Sequence record: MW250786
DNA from: Escherichia phage UPEC06
Direction: 5' to 3' (one strand)
DNA: 64,000 bases
In this document: positions 1 through 64,000 of the stretch, piece by piece
Layout of the letters: the number at the start of each line of letters is the position of its first letter
Numbering within the stretch: the stretch's first letter is position 1
The notes under the pieces: model-generated
Seen by the model: the letters and a program-made list of their open reading frames with translations, nothing else
Databases searched by the model: none
What the model was told of the DNA's origin: nothing
Made by a program: the position numbers and the translations under genes

Positions 1-150
1 ATACTGATCGTGGTAAGTATCGTCATAACCAAACGAATCATCAACCAGATCATTAAACTGCAACCAACCTAAGTATTCATGCTTACTTGCAAAACCACGC
101 TGGAACCATTTAGTTTGCTCAACCGGAACTGTCAATTTAGCTTTACCCAT
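1..150 (-). CDS. hypothetical protein, partial (N-terminal part only; gene continues beyond window start)
   Basis: Reverse-strand ATG at 150 opens a frame (MGKAKLTVPVEQ...) that runs off the window edge; not in the ORF track because under 60 aa. Confidence 0.3.
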   Translation of the reverse strand, partial: MGKAKLTVPVEQTKWFQRGFASKHEYLGWLQFNDLVDDSFGYDDTYHDQY

Positions 151-164
151 AATATTTCTCCTTA

Positions 165-638
165 TTATTTAATCAGTGCCTCAGAAAACTCAGGAAGATC
201 CATAACGATTGTTTCGGAACGATCTTCTTTTCGTGTGTATTTACGGGTATTCACTTTTTCAACAACCGGAATATCAAAATCCAAAGAATTAACAAAAGCC
301 GTCGCTTTAGAACTACTAACATCTAGGATATCCATCTTTTCGTAGATATCTACAAGTGGGAATTCTGATTTGTCACGTAGACGTCCAGAAAACACTGTTG
401 TTTCACGACAAAGGTACGGCTTATCGATACAACGTACATTCACTCGGTTAATTCGGTCAATCTGGCAAGGTTTGTACTCACCTGTCTCTTCATTCAGGAT
501 GGAGACTTGGAAACCGATCAGGTGAAGAACTTTACGAAGAGTCTTGTCATCCTTCGGGTCGAAGTTCATGATTTTTGCACATTCCAAAATGAAATCCAGA
601 GTTACTGCACCGTATTTAACTTCTTTCTTAAAACCCAT
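165..638 (-). CDS. hypothetical protein
   Basis: ORF track 165..659; the second in-frame ATG (MGFKK) is preceded by GAGGAG at SD spacing, so start placed at 638. Confidence 0.45.
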   Translation of the reverse strand: MGFKKEVKYGAVTLDFILECAKIMNFDPKDDKTLRKVLHLIGFQVSILNEETGEYKPCQIDRINRVNVRCIDKPYLCRETTVFSGRLRDKSEFPLVDIYEKMDILDVSSSKATAFVNSLDFDIPVVEKVNTRKYTRKEDRSETIVMDLPEFSEALIK

Positions 639-660
639 TTTAATCTCCTCGTACAACATT

Positions 661-684
661 TTAAAAAGAGGGGCAATATGCCCC
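661..684 (-). terminator. putative rho-independent terminator (minus strand)
   Basis: GGGGCA-ATA-TGCCCC hairpin followed on the minus strand by a T-run, directly downstream of the 727..1758 gene. Confidence 0.4.
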
Positions 685-726
685 AGCGCCGATAATAATA
701 TAAAATTAACTAACCAATGTCAACAC

Positions 727-1758
727 TTATTTTGCAACATGACCAGGAATTAACTGGCGATGTTGAACAAACCCTTTCAGGTTTCCACTCCAGAAGTTAC
801 CGTCACGATCTACGTGAGTAATACCTTCCTGCCAGGTACTGAATTGAGTTGGGTGGTTAATTGACCACAAGACTTCACCATACTCATTGGTGTGGTGGTA
901 CTCTTGTTCAATCTCCTTCGCCTGATGCTCGAATGGAGAAGCGTGGACCTTTTTACCGGATACAAGTTTGGCATAAATATCCAAAGCTTTATCTTTTGTA
1001 TTGTTAAGACGACGATAACTTACCTGCCCACAACAAGAGGAAGAGATAGACAAAGCCTCTTCTTCAGATAGCATAATGTGATTTCCATCTTCATCCTGTA
1101 CACAATACCCTGCGAAAATATGTCCATCACCCAAAGGTCCAGAATCGAAGCAATGATCTACGTAAGGCGTATGCCACACCCCAGGCTGCAACAATTCTGG
1201 AGTAGAAGCTTTATAAGCTTCGTGCATTTTCTTAGCCAATACTTCGATCGTTGGGTCTGCATCTGCATCAACACGTAACCAGAAGAAGTTTTCAAATTCT
1301 GTTGCTGTAACGATAGTCTTCATCATCTGGAACGGCTCGATCAATCGGTTAGCAATCTGCTTATGGAACCCCGCTGCCTCGAAACGTTCTGCCCACTCGC
1401 AGGCATTTTCCGCAGCCTTGGCCCAAGCTTCTCGTCCGGTACAGTACAGTTCATGACACACGCCACTTGTATCTTCCACCCAATCATACCATACTTTACC
1501 ATCATGTTCTGTTCCTTTATCCTGCATACCAGGTTGGTTAGCACCAAATCGAACAGGCATTGCCATATTTTCACGGATCAGTTTAACCATTGTCTTGATC
1601 GGCACTGCACGAGAAGACATTGCATTTCGGCTAAACAGTCGGTGCGTCATAAGTTCTGAATGAATGAATCGAGGATAGGTCAATTCAAACGTGGTGATAC
1701 GAGCTTTACTACGGTAGCCAACAGAATCTGCAATAATACGGGCTTCAATCATGGACAT
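727..1758 (-). CDS. putative flavin-dependent thymidylate synthase (ThyX-like), divergent
   Basis: THRLFSRNAMSSRA resembles the ThyX RHRx7-8S signature; protein is longer than typical ThyX; next to nucleotide-metabolism genes. Confidence 0.4.
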   Translation of the reverse strand: MSMIEARIIADSVGYRSKARITTFELTYPRFIHSELMTHRLFSRNAMSSRAVPIKTMVKLIRENMAMPVRFGANQPGMQDKGTEHDGKVWYDWVEDTSGVCHELYCTGREAWAKAAENACEWAERFEAAGFHKQIANRLIEPFQMMKTIVTATEFENFFWLRVDADADPTIEVLAKKMHEAYKASTPELLQPGVWHTPYVDHCFDSGPLGDGHIFAGYCVQDEDGNHIMLSEEEALSISSSCCGQVSYRRLNNTKDKALDIYAKLVSGKKVHASPFEHQAKEIEQEYHHTNEYGEVLWSINHPTQFSTWQEGITHVDRDGNFWSGNLKGFVQHRQLIPGHVAK

Positions 1759-1774
1759 TCAAATCTCCTCTCTA

Positions 1775-1981
1775 TTAATTTAAATCTTCAACAAATTGTG
1801 GCAAGTAATCTTCAATTGGGCTAATCAAATCATTTTCTCTTACAATTTCCAAGTTAGCAAGTCTTTTCTTTGCCAAGTAAGAAATAAATTCCTTAGTATC
1901 TACCCTGTGTCCTTCTAGTGCCAACTTACCGTCAATATAAACACCTTCCCAATCTTCACCTTCGAAAAATACTATTTTCAT
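1775..1981 (-). CDS. hypothetical protein
   Basis: ORF in the leftward gene array; start/stop overlap with neighbour. Confidence 0.35.
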   Translation of the reverse strand: MKIVFFEGEDWEGVYIDGKLALEGHRVDTKEFISYLAKKRLANLEIVRENDLISPIEDYLPQFVEDLN

Positions 1982-2163
1982 TTTATTTTCCTGATTTTGT
2001 AATCAACACGAACATCATACATAACGTGAAGATACATGTCAAACATTTCTTTGCACATATCGCTTTTTACTTTGAAGGAAGCCAAAAGGCTTCCATTTTC
2101 TTTAGAAAGGATCTCTACATAATCCCCTTCCCTAACTACCCACCTTCCTTTACCACATCTCAA
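1978..2163 (-). CDS. hypothetical protein
   Basis: Small ORF tightly packed between neighbours. Confidence 0.3.
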   Translation of the reverse strand: MRCGKGRWVVREGDYVEILSKENGSLLASFKVKSDMCKEMFDMYLHVMYDVRVDYKIRKIK

Positions 2164-2765
2164 GATTCTCTCTCCAAAATAAATTCAGCAATCGATGCCC
2201 AATCGCTAGTTACCAAGTCGTAACATCCGATCTCTTCTTCATCTTGACTGAAGGGCGTATCATACTTGATTTTTACTACCTTGTCACTAAATTGATTCAA
2301 AAATTTATTACGATCATCAATGATGTAATCACCCGAAACTCCAGCCTTGTACTTTGTAGCATAAAAACCACACCCGTCTGTTCCATTTTCAAGGTCCAGG
2401 TTAGGGAAGTGTCGCTTCAAGAAACGAACCTTACTGCTAAAATGACCTTTCTTGCAATAAGAAACAAACCGAATAGGGAATCCTGCGGCATGTAACTTGT
2501 TGATTGCATCTACCGCTCCCGCAATAGGGAACATCTTATCATACAAGAAAGGATCTTCCCAATAATCATAAGGAGGGATAGCCTTCTTACAGCGATCAGG
2601 GAAGTACCGAGAAAGATTGTAATCAAAATACCCATTCTCGCTAATGTCCTTGTCCATAAGGTCAGAATCAGCCTCCATATTATAGATGCTTTCCATCCAG
2701 TGCAACCAAGGCCATCCAGAATCAACGATAGTTAAGTCAACATCCACAATGATCGCTTTTTTCAT
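2160..2765 (-). CDS. HAD-superfamily 5'(3')-deoxyribonucleotidase-like phosphatase
   Basis: N-terminal IIVDVDLTIVDS (DxDxT/V HAD motif I) and C-terminal YIIDDR motif. Confidence 0.55.
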   Translation of the reverse strand: MKKAIIVDVDLTIVDSGWPWLHWMESIYNMEADSDLMDKDISENGYFDYNLSRYFPDRCKKAIPPYDYWEDPFLYDKMFPIAGAVDAINKLHAAGFPIRFVSYCKKGHFSSKVRFLKRHFPNLDLENGTDGCGFYATKYKAGVSGDYIIDDRNKFLNQFSDKVVKIKYDTPFSQDEEEIGCYDLVTSDWASIAEFILERES

Positions 2766-3404
2766 TTACTCTTTCCCCTCTGAGAGTTTGATAATTAATT
2801 TTGCAGTTTCAGTTAGCTTACCATTAACGTTTTCAACGTCGAAATCTCTAGGTCGTGCACTTTCAGGAAAATTCTCAGAGTAAATATAATTACGAGAATC
2901 GCCTTCAAAAGTTAATTTATTACCAGTTCGTGGATCGGTACGGTGAAGACGGATCAATGTGTAATCTCCATTTACCGCCTTCACTACCGGAACGCTTTCA
3001 TGAACAAATCCACCATCAGAGCTAATAAACGTACAGGTATAACCATTCATTTCCATACTTTTCGCAATATCTTTGACACGCTTGGCAAGAGCAACACCAA
3101 AGTATTCTTCTCCGAAGAGAGGCTTCGCAACATTCTCAGAGATATGGATCAGCCAGTTACGTGGAGACACTTGTTTACCTGCAACATTGAAATATGGTTG
3201 AGGCACTTCTTTATAATCACGGTGGTAAAGTGCATCCCACAGTTCACGATTAATACCTGCAATACGAATAGCTAGATCGATAAGGGAACCTTTAAACTCA
3301 ACATGAATACCTACGTTATTATCTACCGTAACTAACTCTGCAATCTCTTTAGCAAGAGCATCTTTACCAGAAAAAGCAGGACCATTCAAATTGATAAATT
3401 TCAT
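2766..3404 (-). CDS. deoxynucleoside monophosphate kinase (P-loop)
   Basis: N-terminal MKFINLNGPAFSGKD P-loop resembling the T4 gp1 dNMP kinase N-terminus. Confidence 0.55.
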   Translation of the reverse strand: MKFINLNGPAFSGKDALAKEIAELVTVDNNVGIHVEFKGSLIDLAIRIAGINRELWDALYHRDYKEVPQPYFNVAGKQVSPRNWLIHISENVAKPLFGEEYFGVALAKRVKDIAKSMEMNGYTCTFISSDGGFVHESVPVVKAVNGDYTLIRLHRTDPRTGNKLTFEGDSRNYIYSENFPESARPRDFDVENVNGKLTETAKLIIKLSEGKE

Positions 3405-3425
3405 ATTAATCTCCTCTCAGTTTCA

Positions 3426-3451
3426 CAATAAAAAACCGCCCCGAAGGGCGG
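3426..3451 (-). terminator. rho-independent terminator (minus strand)
   Basis: CCGCCC-CGAA-GGGCGG hairpin followed on the minus strand by TTTTTATT, downstream of 3463..4557. Confidence 0.55.
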
Positions 3452-3462
3452 TTAAATCAAAA

Positions 3463-4557
3463 TTACAGAATGTTTGCCAGCGTTTTCTTCATCGCTGCCT
3501 TCTCGCGAACATTCTGACGATCTCGTGCACAAGAACCACATTCCTGGCAACGATAAACCTTGAACTTAGACAAGAACGTTACTGCTTTTTTACCTTCTTC
3601 AACAACCAGGTCGTCACTACCACAACGAACACAACGCATAGTTGATTGATCTTTGTGGAACAATGCAACGTTTGGATGTTTACGCATGAAAGGTCGTACA
3701 GTCAGGTACAGTTCTTCCAGCGTTGGGATATCACCAATGTTATATTCTTCCATCTCATCAAATGCTGTCGGATCACCTTCAACACAACGTCGCCACAGAC
3801 TGAAACCTTCATGCGACAGCTTACGACTATCAAGTTCAAAATAGTTACATGCTGCTTCAAGTGCATTTGAAGGAAGAGAGAAAGCTTCTTTCAGCGCAGC
3901 CAATGTATCGATCGTAATGTAAGGACTTGGTGGTTGCATACCGTAGTATGCGAAACGCTGGTTTGCCCAACCACGGTCAAAGCGAGCATTATGTGCGATG
4001 AAGATATCACATTCATCCAGAACTTTCCACAGGTCTTCGATCAACTTACGATCTGACTGGTGATCTCGTGCAAACTCTTCTGGATAATCCGTCAGCTTAC
4101 GGCTGAAGATCGACGGGTTGTGCAACCACTTACCAGCAAATGTCAGCATGTACGGTTCCATAATTACCTGCTTCGGTGCAATGAACTGTTTAAATCGTCC
4201 AAACGAATATGCAACAGAAGGAGATGTTTCAACGTCACCAAGGAAAACTTTAGCACCTGGGTTCTGCTCTTTGATCTTTTCAATAAAATCTTTTTCAATC
4301 TTAGCAACAGGTTCACCACTCGACTCTTTCTGCTGCATATATTCTGCATAGTTTTCGTAATCTTCATACGCCGGAGTCATTTCAAGGAGTTCTTTAACAC
4401 TTGAAACATCATTCTTTTCAATTTCACGACGGATCATATTACGAACCGTGGATTCCTGAGACTCTTTACCCAATTGGCGAGCTACTTCGCGCTGAGACAT
4501 ACCGTGTTTCATCAGTTGCAGAACTTGTTCAACAGTAAAAGTTACTTTATTAGTCAC
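3463..4557 (-). CDS. DEDDh (DnaQ-like) 3'-5' exonuclease domain protein with N-terminal HTH and C-terminal zinc ribbon
   Basis: HTH-like segment (SQREVARQLG), DVETS (exo I-like), FIAHNARFD (exo III HxxxxD), C-terminal CVRCG...CQECGSC. Confidence 0.5.
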   Translation of the reverse strand: MTNKVTFTVEQVLQLMKHGMSQREVARQLGKESQESTVRNMIRREIEKNDVSSVKELLEMTPAYEDYENYAEYMQQKESSGEPVAKIEKDFIEKIKEQNPGAKVFLGDVETSPSVAYSFGRFKQFIAPKQVIMEPYMLTFAGKWLHNPSIFSRKLTDYPEEFARDHQSDRKLIEDLWKVLDECDIFIAHNARFDRGWANQRFAYYGMQPPSPYITIDTLAALKEAFSLPSNALEAACNYFELDSRKLSHEGFSLWRRCVEGDPTAFDEMEEYNIGDIPTLEELYLTVRPFMRKHPNVALFHKDQSTMRCVRCGSDDLVVEEGKKAVTFLSKFKVYRCQECGSCARDRQNVREKAAMKKTLANIL

Positions 4558-4567
4558 TAAAAACTCC

Positions 4568-4813
4568 TTATTTAAAAAATTCGATTACATCGGCAACAGC
4601 AAAGTCACGGATATCTTGTTTATCTACATCATACGCTTTCATAAACCACTGTTCGCCACGATGATACGGCGATTCACCATACCACATTACTGGCGTACCA
4701 GTTACAGTACGATAACCACACTCACCTTTCCAATTGCGGTAATAAAACCGCAAGGTTGGTAAACCGTATGTGTTATGGTCAACTTCTTGACTCATACAAA
4801 TAACCCTCCTCAA
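4568..4813 (-). CDS. hypothetical protein
   Basis: ORF track; overlaps the upstream gene end by about 35 nt. Confidence 0.3.
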   Translation of the reverse strand: MRRVICMSQEVDHNTYGLPTLRFYYRNWKGECGYRTVTGTPVMWYGESPYHRGEQWFMKAYDVDKQDIRDFAVADVIEFFK

Positions 4814-5357
4814 GTTTATCGATAAACGCTTTCACATAAAGAGTTATCATCTCTCCTTTATCCAAACCCTCATCGATAACTACATTGTACCTCAATAAAG
4901 CGTTCATTGCAATTGTTTCTTTCTTTAATCTCTTCAAATATTTTTTCAGGTCAGCAACAATCTCACCATGAAACTTTCTTGAAGAGTAATCCCTTTCGAG
5001 ATAGTCAGCCATTCTACGTAGAACTTCACTCATTGTCAAGTCTGTTTTATCTTCCATGTGTTTAGACCAAAGTTTTTGTACACCGCCTTCGAAAAGGTTC
5101 AGGGTGCTTCCAATAACACCCCTAACCTTTCCATCAAAGTGATCATGGTCTAAACAAGGCTTCTCCATAACTTCACCCAGTATAGCACAAACTCCCTGTT
5201 GGTCAAGCAATATTTCATCACGATATTTTGCTATTTCCTTCGACCCACTCACCCAAAGATCCTTATTCAATTTAACACGGATAGGTGTAGTTGCCTTATC
5301 CTTCGCTGTGAATAGTGGCCTCTTTGACCGCCGCTTCCTCACTCTCGGTACTCGCAT
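4779..5357 (-). CDS. endonuclease VII-like (T4 gp49-like) junction-resolving nuclease
   Basis: CAILG...PCLDHDHFDGKVRGVIG matches the endo VII Cys / DHDH / GKVRG core; true start may be internal. Confidence 0.5.
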   Translation of the reverse strand: MRVPRVRKRRSKRPLFTAKDKATTPIRVKLNKDLWVSGSKEIAKYRDEILLDQQGVCAILGEVMEKPCLDHDHFDGKVRGVIGSTLNLFEGGVQKLWSKHMEDKTDLTMSEVLRRMADYLERDYSSRKFHGEIVADLKKYLKRLKKETIAMNALLRYNVVIDEGLDKGEMITLYVKAFIDKLEEGYLYESRS

Positions 5358-5964
5358 GTACTCCCTCCAAGGCCAAAGCCATTAAGAACTCACCGTGTGT
5401 AGGTGCAACAGGGTTTTCAAAATACTCTTCCATTCCGAAGCGATAAAGTGACATTGGAAAGTTTATATTACTAAACAGACTGTTGTCAACATTATTTTTA
5501 AACTCTAATGGAACGTTCGAATCAAAATCCTTAAAGAATTCAGATCGACTTGAGTTTATAAAAACCCTTAAAGCATTATCAAAAATCGGATTACCTTTTT
5601 GCTTCGTCAAATAAAGTAATTCTTTCAGTGAAGCTTTATCAGAAACAGATTTGAAAGAATACCCACTGATGATGATCTCGTCAAAACACATACCTCTGAC
5701 TTTTTGCCAAAAAGACCACTGTGCAGAACTGATCGTCTGAATGTGCATGTTCAGCTTAGATCGTTCATTAAACAGGTTTATATCGTAACCACTACGATCT
5801 TTCTGATAAGAACCAAACCCCAAGCTATTTGCAGTGTGCTTCAGTTTAGCAATGAAATCCCCCCTTTCGAGGGTATTCCAACAGATCACTAATTTCTTAC
5901 TCTGGTAAAACTCTTCAGATTCATAGCGTTCAATAACCGTTTCGTTCAAGGTAGCATCTCCCAA
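5296..5964 (-). CDS. hypothetical protein
   Basis: ORF track; no recognisable motif. Confidence 0.3.
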   Translation of the reverse strand: MGDATLNETVIERYESEEFYQSKKLVICWNTLERGDFIAKLKHTANSLGFGSYQKDRSGYDINLFNERSKLNMHIQTISSAQWSFWQKVRGMCFDEIIISGYSFKSVSDKASLKELLYLTKQKGNPIFDNALRVFINSSRSEFFKDFDSNVPLEFKNNVDNSLFSNINFPMSLYRFGMEEYFENPVAPTHGEFLMALALEGVHASTESEEAAVKEATIHSEG

Positions 5965-6508
5965 TTAAGTAGGCATCTGCAAGATCTGTAGACCCGCCGT
6001 TCTTACCTGTCTTTGAATATCCAGCTAAAAACCCAGGTTCCATCAACTCGCAAACCTTCATCATTTGATCTTTATCCATTTTAATTTTTTCCATCTTCGT
6101 ACCTTTTGCATTCATCACTTCTTGTTCTTCACCAGGTAACTTACCTCGTGCCCAAGATTTAACGGATGTTGGTGCAATTGTGTGTATGTTGTCCATACTA
6201 TACCCATCTCGAAGCAGTGTCAACTGAATACAGAAAAATAATCCTGCAAGATCCCTTGTCGCATTACCAGCAGAGCCGAAACTCAAAGACTCTAATACGA
6301 TCTTCTCAACCTTAAAAGATTCACAAATATCTGCAATGTGTCTAGAGATGTATGCCATCTGCTCGACAGGGTTGTCAAATCGAATCTGCCAGTCCTTGGC
6401 ATTTGCAGATCCGGTGGTTTTTAATACCTCTTTAAAGATCGGTTCATTACCGTCAAAAACTACACATGCACAAGAAGCCATACTCTGATCGATGGATAAA
6501 ATTTTCAC
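5930..6508 (-). CDS. putative RuvC/YqgF-like nuclease (tentative)
   Basis: N-terminal ILSIDQSMASCACVVF resembles the RuvC ILGIDPGS..GYGV first strand with catalytic Asp. Confidence 0.3.
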   Translation of the reverse strand: MKILSIDQSMASCACVVFDGNEPIFKEVLKTTGSANAKDWQIRFDNPVEQMAYISRHIADICESFKVEKIVLESLSFGSAGNATRDLAGLFFCIQLTLLRDGYSMDNIHTIAPTSVKSWARGKLPGEEQEVMNAKGTKMEKIKMDKDQMMKVCELMEPGFLAGYSKTGKNGGSTDLADAYLIGRCYLERNGY

Positions 6509-6816
6509 GCTGATTCCCCTTCTTCGGTATTATCAAGATAATGATACTGGTCGATTAAGAACACATAGTTCTTTACTTCTCCGTCCATGTAAACCATAAA
6601 AGTTACATATTTCTCATCATAGAACGGATCACCAACAACATAGATCTGGCAGATAGAATCAACACGTTTGTCAAACCACTGGATTCGCCAAGGCTCCTCA
6701 AGCATAGTCCAAGGTTCTTCAATCTTGTAGACCTGGCGCTTTGCGCCAGGAACTAGTGCTGCACGAATTTCGTCAGCGATCATAACATCATCAAAACTCT
6801 CAGAAAAACCCGACAT
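6505..6816 (-). CDS. hypothetical protein
   Basis: ORF track; translationally coupled to neighbours. Confidence 0.35.
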   Translation of the reverse strand: MSGFSESFDDVMIADEIRAALVPGAKRQVYKIEEPWTMLEEPWRIQWFDKRVDSICQIYVVGDPFYDEKYVTFMVYMDGEVKNYVFLIDQYHYLDNTEEGESA

Positions 6817-7925
6817 TAAATACCTACCCGTTTTAAAGTTGAGGCTAATGTTGTCTTATCATTTTCTGTACGTTTCATATAAACGCATTGGAAAATAACA
6901 GATGCCCATTGACCAGCAGAAAACTTACGAAGATTACCCAAATGATCCGTATATTCAACACCTTCGGGGAACCAACTCTTATATTGTTCAATAATAGCCA
7001 ACCACATACTCTTCTCGTCTGCACAAGGGGAGATGACCTGGAAAGCCGATGTTTCACCAAAGCGAAGACCCTCGAAGGTTTGATATGGTTTAACGTTATC
7101 CGCTGCATCACCGAATAGCATTTGGTAACCGAAGAATTTCTTACCCCAACCTTTTACCTTACCAGACTCCATCCAGATCTCACCCATAGAATCATCGATC
7201 AACCAAAGTTCAGGATGTTTCCATGTACGCTCTGTTGAGTCACGCATTGTGTTAAACAACAAAGAAGGAACCTGAACCTGATCCTTATCGAATGATGCCA
7301 CAATATGACTAAACTTTCCAGTCTTCCGATAATTTAAATATCCTTTATATCCAAGGATCGATAAATAATCATCTGCCTCAATACCATCCACAATGATCGC
7401 ACCATACTTCTGCTGAACATATCGACGAGTCTCCCCAAGCAACAGAGGACGTAAAGTATCTTCACGGTTACCCTTATAGATCTCAGGGGTCGGGAGTGCA
7501 AGACGGAAGTTACCACCCCCACCTAAAACACCAAGCCCGTTTGCTGATCCTACGTGTTCAAGAATAGCATTGATCTTAATCTTCAATAAGTGAAGACAGT
7601 TCTCCACTGGTTCTGGAGTTTGCTTTTCAATGATCTCGAAATCATCACGTGTCCACGGAGTAAATTCTTTTCCGCGAGCAACCGCTTTTGCTTCCATATT
7701 AATGTTTTGGTCTTTTAACCATCCACCAACAACATTCTTTTGGCGACCCCAAAACTCTGTTTTATTCTTAAACTCTTTCTCTCGGCCTGTTTCTTTGTGT
7801 CGAGCGATGATCGTTCGTTTTTCTGCACCAGCCGCAGCAACATAGCAAGTTTGATCGAGATCAAGTGCAACAACCACGTTGTCTTCGACAATACCTGACC
7901 AATCTTCAATTACCGGATAACCCAT
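6816..7925 (-). CDS. putative 5'-3' exonuclease / flap endonuclease (RNase H-like, FEN family)
   Basis: VVALDLDQTCYVAAAG and GAIIVDGIEADDYLSILG resemble FEN/T4 RNase H motifs (IDxS...; ExADD). Confidence 0.45.
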   Translation of the reverse strand: MGYPVIEDWSGIVEDNVVVALDLDQTCYVAAAGAEKRTIIARHKETGREKEFKNKTEFWGRQKNVVGGWLKDQNINMEAKAVARGKEFTPWTRDDFEIIEKQTPEPVENCLHLLKIKINAILEHVGSANGLGVLGGGGNFRLALPTPEIYKGNREDTLRPLLLGETRRYVQQKYGAIIVDGIEADDYLSILGYKGYLNYRKTGKFSHIVASFDKDQVQVPSLLFNTMRDSTERTWKHPELWLIDDSMGEIWMESGKVKGWGKKFFGYQMLFGDAADNVKPYQTFEGLRFGETSAFQVISPCADEKSMWLAIIEQYKSWFPEGVEYTDHLGNLRKFSAGQWASVIFQCVYMKRTENDKTTLASTLKRVGI

Positions 7926-7938
7926 AGACCTCTCCTTA

Positions 7939-8442
7939 TTAAAATGCTTCGCCGTAATCTTCGTCTTCTTTAACTTCTTTTACTGGTCGCTTAAATTTGA
8001 AATCTTTACCCATGTATTCATACAGGTAATCGATATTCAAAGACCATTCTTGCTTACTTCTTTGTCGCCATAATGCCGCAGCTTGCATAATGTATTCTTC
8101 GGCAGCTTTCTTGTCAACACCGTTAACTTTCATAAAGTGTTTAACTGCACGAGTCATGTTACCAGTCGCTTGAGCACGACCGATATGTTTTACTTCGTGG
8201 CAAGGAGGGCATAAAGCAATCACGCCTCGTAACACAACTTCACCATTAACAAAGTCCCAGATTTCGTGAGCTTCTACAGGATGCTTACGCCCATTCCCAC
8301 CTTTGCCCCCACAAACCTCGCAAGTGTAGTTAGCTTCTTGATAGCACTTTCGACGAACTTTGTCCCAACCAGCTTGGGTAAGGTAAGATCGGAGGTTATT
8401 GTCCCAAGCTGTGCTTGGAATTAATTCGATAGTCAATTTCAT
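7939..8442 (-). CDS. HNH-family endonuclease-like protein
   Basis: CEVCGG...HPVEAHEIWDF...CPPCHEVKH: CxxC / H..H / CxxCH arrangement. Confidence 0.4.
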   Translation of the reverse strand: MKLTIELIPSTAWDNNLRSYLTQAGWDKVRRKCYQEANYTCEVCGGKGGNGRKHPVEAHEIWDFVNGEVVLRGVIALCPPCHEVKHIGRAQATGNMTRAVKHFMKVNGVDKKAAEEYIMQAAALWRQRSKQEWSLNIDYLYEYMGKDFKFKRPVKEVKEDEDYGEAF

Positions 8443-9087
8443 TTAATATGCCTCACATTTACCAATCATATTCATAGCTTCAGAAACATCGATAATCATA
8501 TCCGTTGCTTCGTCCCAAGCTTTCCCCAAAAGATTCTCTCCATACCAGAAACTTTCATCATCTACCATAGGGTGATTCTCATCCATACCGATCCCCCATA
8601 TACGATCTCTCGGGGAGGCTTCTACAAACTTCAAACCCTTTTTACGGTAACCCACCGCCAGTTCACGAAGATTACCATTGTCGCACATACGACTATACAC
8701 TAAACGAGTGACAATATTAAATTTATTTTCATCCCAAACCGCCTGATCAAAATTCTTTACCTTACGACCTAGCGTTTTAGCACCTTGCGGCGTTACGGCC
8801 TTGATGATCCTTTCCGCTGAATCTTTGTCACCGAAAAGCATAGCCTTTTCATACATCATGTAATGCTCACCAGTGTGGAAATAAATCCCCTTCATCTTCT
8901 GGTCGAAGTTTGAAAACGGAGAGATCTCCTGGTAATGATTACTAAAAACATCACGATAAGAATAAAAGAACACATGTTTATCAGTGACTCGCATAAAAAC
9001 TCCTATAGATCCAATGCAGATATTGAAATTAAGAATAGCACTACCGAAAGTAATCCATCCGGCGTACTGAAAAATCCAATCCAGCAC
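8443..9087 (-). CDS. NADAR (YbiA-like) domain protein
   Basis: FSNF...GEHYMMYEKAMLF...EASPRDRIWGIG aligns by eye with E. coli YbiA/NADAR signatures; first ~30 codons hydrophobic, start may be internal. Confidence 0.7.
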   Translation of the reverse strand: MLDWIFQYAGWITFGSAILNFNICIGSIGVFMRVTDKHVFFYSYRDVFSNHYQEISPFSNFDQKMKGIYFHTGEHYMMYEKAMLFGDKDSAERIIKAVTPQGAKTLGRKVKNFDQAVWDENKFNIVTRLVYSRMCDNGNLRELAVGYRKKGLKFVEASPRDRIWGIGMDENHPMVDDESFWYGENLLGKAWDEATDMIIDVSEAMNMIGKCEAY

Positions 9088-9130
9088 GCTCTTGTGAACA
9101 GGTAGAATGCCAGTATTAAAACGATAACCC

Positions 9131-9367
9131 CTAAGAATGTTTCGATTTTTCTAACTCCCGAGCCATGATCTTAGTAATGTCAGCAAACGCCACGTAAGCA
9201 TGTTTGTAACAACCAACGTCAACCTTAAGGGATTTGATCTCTTCTTCCAGTACATTTATTGTATGGAGTGTTTGACGAATAAGATCAACATCCTTAGTTG
9301 TTATATTGGGTGAAGCTGTCATTAACTTAAGCCTTTCTTTAATCGTTTCGATATCTTGATTATACAT
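9131..9367 (-). CDS. hypothetical protein
   Basis: ORF track; predicted coiled-coil character. Confidence 0.35.
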   Translation of the reverse strand: MYNQDIETIKERLKLMTASPNITTKDVDLIRQTLHTINVLEEEIKSLKVDVGCYKHAYVAFADITKIMARELEKSKHS

Positions 9368-9692
9368 TCACAATCTCCAGTAAAGATCCAGGAATTGAAA
9401 CAGAACAGTTTTCTGCCATTGGGAATTTAGCAATCCAATCTGAAAGGCTGCAATAGGCAGACCAATCAAAGTCTTCGTCGAAAACGACAATATTATTAAA
9501 TTCCACACCATCAAGATTAACAATCTTTTTAATAATCAGGTCTTCGATCTGACTTGCCTTAAAAAGACCACAGATTTTGGATGGCAAGTTAAGTCCCCAC
9601 CGTTCACGAAATTCAGAATCTTCAAACTTGAAGAAACCAACTGCCTTTGCCAAGTCTGCTGCACGGACCTCTAAAATAACCGATTTACTCAT
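9360..9692 (-). CDS. hypothetical protein
   Basis: ORF track. Confidence 0.35.
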   Translation of the reverse strand: MSKSVILEVRAADLAKAVGFFKFEDSEFRERWGLNLPSKICGLFKASQIEDLIIKKIVNLDGVEFNNIVVFDEDFDWSAYCSLSDWIAKFPMAENCSVSIPGSLLEIVNV

Positions 9693-9941
9693 TTAATTTC
9701 CTCCTCGATCTGTGTAGTGCTGTATAATCTCATTTAAACATTTGCCTGTCAACGAAAATTTCTTAGCTACATAGCACTCAGCAATGTGTTCTTTCAAATC
9801 TTTAGAGTCTGTGTAGCCCATTTCAACAATGAAGTGACGGATCTTCGTCTTGTCCTTATCATTTAAAGAATTGAAATAATCACTTTTAGAATCAATTATT
9901 CTCATTTTCAAGTTTCCTGATCTGATAGTAAAGAGAGTCAA
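9693..9941 (-). CDS. hypothetical protein
   Basis: ORF track. Confidence 0.35.
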   Translation of the reverse strand: MTLFTIRSGNLKMRIIDSKSDYFNSLNDKDKTKIRHFIVEMGYTDSKDLKEHIAECYVAKKFSLTGKCLNEIIQHYTDRGGN

Positions 9942-10164
9942 TGATCTCTTCGTTGGCCTTAATGTACATATCCCGTAAGAAAGGTTTCAACCCATCACGC
10001 AAAATATTTCCATCACAAGCATCGTTCAGGTATGGATGGCCTAGAGCCTCCCAGGCAGGTTGATTGGTATAAGTGCCCCAGCCTTGATTCATCATCTGGT
10101 TAAGGTGCTCGATTTGTTTTATCTTAAGCTGCAAAGCTTCAATAGTAATCTGTTTAATATCCAT
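9892..10164 (-). CDS. hypothetical protein
   Basis: ORF track; overlaps neighbour, start uncertain. Confidence 0.3.
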   Translation of the reverse strand: MDIKQITIEALQLKIKQIEHLNQMMNQGWGTYTNQPAWEALGHPYLNDACDGNILRDGLKPFLRDMYIKANEEIIDSLYYQIRKLENENN

Positions 10165-10625
10165 CAGTAAAGGTCCTCAGAGTAAAGTTCTTTTTCATTA
10201 CCACCACGTTCAATACGTACTTGTCCAGCGTAAGTTGCAATAATCATTGCTTCTTCACGTGTCCAATAATTGCTATATTGGTCAATAAACCCTTGGTCAT
10301 CATCACAAACTTGTTGAGTAACTAATTGAGGTTTAACTACATCTAAAACTTCTGCCATATCTTTAGAATAATGACGAGCACCTGGAATAATAAGAGTTCG
10401 TCCATCTTTTAATTTAAAACGGTTGGCTGCGCAGACAATTCGTCGTTGATACTTTTGGTTTTCATCCCAATACAGAGTCTGCCAACAGATTTCAGGAACT
10501 TCATCTAAAACATTTTGTTCTGTATATTCACCACCGTAAGAAGCTAATTTAGCAGCCAGACTTTCCGGAGTCTCACGCGACAAAGCTTTATCTAACAGAG
10601 CTAAACGTTCTTTAAAAGTTTTCAA
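10164..10625 (-). CDS. hypothetical protein
   Basis: ORF track. Confidence 0.35.
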
Positions 10626-10629
10626 TTGA

Positions 10630-10818
10630 TCACCCCTTTGTAGTAGAATCTTGCTTGGTCATTTCACGAAGAATAAGTGCTCCAATATTTTCAAGAAGTG
10701 TTACAAGAGAGTCAACCTCAGGTAACTTAATACTCTTGGCTTCTTTACTCATCCCATCACGAACTCCCGAAATTTGCATAAACACGGCAATCATTTCTTT
10801 TGTAAGTTTAATATTCAT
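10630..10818 (-). CDS. hypothetical protein
   Basis: ORF track. Confidence 0.3.
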
Positions 10819-10885
10819 TTTATCTCCTGTTGTTGGTTGATATGGGTATTATACAGAACTGGAGGCAGGTGTCAAGAGATATATA

Positions 10886-10910
10886 AAGAAAACCGCCCCG
10901 AAGGGCGGTT
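10886..10910 (-). terminator. rho-independent terminator (minus strand)
   Basis: Same AAAACCGCCCCGAAGGGCGGTT hairpin as at 3431-3451, followed on the minus strand by TTTTCTTT. Confidence 0.5.
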
Positions 10911-10919
10911 TAAAAATTT

Positions 10920-11162
10920 TTACCAATTTGCGTAACCATCTTGTTCATCGGTATCACGATCTATGATTCGTGGCTTTGGAGTTAGATCCATATGAGCAAG
11001 AGGCGTACCTTCTGGAATATCATTCAGTGAATATTCAACATTTACCAGTTGACCTGTAAGCTCATCCATCTTTTGGGAGATATACGCTGCAACTGATCGA
11101 CCCTCCAGAGTAGCCAGGTATTTCAGTTTTTCGTAAGTTGCGTCGTTAAAATTAATATTCAT
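10920..11162 (-). CDS. putative ribbon-helix-helix (CopG/Arc-like) DNA-binding protein
   Basis: ATYEKLKYLATLEGRSVAAYISQ resembles an RHH strand-helix-helix motif. Confidence 0.35.
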   Translation of the reverse strand: MNINFNDATYEKLKYLATLEGRSVAAYISQKMDELTGQLVNVEYSLNDIPEGTPLAHMDLTPKPRIIDRDTDEQDGYANW

Positions 11163-11224
11163 ATTTGTATCTCCTTTTTGTATTTTTCATTACAAGGACC
11201 ACACTAACGTGGCCCGATCGTTAC

Positions 11225-11446
11225 TTAAGCTACCAGTTCTAAATCTTCAGCTTCTGCGTAGAAACCATCGACGATAACACCGTCCTGACGTGTGAATGCA
11301 ACAATAACATCTCCCCAATCTTCATCGACGAATTCAACAACGCCAATATCTCCAAATCGAACACCAGACAAACTGTAGCGGTCTTCATAATTACCTAACG
11401 GACTGAACTTAACTGTCTGACCTGGATTAACTTCTTTGATATTCAC
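11225..11446 (-). CDS. hypothetical protein
   Basis: ORF track. Confidence 0.35.
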   Translation of the reverse strand: MNIKEVNPGQTVKFSPLGNYEDRYSLSGVRFGDIGVVEFVDEDWGDVIVAFTRQDGVIVDGFYAEAEDLELVA

Positions 11447-11486
11447 AGAATTTCTCCTTATACAACTTTAAGATATTAACTTTATA

Positions 11487-11798
11487 TTATTCTTCATCAA
11501 CTTCACGACCCATCAAGATATCAAGTTCGTTCAGTTGTTCAATCTGGCTTTCAAGCGCTGCACGTTTCTTCTCTGCTGCATCTTGCTTATCGTATTCACC
11601 GTTGATCAGGGTACGTAGGAATTTAGGGTCGATGTTCAGGTCTTCTTTAGTGATCGCCAGGATGCTTTTCAGATCTTCAGCAGCATCTTTCTGACGACGA
11701 ACAGCTTCAACACCTTCCTGAACAATGTTAGCCAGACGCTTACGAACTTCCAGGTCAGAAGGCAGGGTATTGATCAGTTCGATTTTAGATTTAGCCAT
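11487..11798 (-). CDS. hypothetical protein
   Basis: ORF track; charged, helical character. Confidence 0.35.
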   Translation of the reverse strand: MAKSKIELINTLPSDLEVRKRLANIVQEGVEAVRRQKDAAEDLKSILAITKEDLNIDPKFLRTLINGEYDKQDAAEKKRAALESQIEQLNELDILMGREVDEE

Positions 11799-11883
11799 TT
11801 GTATTTCTCCTCTTTAGTGTTTAAATAGTAAGTTAACTTCTTTGCTTCGATGGGGTAAATAATACCCCATTCAATATCTTCTG

Positions 11884-12231
11884 TCAAGCAGGATTTTTAA
11901 GTTCTTTAAAAACAACCTGGAAGACTGGAATTTCATCACTGATCTCTGACACAAGTAGAGCTACAGTTTCACAAGGTAAAGTACATGTTGCAAACGTCTC
12001 ATAGCCTGTATGGATCTTCAAGGTTAAATTACCTTTCAGTCCAATTTGGAACTGACGTACAAAAGAACTTAATGCACTAACATAAATCTCATGATATCCA
12101 TTTGGACGACGAACATATTTTTTACCACTTGCAAGACCCTGGATAACAAGACCATCAAAAGAGATTTTAGTCTGAGCACCATCATACAGTGGCAACGCAG
12201 TTTTTTCAACATCTTTTTCTTGATTCATCAT
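11884..12231 (-). CDS. hypothetical protein
   Basis: ORF track. Confidence 0.35.
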   Translation of the reverse strand: MMNQEKDVEKTALPLYDGAQTKISFDGLVIQGLASGKKYVRRPNGYHEIYVSALSSFVRQFQIGLKGNLTLKIHTGYETFATCTLPCETVALLVSEISDEIPVFQVVFKELKNPA

Positions 12232-12237
12232 TTCTCC

Positions 12238-12414
12238 TTATCGTACAAACATTTTACCCTGGTCACAATAACCGTTTTTAATTCCTCGTGGAGCAGACAA
12301 ACATTTTACTGCAATCTCTCCACACTTGCAAGGAGCATTTTCACGTTCTGCAATCTTTCGGTTCTGATCGAAAACTTCACCACATTTTTCACATTTGTAA
12401 GAATACAACGGCAT
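12238..12414 (-). CDS. small zinc-ribbon protein (FmdB-like)
   Basis: Hand-translated 58-aa ORF missing from the track: MPLYSYKCEKCGEVF...APCKCGE, like the FmdB MPIYEYxCxxCG motif; abuts neighbours. Confidence 0.4.
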   Translation of the reverse strand: MPLYSYKCEKCGEVFDQNRKIAERENAPCKCGEIAVKCLSAPRGIKNGYCDQGKMFVR

Positions 12415-12417
12415 TAA

Positions 12418-13194
12418 TTACATACCCTCCAGGTTTGCTTCAAAATAAGTGATTGGCTTCATGATCTTGCCATTCTTATCTTTAAATACTACACGATCCA
12501 TACCATCACCACCTTTTACGATGCTTCCCTTTACACCTTGATAACGGTTACGGTTACGCAGTTCAATCTGTTCAGCTTCCAAACGCAACATGGCATCAAG
12601 ATCAAAATCAGCTTCTGCAAAAAAGTAATACGTCTTGTAGAAACATTCCGTAAATTCTTTCACGGTTGGGATCTTGGAATCATTTGAATCCAAAACCTCA
12701 TTTAAAGCACGACGAGCATTAAAGTTGGAGTTCTGCATGATTGCAACAACCGCCATAACGATCCCGTTTGTATTGTCACTCTCGATAAATTGATCAAGAG
12801 TTCGATAAAGCGAAGTCAGATTATACGTACCCATATTGTCAGCAGGACAGATGTTTTCAGAACCACCTTTTAGGAAGTTGTAATATGATCCAACTACAAA
12901 CAAGTCGCAAAGTGCATCTATGATTTCCTTACGATTCTTTTTAGTTAAACCAAGATCATAAAGTTCATTGTACTCTTCCATAACAAGAGTTTTTTGGAAT
13001 TTTGAAATATCTTCAGAGAAGTCATGAAAACCACGAGCAACAAAATTCCAATTTTTTACTCGCTCTGCTGCTTCCCGAAAGAAGCTATTGCCCTTAACAT
13101 CAATCATCTCGGAAATAAAGGTTTTCTGATCAGCACTCAATTCATTGTATTTCAATTTAATCTCCTTTCGTTTAACTTGGGGGCCATTATACAT
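12418..13194 (-). CDS. hypothetical protein (weak MazG-like NTP pyrophosphatase resemblance)
   Basis: EEYNELYD...CDLFVVG loosely resembles MazG EExxEL / GDxLF motifs; speculative. Confidence 0.25.
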   Translation of the reverse strand: MYNGPQVKRKEIKLKYNELSADQKTFISEMIDVKGNSFFREAAERVKNWNFVARGFHDFSEDISKFQKTLVMEEYNELYDLGLTKKNRKEIIDALCDLFVVGSYYNFLKGGSENICPADNMGTYNLTSLYRTLDQFIESDNTNGIVMAVVAIMQNSNFNARRALNEVLDSNDSKIPTVKEFTECFYKTYYFFAEADFDLDAMLRLEAEQIELRNRNRYQGVKGSIVKGGDGMDRVVFKDKNGKIMKPITYFEANLEGM

Positions 13195-13209
13195 GACCCC
13201 TTATCATTG

Positions 13210-13671
13210 TCAACAGTCTTTATAAGTTTCTAGTGCAACTTTACGGGCTTCATCCTTTTCAATCTCAAACTTAGATCGTTTGTCCTTTCTTGAAGCCTTG
13301 TTACGTCGCTTAACGATTCGACGACAGGTGTGGTAAAGTCGTGTACCTTCATAATCATTCATCCAGAACAGATCGCCATTCACGAAGAGAGTATCGGAGA
13401 TAATACCACAAGCCTTTTCAATGTAAGTAACCTTACCTGTGACCGTATCGACAATTGTATAGTCAACATACCAAAGACTATCGTTATCCTCGCACGGGTC
13501 TTGTTGGCCTTCAGGAACAAAAACTCCAGAATGTATCTCAAATCGAGGAGATCCTTTACGGATCAGCTTCAAGATTTTACCTGCTGGCTTACGAGTTAGC
13601 AGTACCGGAACACCTAAGACTACTGAAAGGTAAAGTGTAATCCCTACAAACCCAATAATTAAAGCTTCCAC
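13210..13671 (-). CDS. hypothetical membrane-anchored protein
   Basis: N-terminal hydrophobic helix (LIIGFVGITLYLSVVLGVPVLL) then basic region. Confidence 0.35.
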   Translation of the reverse strand: MEALIIGFVGITLYLSVVLGVPVLLTRKPAGKILKLIRKGSPRFEIHSGVFVPEGQQDPCEDNDSLWYVDYTIVDTVTGKVTYIEKACGIISDTLFVNGDLFWMNDYEGTRLYHTCRRIVKRRNKASRKDKRSKFEIEKDEARKVALETYKDC

Positions 13672-13673
13672 TA

Positions 13674-15041
13674 TTAAACCTCCTCTGCAATTTTACGAAG
13701 AAGATCCAGAAGAGAATTCGATGCCTCGATCACTTCTTCTAGACTGTTGGCTACACTCTTATCAAAACGAAGCTCAACAAACTTATAATTTAAACGTGGC
13801 AGAAATAGGGATTTCAGATCTTTATTTTCTGCGTCAGTAATGTCATTAGCTTTGATCGTAATAATCTGACCAATAAAATACTCACTTGGTTTTTTACGAA
13901 GTGCATCAGTAAGTCCAGAGCCAGCACCAACCTCAAGAAGTCCATCACGAGTACGGCAGATCAGAGATCCAATAAGCCCAGGTTTCTTTTTGTGAGGCGT
14001 TGTCGCCACAACTTCAAGATCAACATCGAACTCATTTTTAAGTTTGATCCCTTTCTTAGTTTTGTTATCTCCCCAAGGCATATTCGCTTCTTTAAGAACC
14101 GTACCCTCTTTCTTCTGCAAACGCATTTCGATAAAGTGGTCAATAGCCTCTTTAAGACTGCCAATCTGACGACCACGGATCATCTGGAAATGAGAAGACT
14201 CATCAACATAGTTGACAATATTTTCAACCTGCTTACGACGATCTTTATATTTTTTCTTGGATTTACGTGCGATATACTCGTCCATAGAAACAACATCCCA
14301 AACAACCAAACGTACCAGATTAGGATCAATGTTTTCAGGATCTTGGTTAAGATATCCGTTACCGATCTCTCGTGGTTGAACCCCGTGCGGGTATGACAGG
14401 TCAATAACTAAACCTTCCCCGTGCATAACAAAAGGACCATCAGAATTGGCTTTTTCTTTCAGGTTTTGCTCAAGTGAAGGAATACACCGGAAATTAAGCT
14501 CTTTCCCTGATCGTGAACGATAAATGATCTGCTCAGGCCAAACCATAATGTCTGCATAAAGTCCGTCCATCTTCTCGTCGGAGAAAGCACCCTCGTAGTT
14601 GAAATTACGAAGGAGATCCTCTTTGAAAAGGGTGTAGCTTTGGTAAGGAGGCTCTGTAATCAGATCCTTCCAAACCTTGTTGGTCAGGGTTGTCTGGATA
14701 CCACACTCAAGATCGCGGTTAATGATCTTCAGCAGTGTTTCTGGTTCTTCGCACAGTTGAACAGCATTCGTGAGAACATCACGGGCTTCATGCCCAGTAT
14801 ACATACGACTTGCAACATCGTTGACGATAAGATCAATACTCTCTTGCAGATTACGGCTTCCTTGGTGGAAAGTTGCAGGATCAACCTTAAAACTGCGAAC
14901 AAAAAAGTTTAACTCTTTGCTATATGCTACCCGAAATACTTCACGCAGGCCATCATTGTCCGCATGGCTACGTAAGATCGCTTCTTTTTCTTTTGTTGAT
15001 CCGGTTGCTGCAAGTTGTTCGATAATCTTAGTTACGCTCAT
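13674..15041 (-). CDS. ATP-dependent DNA ligase (T4 gp30-like)
   Basis: N-terminus closely parallels T4 DNA ligase (ILNEIASIGSTKQKQAIL); RDLECG...NKVW block; KMDG adenylation motif; C-terminal AGSGL block. Confidence 0.8.
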   Translation of the reverse strand: MSVTKIIEQLAATGSTKEKEAILRSHADNDGLREVFRVAYSKELNFFVRSFKVDPATFHQGSRNLQESIDLIVNDVASRMYTGHEARDVLTNAVQLCEEPETLLKIINRDLECGIQTTLTNKVWKDLITEPPYQSYTLFKEDLLRNFNYEGAFSDEKMDGLYADIMVWPEQIIYRSRSGKELNFRCIPSLEQNLKEKANSDGPFVMHGEGLVIDLSYPHGVQPREIGNGYLNQDPENIDPNLVRLVVWDVVSMDEYIARKSKKKYKDRRKQVENIVNYVDESSHFQMIRGRQIGSLKEAIDHFIEMRLQKKEGTVLKEANMPWGDNKTKKGIKLKNEFDVDLEVVATTPHKKKPGLIGSLICRTRDGLLEVGAGSGLTDALRKKPSEYFIGQIITIKANDITDAENKDLKSLFLPRLNYKFVELRFDKSVANSLEEVIEASNSLLDLLRKIAEEV

Positions 15042-15050
15042 AGTTTCTCC

Positions 15051-15386
15051 TTAGTTTGCTTTGATTTCTAATGTGTATTTTGCCAGACCAAAACCAATCT
15101 TGTCAAGATCTTCTAGGGATTTTTTAACCTCTTCAAAGACCTCTTTAGTTACATTATTTCCACTAACAATATACCGTATCTCAGGACTCCCATCCCCCAC
15201 AACTTCGAAATCATAGTCCTTAAAAAATACGATCACTCCGGCTGCACCATTCTCGTCACTACCGGATAGCATGATTCCCTCTTCATTAGCAACTTGAAAA
15301 ATTCGATCTTTGAAATCATATACCTTACCAACAACAAACTTAAGAGAGTTAAATTTAGTCTTGTAGCCTTTGAATCGGTATTTCAT
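15051..15386 (-). CDS. hypothetical protein
   Basis: ORF track. Confidence 0.35.
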   Translation of the reverse strand: MKYRFKGYKTKFNSLKFVVGKVYDFKDRIFQVANEEGIMLSGSDENGAAGVIVFFKDYDFEVVGDGSPEIRYIVSGNNVTKEVFEEVKKSLEDLDKIGFGLAKYTLEIKAN

Positions 15387-15604
15387 TTAGTCTCCTTTAG
15401 TTTTCCACAAAGAGCACCTTCAACATAGTCAGGGTTCTCTTTAAAGAACTGATCATTCTTTTTTATGATGACACCAATATTTCGACGGAGAAATGCGAAA
15501 GCTTTGATCCCACGATACCAAGCGTCAAAGCTGGACTTCTTCAGTTCTCCACCTGTATAGACATTGGTGAAATAAAACGGATGAGTCTTCTTACTTATCC
15601 TCAT
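15383..15604 (-). CDS. hypothetical protein
   Basis: ORF track. Confidence 0.3.
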   Translation of the reverse strand: MRISKKTHPFYFTNVYTGGELKKSSFDAWYRGIKAFAFLRRNIGVIIKKNDQFFKENPDYVEGALCGKLKETK

Positions 15605-15613
15605 TGTTCCCCC

Positions 15614-15967
15614 CTAAACAGAGAAAAGAACCTCTTCTTTCTCCACATGAAATTCAAAATCGTCCACAAGATTAGATTCCCAGTCCTTACTTTCATGGTA
15701 ACTACACGTCCAACGGTAAACACCAGGACCAGAATCTGAATCTGGGGGAAGACCAATATACTCCGCTTCAGGACCCTCGTCAAGCAATGCAGGGTGAATA
15801 TTTGGTGCTTTAAGGACGGTTACCCGTCCACTGTAATCGACAGCCACGATCCAAACACTACCGTTAGGAGATTCGAAAACTTCCTCTTCTGGATCTTCTT
15901 TGATAAGAGTTTTGTTTGGCTTTTTCAAGCAGGTTGCTAATCCAGAATCAATCCACTGGTTTGACAT
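15614..15967 (-). CDS. hypothetical protein
   Basis: ORF track 15614..16105 trimmed to the internal Met (MSNQWIDSGL) because the upstream part overlaps the 15987..16358 gene. Confidence 0.3.
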   Translation of the reverse strand: MSNQWIDSGLATCLKKPNKTLIKEDPEEEVFESPNGSVWIVAVDYSGRVTVLKAPNIHPALLDEGPEAEYIGLPPDSDSGPGVYRWTCSYHESKDWESNLVDDFEFHVEKEEVLFSV

Positions 15968-15986
15968 TCCGTTACTAAGCCATTTT

Positions 15987-16358
15987 TCAGACAGACTTTT
16001 TCTTTTTTGTGACACGTTTCTTCTCCTTTTCCACTTTTGGTGGTGCTTTCTTTTTAGGTTTGGTCCAAGCCTTTTTAGGCTCATCTGGCTTCTCATACAG
16101 CCCAAGCACGACTCTTTCTATCGCACTCATAGGAACGATTGTCATCTTCCGTCTCTTAGCGTCAGGAAGCTGTAACTCCCAAATACCCAACCAATAAGAG
16201 AGATCATCAATGCGATCCTGTACCCAAGGGTCCGGCTTCGGAATAGTTAGTAGTCTACTCAACTCTTCATTGCATGTCAACAAACATTCTTCAAGTTTTT
16301 CAACTGGCGTATTAAAAACAAAGGCCGTCTTGTCAAAAGGCTTCTTCTCTGTCGTCAT
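15987..16358 (-). CDS. hypothetical protein with lysine-rich C-terminal tail
   Basis: C-terminus KKAWTKPKKKAPPKVEKEKKRVTKKKKSV. Confidence 0.35.
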   Translation of the reverse strand: MTTEKKPFDKTAFVFNTPVEKLEECLLTCNEELSRLLTIPKPDPWVQDRIDDLSYWLGIWELQLPDAKRRKMTIVPMSAIERVVLGLYEKPDEPKKAWTKPKKKAPPKVEKEKKRVTKKKKSV

Positions 16359-16362
16359 AGCG

Positions 16363-16557
16363 TCACTCTTCAGTATCGTAGGTGTTATTCTTGATTGCTT
16401 CCAGTAATACGTCCAAAGGTACAGTGAAAGACTCTACAGTGTCCATACCACCAACCTTATAGCCGTGAACAATCTCACCACCTTCGCGATTACACACCAG
16501 AAGAGAATATCCACCAGCAATGTTTTCACTGATCTCGATATCAACAACTTTCATCAT
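16363..16557 (-). CDS. hypothetical protein
   Basis: ORF track. Confidence 0.3.
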   Translation of the reverse strand: MMKVVDIEISENIAGGYSLLVCNREGGEIVHGYKVGGMDTVESFTVPLDVLLEAIKNNTYDTEE

Positions 16558-16981
16558 CAGTCTCCTTTTTGTCCTCTACCCAACCATAAGCCTTCATACA
16601 CCCCTGGTAATTAGGCCACCTTTTATTTACAACGTTCTCAAGCCACTCAAGATCTGTGCTTACATGGATGTATTCGCTGTACAGTTCATCAAGAGTGTCA
16701 ATAAGATCAGGACGCTCTTTCAAATACTCTCGAACGTCCCCGATCCTTTTTCCAAGTTCACAATTTTCACATTTACACACTGCTAGATACCTCCTCCAGA
16801 ACGCGTAATCTTTCTGCCAATACCCAAGTCCCACCTTGAGACTCAGGTCTTTGAAAATTAACAATGCCTTGAACTTCAACCTTGAACCACTTACGGATCT
16901 CTCCCGATTTAAGGTTTGTCTTGAGATGAGGTGCTTCAGGTTTAAGTGTACAATGCCAACCTGGTCGTACCGAAAATCCAC
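16541..16981 (-). CDS. hypothetical protein (start uncertain)
   Basis: ORF track; 5' part overlaps 16773..17111 in another frame. Confidence 0.25.
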   Translation of the reverse strand: MDFRYDQVGIVHLNLKHLISRQTLNRERSVSGSRLKFKALLIFKDLSLKVGLGYWQKDYAFWRRYLAVCKCENCELGKRIGDVREYLKERPDLIDTLDELYSEYIHVSTDLEWLENVVNKRWPNYQGCMKAYGWVEDKKETDDESC

Positions 16982-17111
16982 GAGTGGGGTGATTTTCAGC
17001 TTCCATCCACTTATTCTTTTCTACGACTAAAGATCTATTGATAAATAGGGGACCTATTGTACCGTCTTTCCTGACTCTAAACAACTTGTACGCCACAATA
17101 GACTTTTTCAT
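16773..17111 (-). CDS. hypothetical protein
   Basis: ORF track; begins MKKS. Confidence 0.3.
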   Translation of the reverse strand: MKKSIVAYKLFRVRKDGTIGPLFINRSLVVEKNKWMEAENHPTRGFSVRPGWHCTLKPEAPHLKTNLKSGEIRKWFKVEVQGIVNFQRPESQGGTWVLAERLRVLEEVSSSV

Positions 17112-17407
17112 CCCATATGCTCCAAAACAAGAAGGTGCTTATAACGATGATTATGTGAATAGACCAATAGAGCCATATCCATCCAAGCAACCTCGTCAGC
17201 GTCACCAATCACAGAGAGGCATAAGTTGTCACAGTTCTGTCTTACTTTCGCCACAGTGAGTTCTACACCCCTTCCTTCGAGGATTTCTTCGAGGTATTTA
17301 AACTGGTCATTCAGTTCTGTACACCACAAGTAGAACCGAGGCTTTTCCTGTGCACGAAAGATATTTTCCAACTGTTCACTTAATTCATCACTAAAGATCA
17401 ATTTCAT
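17108..17407 (-). CDS. hypothetical protein
   Basis: ORF track. Confidence 0.35.
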   Translation of the reverse strand: MKLIFSDELSEQLENIFRAQEKPRFYLWCTELNDQFKYLEEILEGRGVELTVAKVRQNCDNLCLSVIGDADEVAWMDMALLVYSHNHRYKHLLVLEHMG

Positions 17408-17546
17408 GATTTATTTTTCCTCTCTCCGATACCTTTGTTGAGATACTTAACCAAACTAATACCAAATGCTATCAGCATCATAAACCACACTGTTCCAAAC
17501 TCAACAATGTTCAACCCAAAAGCTACAACATCGTTACACTCTTTCA

Positions 17547-17828
17547 TCAGATCATCTCCAAAGTTATTAGTACATTATCCAAATCTTCAGCCACAAGCTG
17601 TAAGTCAGGCTTCATACTATCTTCCACACGATGATAAATCAAGCCTTTTTCCACATACTGATTCATTACTCCGTAATAGTTCCCCAAAATGGTGTACCAG
17701 TCACATTCGTAAACAGTCACAACACATACTTTCAGTCCAGCTTTTGCTGAATGCCAAGCTTCTCTCATAGCTTGAAGATGACTTAATTCATTTTCTGATA
17801 ACTTTTTACATTTATTATTCAAAATCAT
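17547..17828 (-). CDS. hypothetical protein (first gene of the leftward array)
   Basis: ORF track; lies at the edge of the divergent intergenic region. Confidence 0.35.
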   Translation of the reverse strand: MILNNKCKKLSENELSHLQAMREAWHSAKAGLKVCVVTVYECDWYTILGNYYGVMNQYVEKGLIYHRVEDSMKPDLQLVAEDLDNVLITLEMI

Positions 17829-17926
17829 TATAAAGATAACCTGTTGTTTGTTAAAGTAGAGTCACTATACCTATGTAAAAACTCCATGTCAAGACTTTAA
17901 ATTTAAAAAATTTAGTATAAAATCTA

Positions 17927-17993
17927 TAAAAGATCCTTTAAGATCTGTAGATCTATAGATCATATATATAAAAAGATCTTATAAAAGATCTTG
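17927..17993. repeat. cluster of GATC-containing short repeats (AAAGATCTT / AGATCT)
   Basis: Six GATC cores in about 65 bp, including two AAAGATCTT and two AGATCT palindromes. Confidence 0.6.
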
Positions 17994-18015
17994 TTTTTAT
18001 TGTTTTTAATAATAA

Positions 18016-18066
18016 TTATGAATGAAATGAATAATTATTATATAATTTATGAATGAAATGAATAAA
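18016..18066. repeat. 19-bp direct repeat TTATGAATGAAATGAATAA x2 in AT-rich DNA
   Basis: Copies at 18016-18034 and 18048-18066; ATAAAGGGTTTG is also repeated at about 18074 and 18141. Confidence 0.6.
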
Positions 18067-18149
18067 TTATAATGATAAAGGGTTTGGCGAGAGGCTTCGA
18101 GCCAGGGAAATCTAATATAGTATTGTATGCCTAAACGGGCATAAAGGGT

Positions 18150-18177
18150 TTGACATGTTGGGATAGTCATGTAAGAT
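18150..18177 (+). promoter_or_regulatory. sigma70-like promoter candidate for the rightward small-ORF operon
   Basis: TTGACA, 16-nt spacer, TAAGAT; followed by AAGAGGAGGG and the ATG at 18206. Confidence 0.4.
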
Positions 18178-18205
18178 AGCGAAGGTAAGATTAAGAGGAG
18201 GGTCT

Positions 18206-18592
18206 ATGTTTGAGATAAACACCTCTGTTGGGAAGAAGACTTTTGAAGACGATGCGTTCGCCATGCTTCCTCTTCGTTGGGTTACTGAAATGTCCGGCGA
18301 GGATTTAAAGAGGATGATACTTTTGAGGTGGAGATTTTCATTCTTTGCGGAGTTTGCTTCTCGACAGGGCGAATCAGTGGAAACGTGTTTCTATGAATCA
18401 CAGGTGGCATTGTGTGAGTTGTTTCAAATGTCACCGACCAGTCAAGCCAAGGTAAGTGCATTCCTTAAGAAGATGGAGACTGGCGGTTACATCAGGATTT
18501 ACAGAGATAAGGTGATAATCAACGGAAAGTCGAAACCACGTCATTACATTGTGGTTAACGACCCAATACTTAAAGAGAAGTACGGATATTGA
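18206..18592 (+). CDS. hypothetical protein, possible winged-helix DNA-binding protein
   Basis: Strong SD; QVALCELFQMSPTSQAKVSAFLKKMETGGYI looks HTH-like. Confidence 0.35.
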   Translation: MFEINTSVGKKTFEDDAFAMLPLRWVTEMSGEDLKRMILLRWRFSFFAEFASRQGESVETCFYESQVALCELFQMSPTSQAKVSAFLKKMETGGYIRIYRDKVIINGKSKPRHYIVVNDPILKEKYGY

Positions 18593-26611: not shown

Positions 26612-27705
26612 TGATTAAGACCCTTATAGAGAAAGGTCGCCAGATTAAATCTCGCGGAATTGCTCTAACTCACCGAGATCAAGGCTACAGTGCGAACAAT
26701 CGACACGTAAGCCTCCTCACTAAATCTGACATTGACCCAAGCAAACTGACGGTTGATGTTATCAAAGCTCTTGAGCAAGTTCAAGTAACTATCAGTATGG
26801 AAGAGTTCTTACGTCGCTTCTTCCACATGTATTACGATGATGCAGAGTTACTTACTAAGCTGATGGGCTTCACAACTACCTTTGAAGACGAATACGCGGA
26901 TAAAGACCCTGAAGACTTGGATTCTTATACTGCTGATTACGTTAAACGTCATCAAGAATATCTCGATGAAAAACTCGAAACTATCTCCATTATCAAAAAA
27001 GCAAAAGAAGGTGAAGATCTTTCCCTGATCGAACGCTTTGAGTTAATTAAGACTCGTAAGCAATTCGAAGACGGTTGTAAAGAATTAGCTTTGGATTTTG
27101 GTGATGAATCTGAATTACGCAAACCAGAAACTGGTGAAGTAGTTAAATCAGCTACTAAGCCTGAACCTGTAAGCTCCGCTGGAGCGACCACAACCATCAA
27201 GGAGACTCCTGTGGAAAAAGAAGTAGATGTAACCAAGTCCCAACAATTCATTGATCTGATGAAAGCTAATGAAGCGTTGATGGCTCAGGTTGAAGGTATG
27301 AAAGAAACCTTCACCGCTGCTCAAGAAATCGTTAAAGCTCAGGCTGTTGCAAAACGTGAAGTTGCCTTGAACAAAGCTGCAAGTTTTGGTTTTGTTGCTG
27401 ATGACCAACGTGAAGCTGTTGCTGACCTGATCGAAGACCCAGCTAAAGCATCTGTTGTTGCTGTGCTGGAAAAAGCTGCTGCTGCTCTTAAAGAGAAAGA
27501 CGAAGCTCTCGTCGCTAAAGATGCAGAAATCGAAGAGATCAAAAAATCCTTCGCTGACGGCAAAGAAGTAGGTGCTGATGGTCAACTGACTGAAGTTGCT
27601 AAAGGCTCTGAAGACGCTCAGGCTCGTTTGAACCGAGTAATCGCAGAACGTGCAGCAGAGATCGCTAAGGCTGCTAACGGCAATGCTGAATTTATTAACG
27701 CCTAA
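26611..27705 (+). CDS. putative scaffolding protein
   Basis: Ala/Glu/Lys-rich helical C-terminal half; directly upstream of decoration and capsid genes. Confidence 0.45.
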   Translation: MIKTLIEKGRQIKSRGIALTHRDQGYSANNRHVSLLTKSDIDPSKLTVDVIKALEQVQVTISMEEFLRRFFHMYYDDAELLTKLMGFTTTFEDEYADKDPEDLDSYTADYVKRHQEYLDEKLETISIIKKAKEGEDLSLIERFELIKTRKQFEDGCKELALDFGDESELRKPETGEVVKSATKPEPVSSAGATTTIKETPVEKEVDVTKSQQFIDLMKANEALMAQVEGMKETFTAAQEIVKAQAVAKREVALNKAASFGFVADDQREAVADLIEDPAKASVVAVLEKAAAALKEKDEALVAKDAEIEEIKKSFADGKEVGADGQLTEVAKGSEDAQARLNRVIAERAAEIAKAANGNAEFINA

Positions 27706-27725
27706 TTATTGAGGAAACGAATAGA

Positions 27726-28157
27726 ATGGCTAAAGCACATGTTGTAACTCTCGAAGGTAACTACTCTGATATCGTACTGGGCCGTGTTGTTGCATTTGGT
27801 GACACTGGTTGGAACTTTGAAGAAGTAGAAATGGATTATACTGCTGATCTGGTCGCAGGTCTGCTGGTTAAAGCTGATGGTACTCCGGCTGCTGTTGCAG
27901 ACGCTGCTGACGTTTACGGTGTTCTGGTTGACCGTAAAGTTCTGCCTGGTGTTACCAAGCATGACGGCGCTACCCCGATGGCTGGTGAGAAGCTTCCTAT
28001 GACTATCGCTGTTCGTGGTCTGACCCTGAACGCAACCAAACTGGTCTACGCTGACGGTACTGCAATTGACGATGCTGGTCGCCTGGCTCTGTCTAAAGCT
28101 GGTAACCAAGTAACTGATCGTGTAGTAGCTACCGAATTCCTCGGCGCTGTCCTGTAA
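27726..28157 (+). CDS. putative head decoration protein
   Basis: 143-aa Ala/Gly/Val-rich protein immediately upstream of the major capsid gene, strong SD. Confidence 0.4.
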   Translation: MAKAHVVTLEGNYSDIVLGRVVAFGDTGWNFEEVEMDYTADLVAGLLVKADGTPAAVADAADVYGVLVDRKVLPGVTKHDGATPMAGEKLPMTIAVRGLTLNATKLVYADGTAIDDAGRLALSKAGNQVTDRVVATEFLGAVL

Positions 28158-28180
28158 CTTTTTCGAAGGAGAATATTTAA

Positions 28181-29176
28181 ATGCAAAATGGTGATTTTCA
28201 AATCCTGGATTACACTGGCCTGATCTCTACTCTGCCGCGTGTTGATACCCTGCTTCAAAGCATGAACCTGTTCACTGAGAACTTTGGTCGTACTACTATC
28301 GCTAAAATCGAACGTCGTGATGACGGTGCTGGTCAGATCAATGCTGTACAGCGTGGTAGCGTTCGTCAGCACCTGGGTAATGATCGTAAAAAGATCGTCA
28401 ACCTGAATATCCCGTTCTTCCCTCTGGACCGTTCTATCGACCGTGCAGACATTCAGAACTTCCGTGAATTCGGTACTGACAACGCTCCGGCAACTGTTGA
28501 AGCTGAAGTGGCTCGTCACCTTGCTAGAATTCGTCGCAGTCATGCAGTTCTGAAGTCTAAAGCAATGTACGCTGCTCTGAAAGGTACTTCCTGGTCGCCA
28601 AATGATCCGGTTTGTGATTACGACTACTACGATGTTTGGGGTGTAACCCAGCAGACTGCTGACGTTGACTTCACCGCTCTGGCTATTGACCCGATTGAAG
28701 TGCTGGAAGCTGAAGCTCGTGCACACATCATCGATTACGCTGGTGACCAAGGTGACAACTACGAGATCGTCGTTATGGCATCCCGTCAGTGGTTCTCTGC
28801 TCTGATCGCTCACCCGCAGGTAACTGGTGCATATTCTCAGTACCCTTCTACTCAGGAAGTCCTGCGTCGTCGTCTGGGCGGTAATGCCAACAACCGTATC
28901 TTCGAACACAAGAACATCCTGTTCATCGAAGACATTTCCGGTAACATCCCTGCTGGTGAAGCATACATCTTCCCTCGTGGTATCGATCGTATGTTCGAAA
29001 TCTATTACGCGCCGAGCGACACTCTGGAAGGTGCTAACCAAGTAGCTCAGGAACTGTATGTATTCTTCAAAGAATCTCAGTACCTGCGTGAAGCGAAGAT
29101 CGAATCTGAAACTTCCTTCCTGACTGTTAACAACCGTCCTGAACTGGTAGTTAAGTCTGTTGGTAAGTTTGAATAA
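28181..29176 (+). CDS. major capsid protein (lambda gpE-like family suggested)
   Basis: 331 aa, strong SD, follows scaffold/decoration genes, followed by a strong terminator. Confidence 0.55.
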   Translation: MQNGDFQILDYTGLISTLPRVDTLLQSMNLFTENFGRTTIAKIERRDDGAGQINAVQRGSVRQHLGNDRKKIVNLNIPFFPLDRSIDRADIQNFREFGTDNAPATVEAEVARHLARIRRSHAVLKSKAMYAALKGTSWSPNDPVCDYDYYDVWGVTQQTADVDFTALAIDPIEVLEAEARAHIIDYAGDQGDNYEIVVMASRQWFSALIAHPQVTGAYSQYPSTQEVLRRRLGGNANNRIFEHKNILFIEDISGNIPAGEAYIFPRGIDRMFEIYYAPSDTLEGANQVAQELYVFFKESQYLREAKIESETSFLTVNNRPELVVKSVGKFE

Positions 29177-29192
29177 TCTTAATAACTGATTA

Positions 29193-29220
29193 AAGGTCAC
29201 CTTCGGGTGGCCTTTTTTAT
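29193..29220 (+). terminator. rho-independent terminator after the major capsid gene
   Basis: AGGTCACC-TTCG-GGTGGCCT hairpin followed by TTTTTTAT. Confidence 0.6.
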
Positions 29221-29300
29221 TATGCCTGTACAATTTAGGCAAAATAGTGTACCATTATAAGATAGGCTATTAATCTAATCAATGACGAAGGAGTAATTTA

Positions 29301-29894
29301 ATGTCTAAGCAAACTCACTTGGAAATTTTTAAAAGTGAATATCACATGCTCAAGTTCTTCGGTGAATATCTAGAAAAGCTTGATGTAAACACCTCTGCAC
29401 GTTTAGGTGCATTCCTTTACAGCTACGACGGAAAACTAGTCCTTGCCCGTGGCCTTTATGATTTTCTAACTCAAATGGAAAAGATGACCGCTCTCGGTAT
29501 CGACACCCTTGCTTCTGTGCAAAAAGGTACAAGTTTCCTAGTATTCTTTAAAGAGAAGCCTAAAGATCCTTTAAAATTCCGTTTGGATGTTAAGAAAATT
29601 GAGGCTGTCAAAGAAGCCATTGTTACTGATACTCCAACTAAGGTAATGGAAGAGTCTGTACTTGTCAACACTAAAGTTGAAGAAGTTAAAGAAGTTGAAG
29701 TAAAGGAAGAATTAACTGCTCGTACTGAAGAAGAAAAATCTCAGATCTTAGCCAAGGCTGAAGAACTGCGTGACGACAGCAAAAAGTCTGCATCTAAGGC
29801 GGCATTGGAAGCTTTCGCTGTGGAATACGGCATTTCACTGAGCAAAGGTAAAACCTTTGATGGGATGCTTGAAGATTTAGCTGCTGCACTTTAA
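29301..29894 (+). CDS. hypothetical protein (first gene of the collagen-like fibre module)
   Basis: Strong SD; C-terminal half charged and helical (EEVKEVEVKEELTARTEEEKSQ). Confidence 0.4.
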   Translation: MSKQTHLEIFKSEYHMLKFFGEYLEKLDVNTSARLGAFLYSYDGKLVLARGLYDFLTQMEKMTALGIDTLASVQKGTSFLVFFKEKPKDPLKFRLDVKKIEAVKEAIVTDTPTKVMEESVLVNTKVEEVKEVEVKEELTARTEEEKSQILAKAEELRDDSKKSASKAALEAFAVEYGISLSKGKTFDGMLEDLAAAL

Positions 29895-29946
29895 TCTCAC
29901 CTCATGCCCCTGTTCAGGGGCTTAAATCCCTAGGAGAATTTTATAA

Positions 29947-32900
29947 ATGGCTGAATATAATGATAAGGTCGTGGAAGCATTCGTTACTGCTCCTGATCCT
30001 GTCGTAACTACCACTGGTGGTGGAGTTATTTTTAACGGTATTGAAACGGAAGATACTGTATCTACCCTGTTAGTTGGTAATGGTACTGCCTCTTCCCCTC
30101 TGCAAGCTCAAGTTAAGCTATCTCGCCGTGCAGGTAACGCCCTGACTCTGGTTCAGACTGATAACGAGGAAGGCTTGTTTGCTTCCGCTGGAGATGCTAA
30201 AGTATCTACCTCTCAGGCGAACGTTGCAAAATACGTCACTGCGGAAGAAGCTGCTGCTCAAGGTGATGCCAGTTTGGAAGGTGTTCTGGTTGAGCCAGTT
30301 CATGCTACCACTACCGCTGTTGGTGACGCACTGGAAATTACCGCAGATCCTCTGGTTGCTAAAAACTCCCGTATATCCCTGAAAGTTTCCACCTCTTCAA
30401 CTAACGCTTTGTCTGTAGACCCTGATGGTTTGGCAGTTAAAGTTTCCCCCGCTATCGACAACAGCTTGCAAGTTCGTGAAGGTGCACTGTATGTAGCTCC
30501 AGTTGGTGCTGACATTTCTCAAGATGCAGGTAACAAACTGGAACAACGTTCAGATGGTCTGTTTGTAGAAACCATCAAAGGTGACAAAGGCGATCAGGGT
30601 GAACAAGGACCAGCAGGTCCACAAGGCCCAGCCGGAGAAACTGGACCTGCTGGCCCGCAGGGTGAAAAAGGGGATAAAGGGGATACTGGAGAAGTCGGTC
30701 CTGCTGGCGCAACTGGACCTATCGGTCTGACTGGCGCAACTGGCCCTCGTGGTGTAGAAGGTCCTCGTGGCCCTGCTGGTATTGGTATCAACATCCTCGA
30801 CACCTTGGCATCTGAAGATCAATTGCCTTCTGTTGTTGATCTTGCGAATGGTGATACATACGTAATCGGACAGAGTTTCTTTACCGTTATCACTGAAGGT
30901 GGTATCAAACAATGGAGAAACGTAGGTAACTTCGCTGGACCTGAAGGTCTTTCTGCATTTGAAGTTGCTGAAACCGCAGGCTTTGTTGGAACAGTCGATG
31001 ACTGGTTGGCTACCCTTCGTGGTGCTGACGGTATAGGTCTGCAACTCCTTGGTTCTTTCCAGCGTATCGAAGATCTTCCTCAAGAAGAGAACAAACCTGG
31101 TGATGCCTACATCATTCAAGAAAAGATGTATGTTTGGACTGGTGATACAGATGGCTGGCAACCTGTAGGACAGATCGGTCCTGAAGGTCGTTCTGCTTAT
31201 CAGGTCTGGCTGGCTAACGGGAACGTAGGTTCTCAGCGTGAATTCCTTGAATCACTGAAAGGTGAGAAAGGTGATACTGGCGATCAGGGTCCTCAGGGTA
31301 TCCCAGGTGCAGATGGTAAAAATGCTAACGCCATTAATATCTTAGGTTCCGTTGCAGATCAGGCGAGTTTGCCAGAAGGTGCAGATGCAGGTGATGCTTA
31401 CCTGATCGGTACTAACGTATTCGTTTCTGATGGTGCTGGCAACTGGCAAGACTTGGGATCTTTCCAAGGTCCGCAAGGTCCTACTGGTGCTAAAGGCGAC
31501 AAGGGTGACAAAGGGGACAAAGGGGACAAAGGCGATAAAGGTGATGACAACTATGCCATCGCAGTTGCTAACGGTTTCCAAGGATCAGTAAATGAATACC
31601 TTGCATCTATCAAGGGTGAGAAAGGTGACGTTGGTGCAACTGGCCCTCGTGGATTGGCTGGTCCACAAGGTGAACAAGGTCCTGTTGGTGCGGGTCTGAA
31701 TATCCTTGGCTCAGTAGCTTCCGAAGATCAATTACCTCAGACTGGTATTAGTGAAGGTGACGCTTATCTGATTGAAGCTGATCTTTATATCTTCACTGGC
31801 GGTCAGTGGACTAACGTTGGTAACATCAAAGGTCCTCAGGGTGATATTGGTCCTGTAGGTCCACAAGGTCCTATCGGCTTGACTGGTGCACAGGGACCGC
31901 AGGGTGCAACAGGAGCACAAGGCCCTGCTGGCCCACAAGGTGAGACGGGTCCACAAGGTGGTATCGGTCCACAGGGAGAAACTGGAGAGAAAGGCGATAA
32001 GGGCGATAAAGGCGACAAGGGTGATATCGGAACGGGTATCGTAGCTCGTGGCGTTGTTGCAACCCAAAGTGCACTTCCTTCCGGCGCAGCACCTGGTGAT
32101 TTCTACGTTGTAGAAGATGAAGGTAACGGTTACGCTTGGGACGGTACAGCTTGGGTTTTAACTGGATTAGCTCGTGGACCTCAAGGTCTTAAAGGCGATA
32201 CCGGAGAAACCGGAGCCAAAGGTGATAAGGGCGATAAAGGTGATGCAGGCGATGCACTTAAGCTGAGAGGCTTGGTTGCAACTTCCGCTGAACTGCCTTC
32301 CACTGCTGAACTTGGTGACTTCTATGTCGCTGAAGACACCGGAATTGGTTACGCTTGGGATGGTGTTGCTTTCGTTTCTGCCGGAACCGTTAGAGGACCG
32401 CAAGGTGAAGTAGGGCCGCAGGGTGAAGTTGGTCCTCAAGGACCTCAAGGCGAGAAGGGAGATGCTGGCGAGCAAGGTCCTCAAGGATTGGTCGGTGAAA
32501 CAGGTGCAAAAGGTGATAAAGGAGATAAGGGTGACGTTGGCTCTGGTCTGATTCCGAGAGGAACTTTACCATCTCAAGCAGATCTTCCTCAAACTGGTGA
32601 AGTTGGTGACTTCTACGTAGCTAACGATACTGGTATTGGCTATGCTTTTGATGGAACTGCATTCGTAGAAGCTGGAGTTGCCCGTGGTCCACAGGGTGAA
32701 CAAGGACCCCAGGGTGAACAGGGACCACAAGGACTTAAAGGTGATACTGGTGAAACAGGTGCTCAGGGACCTCAAGGTGTTCAAGGTGAGAAAGGTGATA
32801 CCGGAGAACGTGGAGAGGTAGGTCCGCAAGGTGATCAGGGTCCGCAAGGTGAGCAAGGTCCTCAGGGTGATATCGGACCAGGTGTAGAGATCATTGGACG

Positions 32901-33747
32901 ATTTGATACCTCTGATGAATTACCTTCCACGGGTACTTTGGGTCAAGGTTACCTTATCCAAGGCGACTTCTGGGGTTGGACTGGTGCAGCATACGAGAAC
33001 TTGGGTCGTATTCAAGGTCCGGTTGGACCAGTAGGTCCTACGGGTGACCAAGGACCACAAGGCCCTGTCGGTAACAAAGGCGATAAAGGCGACCAAGGGA
33101 CCCTTTGGGTAGTTTTTGCTCGTGCACCAATGGTGAGCGATGGTCGTGTTAACGATCTGTACCTCAACTCTTCCACTCTGGAATATTACCGTAAAACTTC
33201 CGCAACGAACTGGGCACTGCTCGGATTCTTAGGTGGTGGTAACGTGTATGACGCACCAGGGGACGGAAAGCTGTATGTCCGTACTGATGGTGGTTGGGTT
33301 GAATTACCTACCGCAGAAGTTCTGGAAGCACCTCGTGATGGTAACCAATACGTCCGTAAAGACGGCGCTTGGACAACTGTTACAGTTCCTGTAACGGAAG
33401 CACCACTTGAAGGTGGATTCTACGTCCGTGAAAATGGTGCGTGGGTTAAACTGGATCAGTACGATTTACGTGTTGTTGCTTCAACTGGTGCAATTGATGC
33501 AAGCTCTGGTAATGCTTGGACTTTAGATGGTACAACCAACAAGTCCTTGACTATCACCGGATTGCCAGCAGGAAGGGCTAAAACCATAGTTTTACGATTC
33601 ACTGGTAACGGTGGTCAGATTAACTGGGATAGCCAGATCGCTTGGTCTAACGGAACAGCACCGACCCTCGGAGCTACCCGCACTATCCTGACCCTGTTCT
33701 GGGATGGTGAATTCCTGACTGGTACTCAGGCAATGACTGTAGGTTAA
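29947..33747 (+). CDS. collagen-like repeat fibre protein (side-tail-fibre-like)
   Basis: 1266 aa; long Gly-X-Y runs alternating with eight ~50-aa modules; C-terminal YVRxDGxW repeats x3 typical of phage tail-fibre repeats. Confidence 0.7.
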   Translation: MAEYNDKVVEAFVTAPDPVVTTTGGGVIFNGIETEDTVSTLLVGNGTASSPLQAQVKLSRRAGNALTLVQTDNEEGLFASAGDAKVSTSQANVAKYVTAEEAAAQGDASLEGVLVEPVHATTTAVGDALEITADPLVAKNSRISLKVSTSSTNALSVDPDGLAVKVSPAIDNSLQVREGALYVAPVGADISQDAGNKLEQRSDGLFVETIKGDKGDQGEQGPAGPQGPAGETGPAGPQGEKGDKGDTGEVGPAGATGPIGLTGATGPRGVEGPRGPAGIGINILDTLASEDQLPSVVDLANGDTYVIGQSFFTVITEGGIKQWRNVGNFAGPEGLSAFEVAETAGFVGTVDDWLATLRGADGIGLQLLGSFQRIEDLPQEENKPGDAYIIQEKMYVWTGDTDGWQPVGQIGPEGRSAYQVWLANGNVGSQREFLESLKGEKGDTGDQGPQGIPGADGKNANAINILGSVADQASLPEGADAGDAYLIGTNVFVSDGAGNWQDLGSFQGPQGPTGAKGDKGDKGDKGDKGDKGDDNYAIAVANGFQGSVNEYLASIKGEKGDVGATGPRGLAGPQGEQGPVGAGLNILGSVASEDQLPQTGISEGDAYLIEADLYIFTGGQWTNVGNIKGPQGDIGPVGPQGPIGLTGAQGPQGATGAQGPAGPQGETGPQGGIGPQGETGEKGDKGDKGDKGDIGTGIVARGVVATQSALPSGAAPGDFYVVEDEGNGYAWDGTAWVLTGLARGPQGLKGDTGETGAKGDKGDKGDAGDALKLRGLVATSAELPSTAELGDFYVAEDTGIGYAWDGVAFVSAGTVRGPQGEVGPQGEVGPQGPQGEKGDAGEQGPQGLVGETGAKGDKGDKGDVGSGLIPRGTLPSQADLPQTGEVGDFYVANDTGIGYAFDGTAFVEAGVARGPQGEQGPQGEQGPQGLKGDTGETGAQGPQGVQGEKGDTGERGEVGPQGDQGPQGEQGPQGDIGPGVEIIGRFDTSDELPSTGTLGQGYLIQGDFWGWTGAAYENLGRIQGPVGPVGPTGDQGPQGPVGNKGDKGDQGTLWVVFARAPMVSDGRVNDLYLNSSTLEYYRKTSATNWALLGFLGGGNVYDAPGDGKLYVRTDGGWVELPTAEVLEAPRDGNQYVRKDGAWTTVTVPVTEAPLEGGFYVRENGAWVKLDQYDLRVVASTGAIDASSGNAWTLDGTTNKSLTITGLPAGRAKTIVLRFTGNGGQINWDSQIAWSNGTAPTLGATRTILTLFWDGEFLTGTQAMTVG
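31495..31545 (+). repeat. tandem 9-bp coding repeat (GDK)n inside the collagen-like gene
   Basis: ggcgacaag/ggtgacaaa/ggggacaaa units encode [17 protein letters not shown]; similar runs near 31981-32020, 32215-32250 and 32515-32535. Confidence 0.6.
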
Positions 33748-33754
33748 TTTTTAA

Positions 33755-33779
33755 ATGGGGGCTTCGGCCCCCTCTTTTC
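33755..33779 (+). terminator. stem-loop / weak terminator after the collagen-like fibre gene
   Basis: GGGGGC-TTCG-GCCCCC hairpin followed by TCTTTTCAG. Confidence 0.4.
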
Positions 33780-33793
33780 AGAAAGGAGTTAAT

Positions 33794-34429
33794 ATGGTAA
33801 TCGATAAGATTTATGGCTGGACACCTATGATCCGTATGTCTGACATGCGATATCCGGTATACCTGGCCGACTATCGTGCTGAGTATCCCAACGTATCTAT
33901 CGGCAGTTTTGTTTATGCTGTTGGTATGGCTGAGGTTGGATATCATGCGGTTTATGACGTAACTATGCCGCAAGGTGATGTTGTTACTGAAGGATCGCCG
34001 GAATTACGTGAAGATGGATTCTGGTACAGAACTTGGAATGTTAGAGACTTCACCGAACAAGAGATCGCTGATAACCTTGCTCGTGAAAAAGAGCAGCGTA
34101 TCAATGAGGCTCGGATGACTCTTGATAATGAGAGATCCGAAGGGGTTGTTGTAGCCAGCAAACGATATCAGTCAGACGCTCAAGCTTTTGCTTATTATAG
34201 TTCCATCTCTGCTGTTGCTAAAGACTCACCTGAAGAAGTTTTTCACTTAGTTACTTCTGATAATCAGGTAGAAGAATTCCTCGGTGATGAAGTTATTGCC
34301 CATATAAAAGAAATTCAAAAAGTTAACGCAAAAGTTTATGACGAGTTTGCGAAAATTGTAAAATCTATCCGTGAAGCAAGTTCTTCTGAAGAAATCCCTC
34401 AAGTACCTCCCTCTTTTCAAAATCTTTAA
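33794..34429 (+). CDS. hypothetical protein, possible fibre assembly/chaperone protein
   Basis: Start at ATG after AAAGGAG (track start 33755 lies in the hairpin); sits between two fibre genes. Confidence 0.3.
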   Translation: MVIDKIYGWTPMIRMSDMRYPVYLADYRAEYPNVSIGSFVYAVGMAEVGYHAVYDVTMPQGDVVTEGSPELREDGFWYRTWNVRDFTEQEIADNLAREKEQRINEARMTLDNERSEGVVVASKRYQSDAQAFAYYSSISAVAKDSPEEVFHLVTSDNQVEEFLGDEVIAHIKEIQKVNAKVYDEFAKIVKSIREASSSEEIPQVPPSFQNL

Positions 34430-34459
34430 TAGTAAATAAACTTACTTAAGGAGCATTGC

Positions 34460-36058
34460 ATGAGTAAAAGTATTAGAGGAATGGCAGGTCATAATAACGG
34501 TGTTTTTTACGGAAATGCCCTTTATGACTTAGAAAGAAAGGTTAAAATGGATTTTAAAGATATCATGGAAAAAGGTGATTCCAGCCAAACACCTGGTCCA
34601 GAAGGTCCACAAGGACCAAAAGGGGATACTGGCCCTGCCGGACCTGTAGGTCCTGTAGGTCCGCAAGGACCACAGGGTGAGATCGGGCCTCAGGGTCCTA
34701 CTGGCCCTCAAGGACCTGTCGGAGCTACTGGTCCTACCGGACCTGAGGGTAGTGAAGGACCACAAGGCCCTCAAGGAGAGCAAGGTATAGCTGGTCCAGT
34801 AGGACCAAAAGGGGATACTGGTGAACAAGGTCCTCAGGGAGAGCAAGGACCCGCTGGTCTAAAAGGCGATACTGGGGATATTGGCCCTGCTGGACAAGAA
34901 GGGCCAATAGGTCCGACTGGCCCAACTGGCCCTGCCGGACCAAAGGGGGATGTTGGTCCTCAAGGACCTAAAGGCGAAACTGGTGAGCAGGGACCTATTG
35001 GACCACAAGGCCCACAAGGGGATGTTGGTCCTGTAGGTCCAGCAGGGCTTACTTTCCGAGGTTTTTATGATCCTTTAGTTGAATACTCTCAGAACGATAC
35101 TGTATCTTACAACGGATCTACTTATTTTTCCTTAAGAACAAGTATAGGCGCTAGTCCAGACACATCACTTGAAGATTGGTCTTTATTGGCAGCAGAGGGA
35201 GCAAGAGGCCCACAAGGCCCAACTGGCCCTCAGGGACCTAAAGGCGACCAGGGTGAGATTGGTCCTGCCGGAGCTACCGGTCCTGAAGGTCCGACTGGCC
35301 CAACTGGCCCGACTGGACCCGCTGGACCGAAAGGGGATAAAGGAGATAAAGGAGAGGTTGGACCTCAAGGACCTAAAGGCGACCAAGGGGTTATGGGAGA
35401 ACAAGGACCGCAGGGTATCGCTGGAACTACTGGACCTGCTGGTCCACAAGGACCTAAAGGCGACAAAGGAGATGTTGGCCCTCAAGGTCCCGCTGGTCCA
35501 CAAGGTTTGGATGGTATCCAAGGCCCAGCGGGTCCCCAGGGGATTAGAGGAATACAAGGACCTAAAGGCGACACTGGTGAGCAGGGAGAGAAAGGGGATA
35601 AGGGTGACAAGGGTGAGAAAGGTGATGCAGGAATATCAAGAACATTCCTTAAGGTTAAAACATCATCTGTTGGCACCAATCACGCGATCAAAATGCCAGC
35701 ACCTCTTGATAACCTATCTATAGGCATAAGGCTTGATTCAGCGGTACGTTTTAGTATTAGGGGTTGGATTGATACAGATACGACAGCCAGAAATGTTAGG
35801 GGGGATATTGAAGGCTTCAATAACTCTGAAAATTACTTCAATACAACGGTAAGACAATTGATATCTTCATCAACTGCAACTGGCACAACCCTTGTAGCCG
35901 ATATCAGCGAATTCCAAAGAATTAGGCCATATACATTTAGCTTCTTTGAAACAACAACAGAGACAATGTGGAGAGTAACTATAACTCTCTTCACGTCAGG
36001 GTATGTAGTAACTGACAATCAATGGCTATGTATAGAAGCTGTTAGACTTGATGCGTAA
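34460..36058 (+). CDS. collagen-like repeat fibre protein 2
   Basis: 532 aa; two long Gly-X-Y blocks separated by a short non-collagen segment; non-collagen C-terminal domain. Confidence 0.65.
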
Positions 36059-36111
36059 AATAACTGACGAAGGGACTCGCCTACTGATTTGTTCTTTCCT
36101 TTAATAATAGC

Positions 36112-36140
36112 AAAGCCACCTTCGGGTGGCTTTCTTTTTA
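36112..36140 (+). terminator. rho-independent terminator closing the collagen-like module
   Basis: AGCCACC-TTCG-GGTGGCT hairpin followed by TTCTTTTTAT. Confidence 0.6.
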
Positions 36141-36160
36141 TACAAATGACTTTCTCTTTT

Positions 36161-36184
36161 AATTGTGGTAAGATGATACAATAC
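36161..36184 (+). promoter_or_regulatory. candidate promoter motif (AATTGTGGTAAGAT...TACAAT)
   Basis: ATTGTGGTAA(A/G)AT also occurs at 36745-36766 upstream of the next gene. Confidence 0.3.
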
Positions 36185-36197
36185 TCTGGAGGAAACT

Positions 36198-36716
36198 ATG
36201 CATACTGATGAAGAAGTAATTCAACTGGTAAGAACATTTTTAGGTGGCCTTACTGAAGAAGAGATGCCTGACAGCATCATTTTATTTTTCTACAACAAAT
36301 GGAAGGTCTGCTATGATTTGGAAAACAGACCAGACCAATTCTCAATAATCCTTTACAATACTGTTTTAGATTGTGTTCGTTGGCTCTTGGTACAGAACGT
36401 ATCAAGTGGAGCTTCTGGAATACGTGAACGGTTTGAAAAGGTTGGTGATGAAACTATCTCTGTTAAATATGGAGATAATTCCGGCAACTGGCAGGACTTC
36501 CTCGATTACTTACTTGAGCACCCAGAATACATTGATCCTTGCTTAAAAGAGAACTCTGGCCTAGGGCTGGTAATAATAGGTGGTGTTCGTAAAAATGAAG
36601 TTAATCGCGTCCGTCGTAACCCAAATTCATACAATGGGTTTATGGAGAAGGGCATTTATCCGGCACCAGGGACCAGATCAGGAGTAAGGAAGCGAAATCC
36701 GTGGATGGTCAACTAA
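36198..36716 (+). CDS. putative head-tail connector/neck protein
   Basis: By position between head and tail genes; SD GGAGG. Confidence 0.3.
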   Translation: MHTDEEVIQLVRTFLGGLTEEEMPDSIILFFYNKWKVCYDLENRPDQFSIILYNTVLDCVRWLLVQNVSSGASGIRERFEKVGDETISVKYGDNSGNWQDFLDYLLEHPEYIDPCLKENSGLGLVIIGGVRKNEVNRVRRNPNSYNGFMEKGIYPAPGTRSGVRKRNPWMVN

Positions 36717-36779
36717 AGCTTTGAGTTTGTTGCTTTTGCTCATCTATTGTGGTAAAATAACTTTCATGGAGAAATAACC

Positions 36780-37241
36780 GTGAAGAAAACATCAACAGTT
36801 GATTTTTCTGTCATGGATCACTATTTCGACCAACTCTCTGAATTGGAAACAAAAGAGATTGAGGTGGGCTTCTTTGATGAGGCTCACTATTCTGGTCTAA
36901 ATATGGCGACTCTTGCAGCAATTCACGAATTAGGATGGAACAATCTTCCTGAACGTAACTTCATGCTTTCTACTTCGATTCATTATCGCGGTGGACTCAT
37001 CAAGAACCTCAAACGGCTTAATGATGATTTGCTGAAAGGTAAGTCATATAGCCCTGCACTCAAGAAAATCGGTAAGGACTACGCTGACAGCATTCGTTTT
37101 ACAATTGATCAAGGTACGTTCTCCAATAACCGAGTATCCACTGCATGGGCGAGCTATAAAGGATTCAGTGATGCAATGATCCATTACGGCGATCTTTCAG
37201 ATGCAGCGAAGTTTAAGATTGTTCCTCTTACGAAAGACTAA
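36780..37241 (+). CDS. putative head completion/neck protein
   Basis: GTG start with GGAGA SD; position. Confidence 0.3.
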   Translation: MKKTSTVDFSVMDHYFDQLSELETKEIEVGFFDEAHYSGLNMATLAAIHELGWNNLPERNFMLSTSIHYRGGLIKNLKRLNDDLLKGKSYSPALKKIGKDYADSIRFTIDQGTFSNNRVSTAWASYKGFSDAMIHYGDLSDAAKFKIVPLTKD

Positions 37242-37250
37242 GGAGGCATA

Positions 37251-37691
37251 ATGTCTCGTGGCTATTTATTGTTAAGTCGTCGCAACCAGCTTATCCCTCG
37301 TATCGAGGTTGAAGGTCGCAGACGTTCTTATAAAAAGGTTGATTTGGATGACCCATTCGACAACGGTGGTCTGGAAATTGAATACACACCATTCACGGCT
37401 GTTGAGTGTGTCATTCAACCAATCCGAGGCAAAGCGCTTCGTGATCAAAACAACCAACTGACTACAGCAGGTGAGGAAGATTACGACTCCTATACTGTGT
37501 ATTCAGAAACTGTATTGTATCGTGCACAAGAAGGAACGGATAAACTTTCTGATCAATTGTGGCTTCCCAATTCTGTTGGTGAGAACAGTTGGTTTACAGT
37601 AATGAAAGCTGACCGTTATCCAAGTGCAGGCAACATGAGATATCGTTACTATCTGATCGCTGTACCTGTTGGAACAGAGGGTGGATTATAA
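37251..37691 (+). CDS. putative neck/tail completion protein
   Basis: SD AGGAGG; position. Confidence 0.3.
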   Translation: MSRGYLLLSRRNQLIPRIEVEGRRRSYKKVDLDDPFDNGGLEIEYTPFTAVECVIQPIRGKALRDQNNQLTTAGEEDYDSYTVYSETVLYRAQEGTDKLSDQLWLPNSVGENSWFTVMKADRYPSAGNMRYRYYLIAVPVGTEGGL

Positions 37692-38350
37692 TGGATCAAT
37701 TGCCTAATGAGTTTACAAACTCCGACGAGATTATGGGCAATCTCACAAGGGTTATCGGTCGTCTCTTGAAAGACGTAACCACTTACAAGGTGGTTGAAGC
37801 TGGTGAAACAATCCCTAAAGTTGAGGGACCATTCATCCTCGTAGACCTATCAGATTTAAGCCCTCTCGATTGGGAAACAAATCAGATTGTTGAGAATGGT
37901 ATCACCCACACTGTTCACAACTACACTGCAACATACACACTCACCGCATATCGTGGAAAACCTCACTGGGCATTGACTCGTTTTCATCAGGCATTGAGCC
38001 TTGCATGGATAAGAGATAAATACTTCCCTGTCGGATCACCTTATGCTTACTCGTCCACTTCTTCTATTGCAAGATTAAGAATTCCCCTTAATGAGCAATA
38101 TTACGAAAACAGGGCAAGGGTACTGATTACCTTTAACGTTACATTCGTTGAAAGTGACTTCGGTCAGTTTGAAAATATCGAAAGCATCATTATCGACACT
38201 AGTGTTTCAGATCCCTCTGGAAACAAGATCGAAAATGAAGCCCTTATCGATATCAACGTCAAACCAGGTGGTGATGGTCCTAGTATCCCGCCAGAACCGG
38301 ATATTCCTTTCACTTACATCGATACTATCGTTACTGTAAACGAGAAGTAA
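37691..38350 (+). CDS. putative tail completion/tail terminator protein
   Basis: Overlapping stop/start with previous gene; immediately upstream of the sheath gene. Confidence 0.3.
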   Translation: MDQLPNEFTNSDEIMGNLTRVIGRLLKDVTTYKVVEAGETIPKVEGPFILVDLSDLSPLDWETNQIVENGITHTVHNYTATYTLTAYRGKPHWALTRFHQALSLAWIRDKYFPVGSPYAYSSTSSIARLRIPLNEQYYENRARVLITFNVTFVESDFGQFENIESIIIDTSVSDPSGNKIENEALIDINVKPGGDGPSIPPEPDIPFTYIDTIVTVNEK

Positions 38351-38461
38351 ATCCGGTTATTGATAGGCCCACGCTTATCAGTGACAAATGAGGGGCTTCG
38401 GCCCCTAATCAATTGGCACTTCCGGTGCTAGTCAATAATCGTCTAGAAGCAGAGGATAAAC

Positions 38462-39877
38462 ATGGCTTATGAAGATAAGGTAGTTGACGTCGAGGTAACT
38501 CTTGGCACTCAACCTATTGATACCGTAGGGTTTGAAACCCCAATGTTCTTAGCAGTACACAACAACTTCCCTGAACGTCTCCGTCTGTACGGGTCTTTGG
38601 AAAGTCTGGTTGGTGATGGATTTGCAGTTGGTTCCGCAGCGCATCAGTTTGCATCCAATGCATTTGGCGGTTCTTTTGCTCCGCAACTGGTGGCTATTGG
38701 TCGTATGTCTATGTCGGGTTCTCGAATCGACTTTACTGGCACTACCAATACCGAACGTGTTGTTGTAAATATTACCATCAATAAGGTTGTTAAAGCAATC
38801 ACCATTTTGGTTAACGTTGGAAACACCCCTGGTCAGATCGCAACCGCTCTGGCAGAAGGCATTAACAACGATGCGGATTTGGCTGGTCGCGTTACTGCAA
38901 CTGTTGAAGGTGGTGTCGTCGTTGTTGTACAATCCGCAGAAATTATCAGCGTAGGAAAAGGCGAAGGTAATTACAAGATTGTAAACACCTCTGTTGAAAC
39001 TGTTGCAACTGTTCTTCCGCAGGTACTTGCTGAAAACCACAACTGGTACTTCCTGTCTCACGAACAACGTTCTGATGCAGATATCGTTGCAGCGGCTGAA
39101 TTTGCACAAGCCAATTATAAACTGCACGTATATAATTCCAGTGACAGCGATGCTCTGGCAGCAGCTAACCAAAGCGCTTCCGTGTTTGATACACTGAAAG
39201 CTCTGGGTTACAACTCTCTGGGTACTTACGACAAAGAAGCGGATGTAGAATTCACCGAAGGTTCTGTTATCGGTGCAATGGCTGCCAACGATCCTTCTTA
39301 CGGTGACTCTATTCACCTGAAGACAATGCCTGGCATGAAGCCTTCTACCATCTCCGAAACTCAGCGTAGCAACGCTTGGGGACGTAACGCAAACATCTAT
39401 CGTGCAATGTACGGCACTAACAGCTACATCGAAGGTCGTACCTCCAGCGGTCAGTATGTTGACGTTATTCGTTTCTCCCATTGGCTGAAATTTCGCATGG
39501 AAGAATCTGTATTCGGATACATGAAGCGTCGTTCTGATCAAGGCCAGTCCATGAAGATGAGTGATGAAGATCTTCCGGTTCTGCGTTCTATCCTGTTCAA
39601 TAATCCAATCAACATCGGTATTCGTAACGGTGGTATTCTGACTGGTTATGATACAGTGAACCGTGTGAGCTACGATCCAATCATTACTATTCCTCGTCGT
39701 GCTGAAATTCCAAGCAACGACTTGGCTAACCGTATCCTGCGTGATGTTAAAGTTGAAGTAGTTTACAACAACTCCCTGCACTACGTTAAAATTCGCGCTG
39801 CTGTTGTTCTGGATCGTCCTCAAACTACGACCCAAAGCACTCAGACTTCTTTCACTACTTCTTCTGTAGGGGTGTAA
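38462..39877 (+). CDS. putative tail sheath protein
   Basis: 471 aa, followed by a 160-aa tube-sized gene, a chaperone-sized gene and the tape measure gene. Confidence 0.5.
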   Translation: MAYEDKVVDVEVTLGTQPIDTVGFETPMFLAVHNNFPERLRLYGSLESLVGDGFAVGSAAHQFASNAFGGSFAPQLVAIGRMSMSGSRIDFTGTTNTERVVVNITINKVVKAITILVNVGNTPGQIATALAEGINNDADLAGRVTATVEGGVVVVVQSAEIISVGKGEGNYKIVNTSVETVATVLPQVLAENHNWYFLSHEQRSDADIVAAAEFAQANYKLHVYNSSDSDALAAANQSASVFDTLKALGYNSLGTYDKEADVEFTEGSVIGAMAANDPSYGDSIHLKTMPGMKPSTISETQRSNAWGRNANIYRAMYGTNSYIEGRTSSGQYVDVIRFSHWLKFRMEESVFGYMKRRSDQGQSMKMSDEDLPVLRSILFNNPINIGIRNGGILTGYDTVNRVSYDPIITIPRRAEIPSNDLANRILRDVKVEVVYNNSLHYVKIRAAVVLDRPQTTTQSTQTSFTTSSVGV

Positions 39878-39880
39878 TAG

Positions 39881-40363
39881 ATGGCACTGAATCCTAAGTT
39901 AATTAGTCTCCAGGCGTATGACCCAGCCAAAGTCCTGATCTTTATCGGTGGTCAACGTGTTTCTGGATTCGCCGCTGATACGAAAGTCGTTGTTTCTCGT
40001 AACAATGATAACATTACTCCGCTGTCGGGTGTAGATGGTGAAGTGAGTTCTGCTATCGTCCGTGATAACTCCGGCGTAGTGACCATCTCTTTGCAGAATA
40101 CCTCTGTATGGAACGGTTATCTCTCTCAATGGCAGTTGCAAGCCCGTCTTACCGGACTTGTTTACTTCCCGATTCAGATTGAAGGTTCTCAGGGTCTATC
40201 TCTGAACACCTTCGGATGGATTCAACGTCAACCAGACCTGACCTACGGTTCTGAAGTAGGCCAGATGGACTGGGAAATTGGCGTAGTCGATGCACAGTTG
40301 AGCGCTGATCAGATTCAAGGCGTTGCTGCTGGTATCGGTGGAATCCTCGGACTGGATCAATAA
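39881..40363 (+). CDS. putative tail tube protein
   Basis: 160 aa immediately after the sheath gene. Confidence 0.5.
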   Translation: MALNPKLISLQAYDPAKVLIFIGGQRVSGFAADTKVVVSRNNDNITPLSGVDGEVSSAIVRDNSGVVTISLQNTSVWNGYLSQWQLQARLTGLVYFPIQIEGSQGLSLNTFGWIQRQPDLTYGSEVGQMDWEIGVVDAQLSADQIQGVAAGIGGILGLDQ

Positions 40364-40442
40364 TTACGTGAGCCTCAAGGATGAGGCCCTTCTTACGCTA
40401 CGGACATATTTATATTAACAAAGTGGACACAGGAGTGTAAAC

Positions 40443-40913
40443 GTGCAAGGTTTTAAATTTAAAAAGACTACAGAGATCACTCTCTGCGGCGGTAAGCGAT
40501 TCACGATTTATCATTGGTCGCCTACTCAAGTTATCCGTAATATGCCTAAAATTGGCAAGCTGGTAGCTGTTCCTTTGGGTACAATGGCAGGCTCTGCTAT
40601 TTCCGGTGGACAAGATTTTCAAGATGCTGTCCCAACCGCAATTCTTTATATTCTGGATCGTATCGATGAAGGTGGTCTGGAAATTATCAACCTTTTACTG
40701 GAAGGCGTTGAAGTAGACAACATGGGCGGCCCGATTGATATCGATGAAGTGTTTGATGGTCACGTAGAAGATTTGTTCAAGTTACTTGCTGAAATCATAC
40801 AGGTGAACTACGGCTGTTTTTTCGGCAAGAGCGGTTTCGGGACAATCGAAAATCTCCTTCAGAAGTTCGGTCTGGTTCGCAAGGTGGACCAACTGGATCA
40901 GACGGAAGCCTGA
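40443..40913 (+). CDS. putative tail assembly chaperone
   Basis: 156-aa acidic protein between tube and tape measure genes. Confidence 0.4.
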   Translation: MQGFKFKKTTEITLCGGKRFTIYHWSPTQVIRNMPKIGKLVAVPLGTMAGSAISGGQDFQDAVPTAILYILDRIDEGGLEIINLLLEGVEVDNMGGPIDIDEVFDGHVEDLFKLLAEIIQVNYGCFFGKSGFGTIENLLQKFGLVRKVDQLDQTEA

Positions 40914-40927
40914 GGCCGCTGAGTACG

Positions 40928-41179
40928 GTGGAAAGGGCCTTGGAGTATTGTAGGAAAAACTCCAGTCTGAAATGGTATGACTATCTTTATTTCCGTGTCA
41001 TGGAGAAATTCAAGGGAGTTAATGAACTTTCTATTGAAAGTGGGGACATGGAAGACCTTCTTAAGAAAAATGAATATATAGATATTCAAGAATATTTGGA
41101 AGGTGTTCAAGAGAAAGAGAAGGAATACGAACGCCAGCGAATGGAACAACAAGAGGCCCAGTTAAAACGGAGAAAGTAA
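40928..41179 (+). CDS. hypothetical protein (possible second tail chaperone ORF)
   Basis: 83-aa charged coiled-coil ORF between chaperone and tape measure genes. Confidence 0.3.
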   Translation: MERALEYCRKNSSLKWYDYLYFRVMEKFKGVNELSIESGDMEDLLKKNEYIDIQEYLEGVQEKEKEYERQRMEQQEAQLKRRK

Positions 41180-41236
41180 ATAAATAGGGCTGGAGTCGAA
41201 AGACTCTGGCCTTTATTTTTATTATGAGGAGTCGAA

Positions 41237-43660
41237 ATGGCTGTTGAAGTAATTGCAACAACAAAGAACCGAGTCATATTTGAAACTGACAAAGGTTCCT
41301 ATCGAAAAGCTCGTGAGGAGATCCGAAAACTCTCCAACGAATGGAAAAAGGCTTCAACAGAGGCTACCGCTGCCGGAAAGAATTCTCCTGCTGAGGCTTA
41401 TAAACAATCCGCTCGTGAAATGAGACTAGTCAGTAAACGTCTGGAAGAAACTCGGAAGCGTGAGGAGAAGAAGGCCACTGATTATCGTATTGCTCTGGCA
41501 AAGAAAGAAGCCAAGGCAAAAGAGGCAATTCAGAAGGTTTCTGCTGCAAGAATACGACAACAGGTTAAAAGCCTGACGGCTGCATCCCCTGGTTCTGCTG
41601 AGATGAGAAAGTTCTATCAGGAACAGGAGAAAGCTGCCCGTGCTGCTGCAAGATCTGCAAACCGTACAGCGACACCTTTACCGCCTTTCAACATCCAACG
41701 TGTGGAAGCTGCAAATCAATTATTATCTCGCGGTAACAGAGAGCCAGGGTCAGGTATTGTTGGAGATCCTAATAGCCGATTCAACCCTGATTTAATTGCT
41801 GCACAAAACAGAGCGATGCAACGTAGTTCTCGTATCAAAGAGAGAATGGAGAAGCAACAAACTCAAGAACAGGAACGTGAACGTGTCCGCGCTGCTCGTG
41901 CTGCTGCCCGTATTGATGATGTTACAGCACAACAGCGTATTCGTCTATCTTCTCGTTATGGTCGTGGTTATGCAGGTGCTTTGGGTCGTGACTCGGAAGG
42001 TCGTGGGATTGAAGATCTTAATAGACAATTCCGTGCAGGAACGTTATCATCTGGTCAGTATCGTCAAAGCATACAGGCGCTAGAAAGACAATTCCGTGCT
42101 GCACAGTCAAGTGCTGGATCTTTCTCTTCCACACTTAAAGATGTTCGTTCCAGCCTGGTAAGTGCTACTGCCGCATACGGAGTTTTCTCAGCAGGTGCAT
42201 CAATAACTCGTCAAGGTCAATTCTTTGAAGGAATCAACGCAACTTCTCTATTGATCTCTGATTCGGCAGAAGAAGCTGGTCAGCGTGTTAAGTTTGTTCG
42301 TGACGAAGCATACCGTTTAGGTTTGGATCTGAAAACTGCATCGCAGGGATTTACCCAGTTAGCGATCTCTGCTGATGGTGTTATTAGTAAATCTCAAACA
42401 GACGAATTATTTAGTGCATTTTCTGAATATTCCACCGCACTTCAGGTCGATCCCGTAAGATATCAGCGTGGCATTACAGCAATTCAACAGATCCTTGGTA
42501 AAGGTCAAGTAATGGCTGAAGAACTTAAAGGCCAGTTGGCTGAAGCAATTCCAGGTTCCTTGCAGGTATTCTTGAAAGCAACTCAGGAAGCTTTTGGTGA
42601 CACCTCTATCGACATTGCAAAATTGCTCAAGCTGATGGAAGACGGTGAATTGAAAGCCTCCAAGATCATACCTTTGGTTGGTAAATACTATGCAGAGGCT
42701 GCTAATAAAGGTGGTGCACTGGATAAAGCTTTGGAAAGTAACCGTGTTGCTTATCAGCGTTTAACCCAGACTTTTGCAGAGTTCCAAAACAAAATATTCC
42801 AAGGTGGCTTTGGAGAACAACTTACAAGAGTGTTCAATAACTTAGCTACGATCCTGTCAAGTAATGGTAATGTTGCCAGCACCATTGGTAGATTCTTCGG
42901 TAACGTAATTGAAGGGTTTACAGACATGGTTCTTGAAATTCACGATAACTTGGTCCTTCTCGACCGTGTTGTGACTTACTATTTCAAGAAGATTGGTGTT
43001 GAAGGTGAAACTCTTCGACAGGTGTTCGACTGGGGTTCTTATCTCCTCGGGATTGGATTATTCCTTGGTGGATTGACTAAAGTGTTCAACATCCTTGCTA
43101 AGATTGCAGGACTTAAAGGTGCACTTAAGGAAATTCGTGGTACACTCGGTGGTGATTTGGCTACAGGTGGAAAAACGAGCACAGGTGCAAGCACAACTGC
43201 TTCTGGCGGGGCAGGTACACCAGGTCAAACCAGCGTAGCGGGTAGATTCAGTCAGCTTGGTAAGCTTGGCAAACTCTTCGGCCTTGGTACTCTTTACTCA
43301 GCAGGGTCAGAGATCAATGACCGCTTTATTCAAAGTGGAGAGAGCCGATTGGCTGGAGCAGGGCTTGACGCAACAGCTTTCCAGCAGCAATATGGTGTAA
43401 CTCCACAACCTGTCGGGTTAACGGATGTGTTCATGGAGTTGTTTGGTGGCTCTCGTGACATAACTGTAGATCCTAACACTATCTCGACTCCATCTGGTAT
43501 TCGCCCTAGCGGATTTCCTCTGGAAACTCCAGCAGCACCACCTGAAGGTAAGATCACCGTTGAGATCAAGAGTGGAGAGATTCGTCAATATATCCGTGCA
43601 ATTGTGGATGAAGAGAACGGATTCAATATCAACCTGCTCACTCAGGGTGGTAACCAATAA
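41237..43660 (+). CDS. tail tape measure protein
   Basis: 807 aa, Ala/Arg/Gln-rich N-terminal region, Gly-rich segment near C-terminus, canonical position. Confidence 0.7.
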   Translation: MAVEVIATTKNRVIFETDKGSYRKAREEIRKLSNEWKKASTEATAAGKNSPAEAYKQSAREMRLVSKRLEETRKREEKKATDYRIALAKKEAKAKEAIQKVSAARIRQQVKSLTAASPGSAEMRKFYQEQEKAARAAARSANRTATPLPPFNIQRVEAANQLLSRGNREPGSGIVGDPNSRFNPDLIAAQNRAMQRSSRIKERMEKQQTQEQERERVRAARAAARIDDVTAQQRIRLSSRYGRGYAGALGRDSEGRGIEDLNRQFRAGTLSSGQYRQSIQALERQFRAAQSSAGSFSSTLKDVRSSLVSATAAYGVFSAGASITRQGQFFEGINATSLLISDSAEEAGQRVKFVRDEAYRLGLDLKTASQGFTQLAISADGVISKSQTDELFSAFSEYSTALQVDPVRYQRGITAIQQILGKGQVMAEELKGQLAEAIPGSLQVFLKATQEAFGDTSIDIAKLLKLMEDGELKASKIIPLVGKYYAEAANKGGALDKALESNRVAYQRLTQTFAEFQNKIFQGGFGEQLTRVFNNLATILSSNGNVASTIGRFFGNVIEGFTDMVLEIHDNLVLLDRVVTYYFKKIGVEGETLRQVFDWGSYLLGIGLFLGGLTKVFNILAKIAGLKGALKEIRGTLGGDLATGGKTSTGASTTASGGAGTPGQTSVAGRFSQLGKLGKLFGLGTLYSAGSEINDRFIQSGESRLAGAGLDATAFQQQYGVTPQPVGLTDVFMELFGGSRDITVDPNTISTPSGIRPSGFPLETPAAPPEGKITVEIKSGEIRQYIRAIVDEENGFNINLLTQGGNQ

Positions 43661-43663
43661 TTA

Positions 43664-43690
43664 CAGGGGGCTTCGGCCCCCTTTTTTATT
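43664..43690 (+). terminator. rho-independent terminator after the tape measure gene
   Basis: GGGGGC-TTCG-GCCCCC followed by TTTTTTATT. Confidence 0.6.
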
Positions 43691-43728
43691 GTCCTTATTC
43701 GTGTTAAAATACTGAAAGGAGGAAACTT

Positions 43729-44607
43729 ATGGCTACTGATTTAAAACCTAGCACTTACAAAATGGGTACGTACTCACCTGAGCAGATTGCAGCTATCGAC
43801 AAGGCGTATCAGCAAGGTCAAGCTGAAGAGGCTCGTCAAAAACAGACGGCACAGAATACCAAGTTGCGTGAAGATGTTCAATACACACTCTTTGCTTCTG
43901 GTATCAATACAGGTAGAGCGCCCCTTCTTTACGACAAGAACCAAACAGACGATATTGCTATCCTGTTTGACGTTGTTACTACCCACACTTACACAAAGGA
44001 TTATAACAAGACGAGCTATGCTGTAGAGTCAAAAGCTAAAGCATCCGATCATGTTGTAACTCAAGATGGTAAATTTAGTTTTTCGGCAGTCATTACTGAC
44101 TCTCCTTTAATTATAAATGAGAGAAACTATATTGACTTCGATACAGATAAAAATAACCCGTTACAATCCAAGCGTCCAGCAAAAGCTGTAGAGATCCTTA
44201 AGCAAATTGGTGATGGTCATCAACTTGTTACCTTAGTAACAGAAGATGATATCCTGACGAACTATGTAATCACAAACTTCTCTGTTACTCGTGACAATGG
44301 TCAGGGGGGTAGCATTGCTGTTAGTTTGACCCTTGAAGAGTTCCGTTTCCGTGACATTTCTAAAACAGTTCTGGCAAGAACTACTGCCGATCCTAAGAAA
44401 GCTAAGAATGTAAACTCAGGTACTAAACAGACCGCAGAGAATGGTTCTGTTAGCGATAATGCCCAAGGTAAACGTAAAACACCGTACCTTGGAAAAAATG
44501 CTGCTGCAAAAGAGAGAATTGAAAACGCCCTTACTGGCACGACAGATTTCTCAGGGGAGGCAGGCAAGAAATATGAATTCGACCCAGCATCTTTGAAGAG
44601 GCAATAA
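43729..44607 (+). CDS. putative tail/baseplate protein
   Basis: First gene after the tape measure; SD AAAGGAGG. Confidence 0.35.
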   Translation: MATDLKPSTYKMGTYSPEQIAAIDKAYQQGQAEEARQKQTAQNTKLREDVQYTLFASGINTGRAPLLYDKNQTDDIAILFDVVTTHTYTKDYNKTSYAVESKAKASDHVVTQDGKFSFSAVITDSPLIINERNYIDFDTDKNNPLQSKRPAKAVEILKQIGDGHQLVTLVTEDDILTNYVITNFSVTRDNGQGGSIAVSLTLEEFRFRDISKTVLARTTADPKKAKNVNSGTKQTAENGSVSDNAQGKRKTPYLGKNAAAKERIENALTGTTDFSGEAGKKYEFDPASLKRQ

Positions 44608-44975
44608 TGATTGATCTTAATAAGAAATATGTAAGGACATTCGACTTTGAATTGTCTGGATATCCTGACGAAACTTTCCGTGTTGTTTTGGATTCCGTTA
44701 CCTACGAACTGCGATTCGTTTGGAACGAGAGAGATGAATCTTGGTTTTTCTCCTTAGGGGATATCGGTGTTCCACCAACGATAACAACCAAGCTTACTTG
44801 CTACGCGGATATTATAGGGCCTTATCGCTACCTTGATAATGTGCCGGAAGGAAACTTGTACTTATTCCCACTAAGAGACATTGCTACTCGCGTGGGTCGT
44901 TATAACGTTGGCCCTCTCTCTGGTGTTCAAATGATTTATGCATCAAGAGAGGAAGATGTGGAGGCGATCAATTAA
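44607..44975 (+). CDS. putative baseplate protein
   Basis: Translationally coupled small gene in the baseplate block. Confidence 0.3.
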   Translation: MIDLNKKYVRTFDFELSGYPDETFRVVLDSVTYELRFVWNERDESWFFSLGDIGVPPTITTKLTCYADIIGPYRYLDNVPEGNLYLFPLRDIATRVGRYNVGPLSGVQMIYASREEDVEAIN

Positions 44976-45931
44976 TGAAAGCATTGGAAAGGACATATAC
45001 TTTAGTTATCGGAAGGCCTGTTTATATTGGTGAAAAGCCAGTCAACATTGAGCGCTACGCCACTAACAGTAACCAAGGTGAAGCATATGAGATCAAGGAT
45101 CTTCATATTACCTTTCAGTTAAAGAAAGACAACTCAAAGGAACCTAACAAGGGATACGTAAGTGTATTTAACCTTTCCGATGACGTTGTTAACTACCTCA
45201 GTATAAACCAAAGGGAATCTCTCGCTGTCCTTTTAAAAGCGGGATACAATGGTGACGAAAAACTTATCTTTTCTGGAACAATCGAGTTCGTGGAGGATAC
45301 TTTCTCAGAGGAAACACGAGAGACTAAGTTTATTTTTGGTGATGGAACCCTGAACTTGACTACCGCCACAACATCCCGATCTTACCGAAAGGGAACACCT
45401 GTGAATCAGGTTCTTAATGATCTTATCTCTGATCTTAAGCTACCCAAAGGTCGTGTTGTTCCTTTTGGTGCTGACACATTACAGAGTTCTATGGCATTTA
45501 CTGGGAATGCGGCACAGAACTTAGAAAACCTTGCAAAAAATACCGGATCTACCTTTTCGATACAGGATGGTGCTGTCTATTGGACAAAAGAAGGTTCTCG
45601 GTTTGCAAATGTTATGTTTGAGATCTCTGAAGAAGGCGGGATGGTTGGCACACCAACATTAAAGCAACCAAACATCTCGAAGAAGAAAAAGAAGAAAGAT
45701 ACAAAAGATACTTCAAATAAGAAGGAGAAGAATATAAAGGAGGACGTTGGTTTAACAGTAACCACACTCCTTAATGGTGCAATCCTTCCTGAGTCTACAG
45801 TATATCTGAACACCCGTTACATTAAGGGTTTTTACAAAGTCATTGAGTTGACGCACAGAGGTGGTTACGAAACAGGCGACTGGGTAACCGAATTAGGTCT
45901 TGCAGAAACACGAGGGGAGTTGATAAGATAA
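44975..45931 (+). CDS. putative baseplate hub/tail protein with poly-lysine insertion
   Basis: Position; internal KKKKKKDTKDTSNKKEKNIKED segment. Confidence 0.35.
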   Translation: MKALERTYTLVIGRPVYIGEKPVNIERYATNSNQGEAYEIKDLHITFQLKKDNSKEPNKGYVSVFNLSDDVVNYLSINQRESLAVLLKAGYNGDEKLIFSGTIEFVEDTFSEETRETKFIFGDGTLNLTTATTSRSYRKGTPVNQVLNDLISDLKLPKGRVVPFGADTLQSSMAFTGNAAQNLENLAKNTGSTFSIQDGAVYWTKEGSRFANVMFEISEEGGMVGTPTLKQPNISKKKKKKDTKDTSNKKEKNIKEDVGLTVTTLLNGAILPESTVYLNTRYIKGFYKVIELTHRGGYETGDWVTELGLAETRGELIR

Positions 45932-45934
45932 CTT

Positions 45935-46627
45935 ATGGCTTACGTAGATCGTTATGATGCAGCACTGTCTGTCTTTGTCGGAAGATATCTGCGAAACAAC
46001 GTGCATACTAACATCCGAGGAACAGTGGTTGGCGTTAATTACGCCATTCCATCTGTTGATGTTAAACCTATGGCACAAACTGAATTTGAGAACGGAACAG
46101 TAGAAGCTTATCCGGTTATTTACGATGTTCCGATTAACTTCCCTTCCGGTGCGGGTGGAAAGGCAAGATTATCTATGCCTATAAAAGTCGGAGATCTGGT
46201 AGGTGTTGCTTTCTCTGAAAGAAACGAAGGTGACTTCAAGGATGTGAATACCCATCAACTATTCCCTGGTTGGGCTGTGACACAGATATTTACCGAAGGT
46301 AATGGAAAGGTTGCTCATCCAGATAACGTTGTTCTTGAGAATGACAAAGGCGTTATGACATTGATGCCTGATGGGACGATGACGTTTCAGAATCCCGCTG
46401 CCAATCTAAAGATTGAGCAAAGTGGCAAGATGACATTTTCTAATGGCCCTGCAAACATAGAAGTAATGGAATCTGGAATGGTAAGGGTGAATGGTTGCAC
46501 CATAACAACCTCCGGTAACGTGATCACAGCTTCCGGTGTTGATCTGGAAGATTTTTATGCCGACTACCTCAACCATAGACATAGTGGCGTTGAAAGAGGT
46601 GGTGATATAAGCGGGGTTAAAGTATAA
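45935..46627 (+). CDS. putative baseplate spike protein (gpV / Mu gp45-like)
   Basis: 230 aa, upstream of W/J-like genes. Confidence 0.4.
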   Translation: MAYVDRYDAALSVFVGRYLRNNVHTNIRGTVVGVNYAIPSVDVKPMAQTEFENGTVEAYPVIYDVPINFPSGAGGKARLSMPIKVGDLVGVAFSERNEGDFKDVNTHQLFPGWAVTQIFTEGNGKVAHPDNVVLENDKGVMTLMPDGTMTFQNPAANLKIEQSGKMTFSNGPANIEVMESGMVRVNGCTITTSGNVITASGVDLEDFYADYLNHRHSGVERGGDISGVKV

Positions 46628-47151
46628 TGGCTACAGTATTTAAAGACTTCCTTTTAGATCCCTCAACAGGGGATCTTGATTTCTCGACTAGGACTTTGCA
46701 GGTTGTTACCTCTAACCAGATGAGTTTACGTCAAAGGCTTTATCTTCGCTTCGGGATCTGGCAGGGTACTTGGTATTTCGATGAAACAATAGGCTTCCCT
46801 TACGGAATGTTTATTGCTAAGAAACTATCAAAAACTGTACTGGATAATAGGATAAAGCAAGAAGTTCGTCAAGAACCGGATGTGATAGCGATAAAAGATT
46901 TCAATTCTTCTGTGGAGATTTACAGCCGTAGTTATAAATGCTTCTTTACGGTTGTAACGTCAGAGGGTGAAGAGATTAACTTCGCATTCTTAGGTGATGA
47001 TACTTATGAGTATCCAACACCGCCGGAAGGTAACGTTGAACTGTGTGGTGACGAAGGTTCTTTAATTGAGTTCAAGAACAAACTTTACTACCTGATTAAC
47101 TTTAGATTACCGAAATATGGTGACTCTACTTGGGTCAACACTTGGAAATAA
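46627..47151 (+). CDS. putative baseplate wedge protein (gpW / gp25-like)
   Basis: 174 aa, coupled between spike-like and J-like genes. Confidence 0.4.
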   Translation: MATVFKDFLLDPSTGDLDFSTRTLQVVTSNQMSLRQRLYLRFGIWQGTWYFDETIGFPYGMFIAKKLSKTVLDNRIKQEVRQEPDVIAIKDFNSSVEIYSRSYKCFFTVVTSEGEEINFAFLGDDTYEYPTPPEGNVELCGDEGSLIEFKNKLYYLINFRLPKYGDSTWVNTWK

Positions 47152-47154
47152 CCT

Positions 47155-47185
47155 CAAGGGAGCCTCGTGCTCCCTTTTCTTTTAA
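47155..47185 (+). terminator. stem-loop / terminator
   Basis: AAGGGAGC-ctcgt-GCTCCCTT followed by TTCTTTTAAT. Confidence 0.45.
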
Positions 47186-47242
47186 TTCTCTGGATATTAT
47201 GATAAAATACGCTTATCGTCTAATTTTGGAGCAGGAGGAACA

Positions 47243-48727
47243 ATGGCGTCCAATTACGGTCTAACGGGTAGTGGATTTAACCTCCCGCCGATGGAAGACT
47301 TGATTCAGGAAACGAAGAAAACTTTCAAGAATGAATTTGGTGAAGATTTCAATACCGAAAGTAACTCAGTTGCTGACAAACTCATTTCTATCTTTAACGA
47401 ACGTGAATATCAACTCTGGTTGTTGATGGGTTCTGTTTATTACGCACAGACAATGCAAGGTGCAGAAGGTATTTACCTTGACGACCTTTTATCTAAGCGT
47501 GGTATTTATCGTAACGGGAAGACTCGAAGCACAGGTCAGGTTCAGTTGACCATTGATTCCACTATCCCTTACAACATGATTTACTCTGCCTCTGCATACA
47601 CCATCGACAACGATTATCGTCTATCTAACGATGTTCAGGTTGCAGGAAACATTTTTGCTCAGGTCATCCGTGGTTCGGATCTTTCTGTCGGAAGTTACCG
47701 ATTACAGATCCAGAACATCAATGATCAATCGATCAAGACCATGACATATCAATTGACAGCCACCACTGGTGCGCCTGTTATCGCATTCTTCTCTGCAATT
47801 AAAGATTTCATTGTGGAGAACACTATCCTGTCCAACCGTGATAAAATCATTATTGATTCCGTAGCCAACTCTATCCACATTGGGTATGATAGTAACAAGA
47901 ACCTTATCGGCTTGTCAAGCAGAATCGATTTCCGTACTCAACCATTGGCAGGTACTAGAACTATCACAATGGATGTTAGAGCTACGGAGCCTGGTTTAAC
48001 ATCTCGTGATGCTTTCAGTGTTCGTGGAATAAGTCCGGTTCCGGCGGGTTTCCTTGACTTGACGAACCTGATTGCATTCACCCCAGGGTCAGACGTAGAA
48101 TCAGATAATGAATACCGTCTCCGTGCAATTGATGCAGTTAACACAGGAAAGGCCACTCGTGCAGCGATCCTTTCTGCACTGCTGAACAAAGTTGAGGGTA
48201 TAGAAAAGGTAAGGATCTTTGCAAACAATACCGACAAGACTAACTCTGTTGGTGTACCTCCTTACTCCTTCATGCCTGTTGTTTACGGTGGTAACACTGC
48301 TGAAATCAGTCAGGTACTTTACGACACTATCGCGGGTTCCAACAATACGTCAGGGAGTACTTTCTACAATATCACCACTGAAGATGACCAAGTAGAAACA
48401 ATCTGGCACACGAAGGCCCAAGCTCGTAACCTGAGTATGAGAATCAGCTATCGTGGAAGACCTCTTTCTGTTGTCGAAGAAACAACTATCTCAAATAGCT
48501 TGATTACTGCGATAAATGGGACTATTATAGCCGGAACTCTGTACAACGTTCAGTTGGTAGGTACAGTTATCAGTTCAACGGCATCATCTCGTTTCACTCA
48601 AGTTTTTGTTGAGATTAAGAACGTAGAAGAACCTGAGTCTTCCTATGTTGGAACAGATGTATCTGCCGATGTTACTGAAGTATTCGCCCTGTCCGCAGAG
48701 AATATTGAATTCCGTCAGATAGTTTAA
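47243..48727 (+). CDS. putative baseplate J-like protein (gp6/gpJ family)
   Basis: 494 aa; position after W-like and before I-like and fibre genes. Confidence 0.45.
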   Translation: MASNYGLTGSGFNLPPMEDLIQETKKTFKNEFGEDFNTESNSVADKLISIFNEREYQLWLLMGSVYYAQTMQGAEGIYLDDLLSKRGIYRNGKTRSTGQVQLTIDSTIPYNMIYSASAYTIDNDYRLSNDVQVAGNIFAQVIRGSDLSVGSYRLQIQNINDQSIKTMTYQLTATTGAPVIAFFSAIKDFIVENTILSNRDKIIIDSVANSIHIGYDSNKNLIGLSSRIDFRTQPLAGTRTITMDVRATEPGLTSRDAFSVRGISPVPAGFLDLTNLIAFTPGSDVESDNEYRLRAIDAVNTGKATRAAILSALLNKVEGIEKVRIFANNTDKTNSVGVPPYSFMPVVYGGNTAEISQVLYDTIAGSNNTSGSTFYNITTEDDQVETIWHTKAQARNLSMRISYRGRPLSVVEETTISNSLITAINGTIIAGTLYNVQLVGTVISSTASSRFTQVFVEIKNVEEPESSYVGTDVSADVTEVFALSAENIEFRQIV

Positions 48728-48736
48728 GGAGAAAGA

Positions 48737-49378
48737 ATGGCAGAGGTTACAGAAAAGAAGGATGTTAACCACATCCATCCTCTGCCTGATTTCGTCAAAG
48801 GGGGTATTGATTATTTACCCCCTGAGGTCTTTGAGAATAAAGATAACATCCAAAAGGTCCTTGAGATCTTCTTGAAACGTCTTGAACTCATCGATCAGAA
48901 AGCTGTTGAACTGGCAGAGATGAGAACAATCATCAATGCAGAGGGCGACACTCTCGACGAGATAGGCAGACAAAATGGTATCTTCCGTAACGGATTGAAT
49001 GACCCTGAGTACAGGGCTGTTATTATAATCCTTACAGGTATCGGATCTAAAAGCGGAACAAGGTCTGAAATAATATCCACACTGAAGCAATTATTCGGCG
49101 AAGAGGGTGTGACTACCTACAAGGGTAGAAACTATCGTATGGATATCAACATCTTCAACACCTGTGTGGAAGTTGAGCTTATTCTTGACCAAATACTTGA
49201 TATGCTCCCTCTGGTGACTCACTTGCGAGTTGTGGAGAATCAGGGATACCCGTTTGGATTTGAGGGTGACGAACAAGCATTTGGGTGGGCATCCGTCTAC
49301 GACACTGATCGTACTGGCGCGGGTGGACTTGCAACTTTAGTTTATGTATCTGACGACGAAGACCCTTGGGGCTTTTAA
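48737..49378 (+). CDS. putative baseplate/tail fibre attachment protein (gpI-like)
   Basis: 213 aa between J-like and tail fibre genes. Confidence 0.3.
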   Translation: MAEVTEKKDVNHIHPLPDFVKGGIDYLPPEVFENKDNIQKVLEIFLKRLELIDQKAVELAEMRTIINAEGDTLDEIGRQNGIFRNGLNDPEYRAVIIILTGIGSKSGTRSEIISTLKQLFGEEGVTTYKGRNYRMDINIFNTCVEVELILDQILDMLPLVTHLRVVENQGYPFGFEGDEQAFGWASVYDTDRTGAGGLATLVYVSDDEDPWGF

Positions 49379-49390
49379 TGGGAGAATTTA

Positions 49391-51025
49391 ATGGCTAGAC
49401 CAACAACACCGATTGTTGTCTTTGCGGCACAAGATGTTAACCTTCCTGGCACTGGAAGACCTAACAAATCAAAACCGATTGATGACCTTTTAGCGAAGGG
49501 CTATGACAAAGGACAAAAACCAGCGGCAGAGGAATTCAACTATATTCTTCACCAATCTGGTGCTTGGCTTAACTGGATCGTAGAAGAGAAGTTCCCTGAA
49601 GTTGAAGAAGAATATAAGCGACTGATTCAGGAACTCGAAACACGAGTAAACAATCAACTGGAAGTTATTCGTGAAGATGTTGCAAACGTAAGACAATCAG
49701 TTGCAACCTTGAGAACTTATGTAGAGCAAACTGTTGCAGACATTCGTCGTGAGATCACTGCGGTTGATCAGCGTGTTACTCGTTTGTCTCAAGACTTGGA
49801 TAATGCTGTTTCCAGATTAAACGCCCGTATTGATGAGCTTGAACCTCGTTTAGTTCCGATCGGTGCAATTCTTACTTGGGCAGGCCAAACACCTCCGGCG
49901 GGATTCTTGGAATGTAATGGACAGGTATACAGTACATCTCAAAACCCGAAACTTTATCAAGTCCTTGGTAGGAACGTAGTACCTGATTATCGTGGATTGT
50001 TCCTTCGTGGCTGGGCGCACGGATCTGGCGCTTACGATCCTGACTCTGGTCGTGCTTTGGGTTCTATTCAAGGTGATGCGATTCGAAACATTACTGGCGC
50101 GATGGGTTACGAAAGTATTCGTACTGACCACGGATATCGTGAGAGTGGTGCACTTTATACGCAATATAACTCAAACTCAGGTCCTGATCACGATCGTAAA
50201 AACCCAGCGGGTGATGTTCGATTTGATGCAAGCCGTGTTGTTCCGACTGCACCAGAAAACAGACCTAAGAACGTCGCAGTGATGTATATTATCAAGACTG
50301 ATCAGGCACAAGGTACGGGAAGTCTGTCACCAACTGCACTTGTTACTACGCCGGACACTATTACAAACCGCGTAGGGTTTACTCAAGGGATTTCTGCTCA
50401 GGTTCTCCCTGCAAACTTGGCAAGTCAATACCCTGTGACGTGGACTTCTCAGAACGGTAATGTTGCAACAGTGGATAGTGCAGGTAACGTAAGATTAACT
50501 GGTCCAGGTGAAACTAACATTATCGCCTCTATCTCTACTGGTATCTCTGCCCAAGTTAAAATAGTTTCATATACACCACTGACAGCAATCAGTATCGGTA
50601 GCATACCTAGTGTAGAGGTTAATGATTCCGAGGTTATTCCTGTTAATAGAACACCTGCTAACTCTAACGAGCCTCTCGTGTATTCTACCAGTAATGCTAA
50701 CGTCGCTGTTGTAACTCAAAGCGGTTACGTATCTGGTGTTTCTCCAGGTACAGCGGTAATAACAGTTCGTGGGTCTATCACAGGCATCCAAGCCACAAGA
50801 CAGGTCACTGTAATTCCTGCAACGATTGTTCAGACCATAGAGGATGTTCGTTTAGGTCTTGAGCAACAGACGACAATGAATGGCGATGATTATACAAATC
50901 CTGTGCGTGCTCCGGCGGGTTGTGTTATTACTGGCGTTGTATCAGCAGGTCTTGGGTTAAATCAAGGTTATTATAAACCGATCCAGAAGCGTATATCTGG
51001 CGTATGGGTAACGGTGGAGGGTTAA
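49391..51025 (+). CDS. tail fibre protein with tail-collar domain and Ig-like repeats
   Basis: PIGAILTWAGQTPPAGFLECNGQVYSTSQNPKLYQVLG...YRGLFLRGW matches the phage tail-collar motif; C-terminal half has repeated Ig-like segments. Confidence 0.6.
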   Translation: MARPTTPIVVFAAQDVNLPGTGRPNKSKPIDDLLAKGYDKGQKPAAEEFNYILHQSGAWLNWIVEEKFPEVEEEYKRLIQELETRVNNQLEVIREDVANVRQSVATLRTYVEQTVADIRREITAVDQRVTRLSQDLDNAVSRLNARIDELEPRLVPIGAILTWAGQTPPAGFLECNGQVYSTSQNPKLYQVLGRNVVPDYRGLFLRGWAHGSGAYDPDSGRALGSIQGDAIRNITGAMGYESIRTDHGYRESGALYTQYNSNSGPDHDRKNPAGDVRFDASRVVPTAPENRPKNVAVMYIIKTDQAQGTGSLSPTALVTTPDTITNRVGFTQGISAQVLPANLASQYPVTWTSQNGNVATVDSAGNVRLTGPGETNIIASISTGISAQVKIVSYTPLTAISIGSIPSVEVNDSEVIPVNRTPANSNEPLVYSTSNANVAVVTQSGYVSGVSPGTAVITVRGSITGIQATRQVTVIPATIVQTIEDVRLGLEQQTTMNGDDYTNPVRAPAGCVITGVVSAGLGLNQGYYKPIQKRISGVWVTVEG

Positions 51026-51027
51026 TT

Positions 51028-51540
51028 ATGAGAATGAATAACTTCAAGCTTTATACACCGGAAGTTAAATCTTTCGGAGAAGGAGTTCAGTATTTTCAGG
51101 ATGATAAGGGTCGTGATTTCTACGACTCTCGTGCACTATTCAAAAAGAAATATGTTGTTTTCTTTGATGAGCATAATATTGTCCGTGGCTGGGCAAAGAG
51201 TGAAGAAGTTACCCGTCTTCACCCAGGTGGTTTATCTGTTGTGGATCTTAATACCCTCCCTAAAGATTTTTCTTTGCAAGGTGGTGTTTGGTCATTCAAC
51301 GGAAAACAGGTAGTTAAGGCAGACTATGATCCTGCTTTTAGCACCGCTGCAAGAAAGGCTGGCATTCTGCAAGTGATCGGTTCTGTTATCGTTCCGCTTC
51401 AGGATGCTGTTGAATTGGGAGATGCTACAGATGATGAGCTTGAGAAGTATAACGATCTTCGTAAGATGAGAGTTAAAGTCATGCGTATCCCTGATAGCAC
51501 CTCCCCTGGTGATATCGACTGGTCAGAGTTCACCTTTTAA
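51028..51540 (+). CDS. putative tail fibre assembly protein
   Basis: Directly downstream of and overlapping the tail fibre gene end; SD GGAGGG. Confidence 0.35.
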   Translation: MRMNNFKLYTPEVKSFGEGVQYFQDDKGRDFYDSRALFKKKYVVFFDEHNIVRGWAKSEEVTRLHPGGLSVVDLNTLPKDFSLQGGVWSFNGKQVVKADYDPAFSTAARKAGILQVIGSVIVPLQDAVELGDATDDELEKYNDLRKMRVKVMRIPDSTSPGDIDWSEFTF

Positions 51541-51579
51541 CCTTAGATGAGTCGGGCTTCGGCCCGACTATGGAGACTT

Positions 51580-51912
51580 ATGATTGTTGATATAATGGCA
51601 GTTCTTAAAGCACTTTGGGGTCTTTTAACATTTATTTTGCTGGGTGCACTAAAGATCTTTTACACCGACTTTAAAAAATTAGAGTCACGTCAAAGCGAGC
51701 TTGAAAAAGATGTTCTTCGTTTGAAGGAATCTGCGGTTACTAAGGATAGTATCGATGCCATTCTTGACCGTAAGATAAAACATATCACTGATACGATCCA
51801 GGATATTAGGACCGATATCACAGATATGCGAAAGGAAGCAAAAGAAGAAAACCACGCTCTACAGAAGGATATTCGAGAATTACTAAACAAAATTATTGAG
51901 AACCGCAAATGA
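51580..51912 (+). CDS. membrane protein with coiled-coil (holin-like or other membrane function)
   Basis: N-terminal TM helix (MIVDIMAVLKALWGLLTFILLGAL) then charged coiled-coil; start at internal ATG after the 51550-51569 hairpin. Confidence 0.35.
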   Translation: MIVDIMAVLKALWGLLTFILLGALKIFYTDFKKLESRQSELEKDVLRLKESAVTKDSIDAILDRKIKHITDTIQDIRTDITDMRKEAKEENHALQKDIRELLNKIIENRK

Positions 51913-52367
51913 TTACAGCCATAATATATGGCATTTGTTTCGTAATCCTTGCTACTCGAAAAGAGAGTGGAACAAAGATAATGGCTGGGCTTTGCCTAGC
52001 CTATCTCGTATTGGAGAACCTGATCCTTTGGTTCTTCTCTACGCAACAATATTTCGACATCACTCTTTATTTTAATGTTCTCTGGACATTGGATTCGATA
52101 CTGCTTTTCACTATGGGTTGTACAGTGAAAGGATTACGACAAAAACTTATCGTATGCCTAAGTATTCCGTTCATGCTTATTCAAGTGTTTGCAATCCAAT
52201 ATCCAGAATTGTTCCCCTTATGGGTTTACGAATTCGCTCTTAGAGACGCTCACAAATATTTCATAGAAACCTTTGTGTTCGTTTATTCTTGGAAGGATAA
52301 TACCGTACCGGAATGGATAAGGACAGCAGTGGTGATATTTCTGGTGCTCATTGCCCATATGGTATGA
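51909..52367 (+). CDS. polytopic membrane protein (about 4 TM helices)
   Basis: Four hydrophobic segments; overlapping start/stop with neighbours. Confidence 0.4.
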   Translation: MITAIIYGICFVILATRKESGTKIMAGLCLAYLVLENLILWFFSTQQYFDITLYFNVLWTLDSILLFTMGCTVKGLRQKLIVCLSIPFMLIQVFAIQYPELFPLWVYEFALRDAHKYFIETFVFVYSWKDNTVPEWIRTAVVIFLVLIAHMV

Positions 52368-52389
52368 ACATTGATAATGAAGGTGATCT

Positions 52390-52650
52390 ATGTTAAAATT
52401 TCTCAAAGACCTCGTTACCTCTGCGGTGGAACCAGATAAAGCTTCCCATACAAAGTTTTGGTCTAACGTAGGTATGGCTGCTATGACTGCCGTCTTTCTA
52501 TGGTATGGATTCAACAATACATTGCCTGAATGGTATGTGTGGCTTTATGCTCCTACGGTAGTGGCTCCACACCTTTTGAGTGATCTCATTAACCTCCGCT
52601 GGGGATTATCTTTGAAAAAAGATAAAGGCCCTTCTGACGAAAACAAGTAA
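52390..52650 (+). CDS. small membrane protein (holin-like topology)
   Basis: Two hydrophobic segments and a charged C-terminus (KKDKGPSDENK). Confidence 0.35.
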   Translation: MLKFLKDLVTSAVEPDKASHTKFWSNVGMAAMTAVFLWYGFNNTLPEWYVWLYAPTVVAPHLLSDLINLRWGLSLKKDKGPSDENK

Positions 52651-52662
52651 GAGGAGAAAACT

Positions 52663-55600
52663 GTGTCGTCTAATACTGATATATTGGCACTGGTAAGTAC
52701 CGAAGCAGATCTTGCTGTTGACCAGATCATTGAAGACTCTCGAAGACTTCATTTGATCGTCAACGGAACTGCAACAGAACAAGCTGTTACAGAAGATGGT
52801 AGCTTAATCCCTAGTGTACGTAAAGCGATAATTGATAACTTTTATTTTAAAACTCCACCGTTACCGTGGAGAAATGGAAGTTCAGTTATTGAATTCAATC
52901 AGTTATATGCATTTACCGATGTAAATGGCAACGTAACTTGGTGGTATGCCCCAGGTGCAACTACCAGCACTCCTGTCGTTATGCGAGACAGTCCAATCAA
53001 CGACGGTAAGTTCAGACCTTTCTTCGATAAAGGTAACATTCAAGAAACTTACGCCCCTATCCTTTCCCCTGTTTTTCGTGGAAACCCTACTGTACCTCTT
53101 GCTGCTGAAGGTGATAACTCATTTACTATCGCGAACACAGCTTGGGTTAGTCGAGAAATAGAAAAAGTACGTGGTGAGGTTCTTGAAGAGTCCAGAGGTG
53201 AATTCCAAAACATTATCGTTGCAGATGATGCGAGTCTGAAAGATCTCTATGTAAGTGGAGAAACCATCTTCACTGGCGACAGGATCGCTGCTCTTGATGC
53301 CGAGTTATCTTTAAAAAGATTACGAATGACAGGGACAGACGCAGAAATCGCATTTGAACAAAATGGCGTTCCACCCCAGGCAGGGTTAACAAAAAGAACA
53401 AATATCAAGCCTTTCCAAGTCACCACTGGTGTTGTTGATACCGATAATATAACTGCGAGAGAGATCAAGGTTGGAAATACCTCTGTTTCCACGAATTCTC
53501 TTGATGTTGATGGATTCATGCAAGGTGACTATCTTCACTTAGAGGGTAATGCCAATAACGCAGAAGACCGCCCACAACTGATCGTTGACGGTATTGCGGA
53601 AATAAATACTCTTCGTGTGACGAACACCATTGAAGGATTGAAGGCTGACGTTGAAGGTCTGGATATTAATCCTAACAGCATTGTGGTTGAAAGAACTGCG
53701 GAGATTAAGGGAAATACAACCCTTGGTGCAGATCTTGCCGTTACTGGCAATACGGTATTGAAAAATGTAAGAATCGAAGGTACTCTCACGGGTGCTGGAA
53801 TCGGTGTTGACGGGAAAGACATTTCCCCTCGTAATGTGAGTGCAACATCCGTTACTGTGGCAGAGAGCTTAAACATTACTGGACCTACTACGGCTTCCGG
53901 CGACGTTACGGTAAACAACCTGACGGTTAATGGAACACTCAGGGCCGATATCGACTTTGGAACTGCTGCTGTTGAATTCCAAGATCTGACTGTGACTAAC
54001 AAGGCAACGATCAAGGATCTTGAAATCACCGGAAACCTGACGGGAGTTACAGTCTCTGTTGATGGTGAAGCAATCTCCCCTTCTTCGGTGACAACCACAG
54101 GAAACATCGATGTTGGTAACAACATGCGTGTTCGTGGTGATATTACTCTGGACGGTGAGTTAAGTATCCCAAGCTTAGATACTGGGGACATAACGGCTGC
54201 TGCAATTGATGGTGCGAGCCTCTCAGTTAGTGGCGACATTACCGCAGGAACAACTTCGACCACAACGGTTAACAATCTTGTAGTCACAGGAACCACTACA
54301 GGAATCACTGTAACGGGCAATGTTGACGGACAAGACATTCTCCCATCCTCTGTAGAAACAACGTCTGTAGTGGCCTCTGAGAGAGTTACAACGGCAAACC
54401 TGACATCTACAGGTGACACTCAGGTAAATAACCTGACAATTACTGGAACTGTAACAGGATTCGATGTAGATCTTACCGGAAAGGACATTCAGGTTAATAC
54501 CTTGACGGTTACTCGCGGGTCAACTTTTGACGAGGTTACTGCTAATAACATAACCAACAATCAAAAGATTACCACAGTAGACCTTCAGGTTACTGGAAAC
54601 CTGACGAATGCAGACGGTGAACAATTCTTTGCAAACGTCACTGGTCAAGATATACTTCCTAATAGTGTGCAGTCTGCAACGTCTGTGAGAACTAAAACGC
54701 TACGTGTCGAAGAGACTAGCCTATTGGAAGGTGCTGTTACCTTAAATGATGGTTTGACTATCACTGGTGGTAATATCACATCTGTTCAAGGTCAAGCAAG
54801 CTTCAATGACGTACAGGTATTTGGATCTCTTCTGGACGCGAATGGTAATGCCTTAGGGACAGCGGAAAGCATAAACGGTAAAGATATCTCTCCTCGTAGC
54901 GTTACTGCTCAAGTTGAGATTCAGACTACTGCAATTGTTGCTACAGGTCAAGCTGAAGTTGGTTCTTTGATTTCAACTGGACAAGTAATGGCAGGAAGCT
55001 TAGAGGTTTCAGGGATAGGTAATATTGGTCAGGTTATTACCGACGACGTTCGTGCTGGAAAGGTAACTTCTGGTAACACCGTTATTACTCGTACTGTTGG
55101 ATCTAGCGATCCTGCTCTTGAAGTTCGTGGACCAGGTGAGATTCAGGGTGACCTTAATGTAACCGGAACTGTAACTGGTAACATTGACCTTAGCTCTCAA
55201 GACGTTAACGTTGCTTCAATGACCTCAACGGGAACAGTAAATGCCCTTTCCATTGAGTCTCGTACATCGGTAACTGGATTGTCTGGTACATTCGGTGAAG
55301 ATTATGAAGGTGCACCTACCTATGGTATAACTTCTCTTTCCGGCGCAAACATCAACAAGAACCTTCGAGTTGGTGGAAACCTGACTGTTGTTGGTAACAT
55401 CTCTGGCAATATCGACTTATCTGGAAAGGCGATCGAGCCTGCATCTTTGTCTACCACGACAGCTACGTTAACGACGGCGAACATAACAGACCTGACTGTA
55501 ACTGGTCAGTTTAATATCCCGACTGTACCGTTAAATGTTCAATCCCTTAGTTCTGAAAACGCTATTTCCGCAAGCAAGTTCAGCACCACACCAAAAGAAG

Positions 55601-55896
55601 TAAGCACCACCTCTTCTTCTTACATCCCAGACGGCTCAACGAGCATATATAACGTAAACGTTATAAATGATGTTGAAGTGAAAGCGCCGATTGGCCTGTT
55701 GAGTTCAGGAAAAGGTGAGTCGGTATTCCTCTTCTTTGAACAGGATGGTACTGGTGGACATGCGGTAACATTCGGATCGGAGTTTGTTGTGCATGGTACT
55801 GAAACCATCAAAACAGATGCAAACACTGTATCGGTAGTTAACATGGTTTATCGTGGCAAAGGCCCATTGATTGACGTATTCATCACTCGTCGCTAA
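52663..55896 (+). CDS. large tail fibre / tail spike protein
   Basis: 1077 aa, Thr/Val/Gly/Asn-rich with quasi-repeats (VTGN.TG...DISP.SV); downstream of baseplate genes. Confidence 0.55.
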   Translation: MSSNTDILALVSTEADLAVDQIIEDSRRLHLIVNGTATEQAVTEDGSLIPSVRKAIIDNFYFKTPPLPWRNGSSVIEFNQLYAFTDVNGNVTWWYAPGATTSTPVVMRDSPINDGKFRPFFDKGNIQETYAPILSPVFRGNPTVPLAAEGDNSFTIANTAWVSREIEKVRGEVLEESRGEFQNIIVADDASLKDLYVSGETIFTGDRIAALDAELSLKRLRMTGTDAEIAFEQNGVPPQAGLTKRTNIKPFQVTTGVVDTDNITAREIKVGNTSVSTNSLDVDGFMQGDYLHLEGNANNAEDRPQLIVDGIAEINTLRVTNTIEGLKADVEGLDINPNSIVVERTAEIKGNTTLGADLAVTGNTVLKNVRIEGTLTGAGIGVDGKDISPRNVSATSVTVAESLNITGPTTASGDVTVNNLTVNGTLRADIDFGTAAVEFQDLTVTNKATIKDLEITGNLTGVTVSVDGEAISPSSVTTTGNIDVGNNMRVRGDITLDGELSIPSLDTGDITAAAIDGASLSVSGDITAGTTSTTTVNNLVVTGTTTGITVTGNVDGQDILPSSVETTSVVASERVTTANLTSTGDTQVNNLTITGTVTGFDVDLTGKDIQVNTLTVTRGSTFDEVTANNITNNQKITTVDLQVTGNLTNADGEQFFANVTGQDILPNSVQSATSVRTKTLRVEETSLLEGAVTLNDGLTITGGNITSVQGQASFNDVQVFGSLLDANGNALGTAESINGKDISPRSVTAQVEIQTTAIVATGQAEVGSLISTGQVMAGSLEVSGIGNIGQVITDDVRAGKVTSGNTVITRTVGSSDPALEVRGPGEIQGDLNVTGTVTGNIDLSSQDVNVASMTSTGTVNALSIESRTSVTGLSGTFGEDYEGAPTYGITSLSGANINKNLRVGGNLTVVGNISGNIDLSGKAIEPASLSTTTATLTTANITDLTVTGQFNIPTVPLNVQSLSSENAISASKFSTTPKEVSTTSSSYIPDGSTSIYNVNVINDVEVKAPIGLLSSGKGESVFLFFEQDGTGGHAVTFGSEFVVHGTETIKTDANTVSVVNMVYRGKGPLIDVFITRR

Positions 55897-55898
55897 TA

Positions 55899-55925
55899 GA
55901 GGCCCTTCGGGGCCTTTTCTTTTTA
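55899..55925 (+). terminator. rho-independent terminator
   Basis: GAGGCCC-TTCG-GGGCCTT followed by TTCTTTTT. Confidence 0.55.
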
Positions 55926-55935
55926 GGAGGACAAC

Positions 55936-57171
55936 ATGATCCCTTTTCCAATTATTAATTTCGGTGGCAGTGTTCCACTACCTGTAGGCGTTACAATCAA
56001 GTATGCAGTAAGTACCAGCACCGGAAATATTTTTATTCTGCTTACCAATGGGCATCTATATGTAACTGGATCTAATTATCTAAACGGACTTGGTAAAACA
56101 GGGACCACAAATAATGCAACTTCGGGATGGTCACTTACTAACACAGGTGTTGAAGAAGTTTATGAGGCAGGAACAGAAAGTACACTGTACGGCGGTGTGT
56201 GGGTTAAGAAAAATAATAACCACTATGAATATATCTCTGCTGTAATCTTCCCCACTGTTGACACAACTCTCCAAAACAGTTGGAACGTCTTGCCTGAATC
56301 TGCATACATTGTCGATGGCGTAAATATCTTATCTTCCGCAATACAAATAGCCAGATCATACGCGATCCAGCCCGACGGCACTGTTTACAGACTTCTTCCA
56401 GAGGGACCTCAAGTAGCTTGGCCTGAGAAAACAAAATACCTGTATTTTGCAAACTATAATGCTATTCGTGTCGAGGTTGACGGAACTTTAAAATACCGAG
56501 GCGACAATGGTATAGATCAAGTGGCAGGCACTTCTGCCGGAACAACATTATCAACTTGGACAACCATCGGGGATTCTTCTGTAAGGTATATTAGGGCAAA
56601 ATGTGCTCGTGGTCAAGTGGCTAACACGAGTGGCGGTTCAGGTGCTCAATCTATTGTACTTGTTGTTGCACAGAGGGAAGATGGGTCATGGGATGCAGTT
56701 GGATCGGCAGCAAGAGCAGGGATAAACTCAACCAACGTCCTCGGTCCTAATTTAGCACCTATGACAAGCATTCCTGCTGGAGTTGAAGTTTACCTAACTA
56801 ACCAGATCAGTTATACAAACGCAAGTGTGAGCACTAGGGCAGCACTGCAAGTATTCATCTCTGACAGGGTTAATGGAGTTTATCAATCGACAGGTGGACA
56901 AGGTGGATACACATACTCCTTATTTAGAGATCTTCCTATAACCACCAACGCAACATCTTTTGAAAGCATACATCAAGATATTATAGATGATGGCGGCATT
57001 CTCCATATGACTGGCTCATTGGCTGACACTTTCAAAGTGATTGTTAGTGGTAATGGTAATCTTTACTGGACAGGGAGAGGTTACACAGGGGCTATGTACC
57101 CTGCTGACTTTACGGCCTCTAATACGATAGCTCAGAAGTTTAACTTGGAAGGTATAGTTATTCCAGCATAA
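55936..57171 (+). CDS. putative tail fibre / receptor-binding protein
   Basis: 411-aa Gly/Thr/Ser/Asn-rich protein, last gene of the rightward late block. Confidence 0.35.
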   Translation: MIPFPIINFGGSVPLPVGVTIKYAVSTSTGNIFILLTNGHLYVTGSNYLNGLGKTGTTNNATSGWSLTNTGVEEVYEAGTESTLYGGVWVKKNNNHYEYISAVIFPTVDTTLQNSWNVLPESAYIVDGVNILSSAIQIARSYAIQPDGTVYRLLPEGPQVAWPEKTKYLYFANYNAIRVEVDGTLKYRGDNGIDQVAGTSAGTTLSTWTTIGDSSVRYIRAKCARGQVANTSGGSGAQSIVLVVAQREDGSWDAVGSAARAGINSTNVLGPNLAPMTSIPAGVEVYLTNQISYTNASVSTRAALQVFISDRVNGVYQSTGGQGGYTYSLFRDLPITTNATSFESIHQDIIDDGGILHMTGSLADTFKVIVSGNGNLYWTGRGYTGAMYPADFTASNTIAQKFNLEGIVIPA

Positions 57172-57206
57172 AGAAAAGGCGCTCAAATGAGCGCCTTTAT
57201 TTTTAT
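57172..57206. terminator. bidirectional rho-independent terminator between convergent genes
   Basis: AAAGGCGCTC-AAAT-GAGCGCCTTT hairpin flanked by an A-run upstream and ATTTTTAT downstream. Confidence 0.65.
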
Positions 57207-57219
57207 CTAAATTTTACGA

Positions 57220-58395
57220 TCAAAACGGAATATCGTCGTCAAAATCCATATCATCTACAGACATATTCACATGGCCTTCGATATCAGGTGTAGGTGAATC
57301 TTCTGCTGACGGAGTTAACTGCGGTTCCGGCTCAGATTTCTTTTCTTCTTGCTTAGGGGTTGAAGCCCCGTTACGGATCTTATCTTCCAACTGACAGATA
57401 AATCGGAAATTCTCTTCTGTTTTAGCAATAAACGTTTCAATGTTATTACTTCCCCAACGGGCAGAAAGAATACCACACTGGCCTAAACGAGCACCAAAAG
57501 AATAATCATCCATAGATTTAAACTCTTCGCGAAGTTTTGCTTTAATGGAGTCCATCGCTGCAAGAACTTGCTCTACAACAATACCCTGATTTACGATCGT
57601 TTCATTCGGGAACATCGCATCTGTGATAGACAGTGCATTACCTAAACGAATAGGCAGATCGTCTTTACCTTTACCTGAACGTGATCCTGTTCCAGTACTT
57701 GCACCTTTTGGACCGTAAGCTTTAAAGCCTGTAACCGTACCATCATCTGAACGAACACCTGCAATACGACCACCTTCTGTAATCTGACCCGTCTGTTCAT
57801 CAGTGAGGTTTACAGTAACTTCTGTGCCGTCTTCCAGCTTAACAACTACCTTATTGCCTTCGATAGATGTGATATCACCATAAATCTTCTTAGCTGCACC
57901 ACCAGACGGCTTTTGCTGCTGTTGGGAACCATTTGATTGCTGCTGTTGCTGACGAGGCTCACGAGCACCGGATGCGTCAGTAATCTTGATACGTGCTTTC
58001 TTACCTTCCGTAGAAGAACCCTGACTACCATCTTGTTTGGTGTAGGTCTTGATAACAACAGGTAAGCGAATTTTCATACCTTCTTTAAGATCAGTGTAAC
58101 CACCTTCAGGATTTTTAATCTGGAACTGATTCTCATACTTCAGGTTTTTAACTTCACCTTCACCAAAAGAAATCCAAGCCTGGTCTTCACCTTCTTTCAG
58201 AAGAACTGCATAGCGGTGGGTATTGTTAATGCTTTTTTGCTGACCTGTATTCTTATCTTTAAAGGTGGTAACGCGTGGACTACCATCTTCATTAATACGT
58301 TTAATGAGGATACGTTCAATCGTACCTGCTGCAATGTTTACTGTGGTATCGGAAACAGCATCGTATACAGCATTGATAACTTTAACTTCAGACAT
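57220..58395 (-). CDS. ssb: single-stranded DNA-binding protein (SSB-like)
   Basis: C-terminus DDMDFDDDIPF matches the canonical SSB acidic tail; Gly/Gln-rich linker; 391 aa is longer than bacterial SSB. Confidence 0.6.
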   Translation of the reverse strand: MSEVKVINAVYDAVSDTTVNIAAGTIERILIKRINEDGSPRVTTFKDKNTGQQKSINNTHRYAVLLKEGEDQAWISFGEGEVKNLKYENQFQIKNPEGGYTDLKEGMKIRLPVVIKTYTKQDGSQGSSTEGKKARIKITDASGAREPRQQQQQSNGSQQQQKPSGGAAKKIYGDITSIEGNKVVVKLEDGTEVTVNLTDEQTGQITEGGRIAGVRSDDGTVTGFKAYGPKGASTGTGSRSGKGKDDLPIRLGNALSITDAMFPNETIVNQGIVVEQVLAAMDSIKAKLREEFKSMDDYSFGARLGQCGILSARWGSNNIETFIAKTEENFRFICQLEDKIRNGASTPKQEEKKSEPEPQLTPSAEDSPTPDIEGHVNMSVDDMDFDDDIPF

Positions 58396-58478
58396 TTAAA
58401 TCTCCTTTAACTATTGAACACACCACTTAAGGCCGAGAAACTATATTACAACTAACTTATTTGAATTGCAAACAACTT

Positions 58479-58859
58479 TTAGAGATAAACTCGCTTAACT
58501 TTTTCATGAACATTATCAAACAAAGTGTTGATCATCTGCAAGTCTTTAATAAGTTCTTCCGTAAATTGTTCTTCTTTGTGAGCAAACACACGAGAACGGT
58601 CAATGTTTACGGGATCTGCACTTTGGTCACCAGACAGGTCGAAAATGTCGATACCAATACGAGCACGACCTTTTTCAATCTTATTCTCATCATCAATACC
58701 ATAAACACTCATGATTTGCATTTCACGATCTTCTTCTTTGTTTGTATAGATGATCGTGGTATTCAGATTCTTAATGCCATCATAAATGTGGATATTACGT
58801 GTAGCTGAGATAGGAATCCAATCACCAACCAGATAATCTTTACCGTCGAAAATACTCAT
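58479..58859 (-). CDS. hypothetical protein
   Basis: ORF track. Confidence 0.35.
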   Translation of the reverse strand: MSIFDGKDYLVGDWIPISATRNIHIYDGIKNLNTTIIYTNKEEDREMQIMSVYGIDDENKIEKGRARIGIDIFDLSGDQSADPVNIDRSRVFAHKEEQFTEELIKDLQMINTLFDNVHEKVKRVYL

Positions 58860-58913
58860 CTTCTTTCCTCTGTTGTTTAAGTGGGGCCATTATGCCCCAA
58901 GTAGTACTTTCTG

Positions 58914-59501
58914 TCAAGGACGTTTTGGTGGACTAACGACACCTTTTTTAGATAAAGGTAATTCGTCTGCATCTTTTCCACGAAGAGATTCTAGCCACTC
59001 ATCTAAAGACAGGGGTACTTTACCATCACCTTTGGACCACACAGACAAGCAATACAGATCGTATGCAGATGGACCTCGATCACCTTTGTCACCATTCGGC
59101 CCTTTTAAGCTCTCCAACCAATCCTTTTCGTTCAGTGGGATAGCACCTGGATCTTCTTGATGAAGAACTCTTAGGTATGTTTCATAAGCAGACTCTCCAC
59201 GAGGACCCATTTGACCCTTCTCACCTTGTGGCCCTTTTGCATAATCTGCGTACTTAGATTCCAGATATGCAGACTTCACACCTTCAGGGGCAACGGAAAC
59301 CTTATACAATGACCAAGCTAACAGAGCTATCCAACAAGCAAACAGTGCAAGCGGATAAGGGATCATTGAAGTAAAGAATGACAGAGCTAAAATTACAACC
59401 TTGTTCTTGTGATTACGACGGAAAGCGATGATCACAGGGGCTAACCAGATAGCAAAGATAACCCACGCAGATAAGATAAACAACCAACTAATGTATTCCA
59501 T
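58914..59501 (-). CDS. membrane protein with collagen-like GXY / SAY...WLESLKG motifs
   Basis: Three N-terminal hydrophobic segments, then two copies of GP.GE.G...SAY...WLESL(K/R)G, the motif family seen in the 29947 fibre protein. Confidence 0.45.
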   Translation of the reverse strand: MEYISWLFILSAWVIFAIWLAPVIIAFRRNHKNKVVILALSFFTSMIPYPLALFACWIALLAWSLYKVSVAPEGVKSAYLESKYADYAKGPQGEKGQMGPRGESAYETYLRVLHQEDPGAIPLNEKDWLESLKGPNGDKGDRGPSAYDLYCLSVWSKGDGKVPLSLDEWLESLRGKDADELPLSKKGVVSPPKRP

Positions 59502-59689
59502 TAAGCCTCCTCGGTATCGTCTTTAAAGTAATCTAACATCCAACTTTCTACAGGGGTTGCATAGTAACCCGTTCGACCTTTCTTTTGAAACTCCATGATA
59601 ATTTCATTTGCAATACCTTTTGTGATTGCGATCCCGATCAGTGCACCACCAGGTCCCATTACTGCATGTGAACTAAGATCATTACTCAT
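59501..59689 (-). CDS. hypothetical protein
   Basis: ORF track; overlapping start/stop. Confidence 0.3.
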   Translation of the reverse strand: MSNDLSSHAVMGPGGALIGIAITKGIANEIIMEFQKKGRTGYYATPVESWMLDYFKDDTEEA

Positions 59690-59981
59690 TTTTAACCCCC
59701 TTCATTTTATCTCTTAAACTTTGAGCATCCCACGTATAACCTGAGGAGATACCTTTTTCACGTTCACTATCTTTGAACTTGCAAATTACAGATTTTGCTT
59801 CACCATCAACAACAACCGCATAACTGTTGTAATAATTGTGTTGCTTCTTGCAAAATTCGTGTAACTCCTTAACCTCTATTGGCATCAGAGAAGGTAGATT
59901 TTTGTATCGCTTTGTCTGATCATCTTCACCATCTCCGCAACCAACAAGAAGAAGTATACATAAAATGATTAACCTTTTCAA
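59682..59981 (-). CDS. putative lipoprotein
   Basis: Signal peptide with lipobox LVGC; TTG start with GGGGGT SD-like sequence. Confidence 0.4.
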   Translation of the reverse strand: MKRLIILCILLLVGCGDGEDDQTKRYKNLPSLMPIEVKELHEFCKKQHNYYNSYAVVVDGEAKSVICKFKDSEREKGISSGYTWDAQSLRDKMKGVKNE

Positions 59982-60129
59982 TAGCTACCCCCAAAATATT
60001 TTGTAATCTCTACTGCAAATATTGTCCCAAGTATAAACCATGTGGCACTTAGTACGTTGAAGGGTAAAAACCTTGATCCTGTAAGAGAAACCATAATGAA
60101 AAACGTTACAAAAATCTCTGGAGAAATCA

Positions 60130-60531
60130 TCATTGTTTGATAGTCCCCTTGGCGATCATCTCGTCAAGTTCATCTTCCGCACGACACATAATCTGATAGA
60201 TAGTCTCTGGATTGTTTAAGAATTCTGTGTACTTTTTGATACGACAAACTAAACGTGCACGAACTTTACGCTCACGGGCCACATGATTAAAGTAATGTCC
60301 CTTTTGTCTGTAGATCCAAGCATAATATACAGTTTTTGCTCTATTGCGATCACAACCTAAACGTTCAGCCAACAGAGTGTAAGGGTCATTATTAGTGGGA
60401 CCAAACAAAAATATTTCTGCAAAACTTTCCTTCATGATACGAGATTCTTCATCCGTGATTCGCGGACATTCTTCAGAACCGTAGCGTGGGGTTTTAGTGG
60501 CATTTGGCTTCTTAGGGTATACTTTACGCAT
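60130..60531 (-). CDS. hypothetical protein (basic; possibly nucleic-acid binding)
   Basis: Basic composition with several Cys (CPRI, CDRN, CRIK, CRAE). Confidence 0.3.
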   Translation of the reverse strand: MRKVYPKKPNATKTPRYGSEECPRITDEESRIMKESFAEIFLFGPTNNDPYTLLAERLGCDRNRAKTVYYAWIYRQKGHYFNHVARERKVRARLVCRIKKYTEFLNNPETIYQIMCRAEDELDEMIAKGTIKQ

Positions 60532-60598
60532 TTCATCACTCCTCTAATTAAAACTCTTACTCCCGATGTGAGGAGCCTTTCGGCCCCTCTCTTAAATA

Positions 60599-61207
60599 TC
60601 AATCACAACTACTTGAAGAACTACTGCTGCTACTGTCAGAAGAATAACTATCATATGATGATGAGCTATCATACGAACTTGATCGACTTGAAGAACAGTA
60701 AGAACTTGAACTACTTGTACGATCTTCACTGGAGGACATTACAGCAGCATACGTTGCCACACCACCTAAAGCTGCCACCTGAGGATCAACCTGGCTAGTT
60801 CCATATCCATTTGGAGAGTCGCTCATCTTACGTGGTGCTGCCCGACGTGCCTGATCAATATACTGTCGCTTTGCCTTCGGCGGTAATTTCTTACCTTGAG
60901 CATAGGACGGTAATTCAACGCCCTTCAGTTGTTCATTCAAAGGTTTCGGCGGTGTAGCCTGTGATTTTGGTCGTTCAACAGAGATATCAACAACCTTCAT
61001 CGTCTTATCCTTGATGTTTACCCCAACCAGTACTTCATTTTCTTTTAATGGCTTTTCAAGATCGCGTGTTTCAACTGGACCAAATTTAACGCTTGCAGTT
61101 TCCTGACGTTGTTCGGCCTGCTTTGCAATATATTTGTCGATCGCCGCAGTTTCTACTTCCAGCGGAATAAACAGTGATTTTACCCAAGCAACAAACTTCT
61201 TGATCAT
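60599..61207 (-). CDS. hypothetical protein with serine-rich low-complexity C-terminus
   Basis: C-terminal SSSEDRTSSSSSYCSSSRSSSYDSSSSYDSYSSDSSSSSSSSSCD. Confidence 0.4.
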   Translation of the reverse strand: MIKKFVAWVKSLFIPLEVETAAIDKYIAKQAEQRQETASVKFGPVETRDLEKPLKENEVLVGVNIKDKTMKVVDISVERPKSQATPPKPLNEQLKGVELPSYAQGKKLPPKAKRQYIDQARRAAPRKMSDSPNGYGTSQVDPQVAALGGVATYAAVMSSSEDRTSSSSSYCSSSRSSSYDSSSSYDSYSSDSSSSSSSSSCD

Positions 61208-61428
61208 ACTCTTTCTCCTTTTTCATCAATAACAATCAGTGGCTCAATAACTAAAAGACGTTGCTTCATAAGACTTTTTATAGTCTCATCAATGTCAGAC
61301 AGAAGAATATCTTTTTGACCTTCTATCCAATTGAGTGCTGCCTTTTCTGAAACAAATGCAATACCTTCTTGACCAATATCCCATTCACAGAATACTTTAT
61401 ACACCATCATCCTCTCCCTTGTCAACAT
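61204..61428 (-). CDS. hypothetical protein
   Basis: ORF track. Confidence 0.3.
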   Translation of the reverse strand: MLTRERMMVYKVFCEWDIGQEGIAFVSEKAALNWIEGQKDILLSDIDETIKSLMKQRLLVIEPLIVIDEKGERV

Positions 61429-61714
61429 TATTCGGATTCAGTTTCTTTTCTGCGGTCTTCAAAATAATATCCAGCTTTTCAATTTCCTTATGTAAAGGCT
61501 CAGATAATAACTTCTCACCAAAAAGCCAGAATTTCTTCATGCCTTTCTTAACGCACTTCCCCATAAAGCCCGCGAGGTCTTCTAGTCGCCAAGCGATAAA
61601 ACTAAATATTGCAGCTAAAAGGTGAATCACGGCCAGCAGTAAACGATGTGGGTTTAGTACAGCAAGGCACAGGATCATAAAGATTATTTTAGTAAATCCC
61701 CAAATAATTTTCAT
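61397..61714 (-). CDS. hypothetical membrane protein
   Basis: Two N-terminal hydrophobic segments. Confidence 0.3.
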   Translation of the reverse strand: MKIIWGFTKIIFMILCLAVLNPHRLLLAVIHLLAAIFSFIAWRLEDLAGFMGKCVKKGMKKFWLFGEKLLSEPLHKEIEKLDIILKTAEKKLNPNNVDKGEDDGV

Positions 61715-62097
61715 TCGTAATTAATCTCCACTTTAACAATTTCACCAGTTTTATCATTGAATACTTCAATGTCATAGTATTCAACAATGCCTTCATCATC
61801 AAAAGAACTTTTTTGTTTGCAAGGTGATACCCAAAAACCGTGGATTACTGCCTCCTCAAGTCCGTCGGTATGTGATACAACACTCAATGTCGGGTAAGGA
61901 ACCATAATAGGTTTTACCTCACCACAACCACACGTACAGCAAAATACTTCATCTTCTTCCAGTTGGTACAATCGCTTTTCTGGAACAAAGGTCAGATGCG
62001 CCAAAGGATATTTAGAGACGATAGCATTAATATAAGGTTTTCCTGCCAAGCTGTCAATAAATTCATTAAACTCTTTTCTATTTTTTGATAAACTCAT
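61711..62097 (-). CDS. hypothetical Cys-rich protein
   Basis: CCTCGCGE cysteine cluster. Confidence 0.3.
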   Translation of the reverse strand: MSLSKNRKEFNEFIDSLAGKPYINAIVSKYPLAHLTFVPEKRLYQLEEDEVFCCTCGCGEVKPIMVPYPTLSVVSHTDGLEEAVIHGFWVSPCKQKSSFDDEGIVEYYDIEVFNDKTGEIVKVEINYE

Positions 62098-62330
62098 CGA
62101 GTACCTCCAAAAATATTTAAAGCTTTAGAATAATCAATGTGACCTGGAACAGTGTGAGCCTCTTGTACAAGACATTCCCGACAAATACGTGACACAACTG
62201 TTGTCTTGATCTCTTCTGTATCGCAGAAGCGAGACAATACTTTTGTAACTTGATTGCATTGAGTAATGACAAAATCATGTTTACAACTTGGTTTGTTTTC
62301 TTCAGTTTCTTTCTTTTTAAAAGGCCACAT
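62094..62330 (-). CDS. hypothetical Cys-rich protein (possible zinc finger)
   Basis: CKHD...C...C...CREC pattern. Confidence 0.3.
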   Translation of the reverse strand: MWPFKKKETEENKPSCKHDFVITQCNQVTKVLSRFCDTEEIKTTVVSRICRECLVQEAHTVPGHIDYSKALNIFGGTR

Positions 62331-62338
62331 GATGACTC

Positions 62339-62521
62339 CTATTCTTCAACTATTTCATATTCATCTTTCAAGAGCATAAATTGATAGTCCTTGCCCTTAT
62401 TCGCAATAATAGTACCAGACGCGCTTTCTTTTGTCACGAAAAGAATTGAATCTTTTTGGACACCGTAATACTTAAGTTGCTCAAGCAGTTTGGTCTTCGA
62501 TTCTAAGATTTTGACTTTCAT
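62339..62521 (-). CDS. hypothetical protein
   Basis: ORF track. Confidence 0.3.
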   Translation of the reverse strand: MKVKILESKTKLLEQLKYYGVQKDSILFVTKESASGTIIANKGKDYQFMLLKDEYEIVEE

Positions 62522-62778
62522 TAGATATCAATTACTACGATTTCAAGCATTGAATTTTCAACAGCTTCCTTAAGCTCATCGTATACAATAATAGACCAAT
62601 CATTATTAAGATTACCTTTGATCAGTTTAGCCACCTGTTCTAACGAAGTCACAAAAGGTGTGTCACATTCATTATTGGAAAGACTTAACTTTGTGTGCAT
62701 AAAGCCATCATCATCGGCAGTTTGCCAAAATGAAACAAATTCACCACTGACTTTATGTTTTGCTGAGTAAAATTTCAT
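62521..62778 (-). CDS. hypothetical protein
   Basis: ORF track. Confidence 0.3.
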   Translation of the reverse strand: MKFYSAKHKVSGEFVSFWQTADDDGFMHTKLSLSNNECDTPFVTSLEQVAKLIKGNLNNDWSIIVYDELKEAVENSMLEIVVIDI

Positions 62779-62949
62779 TTAATTGACCTCTTTCTTTCCG
62801 AGATACTCTTTAAGGATTTCGAAAAGTTCTTCAGCTTGGATTTTGTCCATAATAACAGAATCTTCGGCATGGTAGATTTCGATAGTGTCGTCAAAGATTG
62901 CAACTTGTTTTTTGTCAAACTCTTCAGTTTCTTTTAAGAATTTTTTCAT
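62779..62949 (-). CDS. hypothetical small acidic protein
   Basis: Hand-translated 56-aa ORF (MKKFLKETEEFDKK...) filling the gap between neighbours; under the track length cutoff. Confidence 0.3.
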   Translation of the reverse strand: MKKFLKETEEFDKKQVAIFDDTIEIYHAEDSVIMDKIQAEELFEILKEYLGKKEVN

Positions 62950-62970
62950 TTATTTATTCCCCTTAGTAGT

Positions 62971-63237
62971 TTATAACTTTTCTTTACCTAAAGTAAGATT
63001 GATCTCGAAAGCTTTTGTTGTAGCTTTGTCGTCTTCGTTGAAGAAATTAAATTGGACATAGCTCTCAGTCGAACTAACAGCCATACCTACAGAGACAGTT
63101 CCTTCTGGTACGAGATGCTTATATTCTTCTTTTAACACAACGTCGTAAAAATACATCGTCCCACAATCAATTTCATCCCACCCATCAAAAGATTCGATGA
63201 AAGCTTTTTCAATACCAACTAAAGTCTTTTCTGACAT
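62971..63237 (-). CDS. hypothetical protein
   Basis: ORF track. Confidence 0.3.
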   Translation of the reverse strand: MSEKTLVGIEKAFIESFDGWDEIDCGTMYFYDVVLKEEYKHLVPEGTVSVGMAVSSTESYVQFNFFNEDDKATTKAFEINLTLGKEKL

Positions 63238-63260
63238 TATATTTTCCTCTTCGTTTCAAG

Positions 63261-63533
63261 TTAGATATAGTCTACACCAGCTTGTTCCAACAAGTCAAGC
63301 CTTAATTTAAGTTCTTTTTCACGATAGTCGGAAACAAGTTTATCCTTTTTCTTTTCTTCTTCTTCGAACTGGTCGAGTGGAAGAATACGAATAATGTGTT
63401 CTGCCTTCATGTAGGATGTTGATCCGATAAGCTGAACATTACCATTTGGCAGCAGTCGGCCTTTGATCACCCGATAACGAGGAAACAGATCATATTTGAC
63501 GATTGCTGTAACTGCCATATTACTCATGTGCAT
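63261..63533 (-). CDS. hypothetical protein
   Basis: ORF track. Confidence 0.3.
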   Translation of the reverse strand: MHMSNMAVTAIVKYDLFPRYRVIKGRLLPNGNVQLIGSTSYMKAEHIIRILPLDQFEEEEKKKDKLVSDYREKELKLRLDLLEQAGVDYI

Positions 63534-63897
63534 TCTCCATGTCAGAAATTCGATCTTCTACCCAACCACGACGGTAAATGTTGAGGTAAGATTTACCTTT
63601 TGAACCATGATGGGCATATTCGTCAAAATCAAAATCGAAAGGTGTCTCGGTGTTAAGACCTGCGTCAAAGAATTGATTCTTCATTTCGAATTGCACTTTC
63701 ATGTCTGGATCATTTTTACCCAGGAATGAGGACAAATTAAAACAAAGGCCAGCGCCTCGGTAAAAAGCACCATCTTTTGGTGCACCAATGTCTAACCATT
63801 TCTTATATTCCTTGTAGAAATTCAGAAGTTGCGGACTGCTTTTCATTTTGTTCTCCTCATTTGTTTTGATAGGACTACTATAACATAGTCCTATCAA
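63520..63897 (-). CDS. hypothetical protein
   Basis: ORF track; first gene of the leftward block at the right end of the window. Confidence 0.3.
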   Translation of the reverse strand: MIGLCYSSPIKTNEENKMKSSPQLLNFYKEYKKWLDIGAPKDGAFYRGAGLCFNLSSFLGKNDPDMKVQFEMKNQFFDAGLNTETPFDFDFDEYAHHGSKGKSYLNIYRRGWVEDRISDMENAHE

Positions 63898-64000
63898 CTT
63901 GTATACTATTTAATTAAAGATTTTATGAATGCTTGGTAGGACCCTTCTTTACATACCCATCTGGATAATAAAAATCATCTTATACTCCAAATGTGGATTT

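What the first reader, a model, noticed from the sequence alone, without database searches (positions are those of the whole stretch)
44975..45931. Poly-lysine insertion in a baseplate-block protein, encoded by an A-rich slippage-prone tract
The segment KKKKKKDTKDTSNKKEKNIKED is encoded by aagaagaaaaagaagaaagat. A-rich tracts are prone to polymerase or ribosomal slippage, and a charged insertion in a baseplate component could affect host-surface interaction.
Basis: seen in the sequence. Interest (0 to 1): 0.3.

Follow-up and report, generated by a model that had tools for sequence, protein, structure and literature searches.

The report
Lysine-rich flexible loop in phage baseplate hub
The six-lysine run is real, but it is an ordinary, stably inherited part of a floppy, positively charged loop found in the central baseplate hub protein of this whole group of E. 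coli-type phages, and I found no sign that it acts as a slippage site.

Summary
ORF 44975-45931 (+) encodes 318 aa with K236-K241, encoded by AAG AAG AAA AAG AAG AAA at 45680-45697. This is the only lysine run longer than 3 in the window (about 0.001 expected by chance).

The protein is the trimeric central baseplate hub. It is 78% identical to the cryo-EM-solved phiTE hub (9CUY chain X) and identical to QUL77286.1 of Escherichia phage UPEC06.

The lysines lie at the tip of a beta-hairpin that AlphaFold2 models as disordered (residues 234-254, pLDDT below 50). All 120 nearest homologues carry a basic loop there, 14-41 aa long with net charge +5 to +14. This phage has one of the shortest, so it is not a lineage-specific insertion. 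More distant hubs have a shorter, roughly neutral loop.

The slippage idea is not supported:
- The longest A run is 5 nt.
- There is no in-frame X XXY YYZ heptamer.
- Both alternative frames stop within 15 codons.
- K6 is unchanged in 17 close relatives, including some at about 77% nucleotide identity whose AAA/AAG codons are shuffled.

The only length change seen is one in-frame (AAG)3 to (AAG)4 variant in the second lysine cluster.

The loop most likely acts as an electrostatic tether. This is an ordinary finding of low interest.

The parts
44975..45931 (+). Baseplate hub gene (318 aa), a gp27/Mu gp44-like trimeric central hub. Its start overlaps the stop of the upstream gene (TAATG).
   Evidence: phrog_196 'baseplate hub', E 1.2e-74. 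PDB 9cuy_X phiTE hub, E 3e-167, about 78-80% identity. AF2 model mean pLDDT 84, Foldseek TM 0.88/0.92 to 9cuy_X, with probability 1.0 matches to Mu gp44, T4 gp27 and VgrG. Exact match to QUL77286.1 of Escherichia phage UPEC06.
45671..45739 (+). Polybasic, disordered hairpin-tip loop (aa 233-255, NISKKKKKKDTKDTSNKKEKNIK; net charge +8). It lies between the conserved strands GMVGTPT (aa 222-228) and EDVGLTVTTLLNG (aa 256-268).
   Evidence: AF2 pLDDT is below 50 for residues 234-254 only, flanked by strands 223-229 and 260-265. Among 120 homologues the loop is 14-41 aa, net charge +5 to +14, 36% Lys, while the rest of the protein has a median charge of -6. The phiTE cryo-EM chain models 305 of 330 residues.
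45680..45697 (+). K6 run: AAG AAG AAA AAG AAG AAA, a perfect 9-nt x 2 tandem repeat with a longest A run of 5.
   Evidence: Length is invariant in 17 close relatives, with synonymous AAA/AAG shuffling.
45716..45724 (+). Second lysine cluster (AAT AAG AAG = N248 K249 K250). This is the only place where an in-frame length variant was seen among close relatives.
   Evidence: LTH01-type relatives have AAG AAG AAG here. Metagenome contig L014 (SRR31617738) has AAG AAG AAG AAG, giving a 319-aa protein.
44607..44975 (+). Spacer/plug protein (Pam3 gp18-like, 122 aa, pI 4.5, net charge -7). It is an acidic neighbour of the hub and a candidate partner of the basic loop.
   Evidence: PF22479, E 4e-19. 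Charge. In phiTE the spacer sits between hub and wedge (PMC11972413).
45935..46627 (+). Central spike / puncture apparatus (gpV-like N-terminal domain plus Apex motif, 230 aa, pI 5.1). It binds beneath the hub.
   Evidence: PF18352 and PF18946. Charge. 1:1 hub-spike binding in phiTE.
43729..44607 (+). Tube initiator (Dit-like, 292 aa). It forms the ring above the hub.
   Evidence: PF21821, E 3e-28. phiTE description.
41237..43660 (+). Tape measure protein (807 aa). In phiTE its C-terminus is buried inside the hub. Here the last 120 aa have a net charge of -7.
   Evidence: phrog_5255, E 2e-291. Charge. phiTE paper.

Best explanation
**What it is (shown).** The gene encodes the trimeric central hub of a contractile-tail baseplate. 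The phage is Vequintavirinae-like and is identical at this protein to Escherichia phage UPEC06. The lysine run is part of a 20-25-residue intrinsically disordered, strongly basic loop at the tip of a beta-hairpin in the C-terminal beta-sandwich region of the hub. The whole clade shares this loop (phiTE, CR3, rV5-like, phi92-like phages and many metagenomic relatives). Its sequence and length drift, but its positive charge is always kept, while the folded remainder of the protein is acidic.

**How it works (inferred).** The loop acts through charge rather than specific sequence. It would be a flexible cationic tether that contacts acidic neighbours packed around the hub: spacer pI 4.5, spike pI 5.1, wedge proteins pI 4.5-4.8, and a tape-measure C-terminus of net charge -7. 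Once the hub is released and driven through the envelope, it could instead or additionally contact anionic envelope components such as LPS or phospholipid head groups.

**How it evolves.** Length changes in the loop arise by occasional in-frame triplet or short-repeat replication slippage in the AAG/AAA-rich DNA.

**What it is not.** The K6 tract does not behave as a frameshift or phase-variation site, and its AAA/AAG interleaving keeps A-runs short.
For: **Identity.**
- phrog_196; 9cuy_X, E 3e-167.
- AF2 plus Foldseek TM 0.88-0.92, with hits to Mu gp44, T4 gp27 and VgrG.
- Canonical gene order.

**Disorder.**
- pLDDT below 50 only at residues 234-254.
- The phiTE model has 305 of 330 residues, and the 317 alignment columns fit the missing 25 residues lying in the loop. 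This last point is inference.

**Charge conservation.**
- 120 of 120 homologues have loop net charge +5 to +14, against a median of -6 for the rest of the protein. Majority-residue frequency is 0.51 in the loop and 0.81 in the flanks.
- The basic character is kept with different residues: KRRLEKK in rV5-like phages, KAKAKEKAGEKPKA in phiTE-like, KKKKKK here.

**Acidic neighbours.**

**Stability of K6.**

**In-frame triplet change.**

**Short A-runs in independent poly-K versions.** AAA AAG AAA AAG AAA AAG AAA in L012 and similar patterns in L011 and L013; the longest A-run is 5-6. The chance of no adjacent AAA pair in a K6 or K7 run is 0.15-0.33 per lineage.

**Threshold for ribosome sliding.** Robust sliding in E. 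coli needs about A11 (Koutmou et al. 2015, PMC4363877).
Against: - No tool here could show whether the loop points into the hub lumen, up to the tube initiator, or outward to the spacer and wedge. The partner is therefore a guess.
- The phiTE and Bas63 structure papers do not mention the loop.
- In the wider superfamily the equivalent loop is near neutral: median charge 0, and only 14% reach +5 or more. Pam3 lacks the loop entirely. A basic loop is therefore not essential for hub function.
- Lys-rich low-complexity sequence can grow by mutational slippage without selection.
- The codon-alternation statistic rests on only about four independent lineages.
Confidence: 0.55

Rival explanations
1. 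Neutral low-complexity filler. The hairpin tip is a permissive site where AAG/AAA-rich repeats expand and contract by replication slippage. The lysine richness would be a by-product of that mutational process, and the loop has no role of its own.
For: - Sequence and length are poorly conserved (14-41 aa).
- Pam3 has no loop, and distant relatives have neutral loops.
- The loop is disordered in the model and probably unmodelled in cryo-EM.
- A perfect 9-nt tandem duplication and an (AAG)n variant show that slippage operates.
Against: - Net charge is positive (+5 or more) in all 120 homologues, including Arg-rich versions (KRRLEKK) whose codons are not A-tracts.
- K236 and P232 are at least 90% conserved.
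- K6 is kept exactly across lineages at about 77% nucleotide identity, with several synonymous changes inside the run. That pattern indicates purifying selection on the peptide.
Confidence: 0.27
2. Lumen-facing DNA- or tape-measure-binding element. Three basic loops would project into the hub channel and hold the acidic tape-measure C-terminus before ejection, or grip or guide the DNA end during ejection.
For: - phiTE-type loops (KAKAKAKxxEKPKAPSKKKK) resemble histone H1-like DNA-binding tails (my own knowledge; sequences).
- The last 120 aa of the tape measure have net charge -7.
- In phiTE the tape-measure C-terminus is buried in the hub and contacts two of the three hub subunits (PMC11972413).
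Against: - The tape-measure-to-hub contacts described for phiTE are hydrophobic (Ile/Tyr on the hub inner surface), not electrostatic.
- Tail-channel surfaces are generally electronegative so that DNA can pass (general knowledge).
- Up to 3 x 41 disordered residues would crowd a channel of about 25-30 Å.
- Orientation was not testable here.
Confidence: 0.13
3. The A-rich tract is a polymerase or ribosome slippage hotspot that generates frameshifted or length-heterogeneous hub protein, possibly as a regulatory or phase-variable device.
For: - G AAA AAG resembles the dnaX A AAA AAG motif at six of its seven bases, and tRNA-Lys is slippage-prone on A AAG (my own knowledge).
- In a forced-pause in vitro system, 5 consecutive As allowed some extra lysine addition (PMC4363877).
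- One relative has an extra AAG in the neighbouring cluster.
Against: - The longest A run is 5, one of 102 such runs in the window. Robust ribosome sliding needs about A11.
- There is no in-frame X XXY YYZ heptamer. The -1 frame stops after 10 codons and the +1 frame after 15, which would remove the conserved C-terminal strands.
- The only nearby RNA hairpin starts about 30 nt downstream and is lost in relatives; the consensus fold is only -4.3 kcal/mol.
- The nucleotide sequence of the run is not conserved while its length is.
- No frameshifting indel was seen in 17 relatives.
Confidence: 0.04

Closest known systems
Hub protein of Pectobacterium phage phiTE (PDB 9CUY chain X / 9MJN; Hodgkinson-Bean et al., Nat Commun 2025, PMC11972413)
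   Same: - 78-80% identity over the full length; E 3e-167; TM 0.88-0.92.
- Same neighbours: tube initiator, spacer, spike, tape measure.
- A basic loop at the same hairpin tip.
   Different: - The phiTE loop is 13 residues longer in the pairwise alignment (the whole protein is 12 aa longer) and is K/A/P-rich (SSKKLIKAKAKAKSDEAEGKKPKAPSKKKKEHDIK) rather than a homopolymeric K6.
- The host and receptor differ: phiTE is flagellotropic.
- The paper does not discuss the loop, and 25 residues of the chain are absent from the model.
Phi92 gp137 (PDB 21VQ chain M) and gp85 (PDB 9ZD7 chain J) hub proteins
   Same: Same family (profile E 9e-77 and 2e-15). Both have a shorter basic stretch at the same position: KPTQKVTKSSKKAKKPTDG and SGTAQKKDQRRRRG.
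   Different: Much lower identity, shorter loops and no lysine homopolymer.
Cyanophage Pam3 hub gp19 (PDB 7YFZ), the minimal myophage baseplate hub
   Same: Same fold (Foldseek probability 1.0, TMt 0.75) and the same conserved flanks, GxPT ... G-hydrophobic-x-V-x-x-L-(I/L)-N.
   Different: 229 aa. The hairpin closes with a tight turn (GTPTITDNGIKVKALIN) and has no basic loop.
Mu gp44 / T4 gp27 / P2 gpD / T6SS VgrG N-terminal hub fold
   Same: - Same overall hub fold; Foldseek probability 1.0 for 1WRU, 9KI1, 1K28 and VgrGs.
- For Mu gp44, a positively charged surface was proposed to contact the host membrane electrostatically (Kondou et al. 2005, J Mol Biol). I recall this from memory; it was not retrieved here.
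   Different: - Only 8-15% identity.
- In Mu the positive charge is on a folded surface, not a disordered loop.
- No membrane contact has been shown for this family.
Programmed -1 ribosomal frameshift sites (dnaX A AAA AAG; phage tail chaperone G/GT)
   Same: A Lys-codon A-rich sequence containing AAA AAG, located in a tail gene cluster.
   Different: - No full heptamer, no conserved stimulator, no trans-frame ORF and no nucleotide conservation.
- The window does contain a canonical candidate elsewhere: T TTT TTC at 40817-40823 in the tail chaperone gene, with the -1 frame open to 41179.
Ribosome sliding on poly(A) lysine tracks (Koutmou et al. 2015, eLife, PMC4363877)
   Same: Iterated lysine codons translated by E. 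coli ribosomes.
   Different: Robust sliding required about 11 consecutive As, with little at A9-A10. Here AAG codons break the run into stretches of 5 As or fewer, which is the pattern that paper describes as selected for in genomes.

Membership tests
gp27-like central baseplate hub (phiTE hub / phrog_196) | Significant sequence similarity to an experimentally located hub protein | tested here: met
   9cuy_X, E 3.1e-167, full length; phrog_196, E 1.2e-74.
gp27-like central baseplate hub (phiTE hub / phrog_196) | Hub fold: beta-sandwich tube-like modules plus an alpha/beta spike-binding domain | tested here: met
   AF2 pLDDT 84, pTM 0.82. Foldseek TMq 0.88 to 9cuy_X; probability 1.0 to Bas63, E217, Mu gp44, T4 gp27 and VgrG.
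gp27-like central baseplate hub (phiTE hub / phrog_196) | Gene position between the tape measure / tube initiator / spacer and the central spike | tested here: met
   Gene order is TMP 41237-43660, Dit-like 43729-44607, Pam3_gp18-like 44607-44975, hub, then gpV-like spike 45935-46627. The same neighbours occur in metagenomic relatives.
gp27-like central baseplate hub (phiTE hub / phrog_196) | Trimer at the baseplate centre in the virion | not testable with these tools
   Inferred from the phiTE structure (PMC11972413).
Programmed -1 ribosomal frameshift site | In-frame slippery heptamer X XXY YYZ | tested here: not met
   The codons are TCG AAG AAG AAA AAG AAG AAA GAT. The best candidate is G AAA AAG, whose first base is wrong.
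Programmed -1 ribosomal frameshift site | Stimulatory RNA structure 5-9 nt downstream, conserved in relatives | tested here: not met
   The hairpin at about 45721-45788 (z = -2.6) starts about 30 nt downstream. It is not kept in relatives; the consensus fold is -4.3 kcal/mol.
Programmed -1 ribosomal frameshift site | Extended or conserved trans-frame ORF | tested here: not met
   The -1 frame stops after 10 codons and the +1 frame after 15.
Programmed -1 ribosomal frameshift site | Nucleotide-level conservation of the slippery sequence | tested here: not met
   AAA/AAG order differs among clades (AAG AAG AAG AAA AAG AAA; AAA AAG AAG AAG AAA AAG) while K6 is kept.
Simple-sequence contingency (phase-variable) locus | Long homopolymer (about 7-8 nt or more) or a multi-copy short tandem repeat in the coding sequence | tested here: not met
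   Longest A run is 5. The only repeats are a 9-nt unit x 2 and (AAG)2.
Simple-sequence contingency (phase-variable) locus | Length polymorphism among near-identical genomes, including frameshifting lengths | tested here: not met
   17 relatives have K6 unchanged and no out-of-frame indel. There is one in-frame +3-nt variant in the second cluster. Read-level heterogeneity could not be examined.
Poly(A)-track ribosome sliding element | About 11 or more consecutive A nucleotides | tested here: not met
   A5 here. Threshold from PMC4363877.
Clade-typical polybasic hub loop (a descriptive class defined here, not a curated family) | Disordered segment with net charge of +5 or more between the conserved G-M-x-G-x-P and E-D-x-G motifs | tested here: met
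   The query loop has net charge +8 over 23 aa. All 120 of the 120 nearest homologues have +5 to +14. pLDDT is below 50.

The most novel reading that the evidence does not exclude
The conserved-charge, variable-sequence disordered loop could be a functional electrostatic device of Vequintavirinae/phiTE/phi92-type baseplate hubs that published structures have overlooked because it is invisible in the maps. One possibility is a cationic tether that locks the acidic spacer, wedge or tape-measure C-terminus until triggering. Another is an anchor that fixes the released tube tip to anionic LPS or phospholipid during penetration. Its length would be tuned between lineages by in-frame triplet slippage.
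Probability: 0.3. Interest if true: 0.3.

Novelty: new member of a known kind. Interest (0 to 1): 0.12.

Why it matters
It matters little for genome biology. The tract is not a recoding or phase-variation site, and the gene is an orthologue of a hub whose structure is already solved.

The analysis has three modest uses:
- It assigns a function (central baseplate hub) to a protein annotated 'hypothetical' in UPEC06, A7_1, A5-4, A73, W70 and LTH01, and mis-annotated as 'fatty oxidation complex, alpha subunit' in Salmonella phage SSBI34.
- It flags a charge-conserved disordered loop that structural papers on phiTE and Bas63 do not discuss. This loop could be tested cheaply by loop deletion or charge reversal.
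- It gives a worked example of AAA/AAG interleaving keeping a poly-lysine tract genetically stable.

Tried and rejected
1. **Frameshift or slippage reading.** I checked the heptamer, the alternative frames, the downstream RNA structure and its conservation, and indels in relatives. All were negative.
2. **Lineage-specific insertion.** Rejected by the alignment of 120 homologues.
3. **Universal feature of the hub superfamily.** Also rejected. Distant representatives have neutral loops of about 19 aa, and Pam3 has none.
4. **Literature on the loop.** The phiTE and Bas63 structure papers and a full-text search for lysine-rich hub loops gave nothing. No supplementary text is held for the phiTE paper, so the modelled residue ranges could not be read.
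5. **Loop orientation (lumen or exterior).** The tools return no coordinates or residue-level structural alignments. I considered a fused-chain AlphaFold run (hub plus spacer, or a trimer as a single chain) and dropped it, because the output (pLDDT and secondary structure only) could not show contacts.
6. **Reverse-strand ORFs** at 45577-45813 and 45612-45767. These are poly-Phe/Ser shadows of the Lys codons, not genes.
7. **AAG enrichment in the run.** 4 of 6 codons are AAG against 41% genome-wide. This is not significant on its own (binomial p of about 0.19, my arithmetic).
Full report
**1. Observation**

The ORF 44975-45931 (+) exists and encodes 318 aa. Residues 233-259 read NISKKKKKKDTKDTSNKKEKNIKEDVG. 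The six lysines (K236-K241) are encoded by AAG AAG AAA AAG AAG AAA at 45680-45697.

As a protein feature this is far from chance. With 6.4% lysine over 18,492 codons in 79 putative genes, about 0.0012 runs of six or more are expected. No other gene in the window has a run longer than three.

As a nucleotide feature it is ordinary. The longest homopolymer is A5. The window holds 102 A-runs of 5 or more, and the same gene has an A6 at 45535. Tandem Repeats Finder reports only a perfect 9-nt x 2 repeat.

**2. What the gene is**

- PHROGs assigns it to phrog_196 'baseplate hub' (E 1e-74). Pfam has no model for it.
- A PDB sequence search finds the hub protein of Pectobacterium phage phiTE (9CUY chain X) at E 3e-167. 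It also finds phi92 gp137, a gp85 (9ZD7), Bas63 gp20 and Pam3 gp19.
- An AlphaFold2 model built on 54 homologues has mean pLDDT 84 and pTM 0.82.
- Foldseek places that model on 9cuy_X with TM 0.88/0.92, and with probability 1.0 on Mu gp44, T4 gp27, pyocin and VgrG hubs.
- The gene order is the canonical simple-myophage baseplate: sheath, tube, chaperone, tape measure, Dit-like tube initiator, Pam3-gp18-like spacer, hub, gpV-like spike with Apex motif, gp25-like, J-like and I-like wedge proteins, then fibres.
- The window is about 94% identical in DNA to Escherichia phages A7_1, A5-4, A73, W70 and LTH01, all classified as Vequintavirinae.
- The hub protein is identical to QUL77286.1 of Escherichia phage UPEC06.

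**3. What the lysine segment is**

In the model the only segment with pLDDT below 50 is 234-254. It is flanked by strands 223-229 and 260-265, so it is the disordered tip of a beta-hairpin.

The deposited phiTE chain has 330 residues in sequence but 305 in the structural library. The 317 alignment columns are what one expects if the missing 25 residues are the loop. This is an inference, because I could not read the coordinates.

In an alignment of the 120 nearest database homologues (48-98% identity), every protein has a loop here between the conserved G-M-x-G-x-P-x-x-K-x-P and K-E-D-x-G-L motifs:
- Length is 14-41 aa (median 29).
- Net charge is +5 to +14 (median +9), with 36% Lys.
- The rest of the protein has a median charge of -6.
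- Majority-residue frequency is 0.51 in the loop and 0.81 in the flanks.

The basic character is realised with different residues: KRRLEKKSKSK in rV5-like phages, KKLIKAKAKEKAGEKPKAPSKK in phiTE/CR3-like phages, and KKKKKK here. The loop of this phage is the 7th shortest of 120, so it is not a lineage-specific insertion.

An exhaustive profile search finds 5,545 representative clusters for the family. In 144 of the best distant representatives, a slightly wider stretch (P227 to G259, 31 aa and net charge +7 in this phage) has a median of 19 aa and a median net charge of 0. Only 14% reach +5 or more. Pam3 gp19 closes the hairpin with a tight turn. The polybasic, extended state is therefore a clade-level trait, not a property of all hubs.

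**4. Slippage**

- *Ribosomal frameshifting.* No in-frame X XXY YYZ heptamer exists; the nearest is G AAA AAG. The -1 frame stops after 10 codons and the +1 frame after 15, which would delete the conserved C-terminal strands.
- *Stimulatory RNA.* A hairpin with z = -2.6 starts about 30 nt downstream. It is not maintained in relatives; the consensus fold is -4.3 kcal/mol.
- *Ribosome sliding.* Robust sliding in E. coli needed about A11, with little at A9-A10 (Koutmou et al. 2015, PMC4363877). Here the maximum is A5.
- *Close GenBank relatives.* The five relatives are 95-97% identical in nucleotides across this gene and have the same tract length. One (LTH01) carries a synonymous AAG to AAA change.
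- *Metagenomic relatives.* Four relatives at 76-79% nucleotide identity still have exactly K6, but with reshuffled codons (AAG AAG AAG AAA AAG AAA; AAA AAG AAG AAG AAA AAG). Further LTH01-like contigs agree. This is the signature of purifying selection on the peptide, not of an unstable tract.
- *Independent poly-K versions.* Other lineages alternate AAA and AAG, for example AAA AAG AAA AAG AAA AAG AAA, so A-runs stay at 5-6. The probability of no adjacent AAA pair is 0.15-0.33 per run. This suggests avoidance of long A-runs but rests on about four lineages.
- *The only length variant.* Among close relatives I found one in-frame (AAG)3 to (AAG)4 expansion in the second lysine cluster. It comes from a single 1.5-kb metagenome contig.

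In-frame repeat slippage is thus the plausible source of the family-wide length drift. Frameshifting slippage is not supported.

**5. Mechanism**

*Shown:* the loop is disordered, cationic and conserved in charge, and it sits on an otherwise acidic hub. Without the loop the hub has net charge -7 and pI 5.1.

*Context from phiTE* (PMC11972413): the hub trimer sits under the tube-initiator ring and binds the spike 1:1. It encloses the tape-measure C-terminus through hydrophobic contacts and is separated from the wedge by the spacer.

*Neighbours here are acidic*:
- spacer pI 4.5
- spike pI 5.1
- gp25-like protein pI 4.9
- wedge proteins pI 4.8 and 4.5
- last 120 aa of the tape measure, net charge -7

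*Inferred:* the loop is an electrostatic tether to one of these partners. Alternatively, after the hub is released and pushed through the envelope, it contacts anionic LPS or phospholipid. The latter echoes the proposal made for the positively charged face of Mu gp44 (Kondou et al. 2005, recalled from memory).

I rate the identity of the gene and loop at about 0.95 and the charge-based functional role at about 0.4. The main rival is neutral low-complexity filler (0.27). A lumen-facing DNA- or tape-measure-binding role is less likely (0.13). The slippage-site reading is close to excluded (0.04).

**6. Novelty and verdict**

This is a known protein family with a solved 78%-identical orthologue. 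The tract is stable and not a recoding signal.

The loop itself is not discussed in the phiTE or Bas63 papers or elsewhere in the searched literature. It is a small, testable loose end rather than a discovery. Interest is 0.12, and the novelty class is 'new member of a known kind'.

Noticed in passing
window 40793-41179 (slippery site 40817-40823): The tail assembly chaperone gene (40443-40913, phrog_3840) contains a canonical in-frame heptamer T TTT TTC at 40817-40823. Its -1 frame is open from 40793 to 41179. This is the classic G/GT-type programmed -1 frameshift just upstream of the tape measure, and it is the real recoding candidate in this tail module.
   Followed up: partly
window 20220-22060: A tRNA cluster. 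ARAGORN finds Met, Tyr, Pro, Gly and Gln. Rfam adds a weaker tRNA at 20220-20298 that ARAGORN missed, and does not report the 87-nt tRNA-Tyr at 21563-21649.
   Followed up: no
window 44975-45931; GenBank records of relatives: The hub is annotated 'hypothetical protein' in UPEC06, A7_1, A5-4, A73, W70 and LTH01. In Salmonella phage SSBI34 (MZ520832) it is annotated 'fatty oxidation complex, alpha subunit', an evident mis-annotation.
   Followed up: partly
window 45122-45154 (aa 50-60, KKDNSKEPNKG): The tip of the N-terminal hairpin (strands 45-52 and 59-65) may be the pseudo-symmetric counterpart of the variable loop; that equivalence is my guess from the secondary-structure order. This tip is also Lys-rich but nearly invariant across 54 homologues: K51, D52 and N58 are invariant, and N53, S54, K55, P57, K59 and G60 are at least 90% conserved. 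That suggests a precise structural contact, in contrast with the drifting C-terminal loop.
   Followed up: no
L014 (Logan SRR31617738 contig), equivalent to window 45716-45724: A single natural variant has an extra AAG, (AAG)3 to (AAG)4, giving a 319-aa hub. It could be real in-frame triplet slippage or an assembly artefact of a 1.5-kb contig.
   Followed up: partly
window 45721-45788: An RNA hairpin pairs the purine-rich Lys/Glu codons (GAAGGAG...AAGGAGG) with downstream CUCCUU/CCUUCC. It is -20.8 kcal/mol with z = -2.6 in this phage, but is not conserved in relatives at about 77% identity. It is probably incidental.
   Followed up: yes
window 45577-45813 and 45612-45767 (- strand): Reverse-strand ORFs of 78 and 51 aa contain FFFFFF or SSFSSS. 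They are mirror images of the Lys codons, not genes.
   Followed up: yes
window 29947-36058 and 49391-57171: Several large tail-fibre genes flank the baseplate block: 1266 aa, 532 aa with collagen-like or repeated fibre-domain hits, 544 aa containing an Ig domain, and 1077 aa. This fits the multi-fibre 'Swiss-army-knife' adsorption apparatus typical of rV5/phi92-like phages.
   Followed up: no

What the first reader, a model, noticed from the sequence alone, without database searches (positions are those of the whole stretch)
51580..52650. Three consecutive membrane-protein genes inserted among the tail-fibre genes
A TM-plus-coiled-coil protein, a four-helix membrane protein and a two-helix small membrane protein lie between the tail-fibre assembly gene and the 1077-aa fibre gene. 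No endolysin or holin is recognisable next to the spanins at 22.2-22.8 kb, so these could be the holin/antiholin set placed away from the spanins, or exclusion/immunity proteins linked to receptor-binding genes.
Basis: inference. Interest (0 to 1): 0.45.

Follow-up and report, generated by a model that had tools for sequence, protein, structure and literature searches.

The report
Probable holin module among tail-fibre genes
Three small membrane-protein genes sit among the tail-fibre genes of this rV5-like phage, and the third belongs to a large unnamed protein family that elsewhere sits between the cell-wall-degrading enzyme and the outer-membrane-disruption genes, so it is probably the long-missing holin (the lysis-timing membrane protein) of this phage group.

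Summary
The window comes from a Vequintavirinae myovirus, about 96% identical in DNA to Escherichia phage A5-4.

The three genes are:
- g1, 51580-51912, 110 aa: an N-terminal transmembrane helix plus a coiled coil.
- g2, 51909-52367, 152 aa: a bundle of 5-6 helices.
- g3, 52390-52650, 86 aa: a helical hairpin.

They lie tightly packed between the tail-fibre assembly gene and the 1077-aa fibre gene. No terminator separates them from the surrounding late tail operon. Homologues occur in 219, 106 and 373 phage genomes respectively, and the whole trio recurs in Aeromonas Plateaulakevirus phages.

The key result concerns g3. A profile search places it in a family of at least 180 clusters (phrog_1322; some members hit Pfam DUF2644). 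In small, mostly Mu-like phages, members of this family sit directly downstream of soluble endolysins of at least five unrelated enzyme classes (at least 45 of 63 loci). They sit upstream of Rz/Rz1-type spanins (53 of 64 loci). That position is the holin slot.

g1-g3 do not co-vary with the receptor-binding parts of the flanking fibres, which argues against immunity proteins.

No function has been tested experimentally. The roles of g1 and g2 remain inferred. A rival candidate pair, a SleB-like hydrolase plus a small two-helix protein, lies elsewhere in the genome.

The parts
47156..47176 (+). Terminator-like hairpin marking the upstream edge of the transcription unit that contains g1-g3
   Evidence: stem of 8 pairs (5 G-C) followed by a T-run. 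The next + strand gene starts at 47243.
51004..51540 (+). Tail-fibre assembly (chaperone) gene immediately upstream. Relatives annotate the start at 51028.
   Evidence: Pfam Caudo_TAP E 2.4e-11 and phrog_136 E 3.7e-40. The annotated homologues are A54_244 and CB7_32.
51550..51569 (+). G+C-rich UUCG hairpin between the chaperone gene and g1. It has no U-tract, so it is not a canonical terminator.
   Evidence: the 71-nt fold has an 8-bp stem and -18.3 kcal/mol, but the z-score is only -1.57. One search lists no terminator here.
51580..51912 (+). g1: 110-aa single-pass membrane protein. It has an N-terminal transmembrane helix (about residues 11-24) and a charged coiled-coil domain of about 80 aa, predicted to face the cytoplasm (N-out/C-in).
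   Evidence: phrog_5345 E 1.6e-35. Homologues in 219 phage records. The charge distribution puts more positive residues after the helix. Only generic coiled-coil matches in the PDB. Ribosome-binding site GGAG at 51572-51575.
51909..52367 (+). g2: 152-aa multi-pass membrane protein forming a compact bundle of 5-6 helices with invariant polar residues (D62, Q92, Q97, E120, D130). Absent from rV5-like phages in the strict sense.
   Evidence: phrog_7451 E 1.4e-61. Homologues in 106 records. Alignments. AF2 pLDDT 84. Fold searches gave only generic helical bundles. Relatives carry the precomputed label PF26221. The ATGA overlap with g1 is shown.
52390..52650 (+). g3: 86-aa helical-hairpin membrane protein. 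It has a conserved cytoplasmic N-terminus with the motif SHTKFWSN, helices 20-41 and 47-71, and a hydrophilic disordered tail. Proposed holin.
   Evidence: phrog_1322 E 2.1e-29. Homologues in 373 records. The profile search found 180 clusters. hhalign probability 99.6% to lysis-cassette members. AF2 model. Family hydropathy and charge profile.
52663..55896 (+). 1077-aa tail-fibre gene immediately downstream (GTG start, GAGGAG ribosome-binding site)
   Evidence: phrog_4549 E 7.6e-249. Only its N-terminal part is conserved between genera.
55898..55917 (+). Terminator-like hairpin ending the operon
   Evidence: 8-pair stem, UUCG loop, T-run.
22178..22537 (+). i-spanin (Rz-like). A distant part of the same lysis pathway.
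   Evidence: N-terminal helix followed by a charged periplasmic region. Homologue of CB7_252.
22534..22836 (+). o-spanin (Rz1-like lipoprotein, lipobox LVGC). Its start overlaps the i-spanin stop, and it lies next to TerL (22937-24424).
   Evidence: The CB7 paper describes the same arrangement.

Best explanation
g3 is the phage's holin. It is an N-in/C-in two-helix inner-membrane protein. It is made from the late tail operon and accumulates in the membrane. At a set time it permeabilises the membrane, so that the soluble M15-type endolysin, encoded elsewhere in the genome, reaches the cell wall. The spanins encoded next to the terminase gene then disrupt the outer membrane.

g3 is a diverged member of a large family with no functional annotation (phrog_1322; part of it is Pfam DUF2644). 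In small phages this family sits in the holin slot of endolysin-holin-Rz/Rz1 cassettes.

g1 is a membrane-tethered cytoplasmic coiled coil and g2 is a multi-pass helical bundle. Both are conserved together with g3 and translated in a coupled way. They are most likely accessory membrane partners that tune g3, as antiholins or lysis-timing factors do. g2 is dispensable, since rV5-like phages lack it.

What is shown: gene reality, conservation, architecture, operon position, homology of g3 to the cassette family, and the genomic contexts of that family.

What is inferred: hole formation by g3, its pairing with the M15 endolysin, and any role of g1 and g2.
For: 1. Homology. A profile of Vequintavirinae g3 finds 180 cluster representatives at E <= 1e-3. 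All 142 that were tested hit phrog_1322, and 8 hit DUF2644. hhalign of the Vequintavirinae set against the cassette set gives probability 99.6% and E 5.8e-25 over 78 columns. A cassette member finds Vequintavirinae g3 in the reverse tblastn search.

2. Context of the family.
- A metagenomic contig has a GH108 endolysin, then the g3-like gene, then an i-spanin and a lipoprotein o-spanin.
- Pseudomonas Mu-like phage Bise has Mor, then a soluble Peptidase_M15_4, then the g3-like gene.
- Ralstonia phage RS138 has ORF26, then the g3-like gene, then an annotated Rz protein.
- In IMG/VR, 381 loci were confirmed. Among the 80 best, 63 have an upstream ORF abutting the g3-like gene.
- Those upstream ORFs hit VanY (28), Amidase_2 (12), Peptidase_M15_4 (12), GH19 (3), M15_3 (2), M15_2 (2), Phage_lysozyme (1) and CHAP (1).
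- Most of these upstream enzymes lack any N-terminal hydrophobic segment.
- 53 of 64 loci have a lipobox ORF within 1.3 kb downstream, usually embedded in an ORF with an N-terminal transmembrane helix.

3. Need for a holin. Relatives encode a soluble 127-aa Peptidase_M15_4 endolysin with no membrane-protein neighbour.

4. Timing. g1-g3 lie in a unit bounded by terminators at 47156-47176 and 55898-55917. In the late-strand block of the window they are the only non-spanin membrane-protein ORFs that are not nested inside larger genes. Late transcription is characteristic of confirmed holins (PMC9239132).

5. Not structural. The CB7 homologues CB7_33, 34 and 35 are not MS/MS-confirmed, whereas the flanking virion proteins are.

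6. Topology. The family-wide profile shows two hydrophobic peaks, a short acidic loop and a net-positive N-terminus. AF2 predicts a helical hairpin.

7. Precedent, from established knowledge of the T4 genome: T4 holin gene t lies directly after tail-fibre genes 37 and 38, far from the endolysin and spanin genes.

8. The holin of this subfamily is unassigned. Published candidates differ from paper to paper and none is conserved across the subfamily.
Against: - No member of the family has been tested experimentally, as far as the libraries searched show. Every database name is 'hypothetical' or 'membrane protein'.
- g3 matches no Pfam holin family. The best is Phage_holin_9 at E 0.17, in a single relative.
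- g3 is unusually well conserved for a holin: 80% identity to CB7 and 50% to rV5-like phages, as good as the baseplate wedge protein.
- Its C-terminal tail is hydrophilic but not consistently basic.
- Its helices are only weakly hydrophobic. My hydropathy scan found none at its threshold, and the PVP-SE1 record reports one transmembrane domain.
- About half of the cassette loci also have some other transmembrane ORF within 1.5 kb upstream of the endolysin. 21 of 66 carry a further ORF with an N-terminal helix and a coiled coil. So the g3-like gene is not always the only holin candidate, and it could be an antiholin or an accessory protein.
- A rival pair exists elsewhere in the genome: a SleB-like secreted hydrolase plus a 70-aa two-helix protein.
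- g1 and g2 have no relatives outside this phage lineage, so no independent context supports a lysis role for them.
Confidence: 0.55

Rival explanations
1. The real holin-endolysin pair is the SleB-like signal-peptide hydrolase plus the overlapping small two-helix protein. These are A54_27 and A54_26 in A5-4 and CB7_83 and CB7_82 in CB7, and they lie outside this window. On this reading g1-g3 do something else in the late membrane, such as helping tail-fibre or baseplate assembly or maintaining the membrane, and the resemblance of g3 to cassette proteins reflects a shared fold or an accessory role.
For: - A54_27 is a Hydrolase_2 homologue with a Sec-type signal peptide. A54_26 has two strongly hydrophobic helices and a basic C-terminus (YEKRKNKVTK), and its gene overlaps the hydrolase gene.
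- The CB7 authors proposed CB7_82 as a class II holin and report that the hydrolase is toxic when expressed.
- g1 always follows the fibre chaperone gene, even in rV5-like phages, where a second short-fibre gene separates g1 from g3.
Against: - By tblastn, A54_26 is found only in the five closest phages.
- In rV5-like JeffSchatz the SleB-like gene is followed by rIIA and rIIB, not by a small membrane protein.
- The pair sits among replication genes on the early-strand block, whereas confirmed holins are late genes.
- A secreted hydrolase does not explain how the soluble M15, lysozyme-type endolysins of the subfamily get out of the cytoplasm.
- The CB7 homologues of g1-g3 are not virion proteins.
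Confidence: 0.18
2. g3 and its family are lysis-cassette accessory proteins, such as an antiholin, a lysis-timing regulator or an endolysin-release factor, and do not form the hole themselves. In Vequintavirinae the hole-former would then be another protein, possibly g2 or an unrecognised one.
For: - Some cassettes have other small multi-helix ORFs just upstream of the endolysin in addition to the g3-like gene, for example L018 and L040-L042. 21 of 66 loci carry a further ORF with an N-terminal helix and a coiled coil.
- The cytoplasmic N-terminal motif (SHTKxWxN) is highly conserved, which suggests a specific protein contact.
- The helices are weakly hydrophobic and rich in Gly and Ala.
- Mu shows that non-holin membrane proteins, such as the releasin, can occupy lysis cassettes.
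Against: - In roughly half of the loci no other transmembrane ORF precedes the endolysin. In Bise, for example, Mor directly precedes it.
- The partner endolysins are soluble, so a hole-former is required, and the g3-like gene is the constant membrane component besides the spanins.
Confidence: 0.15
3. g1-g3 are superinfection-exclusion or receptor-masking proteins linked to the tail-fibre genes, in the way that T5 Llp or T1/phi80 Cor are linked to their receptor-binding genes.
For: - They lie among receptor-binding genes.
- PHROGs files phrog_1322 under 'moron, auxiliary metabolic gene and host takeover'.
- g1 has a weak hit to phrog_1625, 'bacteriocin production or immunity', at E 0.0016.
Against: - They do not co-vary with the receptor-binding regions. 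g3 is 80%, 60% and 50% identical to its CB7, PVP-SE1 and rV5-like counterparts, while the fibres share only their N-termini.
- They are conserved across phages of Escherichia, Salmonella, Klebsiella, Cronobacter, Pectobacterium, Erwinia, Serratia, Proteus and Aeromonas.
- They sit in a late operon.
- They have no lipoprotein signal and no PADLOC match at E <= 0.01 (g2 and g3 none at E <= 1; g1 one weak hit, E 0.023).
- g3's relatives sit in lysis cassettes.
- Better exclusion candidates exist: a cluster of membrane and lipoprotein ORFs on the early strand at 58.9-61.7 kb.
Confidence: 0.07

Closest known systems
Class II (two-helix, N-in/C-in) holins of canonical endolysin-holin-Rz/Rz1 cassettes, for example the S21 type
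   Same: - Small size (86 aa).
- Two helices with a short periplasmic loop.
- Cytoplasmic N- and C-termini, with a hydrophilic tail.
- Late expression.
- Relatives lie between an endolysin and the spanins, and the partner enzymes belong to many different classes.
   Different: - No sequence match to any Pfam holin family.
- Here the gene is far from both the endolysin and the spanins.
- The partner endolysins of relatives are soluble rather than SAR (signal-anchor-release) type, so it is not a pinholin arrangement.
- The tail is not consistently basic.
- Conservation is unusually high.
Phage T4 holin gene t, with its regulators RI and RIII (established knowledge of the T4 genome; the comparison is also made for rV5 in PMC3606486)
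   Same: In a large virulent myovirus, the lysis-timing gene lies directly after the tail-fibre and chaperone genes. It is separated from the endolysin and spanin genes. Separate small proteins regulate the holin.
   Different: T is a single-helix protein with a large periplasmic domain. There is no Phage_holin_T match here. No homology of g1 or g2 to RI or RIII was found in the family scans run here; no direct comparison with RI or RIII sequences was made.
Pfam DUF2644 (PF10841) / PHROG phrog_1322 'membrane protein'
   Same: g3 hits phrog_1322 at E 2.1e-29. All 142 family representatives tested hit it too. 8 of them hit DUF2644, the best at E 6.3e-07.
   Different: g3 itself does not reach DUF2644 even at E <= 1. 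Neither entry carries a function, and no paper in the library mentions DUF2644.
Mu releasin gp25 (DUF2730), compared with g1
   Same: Same architecture: about 100 aa, an N-terminal helix predicted N-out/C-in, and a cytoplasmic helical domain rich in acidic residues, encoded in a late lysis context.
   Different: No detectable sequence similarity. There is no Pfam DUF2730 hit, and hhalign probability against Mu gp25 is 1%. The endolysin here is not SAR type.
P2 LysA, a four-helix membrane protein that modulates lysis timing (recalled from the literature, not tested), compared with g2
   Same: A multi-pass membrane protein of about 140-150 aa encoded beside a holin in a late operon. It is dispensable: g2 is absent from rV5-like phages.
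   Different: Homology could not be tested here. g2 folds as a compact bundle of 5-6 helices with conserved polar residues.

Membership tests
Holin (functional class) | Small integral inner-membrane protein with at least one transmembrane helix and a hydrophilic C-terminus | tested here: met
   g3 is 86 aa, with helices 20-41 and 47-71 and a disordered hydrophilic tail. The tail is charged but its net charge is only about +1.
Holin (functional class) | Encoded on a late transcript | tested here: inconclusive
   g3 lies inside the tail and baseplate operon, between terminator-like sites at 47156-47176 and 55898-55917. No transcript data are available.
Holin (functional class) | Genetic linkage to an endolysin or spanins | tested here: not met
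   In this phage g3 lies about 29 kb from the spanins, and the endolysin is outside the window. The feature is met for homologues: at least 45 of 63 have an endolysin immediately upstream and 53 of 64 have a lipoprotein ORF downstream.
Holin (functional class) | Lethal membrane lesion that can be triggered by energy poisons and releases endolysin | not testable with these tools
   Requires expression experiments.
phrog_1322 / g3 superfamily | Significant profile match over the full length, with the conserved motifs SHTKxWxN and SK..S.(R/K).G | tested here: met
   phrog_1322 E 2.1e-29. hhalign probability 99.6%. The motifs are visible in the alignments.
Pfam DUF2644 (PF10841) | Match to the Pfam model | tested here: not met
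   g3 has no hit at E <= 1. 8 of 142 relatives hit it, the best at E 6.3e-07.
Pinholin / SAR-endolysin system | Partner endolysin carries an N-terminal signal-anchor-release (SAR) domain | tested here: not met
   The endolysins upstream of g3-like genes mostly lack any N-terminal hydrophobic segment. The phage's own M15 endolysin has none.
i-spanin (Rz-like), considered for g1 | N-in/C-out topology with a periplasmic coiled coil, and an adjacent or embedded o-spanin lipoprotein gene | tested here: not met
   The charge distribution predicts N-out/C-in. No lipobox ORF lies next to g1. A true spanin pair exists at 22178-22836. PHROG spanin hits are weak, at E 0.002-0.02.
Mu releasin (DUF2730), considered for g1 | Match to DUF2730 or to Mu gp25 | tested here: not met
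   No Pfam hit. hhalign probability 1%. This test has low power, since a single sequence was compared with a small profile.
Cor/Llp-type receptor-linked exclusion proteins | Lipoprotein or outer-membrane targeting signal, and co-variation with the receptor-binding protein | tested here: not met
   No lipobox in g1-g3. The genes stay conserved while the fibre C-termini are exchanged.
T4 holin T (Phage_holin_T) | Pfam match, a single helix and a large periplasmic domain | tested here: not met
   No Pfam hit for g1, g2 or g3. The architectures differ.

The most novel reading that the evidence does not exclude
The trio g1-g2-g3 is an ancient, self-contained lysis-timing module embedded in the tail-fibre operon of rV5-like, phi92-like and Plateaulakevirus phages. 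Its core, g3, would establish phrog_1322/DUF2644 as a previously unrecognised, widespread holin family. That family has hundreds of members in Mu-like and other phages, each paired with a soluble endolysin. g1, a membrane-tethered cytoplasmic coiled coil, would be a new kind of cytoplasmic-side holin regulator, possibly coupling lysis timing to completion of tail-fibre assembly.
Probability: 0.3. Interest if true: 0.6.

Novelty: new member of a known kind. Interest (0 to 1): 0.45.

Why it matters
**An unresolved annotation.** Vequintavirinae and their relatives (rV5, PVP-SE1, phi92, CR3 and the Klebsiella Mydovirus phages) are widely used as therapeutic and biocontrol phages. Their holin has never been identified. 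Different papers nominate different, non-conserved small proteins.

**What this would settle.** Placing g3 in a family that fills the holin slot in hundreds of canonical cassettes gives one testable candidate that is conserved across the whole subfamily. It would also give a function to a family of at least 180 clusters that carries no functional name in Pfam, PHROGs, NCBIfam or RefSeq. That would improve lysis-gene annotation for Mu-like prophages.

**A wider point.** It would also be a second example, after T4 gene t, of a holin housed in a tail-fibre operon.

Tried and rejected
- **g1 as a second i-spanin.** Rejected on predicted topology, the lack of a lipoprotein partner, and the presence of a true spanin pair.
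- **g1 as a homologue of Mu releasin, or of the ORFs with an N-terminal helix and coiled coil found in Mu-like cassettes.** hhalign probabilities were 1-2% and there was no DUF2730 hit. Only the architecture is alike.
- **Independent contexts for g1 and g2.** Both protein searches and an IMG/VR scan returned only Vequintavirinae-like loci.
- **Name of Pfam PF26221, the label carried by g2 relatives.** It is not in the local Pfam copy and not in the paper library.
- **Literature on DUF2644.** No papers found.
- **NCBIfam and PADLOC.** No significant matches; the best hits were non-significant, E about 0.02.
- **Papers on KP12, UAE_MI-01 and the APEC phage.** Their holin statements concern unrelated phages or cassettes.
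- **The BASEL 'putative holin' bas55_0113.** It has no homologue in the A5-4-type genome, CB7 or PVP-SE1 sequence held here.
- **The hairpin at 51550-51569 as a terminator.** It has no U-tract and its fold z-score is only -1.57.
Full report
**What the window is.** The region 51000-53000 is 96.2-96.6% identical in DNA to Escherichia phages A5-4, A7_1, vB_EcoM-LTH01, A73 and W70. These are unclassified Vequintavirinae myoviruses of 137-145 kb. Window coordinate equals A5-4 coordinate plus 23014.

**The observation.**
- g1 has a GGAG ribosome-binding site, and its start matches the annotation of relatives.
- The g2 start overlaps the g1 stop (ATGA). g3 follows after 22 nt. The GTG start of the 1077-aa fibre gene follows g3 after 12 nt.
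- Upstream is a Caudo_TAP tail-fibre assembly gene.
- All three match PHROG families strongly, at 1.6e-35, 1.4e-61 and 2.1e-29.
- tblastn finds them in 219, 106 and 373 phage records. They are real, conserved genes.

**Anatomy.**
- g1 has one N-terminal hydrophobic helix followed by about 80 highly charged residues (21 K+R, 20 D+E). These match only generic coiled coils in Pfam and the PDB.
- In g1, positive charges cluster after the helix. In the rV5-type homologue the N-terminus is acidic. This predicts an N-out/C-in topology, that is, a cytoplasmic coiled coil tethered to the membrane.
- g2 has five hydropathy peaks. A confident AF2 model (pLDDT 84, pTM 0.74) shows six or seven helices forming a compact bundle. 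D62, Q92, Q97, E120 and D130 are invariant.
- Fold searches for g2 returned only generic helical bundles.
- g3 is weakly hydrophobic. The family-averaged hydropathy nevertheless shows two clear peaks, at about 27-39 and 48-60, separated by a short acidic loop. The N-terminus is net positive.
- AF2 models g3 as a helical hairpin (helices 20-41 and 47-71, pLDDT 85-92) with a disordered tail. This is an N-in/C-in topology.

**Genomic setting.**
- Terminator-like hairpins lie at 47156-47176 and 55898-55917, with none between them. The G+C-rich UUCG hairpin at 51550-51569 has no U-tract.
- g1-g3 are therefore part of one unit: baseplate wedge, baseplate protein, 544-aa fibre, chaperone, g1, g2, g3, 1077-aa fibre.
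- In the late-strand block of the window (18-57 kb), the only non-spanin membrane-protein ORFs not nested inside larger genes are g1 and g2. g3 falls below the hydropathy threshold used.
- In Pectobacterium phage CB7 the flanking proteins are MS/MS-confirmed virion components. The chaperone and the three homologues CB7_33, 34 and 35 are not.

**Conservation pattern.**
- The trio occurs in the same place in Certrevirus (CB7) and Seunavirus (PVP-SE1, genes 44, 43 and 42).
- It also occurs in Aeromonas Plateaulakevirus 2L372X, where the g2-like ORF is unannotated.
- In rV5-like phages (JeffSchatz) a second short-fibre gene replaces g2, while g1 and g3 remain.
- In phAPEC8-like and phi92-like phages a g3 homologue sits in the tail-spike and baseplate cluster.
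- g3 identity to CB7, PVP-SE1, rV5-like and 2L372X is 80%, 60%, 50% and 32%. For the baseplate wedge protein the figures are 73%, 52%, 50% and 45%.
- The two flanking fibres keep only their N-terminal parts.
- The membrane genes therefore do not track receptor specificity.

**What g3 is related to.**
- A profile of 25 Vequintavirinae-type g3 sequences was searched against 1.84 billion cluster representatives. It found 180 proteins at E <= 1e-3, all 56-158 aa long.
- These proteins share the motifs SHTK(F/L)W(S/A)N before helix 1 and SK(F/L)LSL(R/K)YG after helix 2.
- All 142 that were tested hit phrog_1322, and 8 hit Pfam DUF2644.
- hhalign between the Vequintavirinae set and a set of distant members gives probability 99.6% and E 5.8e-25.
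- A distant member, P0175, finds Vequintavirinae g3 in the reverse tblastn search.

**Contexts of the distant members.**
- P0175 lies between a GH108/PG_binding_3 endolysin and an overlapping pair of i-spanin and lipoprotein o-spanin.
- In Pseudomonas Mu-like phage Bise the order is Mor, soluble Peptidase_M15_4, g3-like gene, further lysis-region ORFs, terminase.
- In Ralstonia phage RS138 the g3-like ORF27 lies between ORF26 and an annotated Rz protein.
- A scan of IMG/VR confirmed 381 loci.
- In the best 80, the gene could be delineated in 66. Of these, 63 have an ORF ending at its start.
- Those 63 ORFs hit VanY (28), Amidase_2 (12), Peptidase_M15_4 (12), Glyco_hydro_19 (3), Peptidase_M15_3 (2), Peptidase_M15_2 (2), Phage_lysozyme (1) and CHAP (1).
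- That makes at least 45 of 63 peptidoglycan hydrolases, drawn from at least five unrelated classes.
- Most of them have no N-terminal hydrophobic segment, so they are soluble endolysins that need a hole to escape.
- Downstream, 53 of 64 loci have a lipobox ORF within 1.3 kb, typically embedded in an ORF with an N-terminal transmembrane helix. This is the classic Rz/Rz1 arrangement.
- Mix-and-match pairing with unrelated endolysins, in the slot between endolysin and spanins, is what defines a holin gene by context.

**Caveats on that inference.**
- About half of the loci also have some transmembrane ORF within 1.5 kb upstream of the endolysin. Some of these are obvious lipoprotein morons or spurious ORFs. 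A few are small multi-helix proteins right next to the endolysin, for example in L018 and L040-L042.
- 21 of 66 loci have an additional ORF with an N-terminal helix and a coiled coil. The family could therefore be an accessory protein or an antiholin in some cassettes.
- The 80 loci are the best matches to one subfamily.
- No member has a functional name in RefSeq, NCBIfam, Pfam or PHROGs. I found no experimental paper.

**The rest of the lysis system.**
- The spanins are confirmed next to TerL (i-spanin about 22178-22537; o-spanin 22534-22836). Five tRNA genes lie upstream, and no endolysin or holin is nearby.
- Neither endolysin candidate lies in the window.
- In A5-4, a soluble 127-aa Peptidase_M15_4 (A54_159) lies among nucleotide-metabolism genes with no membrane-protein neighbour.
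- Also in A5-4, a SleB-like Hydrolase_2 with a signal peptide (A54_27) is overlapped by a 70-aa two-helix protein (A54_26) among replication genes.
- That pair corresponds to CB7_83 and CB7_82, which the CB7 authors proposed as a hydrolase plus class II holin.
- By tblastn, A54_26 is detectable only in the five closest phages.
- In rV5-like phages the SleB-like gene is followed by rIIA and rIIB instead.
- The literature nominates different holins for different members: rV5 gp129, BASEL bas55_0113 (no homologue here), CB7_82, and two unnamed proteins of 61 and 81 residues in BME3. The KPP-1 paper reports none found. The question is open.

**Most likely mechanism.**
- g3 accumulates in the inner membrane during late gene expression. 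It acts as the holin for the soluble endolysin, and the spanins finish the job.
- This mirrors T4, whose holin gene t lies directly after tail-fibre genes 37 and 38, far from e and the spanin genes. That is established knowledge of the T4 genome, and the rV5 paper draws the same analogy.
- g1 and g2 are conserved together with g3 over a deep divergence, from Vequintavirinae to Plateaulakevirus, and are translationally coupled. I infer that they modulate g3.
- g1 has the architecture of a membrane-tethered cytoplasmic factor, like Mu releasin, but no detectable homology to it. It could contact the conserved cytoplasmic N-terminus of g3.
- g2 is dispensable, since rV5-like phages lack it.
- These roles for g1 and g2 are inference only.

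**Rivals.**
1. The SleB-like hydrolase and its small two-helix neighbour are the true lysis pair, and g1-g3 do something else.
2. The g3 family is an accessory protein or antiholin rather than the hole-former.
3. g1-g3 are exclusion or immunity proteins. This is disfavoured by the lack of co-variation with the fibres, late expression, the absence of lipoprotein signals or significant PADLOC hits (g1 has one at E 0.023), and the lysis-cassette relatives.

**Novelty and verdict.**
- The kind of element, a holin with possible regulators, is well known. Its placement beside fibre genes has a T4 precedent.
- What is new is the assignment. A subfamily-wide conserved candidate is linked by homology to a large, functionally unannotated family that fills the holin slot in hundreds of cassettes.
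- I rate it a new member of a known kind and of moderate interest, with about 0.55 confidence that g3 is the holin.

Noticed in passing
window 20318-22060: Five tRNA genes (Met, Tyr, Pro, Gly, Gln) lie directly upstream of the spanin pair and TerL. The ORFs listed there are translations across the tRNA genes.
   Followed up: partly
window 58914-61714 (minus strand): A cluster of small membrane and lipoprotein ORFs sits on the early-strand block just past the structural module: a 195-aa multi-helix ORF, a lipobox ORF at 59682-59981, a 51-aa two-helix ORF and a 105-aa ORF. On first principles these are better candidates for exclusion or immunity functions than g1-g3.
   Followed up: no
L008 6514-6954 (Aeromonas phage 2L372X, NC_048770): An unannotated 146-aa multi-pass membrane ORF lies between the g1-like and g3-like genes. 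The full trio is therefore present in Plateaulakevirus phages.
   Followed up: partly
L015 5734-6012 (Pseudomonas phage Bise) and 20 further IMG/VR loci, e.g. L020 3437-3718 and L062 2637-2915: Mu-like lysis cassettes that carry a g3-like gene often also carry an ORF of about 92-136 aa with an N-out/C-in helix and a coiled coil (motif LP..Y.RR.D..R...V..AKLDA). Its architecture resembles Mu releasin, but it has no Pfam DUF2730 hit and no hhalign similarity to Mu gp25 or to g1.
   Followed up: partly
L098 4863-5246 (Stenotrophomonas phage Mendera), L017 5926-6363 (Acidovorax phage ACP17), L116 4001-4372: Members of the g3 family, apparently three-helix forms (shown for L116), occur as a lone gene on the opposite strand between DNA polymerase and the dUTPase, regA and clamp-loader genes of T4-like replication modules (with its own annotated terminator in Mendera). 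This is a third recurrent context for the family.
   Followed up: partly
L114 10475-14170 (Escherichia phage JeffSchatz): In rV5-like phages the SleB-like cell-wall hydrolase is immediately followed by rIIA and rIIB homologues. In A5-4 and CB7 it is instead overlapped by a small two-helix protein.
   Followed up: no
window 51550-51569: A G+C-rich hairpin with a UUCG loop lies between the fibre-chaperone stop codon and the g1 ribosome-binding site, with no U-tract. It may be a processing or stability element, but its folding energy is not significantly better than that of shuffled sequences (z -1.57).
   Followed up: partly
relatives of g2 (P0087-P0124): All carry a precomputed Pfam label, PF26221. 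It is absent from the local Pfam copy and from the paper library, so its name and description are unknown to me.
   Followed up: partly
L018 2829-3514: One IMG/VR cassette has two small multi-helix ORFs directly upstream of a CHAP endolysin, and a g3-like gene downstream as well. This could be a holin/antiholin pair plus g3-like, and it bears on whether the family always forms the hole.
   Followed up: no

What the first reader, a model, noticed from the sequence alone, without database searches (positions are those of the whole stretch)
58914..59501. Membrane protein carrying the same collagen-like motif as the virion fibre
The 195-aa minus-strand ORF has three N-terminal hydrophobic segments and then two tandem copies of GP.GE.G...SAY..Y...(W)LESL(K/R)G. 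The 29947 fibre contains the same motif family (GPEGRSAYQVWLANGNVGSQREFLESLKGEKGD). A membrane-anchored copy of a structural fibre motif in an early-type region is unexpected and could act as a decoy, an exclusion factor or a recombination donor.
Basis: partly seen in the sequence, partly recalled or inferred. Interest (0 to 1): 0.65.

Follow-up and report, generated by a model that had tools for sequence, protein, structure and literature searches.

The report
Imm-like membrane protein with fibre-like tail
The gene encodes a small phage membrane protein related to the T4 protein that blocks a second phage from injecting DNA, and it carries a short collagen-like stalk built from a module otherwise found in phage fibres, a combination no database names.

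Summary
ORF 58914-59501(-) is a conserved 195-aa gene with a strong RBS. It has three N-terminal hydrophobic helices and two tandem 'G-x-SAY...(D/E)WLESL(K/R)G' modules. The virion fibre gene at 29947 carries three copies of the same module family, well beyond compositional chance.

The protein belongs to an unannotated family found in Septuagintavirus, Certrevirus and Salmonella phage SSBI34, and in metagenome contigs, three of which show the same gene order. Its layout is Imm-like domain, then 0-13 Gly-X-Y triplets, then 0-2 fibre modules, then an invariant tail '...PLSKxGV' plus basic residues. Only this genus has two modules.

The module is widespread in phage fibres (399 phage records). 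It shows no DNA similarity to this phage's fibre gene, so the recombination-donor reading fails. Domain fusions in Pfam-verified relatives suggest an N-out/C-in topology. That would put the fibre-like part in the cytoplasm, which argues against a periplasmic decoy.

Best reading (about 0.45): a superinfection-immunity protein whose fibre-like stalk oligomerises it and presents the conserved tail. This is a new variant of a known kind, of moderate interest. Function and topology are untested.

The parts
58914..59501 (-). 195-aa gene: Imm-like membrane domain, then collagen-like/fibre-module stalk, then conserved tail
   Evidence: dN/dS 0.07-0.24.
59506..59512 (-). Shine-Dalgarno GAGGAGG, 4 nt before the ATG. 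The start overlaps the upstream stop as TAATG.
59301..59501 (-). aa 1-67: Imm_superinfect-type membrane domain. Helices 2-28, 34-45 and 50-65, with the basic loop RRNHKNK.
   Evidence: PF14373 E 6.5e-4, sub-threshold. hhalign vs T4 Imm prob 87.5%, E 3.6e-6. AF2 pLDDT >90. Foldseek top three hits are phage superinfection immunity proteins. The family profile retrieves PF14373 proteins scoring 30-70 bits.
59235..59285 (-). aa 73-89: degenerate half module (EGVKSAYLESKYADYAK). It lies inside the local divergence hot spot.
59190..59234 (-). aa 90-104: Gly-X-Y run 1 (5 triplets)
59100..59198 (-). aa 102-134: fibre module 1 (GESAYETYLRVLHQEDPGAIPLNEKDWLESLKG)
59067..59102 (-). aa 134-145: Gly-X-Y run 2 (4 triplets)
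58977..59075 (-). aa 143-175: fibre module 2 (GPSAYDLYCLSVWSKGDGKVPLSLDEWLESLRG)
58917..58979 (-). aa 175-195: family-invariant tail GKDADELPLSKKGVVSPPKRP
   Evidence: P182, L183, S184 and G187 are invariant or nearly invariant across the 26 family sequences. The tail HMM hits 18 of 104 representatives and nothing else in the window.
29947..33747 (+). 1266-aa collagen-like virion fibre carrying three copies of the same module family. DNA coordinates of the copies: 30937-31023, 31177-31263, 31540-31617.
   Evidence: The W70 homologue (phrog_3904) is in the virion.
59682..59981 (-). Conserved lipoprotein gene (lipobox LLVGC) upstream of the Imm-like gene in 11 of 12 examined loci
58479..58859 (-). 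DUF7325 gene, conserved a short way downstream. It is immediately downstream in the window; some relatives have 1-3 small genes inserted between.

Best explanation
The gene encodes an inner-membrane protein of the T4 Imm (Imm_superinfect, PF14373) kind. It is made from an early/replication-type operon.

By analogy with T4 Imm, which binds the tape-measure protein of a second infecting phage and stops its DNA crossing the inner membrane, the membrane domain most likely confers superinfection immunity against this phage and its relatives.

The C-terminal extension is a miniature fibre: short Gly-X-Y runs interrupted by two helix-loop-helix modules of the type that punctuates collagen-like phage fibres. 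It most likely serves as a trimerising stalk or spacer. That would cluster the Imm domains and present the one element invariant across the family, the tail '(D)A(DE)(I/L)PLSKxGV' plus basic residues, to an unknown partner.

The topology is probably N-terminus out and C-terminus in, which puts the fibre-like part in the cytoplasm.

Shown: architecture, homology, conservation and module identity. Inferred: exclusion function, trimerisation, topology and tail binding.
For: Imm homology:
- PF14373 hits 7 of 8 family members below threshold, best 1.8e-5. phrog_1039 'immunity to superinfection' scores 2e-5.
- hhalign of the family against T4 Imm gives prob 87.5%, E 3.6e-6. It aligns P22/A26/R29/W57 with T4 P26/A30/R33/W55.
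- T4 R33A impairs exclusion, and T4 Imm binds the TMP gp29 (bioRxiv 10.64898/2026.03.06.709160).
- In the AF2 model the domain has pLDDT >90. Its three best BFVD matches are phage 'superinfection immunity' proteins, prob 0.97-1.0, TM-target up to 0.81.
- An exhaustive HMMER search with the family N-terminal profile retrieves proteins that individually pass PF14373's threshold at 30-70 bits.

Family architecture: across 26 sequences the layout is Imm domain + (GXY)0-13 + 0-2 modules + invariant tail.

Stalk as oligomeriser: other PF14373 proteins carry SHOCT (putative oligomerisation) or Zn-ribbon domains at the same C-terminal position.

Topology:
- Charge census over the family (K/R: D/E): N-tail 0:25, loop 1 100:12.
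- Relatives have signal-peptide N-terminal extensions and C-terminal Zn-ribbons.
- The T4 Imm N-terminus is periplasmic.

Context and expression:
- The gene lies in a cluster with an SSB-like gene, has a strong RBS and is translationally coupled.
- Its homologue is not in the W70 virion proteome.
- The phage's own TMP (41228-43657) has a hydrophobic helix, so a T4-type target exists.
Against: - The direct Pfam score is below the gathering threshold (20 vs 27.9 bits).
- Only T4 Imm has a demonstrated function in PF14373, and most members are uncharacterised.
- No experiment addresses this family. No expression-timing data exist for this genus.
- AF2 gives low confidence (pLDDT 40-60) for the extension. 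Trimerisation could not be modelled.
- Four to five triplets are marginal for a stable triple helix.
- Helices 34-45 and 50-65 are short for full membrane spans, so the C-in topology is an inference from fusions in distant relatives.
- One family member (P0007) has no stalk at all, so the stalk is dispensable for whatever the tail does.
Confidence: 0.45

Rival explanations
1. Periplasmic fibre mimic or decoy. The extension faces the periplasm and engages the fibres or tail tip of incoming virions, or a host envelope component. It would exclude phages at or before tube insertion.
For: A two-span reading cannot be excluded from sequence alone, in which aa 35-66 form one long kinked helix and both N- and C-termini are outside. 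The adjacent conserved lipoprotein has a probable disulfide and suggests an envelope-directed gene pair. T4 likewise pairs Imm with the periplasmic protein Spackle (PMC7677548).
Against: - PF14373 relatives carry C-terminal Zn-ribbons and N-terminal signal-peptide extensions, which implies C-in.
- Some family members have charged residues (PDEYK) between helices 3 and 4, which argues against a single helix.
- Incoming fibres stay outside the outer membrane.
- Certrevirus homologues lack the module although their fibres carry it.
- The family's C-terminal ends are strongly basic.
Confidence: 0.1
2. Holin or lysis-timing protein. A small three-helix, N-out/C-in membrane protein with a charged, basic cytoplasmic C-terminus matches the class I holin layout, and the extension would tune timing.
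For: - The predicted layout fits.
- No holin or spanin is annotated in Septuagintavirus, and the M15 endolysin of A5-4 has no membrane-protein neighbour.
- A review notes that Imm 'resembles a holin' (PMC6832632).
Against: - The gene lies about 80 kb from the endolysin in an early-type cluster.
- The specific homology is to Imm, whose tested function is exclusion.
- Foldseek holin hits are insignificant, prob <=0.06.
- There is no dual-start motif.
Confidence: 0.12
3. Cytoplasmic tether or poison for collagen-like fibre subunits. The membrane-anchored stalk co-trimerises with nascent fibre chains through the shared module and Gly-X-Y. The chains could be the phage's own or a co-infecting relative's. 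The effect would be to localise or sabotage fibre assembly.
For: - The module family is shared with the most abundant virion fibre.
- The probable cytoplasmic location coincides with fibre synthesis.
- The linker plus module 1 is a divergence and recombination hot spot among close relatives, with dS 0.47-0.65 against about 0.1.
Against: - The ORF's modules are of a longer-loop subtype, 33-41 aa against 26-29 aa. They are on the whole slightly closer to family modules than to the fibre's, though module 2 matches fibre copy 2 as well as it matches the P0008 module (55% each).
- Most family members have no module and one has no Gly-X-Y at all.
- dN/dS is 0.23, so there is no sign of an arms race.
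- Only 43% identity to the fibre module.
Confidence: 0.07
4. Recombination donor. The ORF is a reservoir of module sequence that exchanges with the fibre gene.
For: Only the shared protein motif.
Against: blastn finds no match longer than 22 nt between the ORF and the fibre gene. The two modules share no DNA similarity with each other either.
Confidence: 0.02
5. Spanin-like pair with the upstream lipoprotein.
For: A lipoprotein gene sits beside the membrane-protein gene, conserved in 11 loci.
Against: - The gene order is reversed relative to i-/o-spanins.
- The membrane partner is multi-helix and Imm-like, not a single type-II TMD with a coiled coil.
- The lipoprotein is a folded alpha/beta domain, not a short Pro-rich peptide.
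- One relative lacks the lipoprotein.
Confidence: 0.03

Closest known systems
Phage T4 Imm (Imm_superinfect, PF14373)
   Same: The small helical inner-membrane domain is shared. So is the motif P-x3-A-x2-R-...-W, including the counterpart of the functionally required T4 R33. Both are early-region genes near replication genes, and the predicted fold matches.
   Different: - Sequence identity is about 25% and the Pfam score is sub-threshold.
- There is a 6-residue insertion with an invariant Pro where T4 has the W50 loop.
- A 40-130 aa collagen-like/fibre-module extension and a conserved tail replace T4's 18-residue C-terminus.
- Function is untested.
Bacterial PF14373 proteins with C-terminal SHOCT or zinc-ribbon domains
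   Same: The Imm_superinfect domain is followed by a small C-terminal accessory, possibly oligomerising, domain.
   Different: Here the accessory part is Gly-X-Y repeats plus phage-fibre modules, which was not seen in those proteins. Those proteins are cellular and of unknown function.
Collagen-like phage fibre proteins (phrog_3904 and related; E. coli prophage EPclA-D, PMC3368898)
   Same: Gly-X-Y runs are interrupted by non-collagenous modules. The 'SAY...WLxSLKG' module is shared with fibres in 399 phage records.
   Different: - Those are long (400-1300 aa), soluble, virion-incorporated trimers with N- and C-terminal fibre domains.
- This protein is 195 aa, membrane-anchored and absent from the virion proteome.
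- It has only 9 triplets and none of the PfN, PfC or Fibritin_C domains.
HK97 gp15 and other inner-membrane superinfection-exclusion proteins that target the TMP
   Same: They are proposed to work in the same way, by blocking genome delivery at the inner membrane through the tape-measure protein.
   Different: No sequence relationship was tested or found. This is an analogy only.
Class I holins (e.g. lambda S)
   Same: Three membrane helices, a probable N-out/C-in layout and a basic cytoplasmic C-terminus.
   Different: There is no sequence or significant structural similarity. The gene is not next to the endolysin, and the specific homology is to Imm.

Membership tests
Imm_superinfect (PF14373) / T4 Imm | Sequence match to the Pfam model at or above the gathering score (27.9 bits) | tested here: not met
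   The window protein scores 20 bits, E 6.5e-4. 7 of 8 family members hit below threshold, best 1.8e-5.
Imm_superinfect (PF14373) / T4 Imm | Profile-level homology to T4 Imm and to bona fide PF14373 members | tested here: met
   hhalign prob 87.5%, E 3.6e-6 over 53 columns. The family profile retrieves proteins scoring 30-70 bits on PF14373.
Imm_superinfect (PF14373) / T4 Imm | Same fold (compact helical membrane domain) | tested here: met
   AF2 pLDDT >90 for aa 1-66. The top three BFVD hits are phage superinfection immunity proteins, prob 0.97-1.0, TM-target 0.47-0.81. E-values are weak (0.09-0.9) because the domain is small.
Imm_superinfect (PF14373) / T4 Imm | Conservation of functionally required residues (T4 R33, W50) | tested here: inconclusive
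   The R33 counterpart (R29) is nearly invariant. The W50 loop is replaced by a 6-residue insertion with invariant P48.
Imm_superinfect (PF14373) / T4 Imm | Excludes superinfecting phage DNA; binds the tape-measure protein | not testable with these tools
   Needs plating, DNA-entry and pull-down experiments.
Collagen triple-helix repeat proteins (PF01391) | Uninterrupted Gly-X-Y repeats long enough to pass the Pfam threshold | tested here: not met
   16.4 bits vs 27.2. The runs are 5 and 4 triplets. Relatives have up to 13 triplets, and the precomputed Pfam table lists Collagen (PF01391) for P0014.
Collagen triple-helix repeat proteins (PF01391) | Forms a trimeric triple helix | not testable with these tools
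   Only monomer prediction was available, and the extension has pLDDT 40-60.
Phage-fibre 'SAY...(D/E)WLxSL(K/R)G' module (no curated family) | Match to a profile built from fibre copies only, above composition controls | tested here: met
   18.7 bits, E 6e-5, with the next ORF at 2.5 bits. Shuffle maximum 7.0 against 22.5 for the real sequence. Hits to tail-fibre PHROGs 19976, 15437, 4440 and 3904. No Pfam family and no PDB sequence match.
Virion structural fibre | Present in purified virions | tested here: not met
   The homologue is absent from the 28 W70 virion proteins, while the fibre homologue W70_131 is the top entry (PMC11370258).
Class I holin | Three TMDs, N-out/C-in, charged C-terminus | tested here: inconclusive
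   The layout is compatible, but helices 3 and 4 are short.
Class I holin | Linked to the endolysin or a lysis cassette; lethal hole formation | tested here: not met
   The endolysin in A5-4 lies about 80 kb away. Lethality is not testable here.
Two-component spanin | i-spanin (single N-terminal TMD plus periplasmic coiled coil) followed by a short Pro-rich o-spanin lipoprotein | tested here: not met
   The lipoprotein precedes the membrane protein and is a folded alpha/beta domain. The membrane protein is multi-helix and Imm-like.

The most novel reading that the evidence does not exclude
The extension could be a cytoplasmic, membrane-tethered mimic of the phage's collagen-like fibre. It would co-trimerise with fibre subunits through the shared module and Gly-X-Y register. 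The subunits could be those of a co-infecting relative, giving dominant-negative exclusion at the assembly stage, or the phage's own, giving membrane-localised assembly. That would add a second, post-entry layer of competition to an Imm-type entry block. The local recombination hot spot over the linker and module 1 would then reflect allele-specific recognition.
Probability: 0.07. Interest if true: 0.8.

Novelty: new variant of a known kind. Interest (0 to 1): 0.45.

Why it matters
T4 Imm has only just been given a mechanism (binding to the tape-measure protein). Outside T4 the PF14373 family is essentially uncharacterised.

This family shows that virulent Enterobacteriaceae myoviruses (Septuagintavirus, Certrevirus, Salmonella phage SSBI34) carry an Imm-type domain joined to a modular, length-variable, fibre-derived stalk and a strictly conserved terminal peptide.

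If the protein does exclude superinfection, it gives a natural series of stalk lengths: no stalk at all, 3-13 Gly-X-Y triplets without a module, and one or two modules. That series can be used to dissect how Imm-type proteins work and whether oligomerisation matters. It is also relevant to designing phage cocktails that use these genera.

It further documents a fibre module with no Pfam family or solved structure being used outside a virion protein.

If the protein is instead the missing holin of these phages, that would also fill an annotation gap.

Tried and rejected
- Recent recombination between the ORF and the fibre gene. blastn (word size 7-11) found only 19-22 nt Gly-X-Y matches, and the two modules share no DNA similarity. 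Rejected.
- The conserved tail as a copy of the fibre's post-collagen segment. A tail HMM hit nothing else in the window. Rejected.
- Solved structure for the module. phmmer and a 9-copy profile against PDB sequences gave only chance hits. Foldseek of the whole model against the PDB found nothing. There is no Pfam family for the module.
- The upstream lipoprotein as a known exclusion protein (Llp, Cor, Spackle-like). The AF2 model (pLDDT 78) has no significant PDB fold match. NCBIfam gives only a signal-peptide-level EexN hit at E 0.096. Led nowhere.
- PADLOC defence models for the ORF and four neighbours: no hits.
- NCBIfam: no meaningful hits.
- Names in public sources: every family member is 'hypothetical protein'.
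- Literature searches for Imm plus collagen-like fusions found nothing relevant. The 1993 T4 Imm topology paper is not held.
- Positive selection on the modules. dN/dS is 0.23 at most, and the hot spot reflects high dS, meaning allele exchange. Rejected.
- The AFDB50 fold library was unavailable. No multimer prediction was possible, so trimerisation stays untested.
- A holin beside the endolysin that would exclude the holin rival: none found. That rival stays open.

Full report
**What the window is**

Region 57-62 kb is 92-96% identical to five Escherichia phages of the subfamily Vequintavirinae: vB_EcoM-LTH01, A73, W70, A5-4 and A7_1. A source name and PMC11370258 place these in the genus Septuagintavirus. 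All genes in this stretch are annotated 'hypothetical protein'.

**Checking the observation**

- The ORF 58914..59501(-) exists, is 195 aa and starts with ATG.
- A GAGGAGG Shine-Dalgarno lies 4 nt upstream, and the start overlaps the upstream ORF's stop as TAATG.
- Hydropathy shows hydrophobic stretches at aa 3-27, 35-47 and 50-66. AF2 with a 26-sequence alignment gives helices 2-19/21-28, 34-45 and 50-65 at pLDDT >90.
- Two modules lie at aa 102-134 and 143-175. Each is predicted as helix-loop-helix. A degenerate half copy lies at aa 73-89.
- The 1266-aa ORF at 29947 is a collagen-like fibre (PF01391 4.6e-44, phrog_3904 E = 0, C-terminal Fibritin_C). It carries three copies of the same module family at aa 331-359, 411-439 and 532-557.

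The resemblance is not just Gly-X-Y composition:
- BLASTP gives 43% identity, E 1e-8, with composition correction.
- An HMM built from the fibre copies alone scores the ORF at 18.7 bits (E 6e-5). The next best of 1040 six-frame ORFs scores 2.5 bits.
- 2000 shuffles of the ORF's C-terminus reach at most 7.0 bits, against 22.5 for the real sequence.

No other ORF in the window has the module.

Among close relatives the gene is under purifying selection: dN/dS 0.07-0.13 for the membrane domain, 0.23-0.24 for the linker plus module 1, and 0-0.09 for module 2 plus tail.

**What the N-terminus is**

- Pfam gives a sub-threshold Imm_superinfect hit (PF14373, E 6.5e-4, 20 bits against a cut-off of 27.9). 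PHROGs gives phrog_15593 (unknown function, 7.5e-19) and phrog_1039 'immunity to superinfection' (2e-5).
- Seven of eight family members hit PF14373 below threshold.
- A profile of the family aligned to T4 Imm (taken from NC_000866) gives hhalign probability 87.5%, E 3.6e-6 over 53 columns. The family-invariant P22, A26 and W57 and the nearly invariant R29 fall on T4 P26, A30, W55 and R33.
- A 2026 preprint reports that T4 Imm binds the tape-measure protein gp29, that its N-terminus faces the periplasm, and that R33A and W50A impair exclusion (10.64898/2026.03.06.709160).
- The three best Foldseek matches of the AF2 model in BFVD are phage 'superinfection immunity' proteins, with prob 0.97-1.0, TM-target 0.47-0.81 and rmsd 1.5 Å for Serratia phage PS2.
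- An exhaustive HMMER search of 1.84 billion representatives with the N-terminal profile found 104 proteins at E <= 1e-3. All ten of the more distant hits I scanned pass PF14373's own threshold at 30-70 bits.

I conclude the domain is a divergent member of the Imm_superinfect superfamily. Direct Pfam membership is not met.

**The family**

tblastn finds syntenic homologues in Certrevirus phages (CR3, CR8, CR9, PBES 02, Pectobacterium and Enterobacter phages) and in Salmonella phage SSBI34. The exhaustive search adds metagenomic members.

All share four parts:
1. An Imm-like domain.
2. 0-13 Gly-X-Y triplets.
3. 0-2 fibre modules.
4. An invariant tail, G(K/R)DA(D/E)E(I/L)PLSxxGV, followed by basic residues.

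Of the 104 representatives, 18 have the tail, 17 have at least 4 triplets and 5 have modules (plus P0004 by eye). P0004, P0008, P0010 and P0013 have one module each. Only the Septuagintavirus cluster has two. P0007 has no stalk at all.

The locus of P0010 is fully syntenic with the window but has one module. Its start resembles the window's module 1 and its end resembles module 2.

In an NJ tree of the membrane domain, the module-bearing members are scattered (no support values). The module-tail junction 'WLESL(K/R)GKDADE' is the same in all of them except P0004. I infer that the module is an old, repeatedly lost or duplicated option in this family, not a recent capture.

The ORF's modules have a loop about 7 residues longer than the fibre's. 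They are on the whole slightly closer to family modules (55-63%) than to the fibre's (41-55%), although module 2 matches fibre copy 2 as well as it matches P0008.

There is no DNA similarity to the fibre gene or between the two modules.

The fibre's module region has homologues in 399 phage records across many host genera, annotated as tail fibre, collagen-like or minor tail proteins. PBES 02 has the fibre modules (73.6% identity) although its Imm-like protein lacks them.

No Pfam family or PDB sequence covers the module.

**Topology**

A charge census over 26 members (K/R: D/E) gives:

| Segment | K/R | D/E |
|---|---|---|
| N-tail | 0 | 25 |
| Loop 1 | 100 | 12 |
| Loop 2 | 1 | 6 |
| 15 residues after helix 4 | 46 | 37 |

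This supports N-out with loop 1 inside.

Some members have charged residues in loop 2 (PFPDEYKW). That argues against aa 35-66 forming a single helix.

Among PF14373 relatives retrieved by the family profile, several have N-terminal extensions that look like signal peptides, by eye. Several others have C-terminal zinc ribbons (PF13240, PF13248, PF12773) or SHOCT domains. Zinc ribbons are expected to be cytoplasmic, from established knowledge, so the Imm domain is most simply N-out/C-in.

By inference, at perhaps 65-70%, the fibre-like extension is cytoplasmic. This is not shown. Helices 3 and 4 are short for full spans.

**Context**

The gene lies in a minus-strand operon:
- a 133-aa ORF;
- a 51-aa ORF with two hydrophobic segments;
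- a conserved lipoprotein;
- a 62-aa ORF;
- the Imm-like gene;
- a DUF7325 gene;
- a 391-aa protein ending in the SSB-type tip DDMDFDDDIPF.

The operon ends at a bidirectional terminator (57175-57198) facing the late structural genes.

The lipoprotein accompanies the gene in 11 loci but not in L012. Its AF2 model has no significant PDB match.

In W70 the fibre homologue is the most abundant virion protein by spectral count. The Imm-like homologue is not among the 28 virion proteins.

The phage's tape-measure protein (41228-43657, phrog_5255) has a hydrophobic helix at aa 606-624. A T4-type target for an Imm domain is therefore available.

**Mechanism**

The best-supported reading is an Imm-type superinfection-immunity protein. 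Its fibre-like stalk would oligomerise or space the protein, the same position where other PF14373 proteins carry SHOCT. The stalk would present the invariant tail to an unknown partner.

- Shown: the architecture, the homology and the conservation.
- Inferred: the exclusion function, the trimerisation, the topology and the tail's role.

Rivals:
- A periplasmic decoy. It is weakened by the fusion-based topology and by the module-less homologues.
- A class I-like holin. The layout fits and no holin is annotated in the genus, but the gene is about 80 km... about 80 kb from the endolysin and the homology is to Imm.
- A cytoplasmic tether or poison for fibre subunits. This is the most novel reading and has little support.
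- A recombination donor. This is refuted at the DNA level.
- A spanin pair. The defining features are not met.

**Novelty**

No source names any family member. PADLOC and NCBIfam give nothing. Literature searches found no description of an Imm domain fused to collagen-like or fibre modules.

This is a new variant of a known kind. It is real, conserved and unusual in architecture, but its function is inferred by homology to a single characterised protein.

Noticed in passing
window 57220-58395 (-): 391-aa protein (phrog_4477, 'unknown function') that ends in DDMDFDDDIPF, the acidic tip typical of E. coli SSB. It is probably the phage single-stranded-DNA-binding protein, and it is unannotated in relatives.
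   Followed up: partly
window 59682-59981 (-): 99-aa lipoprotein (lipobox LLVGC, two further invariant Cys, phrog_15849). It lies just upstream of the Imm-like gene in 11 loci. The AF2 model is alpha/beta with pLDDT 78 and has no significant PDB fold match.
   Followed up: yes
window 59978-60133 (-) and 59501-59689 (-): Two small ORFs flank the lipoprotein: a 51-aa ORF with two hydrophobic segments and a 62-aa soluble ORF. Both are conserved in the syntenic metagenomic locus L013. Function unknown.
   Followed up: partly
window 60599-61207 (-): 202-aa protein with an extreme Ser/Tyr/Asp low-complexity C-terminus (…SSSSSYCSSSRSSSYDSSSSYDSYSSDSSSSSSSSSCD). A similar tail is encoded upstream in locus L012.
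   Followed up: no
window 29947-33747 (+): The collagen-like 'fibre' has a C-terminal Fibritin_C (foldon-type) domain at aa 1083-1122 and lies two genes after the major head protein gene (28181-29176). Its W70 homologue has the highest spectral count in the virion. It may be a whisker or head-associated fibre rather than a tail fibre.
   Followed up: partly
window 57175-57198: A perfect 10-bp-stem bidirectional terminator lies between the convergent early (minus-strand) and late (plus-strand) gene clusters.
   Followed up: partly
window 59070-59339; also 60240-60329 and 61590-61679: Local divergence hot spots (15-34% DNA difference) sit in an otherwise 96-100% identical background relative to LTH01 and A5-4. 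This indicates mosaic allele exchange. The first hot spot covers the linker and module 1 of the ORF.
   Followed up: partly
window 58889-58917 (-): A promoter-like site, TTGACA-17-CATAAT (11 of 12 matches), overlaps the ORF's stop codon, upstream of the DUF7325 gene. The scan as a whole was not enriched over shuffles.
   Followed up: no
L003 2842-3504, L004 2817-3461, L010 1823-2461, L011 1830-2483: Several Certrevirus phages (PBES 02, CR9, POP15, KaOmega) carry an extra 212-220 aa gene between the Imm-like gene and DUF7325. In CR9 it is annotated 'virion structural protein'. It is absent from the window and from CR3, PcCB7V and DU_PP_I.
   Followed up: no
window 41228-43657 (+): The tape-measure protein (phrog_5255, E 1.8e-291) has a strongly hydrophobic segment at aa 606-624 (LLGIGLFLGGLTKVFNILA). 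This resembles the membrane helix described for T4 gp29.
   Followed up: partly
L018 (A5-4 112.5-118 kb): The M15 endolysin of this genus sits among nucleotide-metabolism genes with no membrane-protein neighbour. No holin or spanin is annotated anywhere in these phages.
   Followed up: partly

What the first reader, a model, noticed from the sequence alone, without database searches (positions are those of the whole stretch)
59682..59981. Small lipoprotein next to the membrane collagen-motif protein: candidate superinfection-exclusion factor
A 99-aa protein with a signal peptide and lipobox (LVGC) lies on the minus strand next to the membrane collagen-motif protein, about 2.5 kb from the tail-fibre genes. 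Phage lipoproteins near receptor-binding genes, such as T5 Llp, are known to mask the receptor after infection.
Basis: inference. Interest (0 to 1): 0.5.

Follow-up and report, generated by a model that had tools for sequence, protein, structure and literature searches.

The report
Orphan phage lipoprotein beside Imm-like gene
A real, conserved but dispensable small lipoprotein of a flagellum-associated group of E. coli phages; it is not a T5 Llp-type receptor mask, and it may help block DNA entry by later-arriving phages because it sits with a relative of the phage T4 immunity protein.

Summary
The ORF at 59682-59981 (-) is real. It encodes 99 aa from a TTG start coupled to the upstream gene, with a signal peptide and an LVGC lipobox. 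The lipobox Gly-Cys and two further Cys are invariant in the 35 aligned homologues; four more distant relatives keep them too. The family is tiny and confined to Septuagintavirus, Certrevirus and their relatives. Its confident AlphaFold model (alpha-beta-beta-beta-alpha) matches no solved structure.

It is not the o-spanin: a canonical Rz-like pair lies at 22121-22836. It is not homologous to T5 Llp or T4 Spackle. It is not a virion protein, and it is dispensable, because phage A7_1 carries a 224-bp deletion of it yet plaques normally.

The gene lies in the minus-strand replication-side operon, cut off from the tail-fibre genes by a bidirectional terminator. It is translationally coupled to a 51-aa two-helix membrane protein. 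It usually directly precedes a membrane protein whose N-terminal domain resembles T4 Imm (hhalign 92%). About 44% of family members carry Asp at +2, the inner-membrane retention signal.

Best reading (about 0.4): a periplasmic accessory lipoprotein of an Imm-type, post-adsorption superinfection-immunity module. Llp-style receptor masking is unlikely. Function remains untested.

The parts
59682..59981 (-). Lipoprotein gene, 99 aa, TTG start; member of phrog_15849 (function unknown). The mature part (84 aa, about 9.7 kDa) has an acidic tether (residues 16-33) and a compact alpha-beta-beta-beta-alpha domain (residues 34-98) with two invariant Cys (C44, C67).
59937..59981 (-). Codons 1-15: signal peptide plus lipobox LVGC. 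The Cys15 codon is 59937-59939. The +2 residue is Gly and +3 is Asp.
   Evidence: Gly-Cys is invariant in the 35 aligned homologues and present in all 39 sequences tabulated.
59978..60133 (-). 51-aa predicted two-helix membrane protein (phrog_22594). Its stop overlaps the lipoprotein start (TTGA). It is the most constant partner of the lipoprotein gene across relatives.
   Evidence: The two helices are read by inspection of the sequence.
60130..60531 (-). 133-aa conserved protein (phrog_12333, function unknown). It is the first gene of the overlapping five-gene run (ATGA overlap with the 51-aa gene).
59501..59689 (-). 62-aa ORF lying between the lipoprotein and the Imm-like gene in this genus. 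It overlaps both neighbours and has a homologue in metagenomic locus L008.
58914..59501 (-). 195-aa membrane protein. The N-terminal helices (AlphaFold H2-28, H34-46, H48-70) resemble T4 Imm / Pfam Imm_superinfect. The C-terminal part has collagen G-X-Y repeats, two tail-fibre-like SAY...WLESLKG motifs and a conserved DADE(I/L)PLSKxGV end.
57175..57198 (.). Bidirectional intrinsic-terminator-like hairpin (10-bp stem, 6 G-C pairs, T-runs on both strands). It separates the plus-strand tail-fibre module from the minus-strand operon that contains the lipoprotein gene.

Best explanation
The gene encodes a genuine signal-peptidase-II lipoprotein, made by a Septuagintavirus-like virulent myovirus of the Vequintavirinae. 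It is exported, lipid-anchored at Cys15 and faces the periplasm. A roughly 18-residue acidic tether is followed by a small, probably disulfide-stabilised alpha/beta domain of a fold with no known relative. It is a non-structural accessory protein, not needed for plaque formation. It is expressed from the replication-side (minus-strand) operon as part of a translationally coupled run: a 133-aa protein, a 51-aa two-helix membrane protein, the lipoprotein, a 62-aa protein, and an Imm-like collagen-stalk membrane protein. The most likely function (inferred, not shown) is to contribute to envelope-level superinfection immunity of the infected cell at a step after adsorption, in the manner of T4 Imm and Sp. 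In this model the Imm-like inner-membrane protein would neutralise the incoming tape-measure or DNA-entry machinery. The membrane-tethered lipoprotein would act on the periplasmic side, for example on the incoming tail tip or on a host envelope component needed for penetration. It would not plug an outer-membrane receptor as T5 Llp does. Shown here: the gene is real and conserved; the lipobox and Cys pattern; the fold prediction; the gene coupling; dispensability; absence from the reported virion proteome of the related phage W70. Inferred: lipidation, disulfide, membrane location, expression timing, partner proteins and the exclusion function.
For: The ORF, its start context and its lipobox are. 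The lipobox Gly-Cys and C44/C67 are invariant across the 35 aligned homologues and kept in four distant relatives. Purifying selection acts on the folded domain. The AlphaFold model has pLDDT 79.8, above 90 for most of residues 30-99. Start/stop overlaps link the five genes, and the same TM-protein/lipoprotein overlap occurs in Certrevirus and in metagenomic relatives. In Certrevirus, SSBI34, L007, L009 and L015 the lipoprotein gene is directly followed, with overlap, by the Imm-like collagen protein. Evidence that the neighbour is Imm-like: Pfam PF14373 at 20-25 bits in several members and in 17 of 42 members at E<=1e-3; precomputed PF14373 hits and a UniRef name 'Superinfection immunity protein' for the CR8 and PBES02 homologues; phrog_1039 'immunity to superinfection' at 2e-5; hhalign against T4 Imm at 91.7% probability, E 7.9e-7, 58 columns. 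T4 Imm is itself a bona fide PF14373 member at 58 bits. T4 Imm blocks genome translocation by binding the tape-measure protein (bioRxiv 10.64898/2026.03.06.709160). T4 imm also lies in the replication cluster downstream of the DNA polymerase gene, as this cluster does in phage A5-4. Accessory status: phage A7_1 has a 224-bp internal deletion that leaves only MKRLIILCILLLVGCGENKGG*, yet it forms clear plaques and kills MG1655 like its relatives (PMC11370258). The protein is not among the 28 virion proteins reported for the related Septuagintavirus W70. Asp at +2 in 17 of 39 family members fits anchoring beside inner-membrane partners (the +2 rule is established knowledge, Yamaguchi et al. 1988).
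Against: No experiment bears on function. The lipoprotein has no sequence or fold relative of known function. Linkage to the Imm-like gene is not obligatory. L008, L013 and L014 carry the lipoprotein without it. A7_1 keeps the Imm-like gene without the lipoprotein. In this window a 62-aa ORF separates the two genes. The whole block of small genes, for example DUF7325, is found in the same 28 phage records, so co-distribution reflects the clade rather than the module. The Imm similarity of the neighbour is below Pfam's gathering score in the window protein (20 against 27.9 bits). The topology of its collagen domain, periplasmic or cytoplasmic, could not be settled from the AlphaFold secondary structure. 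The promoter scan was no better than chance (20 found against 17.4 expected), so early timing is inferred only from operon position. The +2 residue varies (D, N, G, K, F, L, R), so no single membrane location is conserved.
Confidence: 0.4

Rival explanations
1. An Llp/Cor-type factor. [quoted passage not shown]
For: It is a small non-spanin lipoprotein of a virulent phage and is dispensable in the laboratory, as Llp is. The window protein itself has Gly, not Asp, at +2, so by the simple +2 rule it would go to the outer membrane. It lies within 2.5 kb of the tail-fibre genes.
Against: Only the signal peptide aligns with T5 Llp. No PDB sequence or fold match to Llp or any other protein was found. 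T5 llp abuts oad with divergent promoters; here four genes and a terminator intervene and the orientation is convergent. Seventeen of 39 homologues carry Asp+2, many followed by D or E, which predicts inner-membrane retention and is incompatible with a conserved outer-membrane site of action. Certrevirus relatives use flagella, and other Vequintavirinae use glycans, as receptors rather than a plug-domain outer-membrane channel.
Confidence: 0.1
2. A lysis-related accessory. Together with the small two-helix membrane protein it would modulate lysis timing or envelope disruption, for example as an antiholin- or lysis-inhibition-like sensor, a second spanin-like element, or a regulator of a peptidoglycan hydrolase.
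For: A small two-helix membrane protein resembles class II holins or antiholins in outline, and it is translationally coupled to the lipoprotein. In distant relatives (L013, L014) the upstream partner is a bitopic membrane protein with a periplasmic domain followed by an overlapping lipoprotein gene, which formally resembles a spanin layout. Lysis genes are dispersed in this subfamily (PMC7344957; PMC12942863).
Against: A canonical Rz-like i-spanin/o-spanin pair already exists at 22121..22836 next to the terminase gene (the same arrangement is described for CB7 and rV5). The protein has no PHROG or Pfam lysis match. The mature domain is a compact folded alpha/beta unit, not the short proline-rich chain typical of Rz1 (the Rz1 description is from general knowledge). 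The 51-aa partner has no periplasmic domain. The gene sits in the replication-side operon, not beside an endolysin. The A7_1 deletion mutant lyses cultures with normal kinetics.
Confidence: 0.12
3. A host-envelope takeover or counter-defence factor unrelated to superinfection. The periplasmic domain would bind and inhibit or redirect a host envelope component, such as a peptidoglycan enzyme, the Tol-Pal or Lpp system, the flagellar basal body or stator, or an envelope-located defence. This would benefit the primary infection in natural hosts but not on E. coli K-12.
For: It lies among about 25 small genes of unknown function between the DNA polymerase and SSB-like genes, the usual home of host-takeover genes. 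It is dispensable on K-12. It has an orphan fold. It occurs without the Imm-like gene in some relatives. The family is restricted to the clade whose characterised members are flagellum-dependent.
Against: No positive evidence exists for any particular target. PADLOC and NCBIfam gave nothing. The usual tight coupling with an Imm-like protein points to entry blocking.
Confidence: 0.25
4. Not a functional gene: a chance ORF, or a decaying remnant whose lipobox is fortuitous.
For: It has a non-ATG (TTG) start. One relative (A7_1) has lost it. Some database entries annotate only a 67-aa version starting at Met33.
Against: The gene keeps its length, position and coupling across genera at 32-47% identity, with invariant lipobox and Cys residues. 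Homologues use ATG, GTG or TTG starts at the same position. pN is lower than pS. The fold prediction is confident.
Confidence: 0.02

Closest known systems
T5 Llp (and T1/phi80 Cor): lytic-conversion lipoproteins that inactivate FhuA
   Same: A small lipoprotein (77 aa in T5, 99 aa here) encoded by a virulent phage, with a signal peptide and lipobox, non-structural and dispensable. A protective or exclusion role is plausible.
   Different: There is no homology beyond the signal peptide and no shared fold. T5 llp abuts the receptor-binding gene oad divergently, whereas this gene is in a convergent replication-side operon 2.5 kb away, beyond a terminator. Llp acts from the outer membrane's inner leaflet on a plug-domain channel (abstract listed). 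Nearly half of this family carries the inner-membrane retention residue Asp+2, and related phages use flagella.
T4 Imm plus Sp (Spackle): superinfection immunity by blocking DNA entry after adsorption
   Same: The usual downstream neighbour has an Imm_superinfect-like membrane domain. The arrangement pairs a small exported periplasmic protein with an inner-membrane protein, as Sp and Imm do functionally. The genes lie in the replication gene cluster, as T4 imm and sp do.
   Different: The lipoprotein is not homologous to Sp; only the signal peptide aligns. The model here is alpha/beta, and Sp did not appear in the PDB fold searches. Sp is described as a soluble periplasmic protein in the T4 annotation, whereas this protein is lipid-anchored. 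The Imm-like neighbour carries a collagen-like, tail-fibre-like C-terminal extension that T4 Imm (83 aa) lacks. T4 imm and sp are not adjacent to each other.
Rz1-type o-spanins
   Same: A small phage lipoprotein of about 100 aa whose gene overlaps the stop codon of an upstream membrane-protein gene.
   Different: The true Rz-like pair lies at 22121..22836 (phrog_4297 and phrog_1267). The upstream partner here is a 51-aa two-helix protein without a periplasmic coiled coil. The mature domain is a compact fold. There is no spanin HMM match.
phrog_15849 (uncharacterised phage protein family)
   Same: The window protein is a full-length member (E 1.9e-22, residues 1-93 against profile positions 1-89 of 94).
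   Different: Nothing differs, but the family has no assigned function. UniRef's name 'Lipoprotein' for the A5-4 homologue gives no function.

Membership tests
Bacterial-type (signal peptidase II) lipoprotein | N-terminal signal peptide with a basic n-region and hydrophobic h-region, ending in the lipobox [LVI][ASTVI][GAS]C | tested here: met
   MKRLIILCILLLVGC: K2 and R3, hydrophobic core, L-V-G-C with Cys15.
Bacterial-type (signal peptidase II) lipoprotein | Lipobox Cys conserved in homologues | tested here: met
   Gly-Cys is invariant in the 35 aligned homologues and present in all 39 sequences tabulated.
Bacterial-type (signal peptidase II) lipoprotein | Diacylglyceryl modification and globomycin-sensitive processing | not testable with these tools
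   Requires palmitate labelling, a globomycin assay or mass spectrometry.
T5 Llp / Cor receptor-blocking lipoproteins | Sequence or fold homology of the mature domain to Llp | tested here: not met
T5 Llp / Cor receptor-blocking lipoproteins | Gene placed directly beside the receptor-binding protein gene | tested here: not met
   T5 llp starts 80 bp from oad and is divergent. Here the distance is 2.5 kb with four genes between, the orientation is convergent, and a terminator lies at 57175-57198.
T5 Llp / Cor receptor-blocking lipoproteins | Sorting to the outer membrane (no Lol-avoidance signal) | tested here: inconclusive
   The window protein has Gly+2 and Asp+3. Across the family +2 is D in 17, N in 11, G in 3, K in 3, F in 3, L in 1 and R in 1 of 39. 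Actual sorting was not measured.
T5 Llp / Cor receptor-blocking lipoproteins | The phage uses an outer-membrane protein channel that the lipoprotein inactivates; adsorption is blocked | not testable with these tools
   The literature reports flagella for Certrevirus and glycans for other Vequintavirinae. The receptor of this phage is unknown.
T4 Spackle (Sp) | Homology of the mature domain to Sp | tested here: not met
   hhalign aligns only the signal peptide. No fold match in the PDB searches.
o-spanin (Rz1-like) | Match to spanin families and pairing with an i-spanin (N-terminal transmembrane domain plus periplasmic coiled coil) | tested here: not met
   No spanin PHROG hit. The upstream partner is a 51-aa two-helix protein. 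The genuine pair is at 22121..22836.
Imm_superinfect (PF14373; T4 Imm) - applies to the neighbour 58914..59501, not to the lipoprotein | Pfam match at or above the gathering score (27.9 bits) | tested here: inconclusive
   The window protein scores 20.0 bits, homologues up to 25.0 bits. Seventeen of 42 members reach E<=1e-3. Some members carry precomputed PF14373 hits. hhalign against T4 Imm gives 91.7% probability and E 7.9e-7. T4 Imm itself scores 58.2 bits.
Imm_superinfect (PF14373; T4 Imm) - applies to the neighbour 58914..59501, not to the lipoprotein | Blocks genome entry of a superinfecting phage by binding its tape-measure protein | not testable with these tools
   The mechanism was shown for T4 only (bioRxiv 10.64898/2026.03.06.709160).

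The most novel reading that the evidence does not exclude
The coupled genes (51-aa membrane protein, lipoprotein, Imm-like collagen-stalk protein) encode a previously undescribed envelope-spanning superinfection-immunity device of the flagellum-dependent branch of the Vequintavirinae. In this reading an Imm-type inner-membrane domain, carrying a trimeric collagen or tail-fibre-like stalk, and a new-fold lipoprotein together intercept the incoming tail tip or tape-measure protein in the periplasm. Alternatively they act on the flagellar basal body or stator and so shut off the flagellar route of entry.
Probability: 0.15. Interest if true: 0.65.

Novelty: new variant of a known kind. Interest (0 to 1): 0.4.

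Why it matters
Known superinfection-exclusion lipoproteins of virulent coliphages (Llp, Cor) act on outer-membrane channels. The post-adsorption Imm system has been worked out only for T4. If this orphan-fold lipoprotein cooperates with an Imm-like, collagen-stalked membrane protein, it would extend Imm-type immunity to another myovirus subfamily. It would also add a lipoprotein component and a new small periplasmic fold to that system. A natural knockout (A7_1 against A5-4, W70 and A73, all growing on MG1655) makes this directly testable. For phage-cocktail design, such factors decide whether related phages interfere with one another. If the function is something else, the practical result still stands: the gene should be annotated as 'lipoprotein, non-spanin, function unknown', starting at the TTG codon, and not as an Llp homologue.

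Tried and rejected
Approaches that gave nothing:
- The exhaustive profile search of 1.84 billion representative proteins found only 13 hits, all phage-like small lipoproteins.
- The promoter scan was not above chance, so it gives no statement on timing.
I therefore could not check the C44-C67 distance or the helix packing of the neighbour. The disulfide and the neighbour's topology remain inferences.
- No supplementary files are held for the CB7 paper, so its three 'putative lipoproteins' could not be matched to this family.

Ideas rejected:
- o-spanin.
- Llp homologue.
- Sp homologue.
- Virion or tail-fibre component.
- Module-specific phyletic co-occurrence as evidence of function. The neighbouring DUF7325 gene has the same 28-record distribution, so the pattern is clade-wide.

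Full report
**Observation.** The window carries a 99-codon ORF at 59682..59981 on the minus strand. Its product begins MKRLIILCILLLVGC|GDGEDD: two basic residues, a hydrophobic core and the lipobox L-V-G-C. The start codon is TTG. It sits in a TTGA overlap with the stop of the upstream 51-aa ORF, and a GGGGG run lies 6 nt upstream. A scan of every ORF of at least 40 aa in the window for a signal peptide plus lipobox returned only two credible lipoproteins: this one and a 100-aa protein at 22534..22836. A 62-aa ORF (59501..59689) separates the gene from the collagen-motif membrane protein (58914..59501). The tail-fibre genes 2.5 kb away are on the other strand and convergent, beyond four genes and a bidirectional terminator-like hairpin at 57175-57198.

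**What the window is.** The region is 93-95% identical to E. coli phages vB_EcoM-LTH01, A5-4, A73, W70 and A7_1. These belong to the genus Septuagintavirus of the Vequintavirinae (PMC11370258). In A5-4 the gene lies in one long co-directional cluster. That cluster runs from the primase/helicase gene through the DNA polymerase gene and about 25 small ORFs to a 391-aa protein. The 391-aa protein ends in the SSB-like acidic tail DDMDFDDDIPF. The plus-strand ORFs 52663..55896 and 55936..57171 belong to phrog_4549 and phrog_15692. These are the families of W70_107 (tail fibre) and W70_106, both found in the W70 virion by mass spectrometry. Neither the lipoprotein nor the collagen-motif protein is among the 28 virion proteins reported.

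**The gene is real and conserved.**
- Translated search of phage genomes found the protein in 27 records: Septuagintavirus, Certrevirus (CR3, CR8, CR9, PBES02, POP15/17/18, P7_Pc, KaOmega and others) and Salmonella phage SSBI34, at 32-43% identity outside the genus.
- A profile search of 5.8 billion proteins gave 35 cluster representatives.
- An exhaustive profile search of 1.84 billion representatives gave only 13.
- The family is therefore small and phage-specific. It corresponds to phrog_15849, function unknown.
- In the alignment the lipobox Gly-Cys, C44, Q47, V65, C67, D85 and K92 are invariant. Four more distant members keep the lipobox and both Cys.
- Homologues start with ATG, GTG or TTG at the same position.
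- Within the genus pN/pS is about 0.25, and residues 36-99 show no amino-acid change.
- Some database entries start the protein at Met33 (a 67-aa BFVD entry) and so miss the signal peptide.

**Structure.** AlphaFold2 with the 35-sequence alignment gave mean pLDDT 79.8, with 94-97 for residues 31-70. The model has a low-confidence signal peptide and tether, then helix 34-45, strands 50-58, 61-70 and 81-85, and helix 86-98. No relative was found in any library:
- Foldseek on PDB: nothing at E<=1e-3.
- PDB sequence profile: nothing meaningful.
- BFVD: family members only.

The two invariant Cys in an exported protein suggest a disulfide.

**What it is not.**
- *Not the o-spanin.* ORFs 22121..22537 (N-terminal transmembrane domain, phrog_4297) and 22534..22836 (lipoprotein, phrog_1267) are both 'Rz-like spanin'. 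They overlap stop-to-start and sit just upstream of the large terminase gene. This is the arrangement described for Certrevirus CB7, rV5 and PVP-SE1 (PMC7344957).
- *Not an Llp homologue.* hhalign against T5 Llp aligns only the signal peptide. T5 llp abuts oad from a divergent promoter.
- *Not a Spackle homologue.* Again only the signal peptide aligns.
- PADLOC and NCBIfam gave nothing.

**Gene context.** Five genes overlap or abut: 60531-60130, 60133-59978, 59981-59682, 59689-59501 and 59501-58914.
- The overlap between the small membrane-protein gene and the lipoprotein gene recurs in POP15 (GTGA), L007, L008, L009 and, by translated search, in 27 phage records.
- In distant relatives (L013, L014) the upstream partner is a different 77-79-aa bitopic membrane protein, again overlapping or abutting.
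- In L015 a transmembrane segment is fused to the lipoprotein's N-terminus.
- In Certrevirus, SSBI34, L007, L009 and L015 the lipoprotein gene is immediately followed, with overlap, by the homologue of the window's 195-aa protein.

**The neighbour is Imm-like.** The N-terminal membrane domain of the 195-aa protein matches Pfam Imm_superinfect (PF14373) below threshold.
- Scores are 20 bits in the window protein and 24-25 bits in CR9 and SSBI34, against a cut-off of 27.9.
- Seventeen of 42 family members reach E<=1e-3.
- Several members carry precomputed PF14373 hits, and UniRef names the CR8 and PBES02 proteins 'Superinfection immunity protein'.
- It also hits phrog_1039, 'immunity to superinfection', at 2e-5.
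- T4 Imm itself scores 58 bits on PF14373. hhalign of the family against T4 Imm gives 91.7% probability and E 7.9e-7 over 58 columns, with the P..IA..R motif aligned.
- A 2026 preprint reports that T4 Imm binds the tape-measure protein and so blocks genome translocation. It also reports that the N-terminus is periplasmic and that R33 and W50 matter for function.
- The C-terminal half carries collagen G-X-Y repeats and a conserved DADE(I/L)PLSKxGV end. In this genus it also has two tail-fibre-like SAY...WLESLKG motifs that the shorter Certrevirus homologues lack.
- AlphaFold gives confident helices 2-28, 34-46 and 48-70 and a low-confidence remainder. Whether the collagen part is periplasmic could not be decided.

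**Limits of the linkage.**
- L008, L013 and L014 carry the lipoprotein without an Imm-like gene.
- A7_1 keeps the Imm-like gene without the lipoprotein.
- The neighbouring DUF7325 gene occurs in the same 28 phage records, so co-distribution reflects the clade rather than the module.

**Dispensability.** In phage A7_1 a 224-bp deletion removes codons 18 onwards and leaves MKRLIILCILLLVGCGENKGG*. A7_1 was isolated on MG1655, forms clear plaques and gives kill curves like its relatives. The lipoprotein is therefore an accessory gene under laboratory conditions.

**Membrane sorting.** Among 39 family members the residue after the lipid-modified Cys is Asp in 17 (often followed by D or E), Asn in 11, Gly in 3 (including the window, CGD), Lys in 3, Phe in 3, Leu in 1 and Arg in 1. 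By the established +2 rule for Enterobacterales (Yamaguchi et al. 1988), Asp retains a lipoprotein in the inner membrane. No outer-membrane location is conserved. This argues against a mechanism that, like Llp's, requires the outer membrane's inner leaflet (Llp location from the abstract listed). It fits action beside inner-membrane partners.

**Receptor.** Certrevirus phages phiTE and CR3 depend on flagella. Septuagintavirus shares its tail-fibre proteins with Certrevirus. Other Vequintavirinae use glycans. None of these is a plug-domain channel that a periplasmic lipoprotein could inactivate from inside.

**Conclusion.** High confidence: this is a genuine, conserved, non-structural and dispensable periplasmic lipoprotein with an orphan fold, encoded in the replication-side operon and translationally coupled to small inner-membrane proteins. 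Moderate confidence (about 0.4): it contributes to post-adsorption superinfection immunity together with the Imm-like neighbour, analogous to T4 Imm and Sp but not homologous to Sp. The rivals are:
- an unrelated host-envelope takeover or counter-defence role (0.25);
- a lysis-related accessory (0.12);
- Llp-style receptor masking (0.1);
- a non-functional ORF (0.02).

The class of function is plausible, but the Llp analogy and the argument from tail-fibre proximity are not supported.

Noticed in passing
window 22121-22836 (+): Canonical Rz-like spanin pair. The i-spanin is 138 aa (phrog_4297). Its stop overlaps the start of a 100-aa o-spanin lipoprotein (phrog_1267, MMKKIIAGIILCFSLVGC...). 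The pair lies directly upstream of the large terminase gene (22937-24424), far from any endolysin.
   Followed up: yes
window 20318-22060 (+): Cluster of five tRNA genes (Met-CAT, Tyr-GTA, Pro-TGG, Gly-TCC, Gln-TTG) just upstream of the spanin and terminase genes. The mechanical ORF 21853-22143 is merely a read-through of these tRNA genes.
   Followed up: partly
locus L010 (Escherichia phage A7_1, OP795442) 1657-1720, corresponding to window about 59710-59935: A natural 224-bp internal deletion of the lipoprotein gene leaves only the signal peptide plus 7 residues. This is a ready-made knockout for functional tests.
   Followed up: yes
window 58914-59501 (-): The Imm-like membrane protein is 195 aa here but 105-127 aa in Certrevirus. 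The extra length is two copies of a tail-fibre-like motif (G.SAYE/D.Y...(D/E)WLESLKG/RG) inserted between collagen G-X-Y runs. The C-terminal DADE(I/L)PLSKxGV is nearly invariant. The protein is not in the W70 virion proteome.
   Followed up: partly
window 57220-58395 (-): A 391-aa protein (phrog_4477, function unknown) ends in DDMDFDDDIPF, the acidic-tail signature of bacterial and phage SSB proteins. It is probably the phage single-stranded-DNA-binding protein and marks this operon as replication-related.
   Followed up: no
window 57175-57198: A perfect 10-bp-stem hairpin with T-runs on both strands lies between the convergent tail-fibre module and the minus-strand operon. It is a likely bidirectional terminator.
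   Followed up: partly
window 60599-61207 (-): A 202-aa protein (phrog_13005) has an extreme Ser-rich C-terminal tail (SSSEDRTSSSSSYCSSSRSSSYDSSSSYDSYSSDSSSSSSSSSCD). Its function is unknown.
   Followed up: no
loci L008 4315-4729, L013 3762-4001, L015 4001-4366: Context variants in metagenomic relatives. In L008 the Imm-like gene is replaced by a 75-aa Cys-rich, zinc-ribbon-like protein plus a homologue of the window's 62-aa ORF. In L013 and L014 the lipoprotein is paired with a different 77-79-aa bitopic membrane protein. L015 encodes a 121-aa version with an extra N-terminal transmembrane segment fused ahead of the lipoprotein signal peptide.
   Followed up: partly
window 59682-59981 (-), annotation issue: A BFVD/UniProt entry (A0A8T8L763, 67 aa, 100% identical) starts at Met33 and so lacks the signal peptide. 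The TTG start causes the gene to be mis-annotated in at least one deposited relative.
   Followed up: partly
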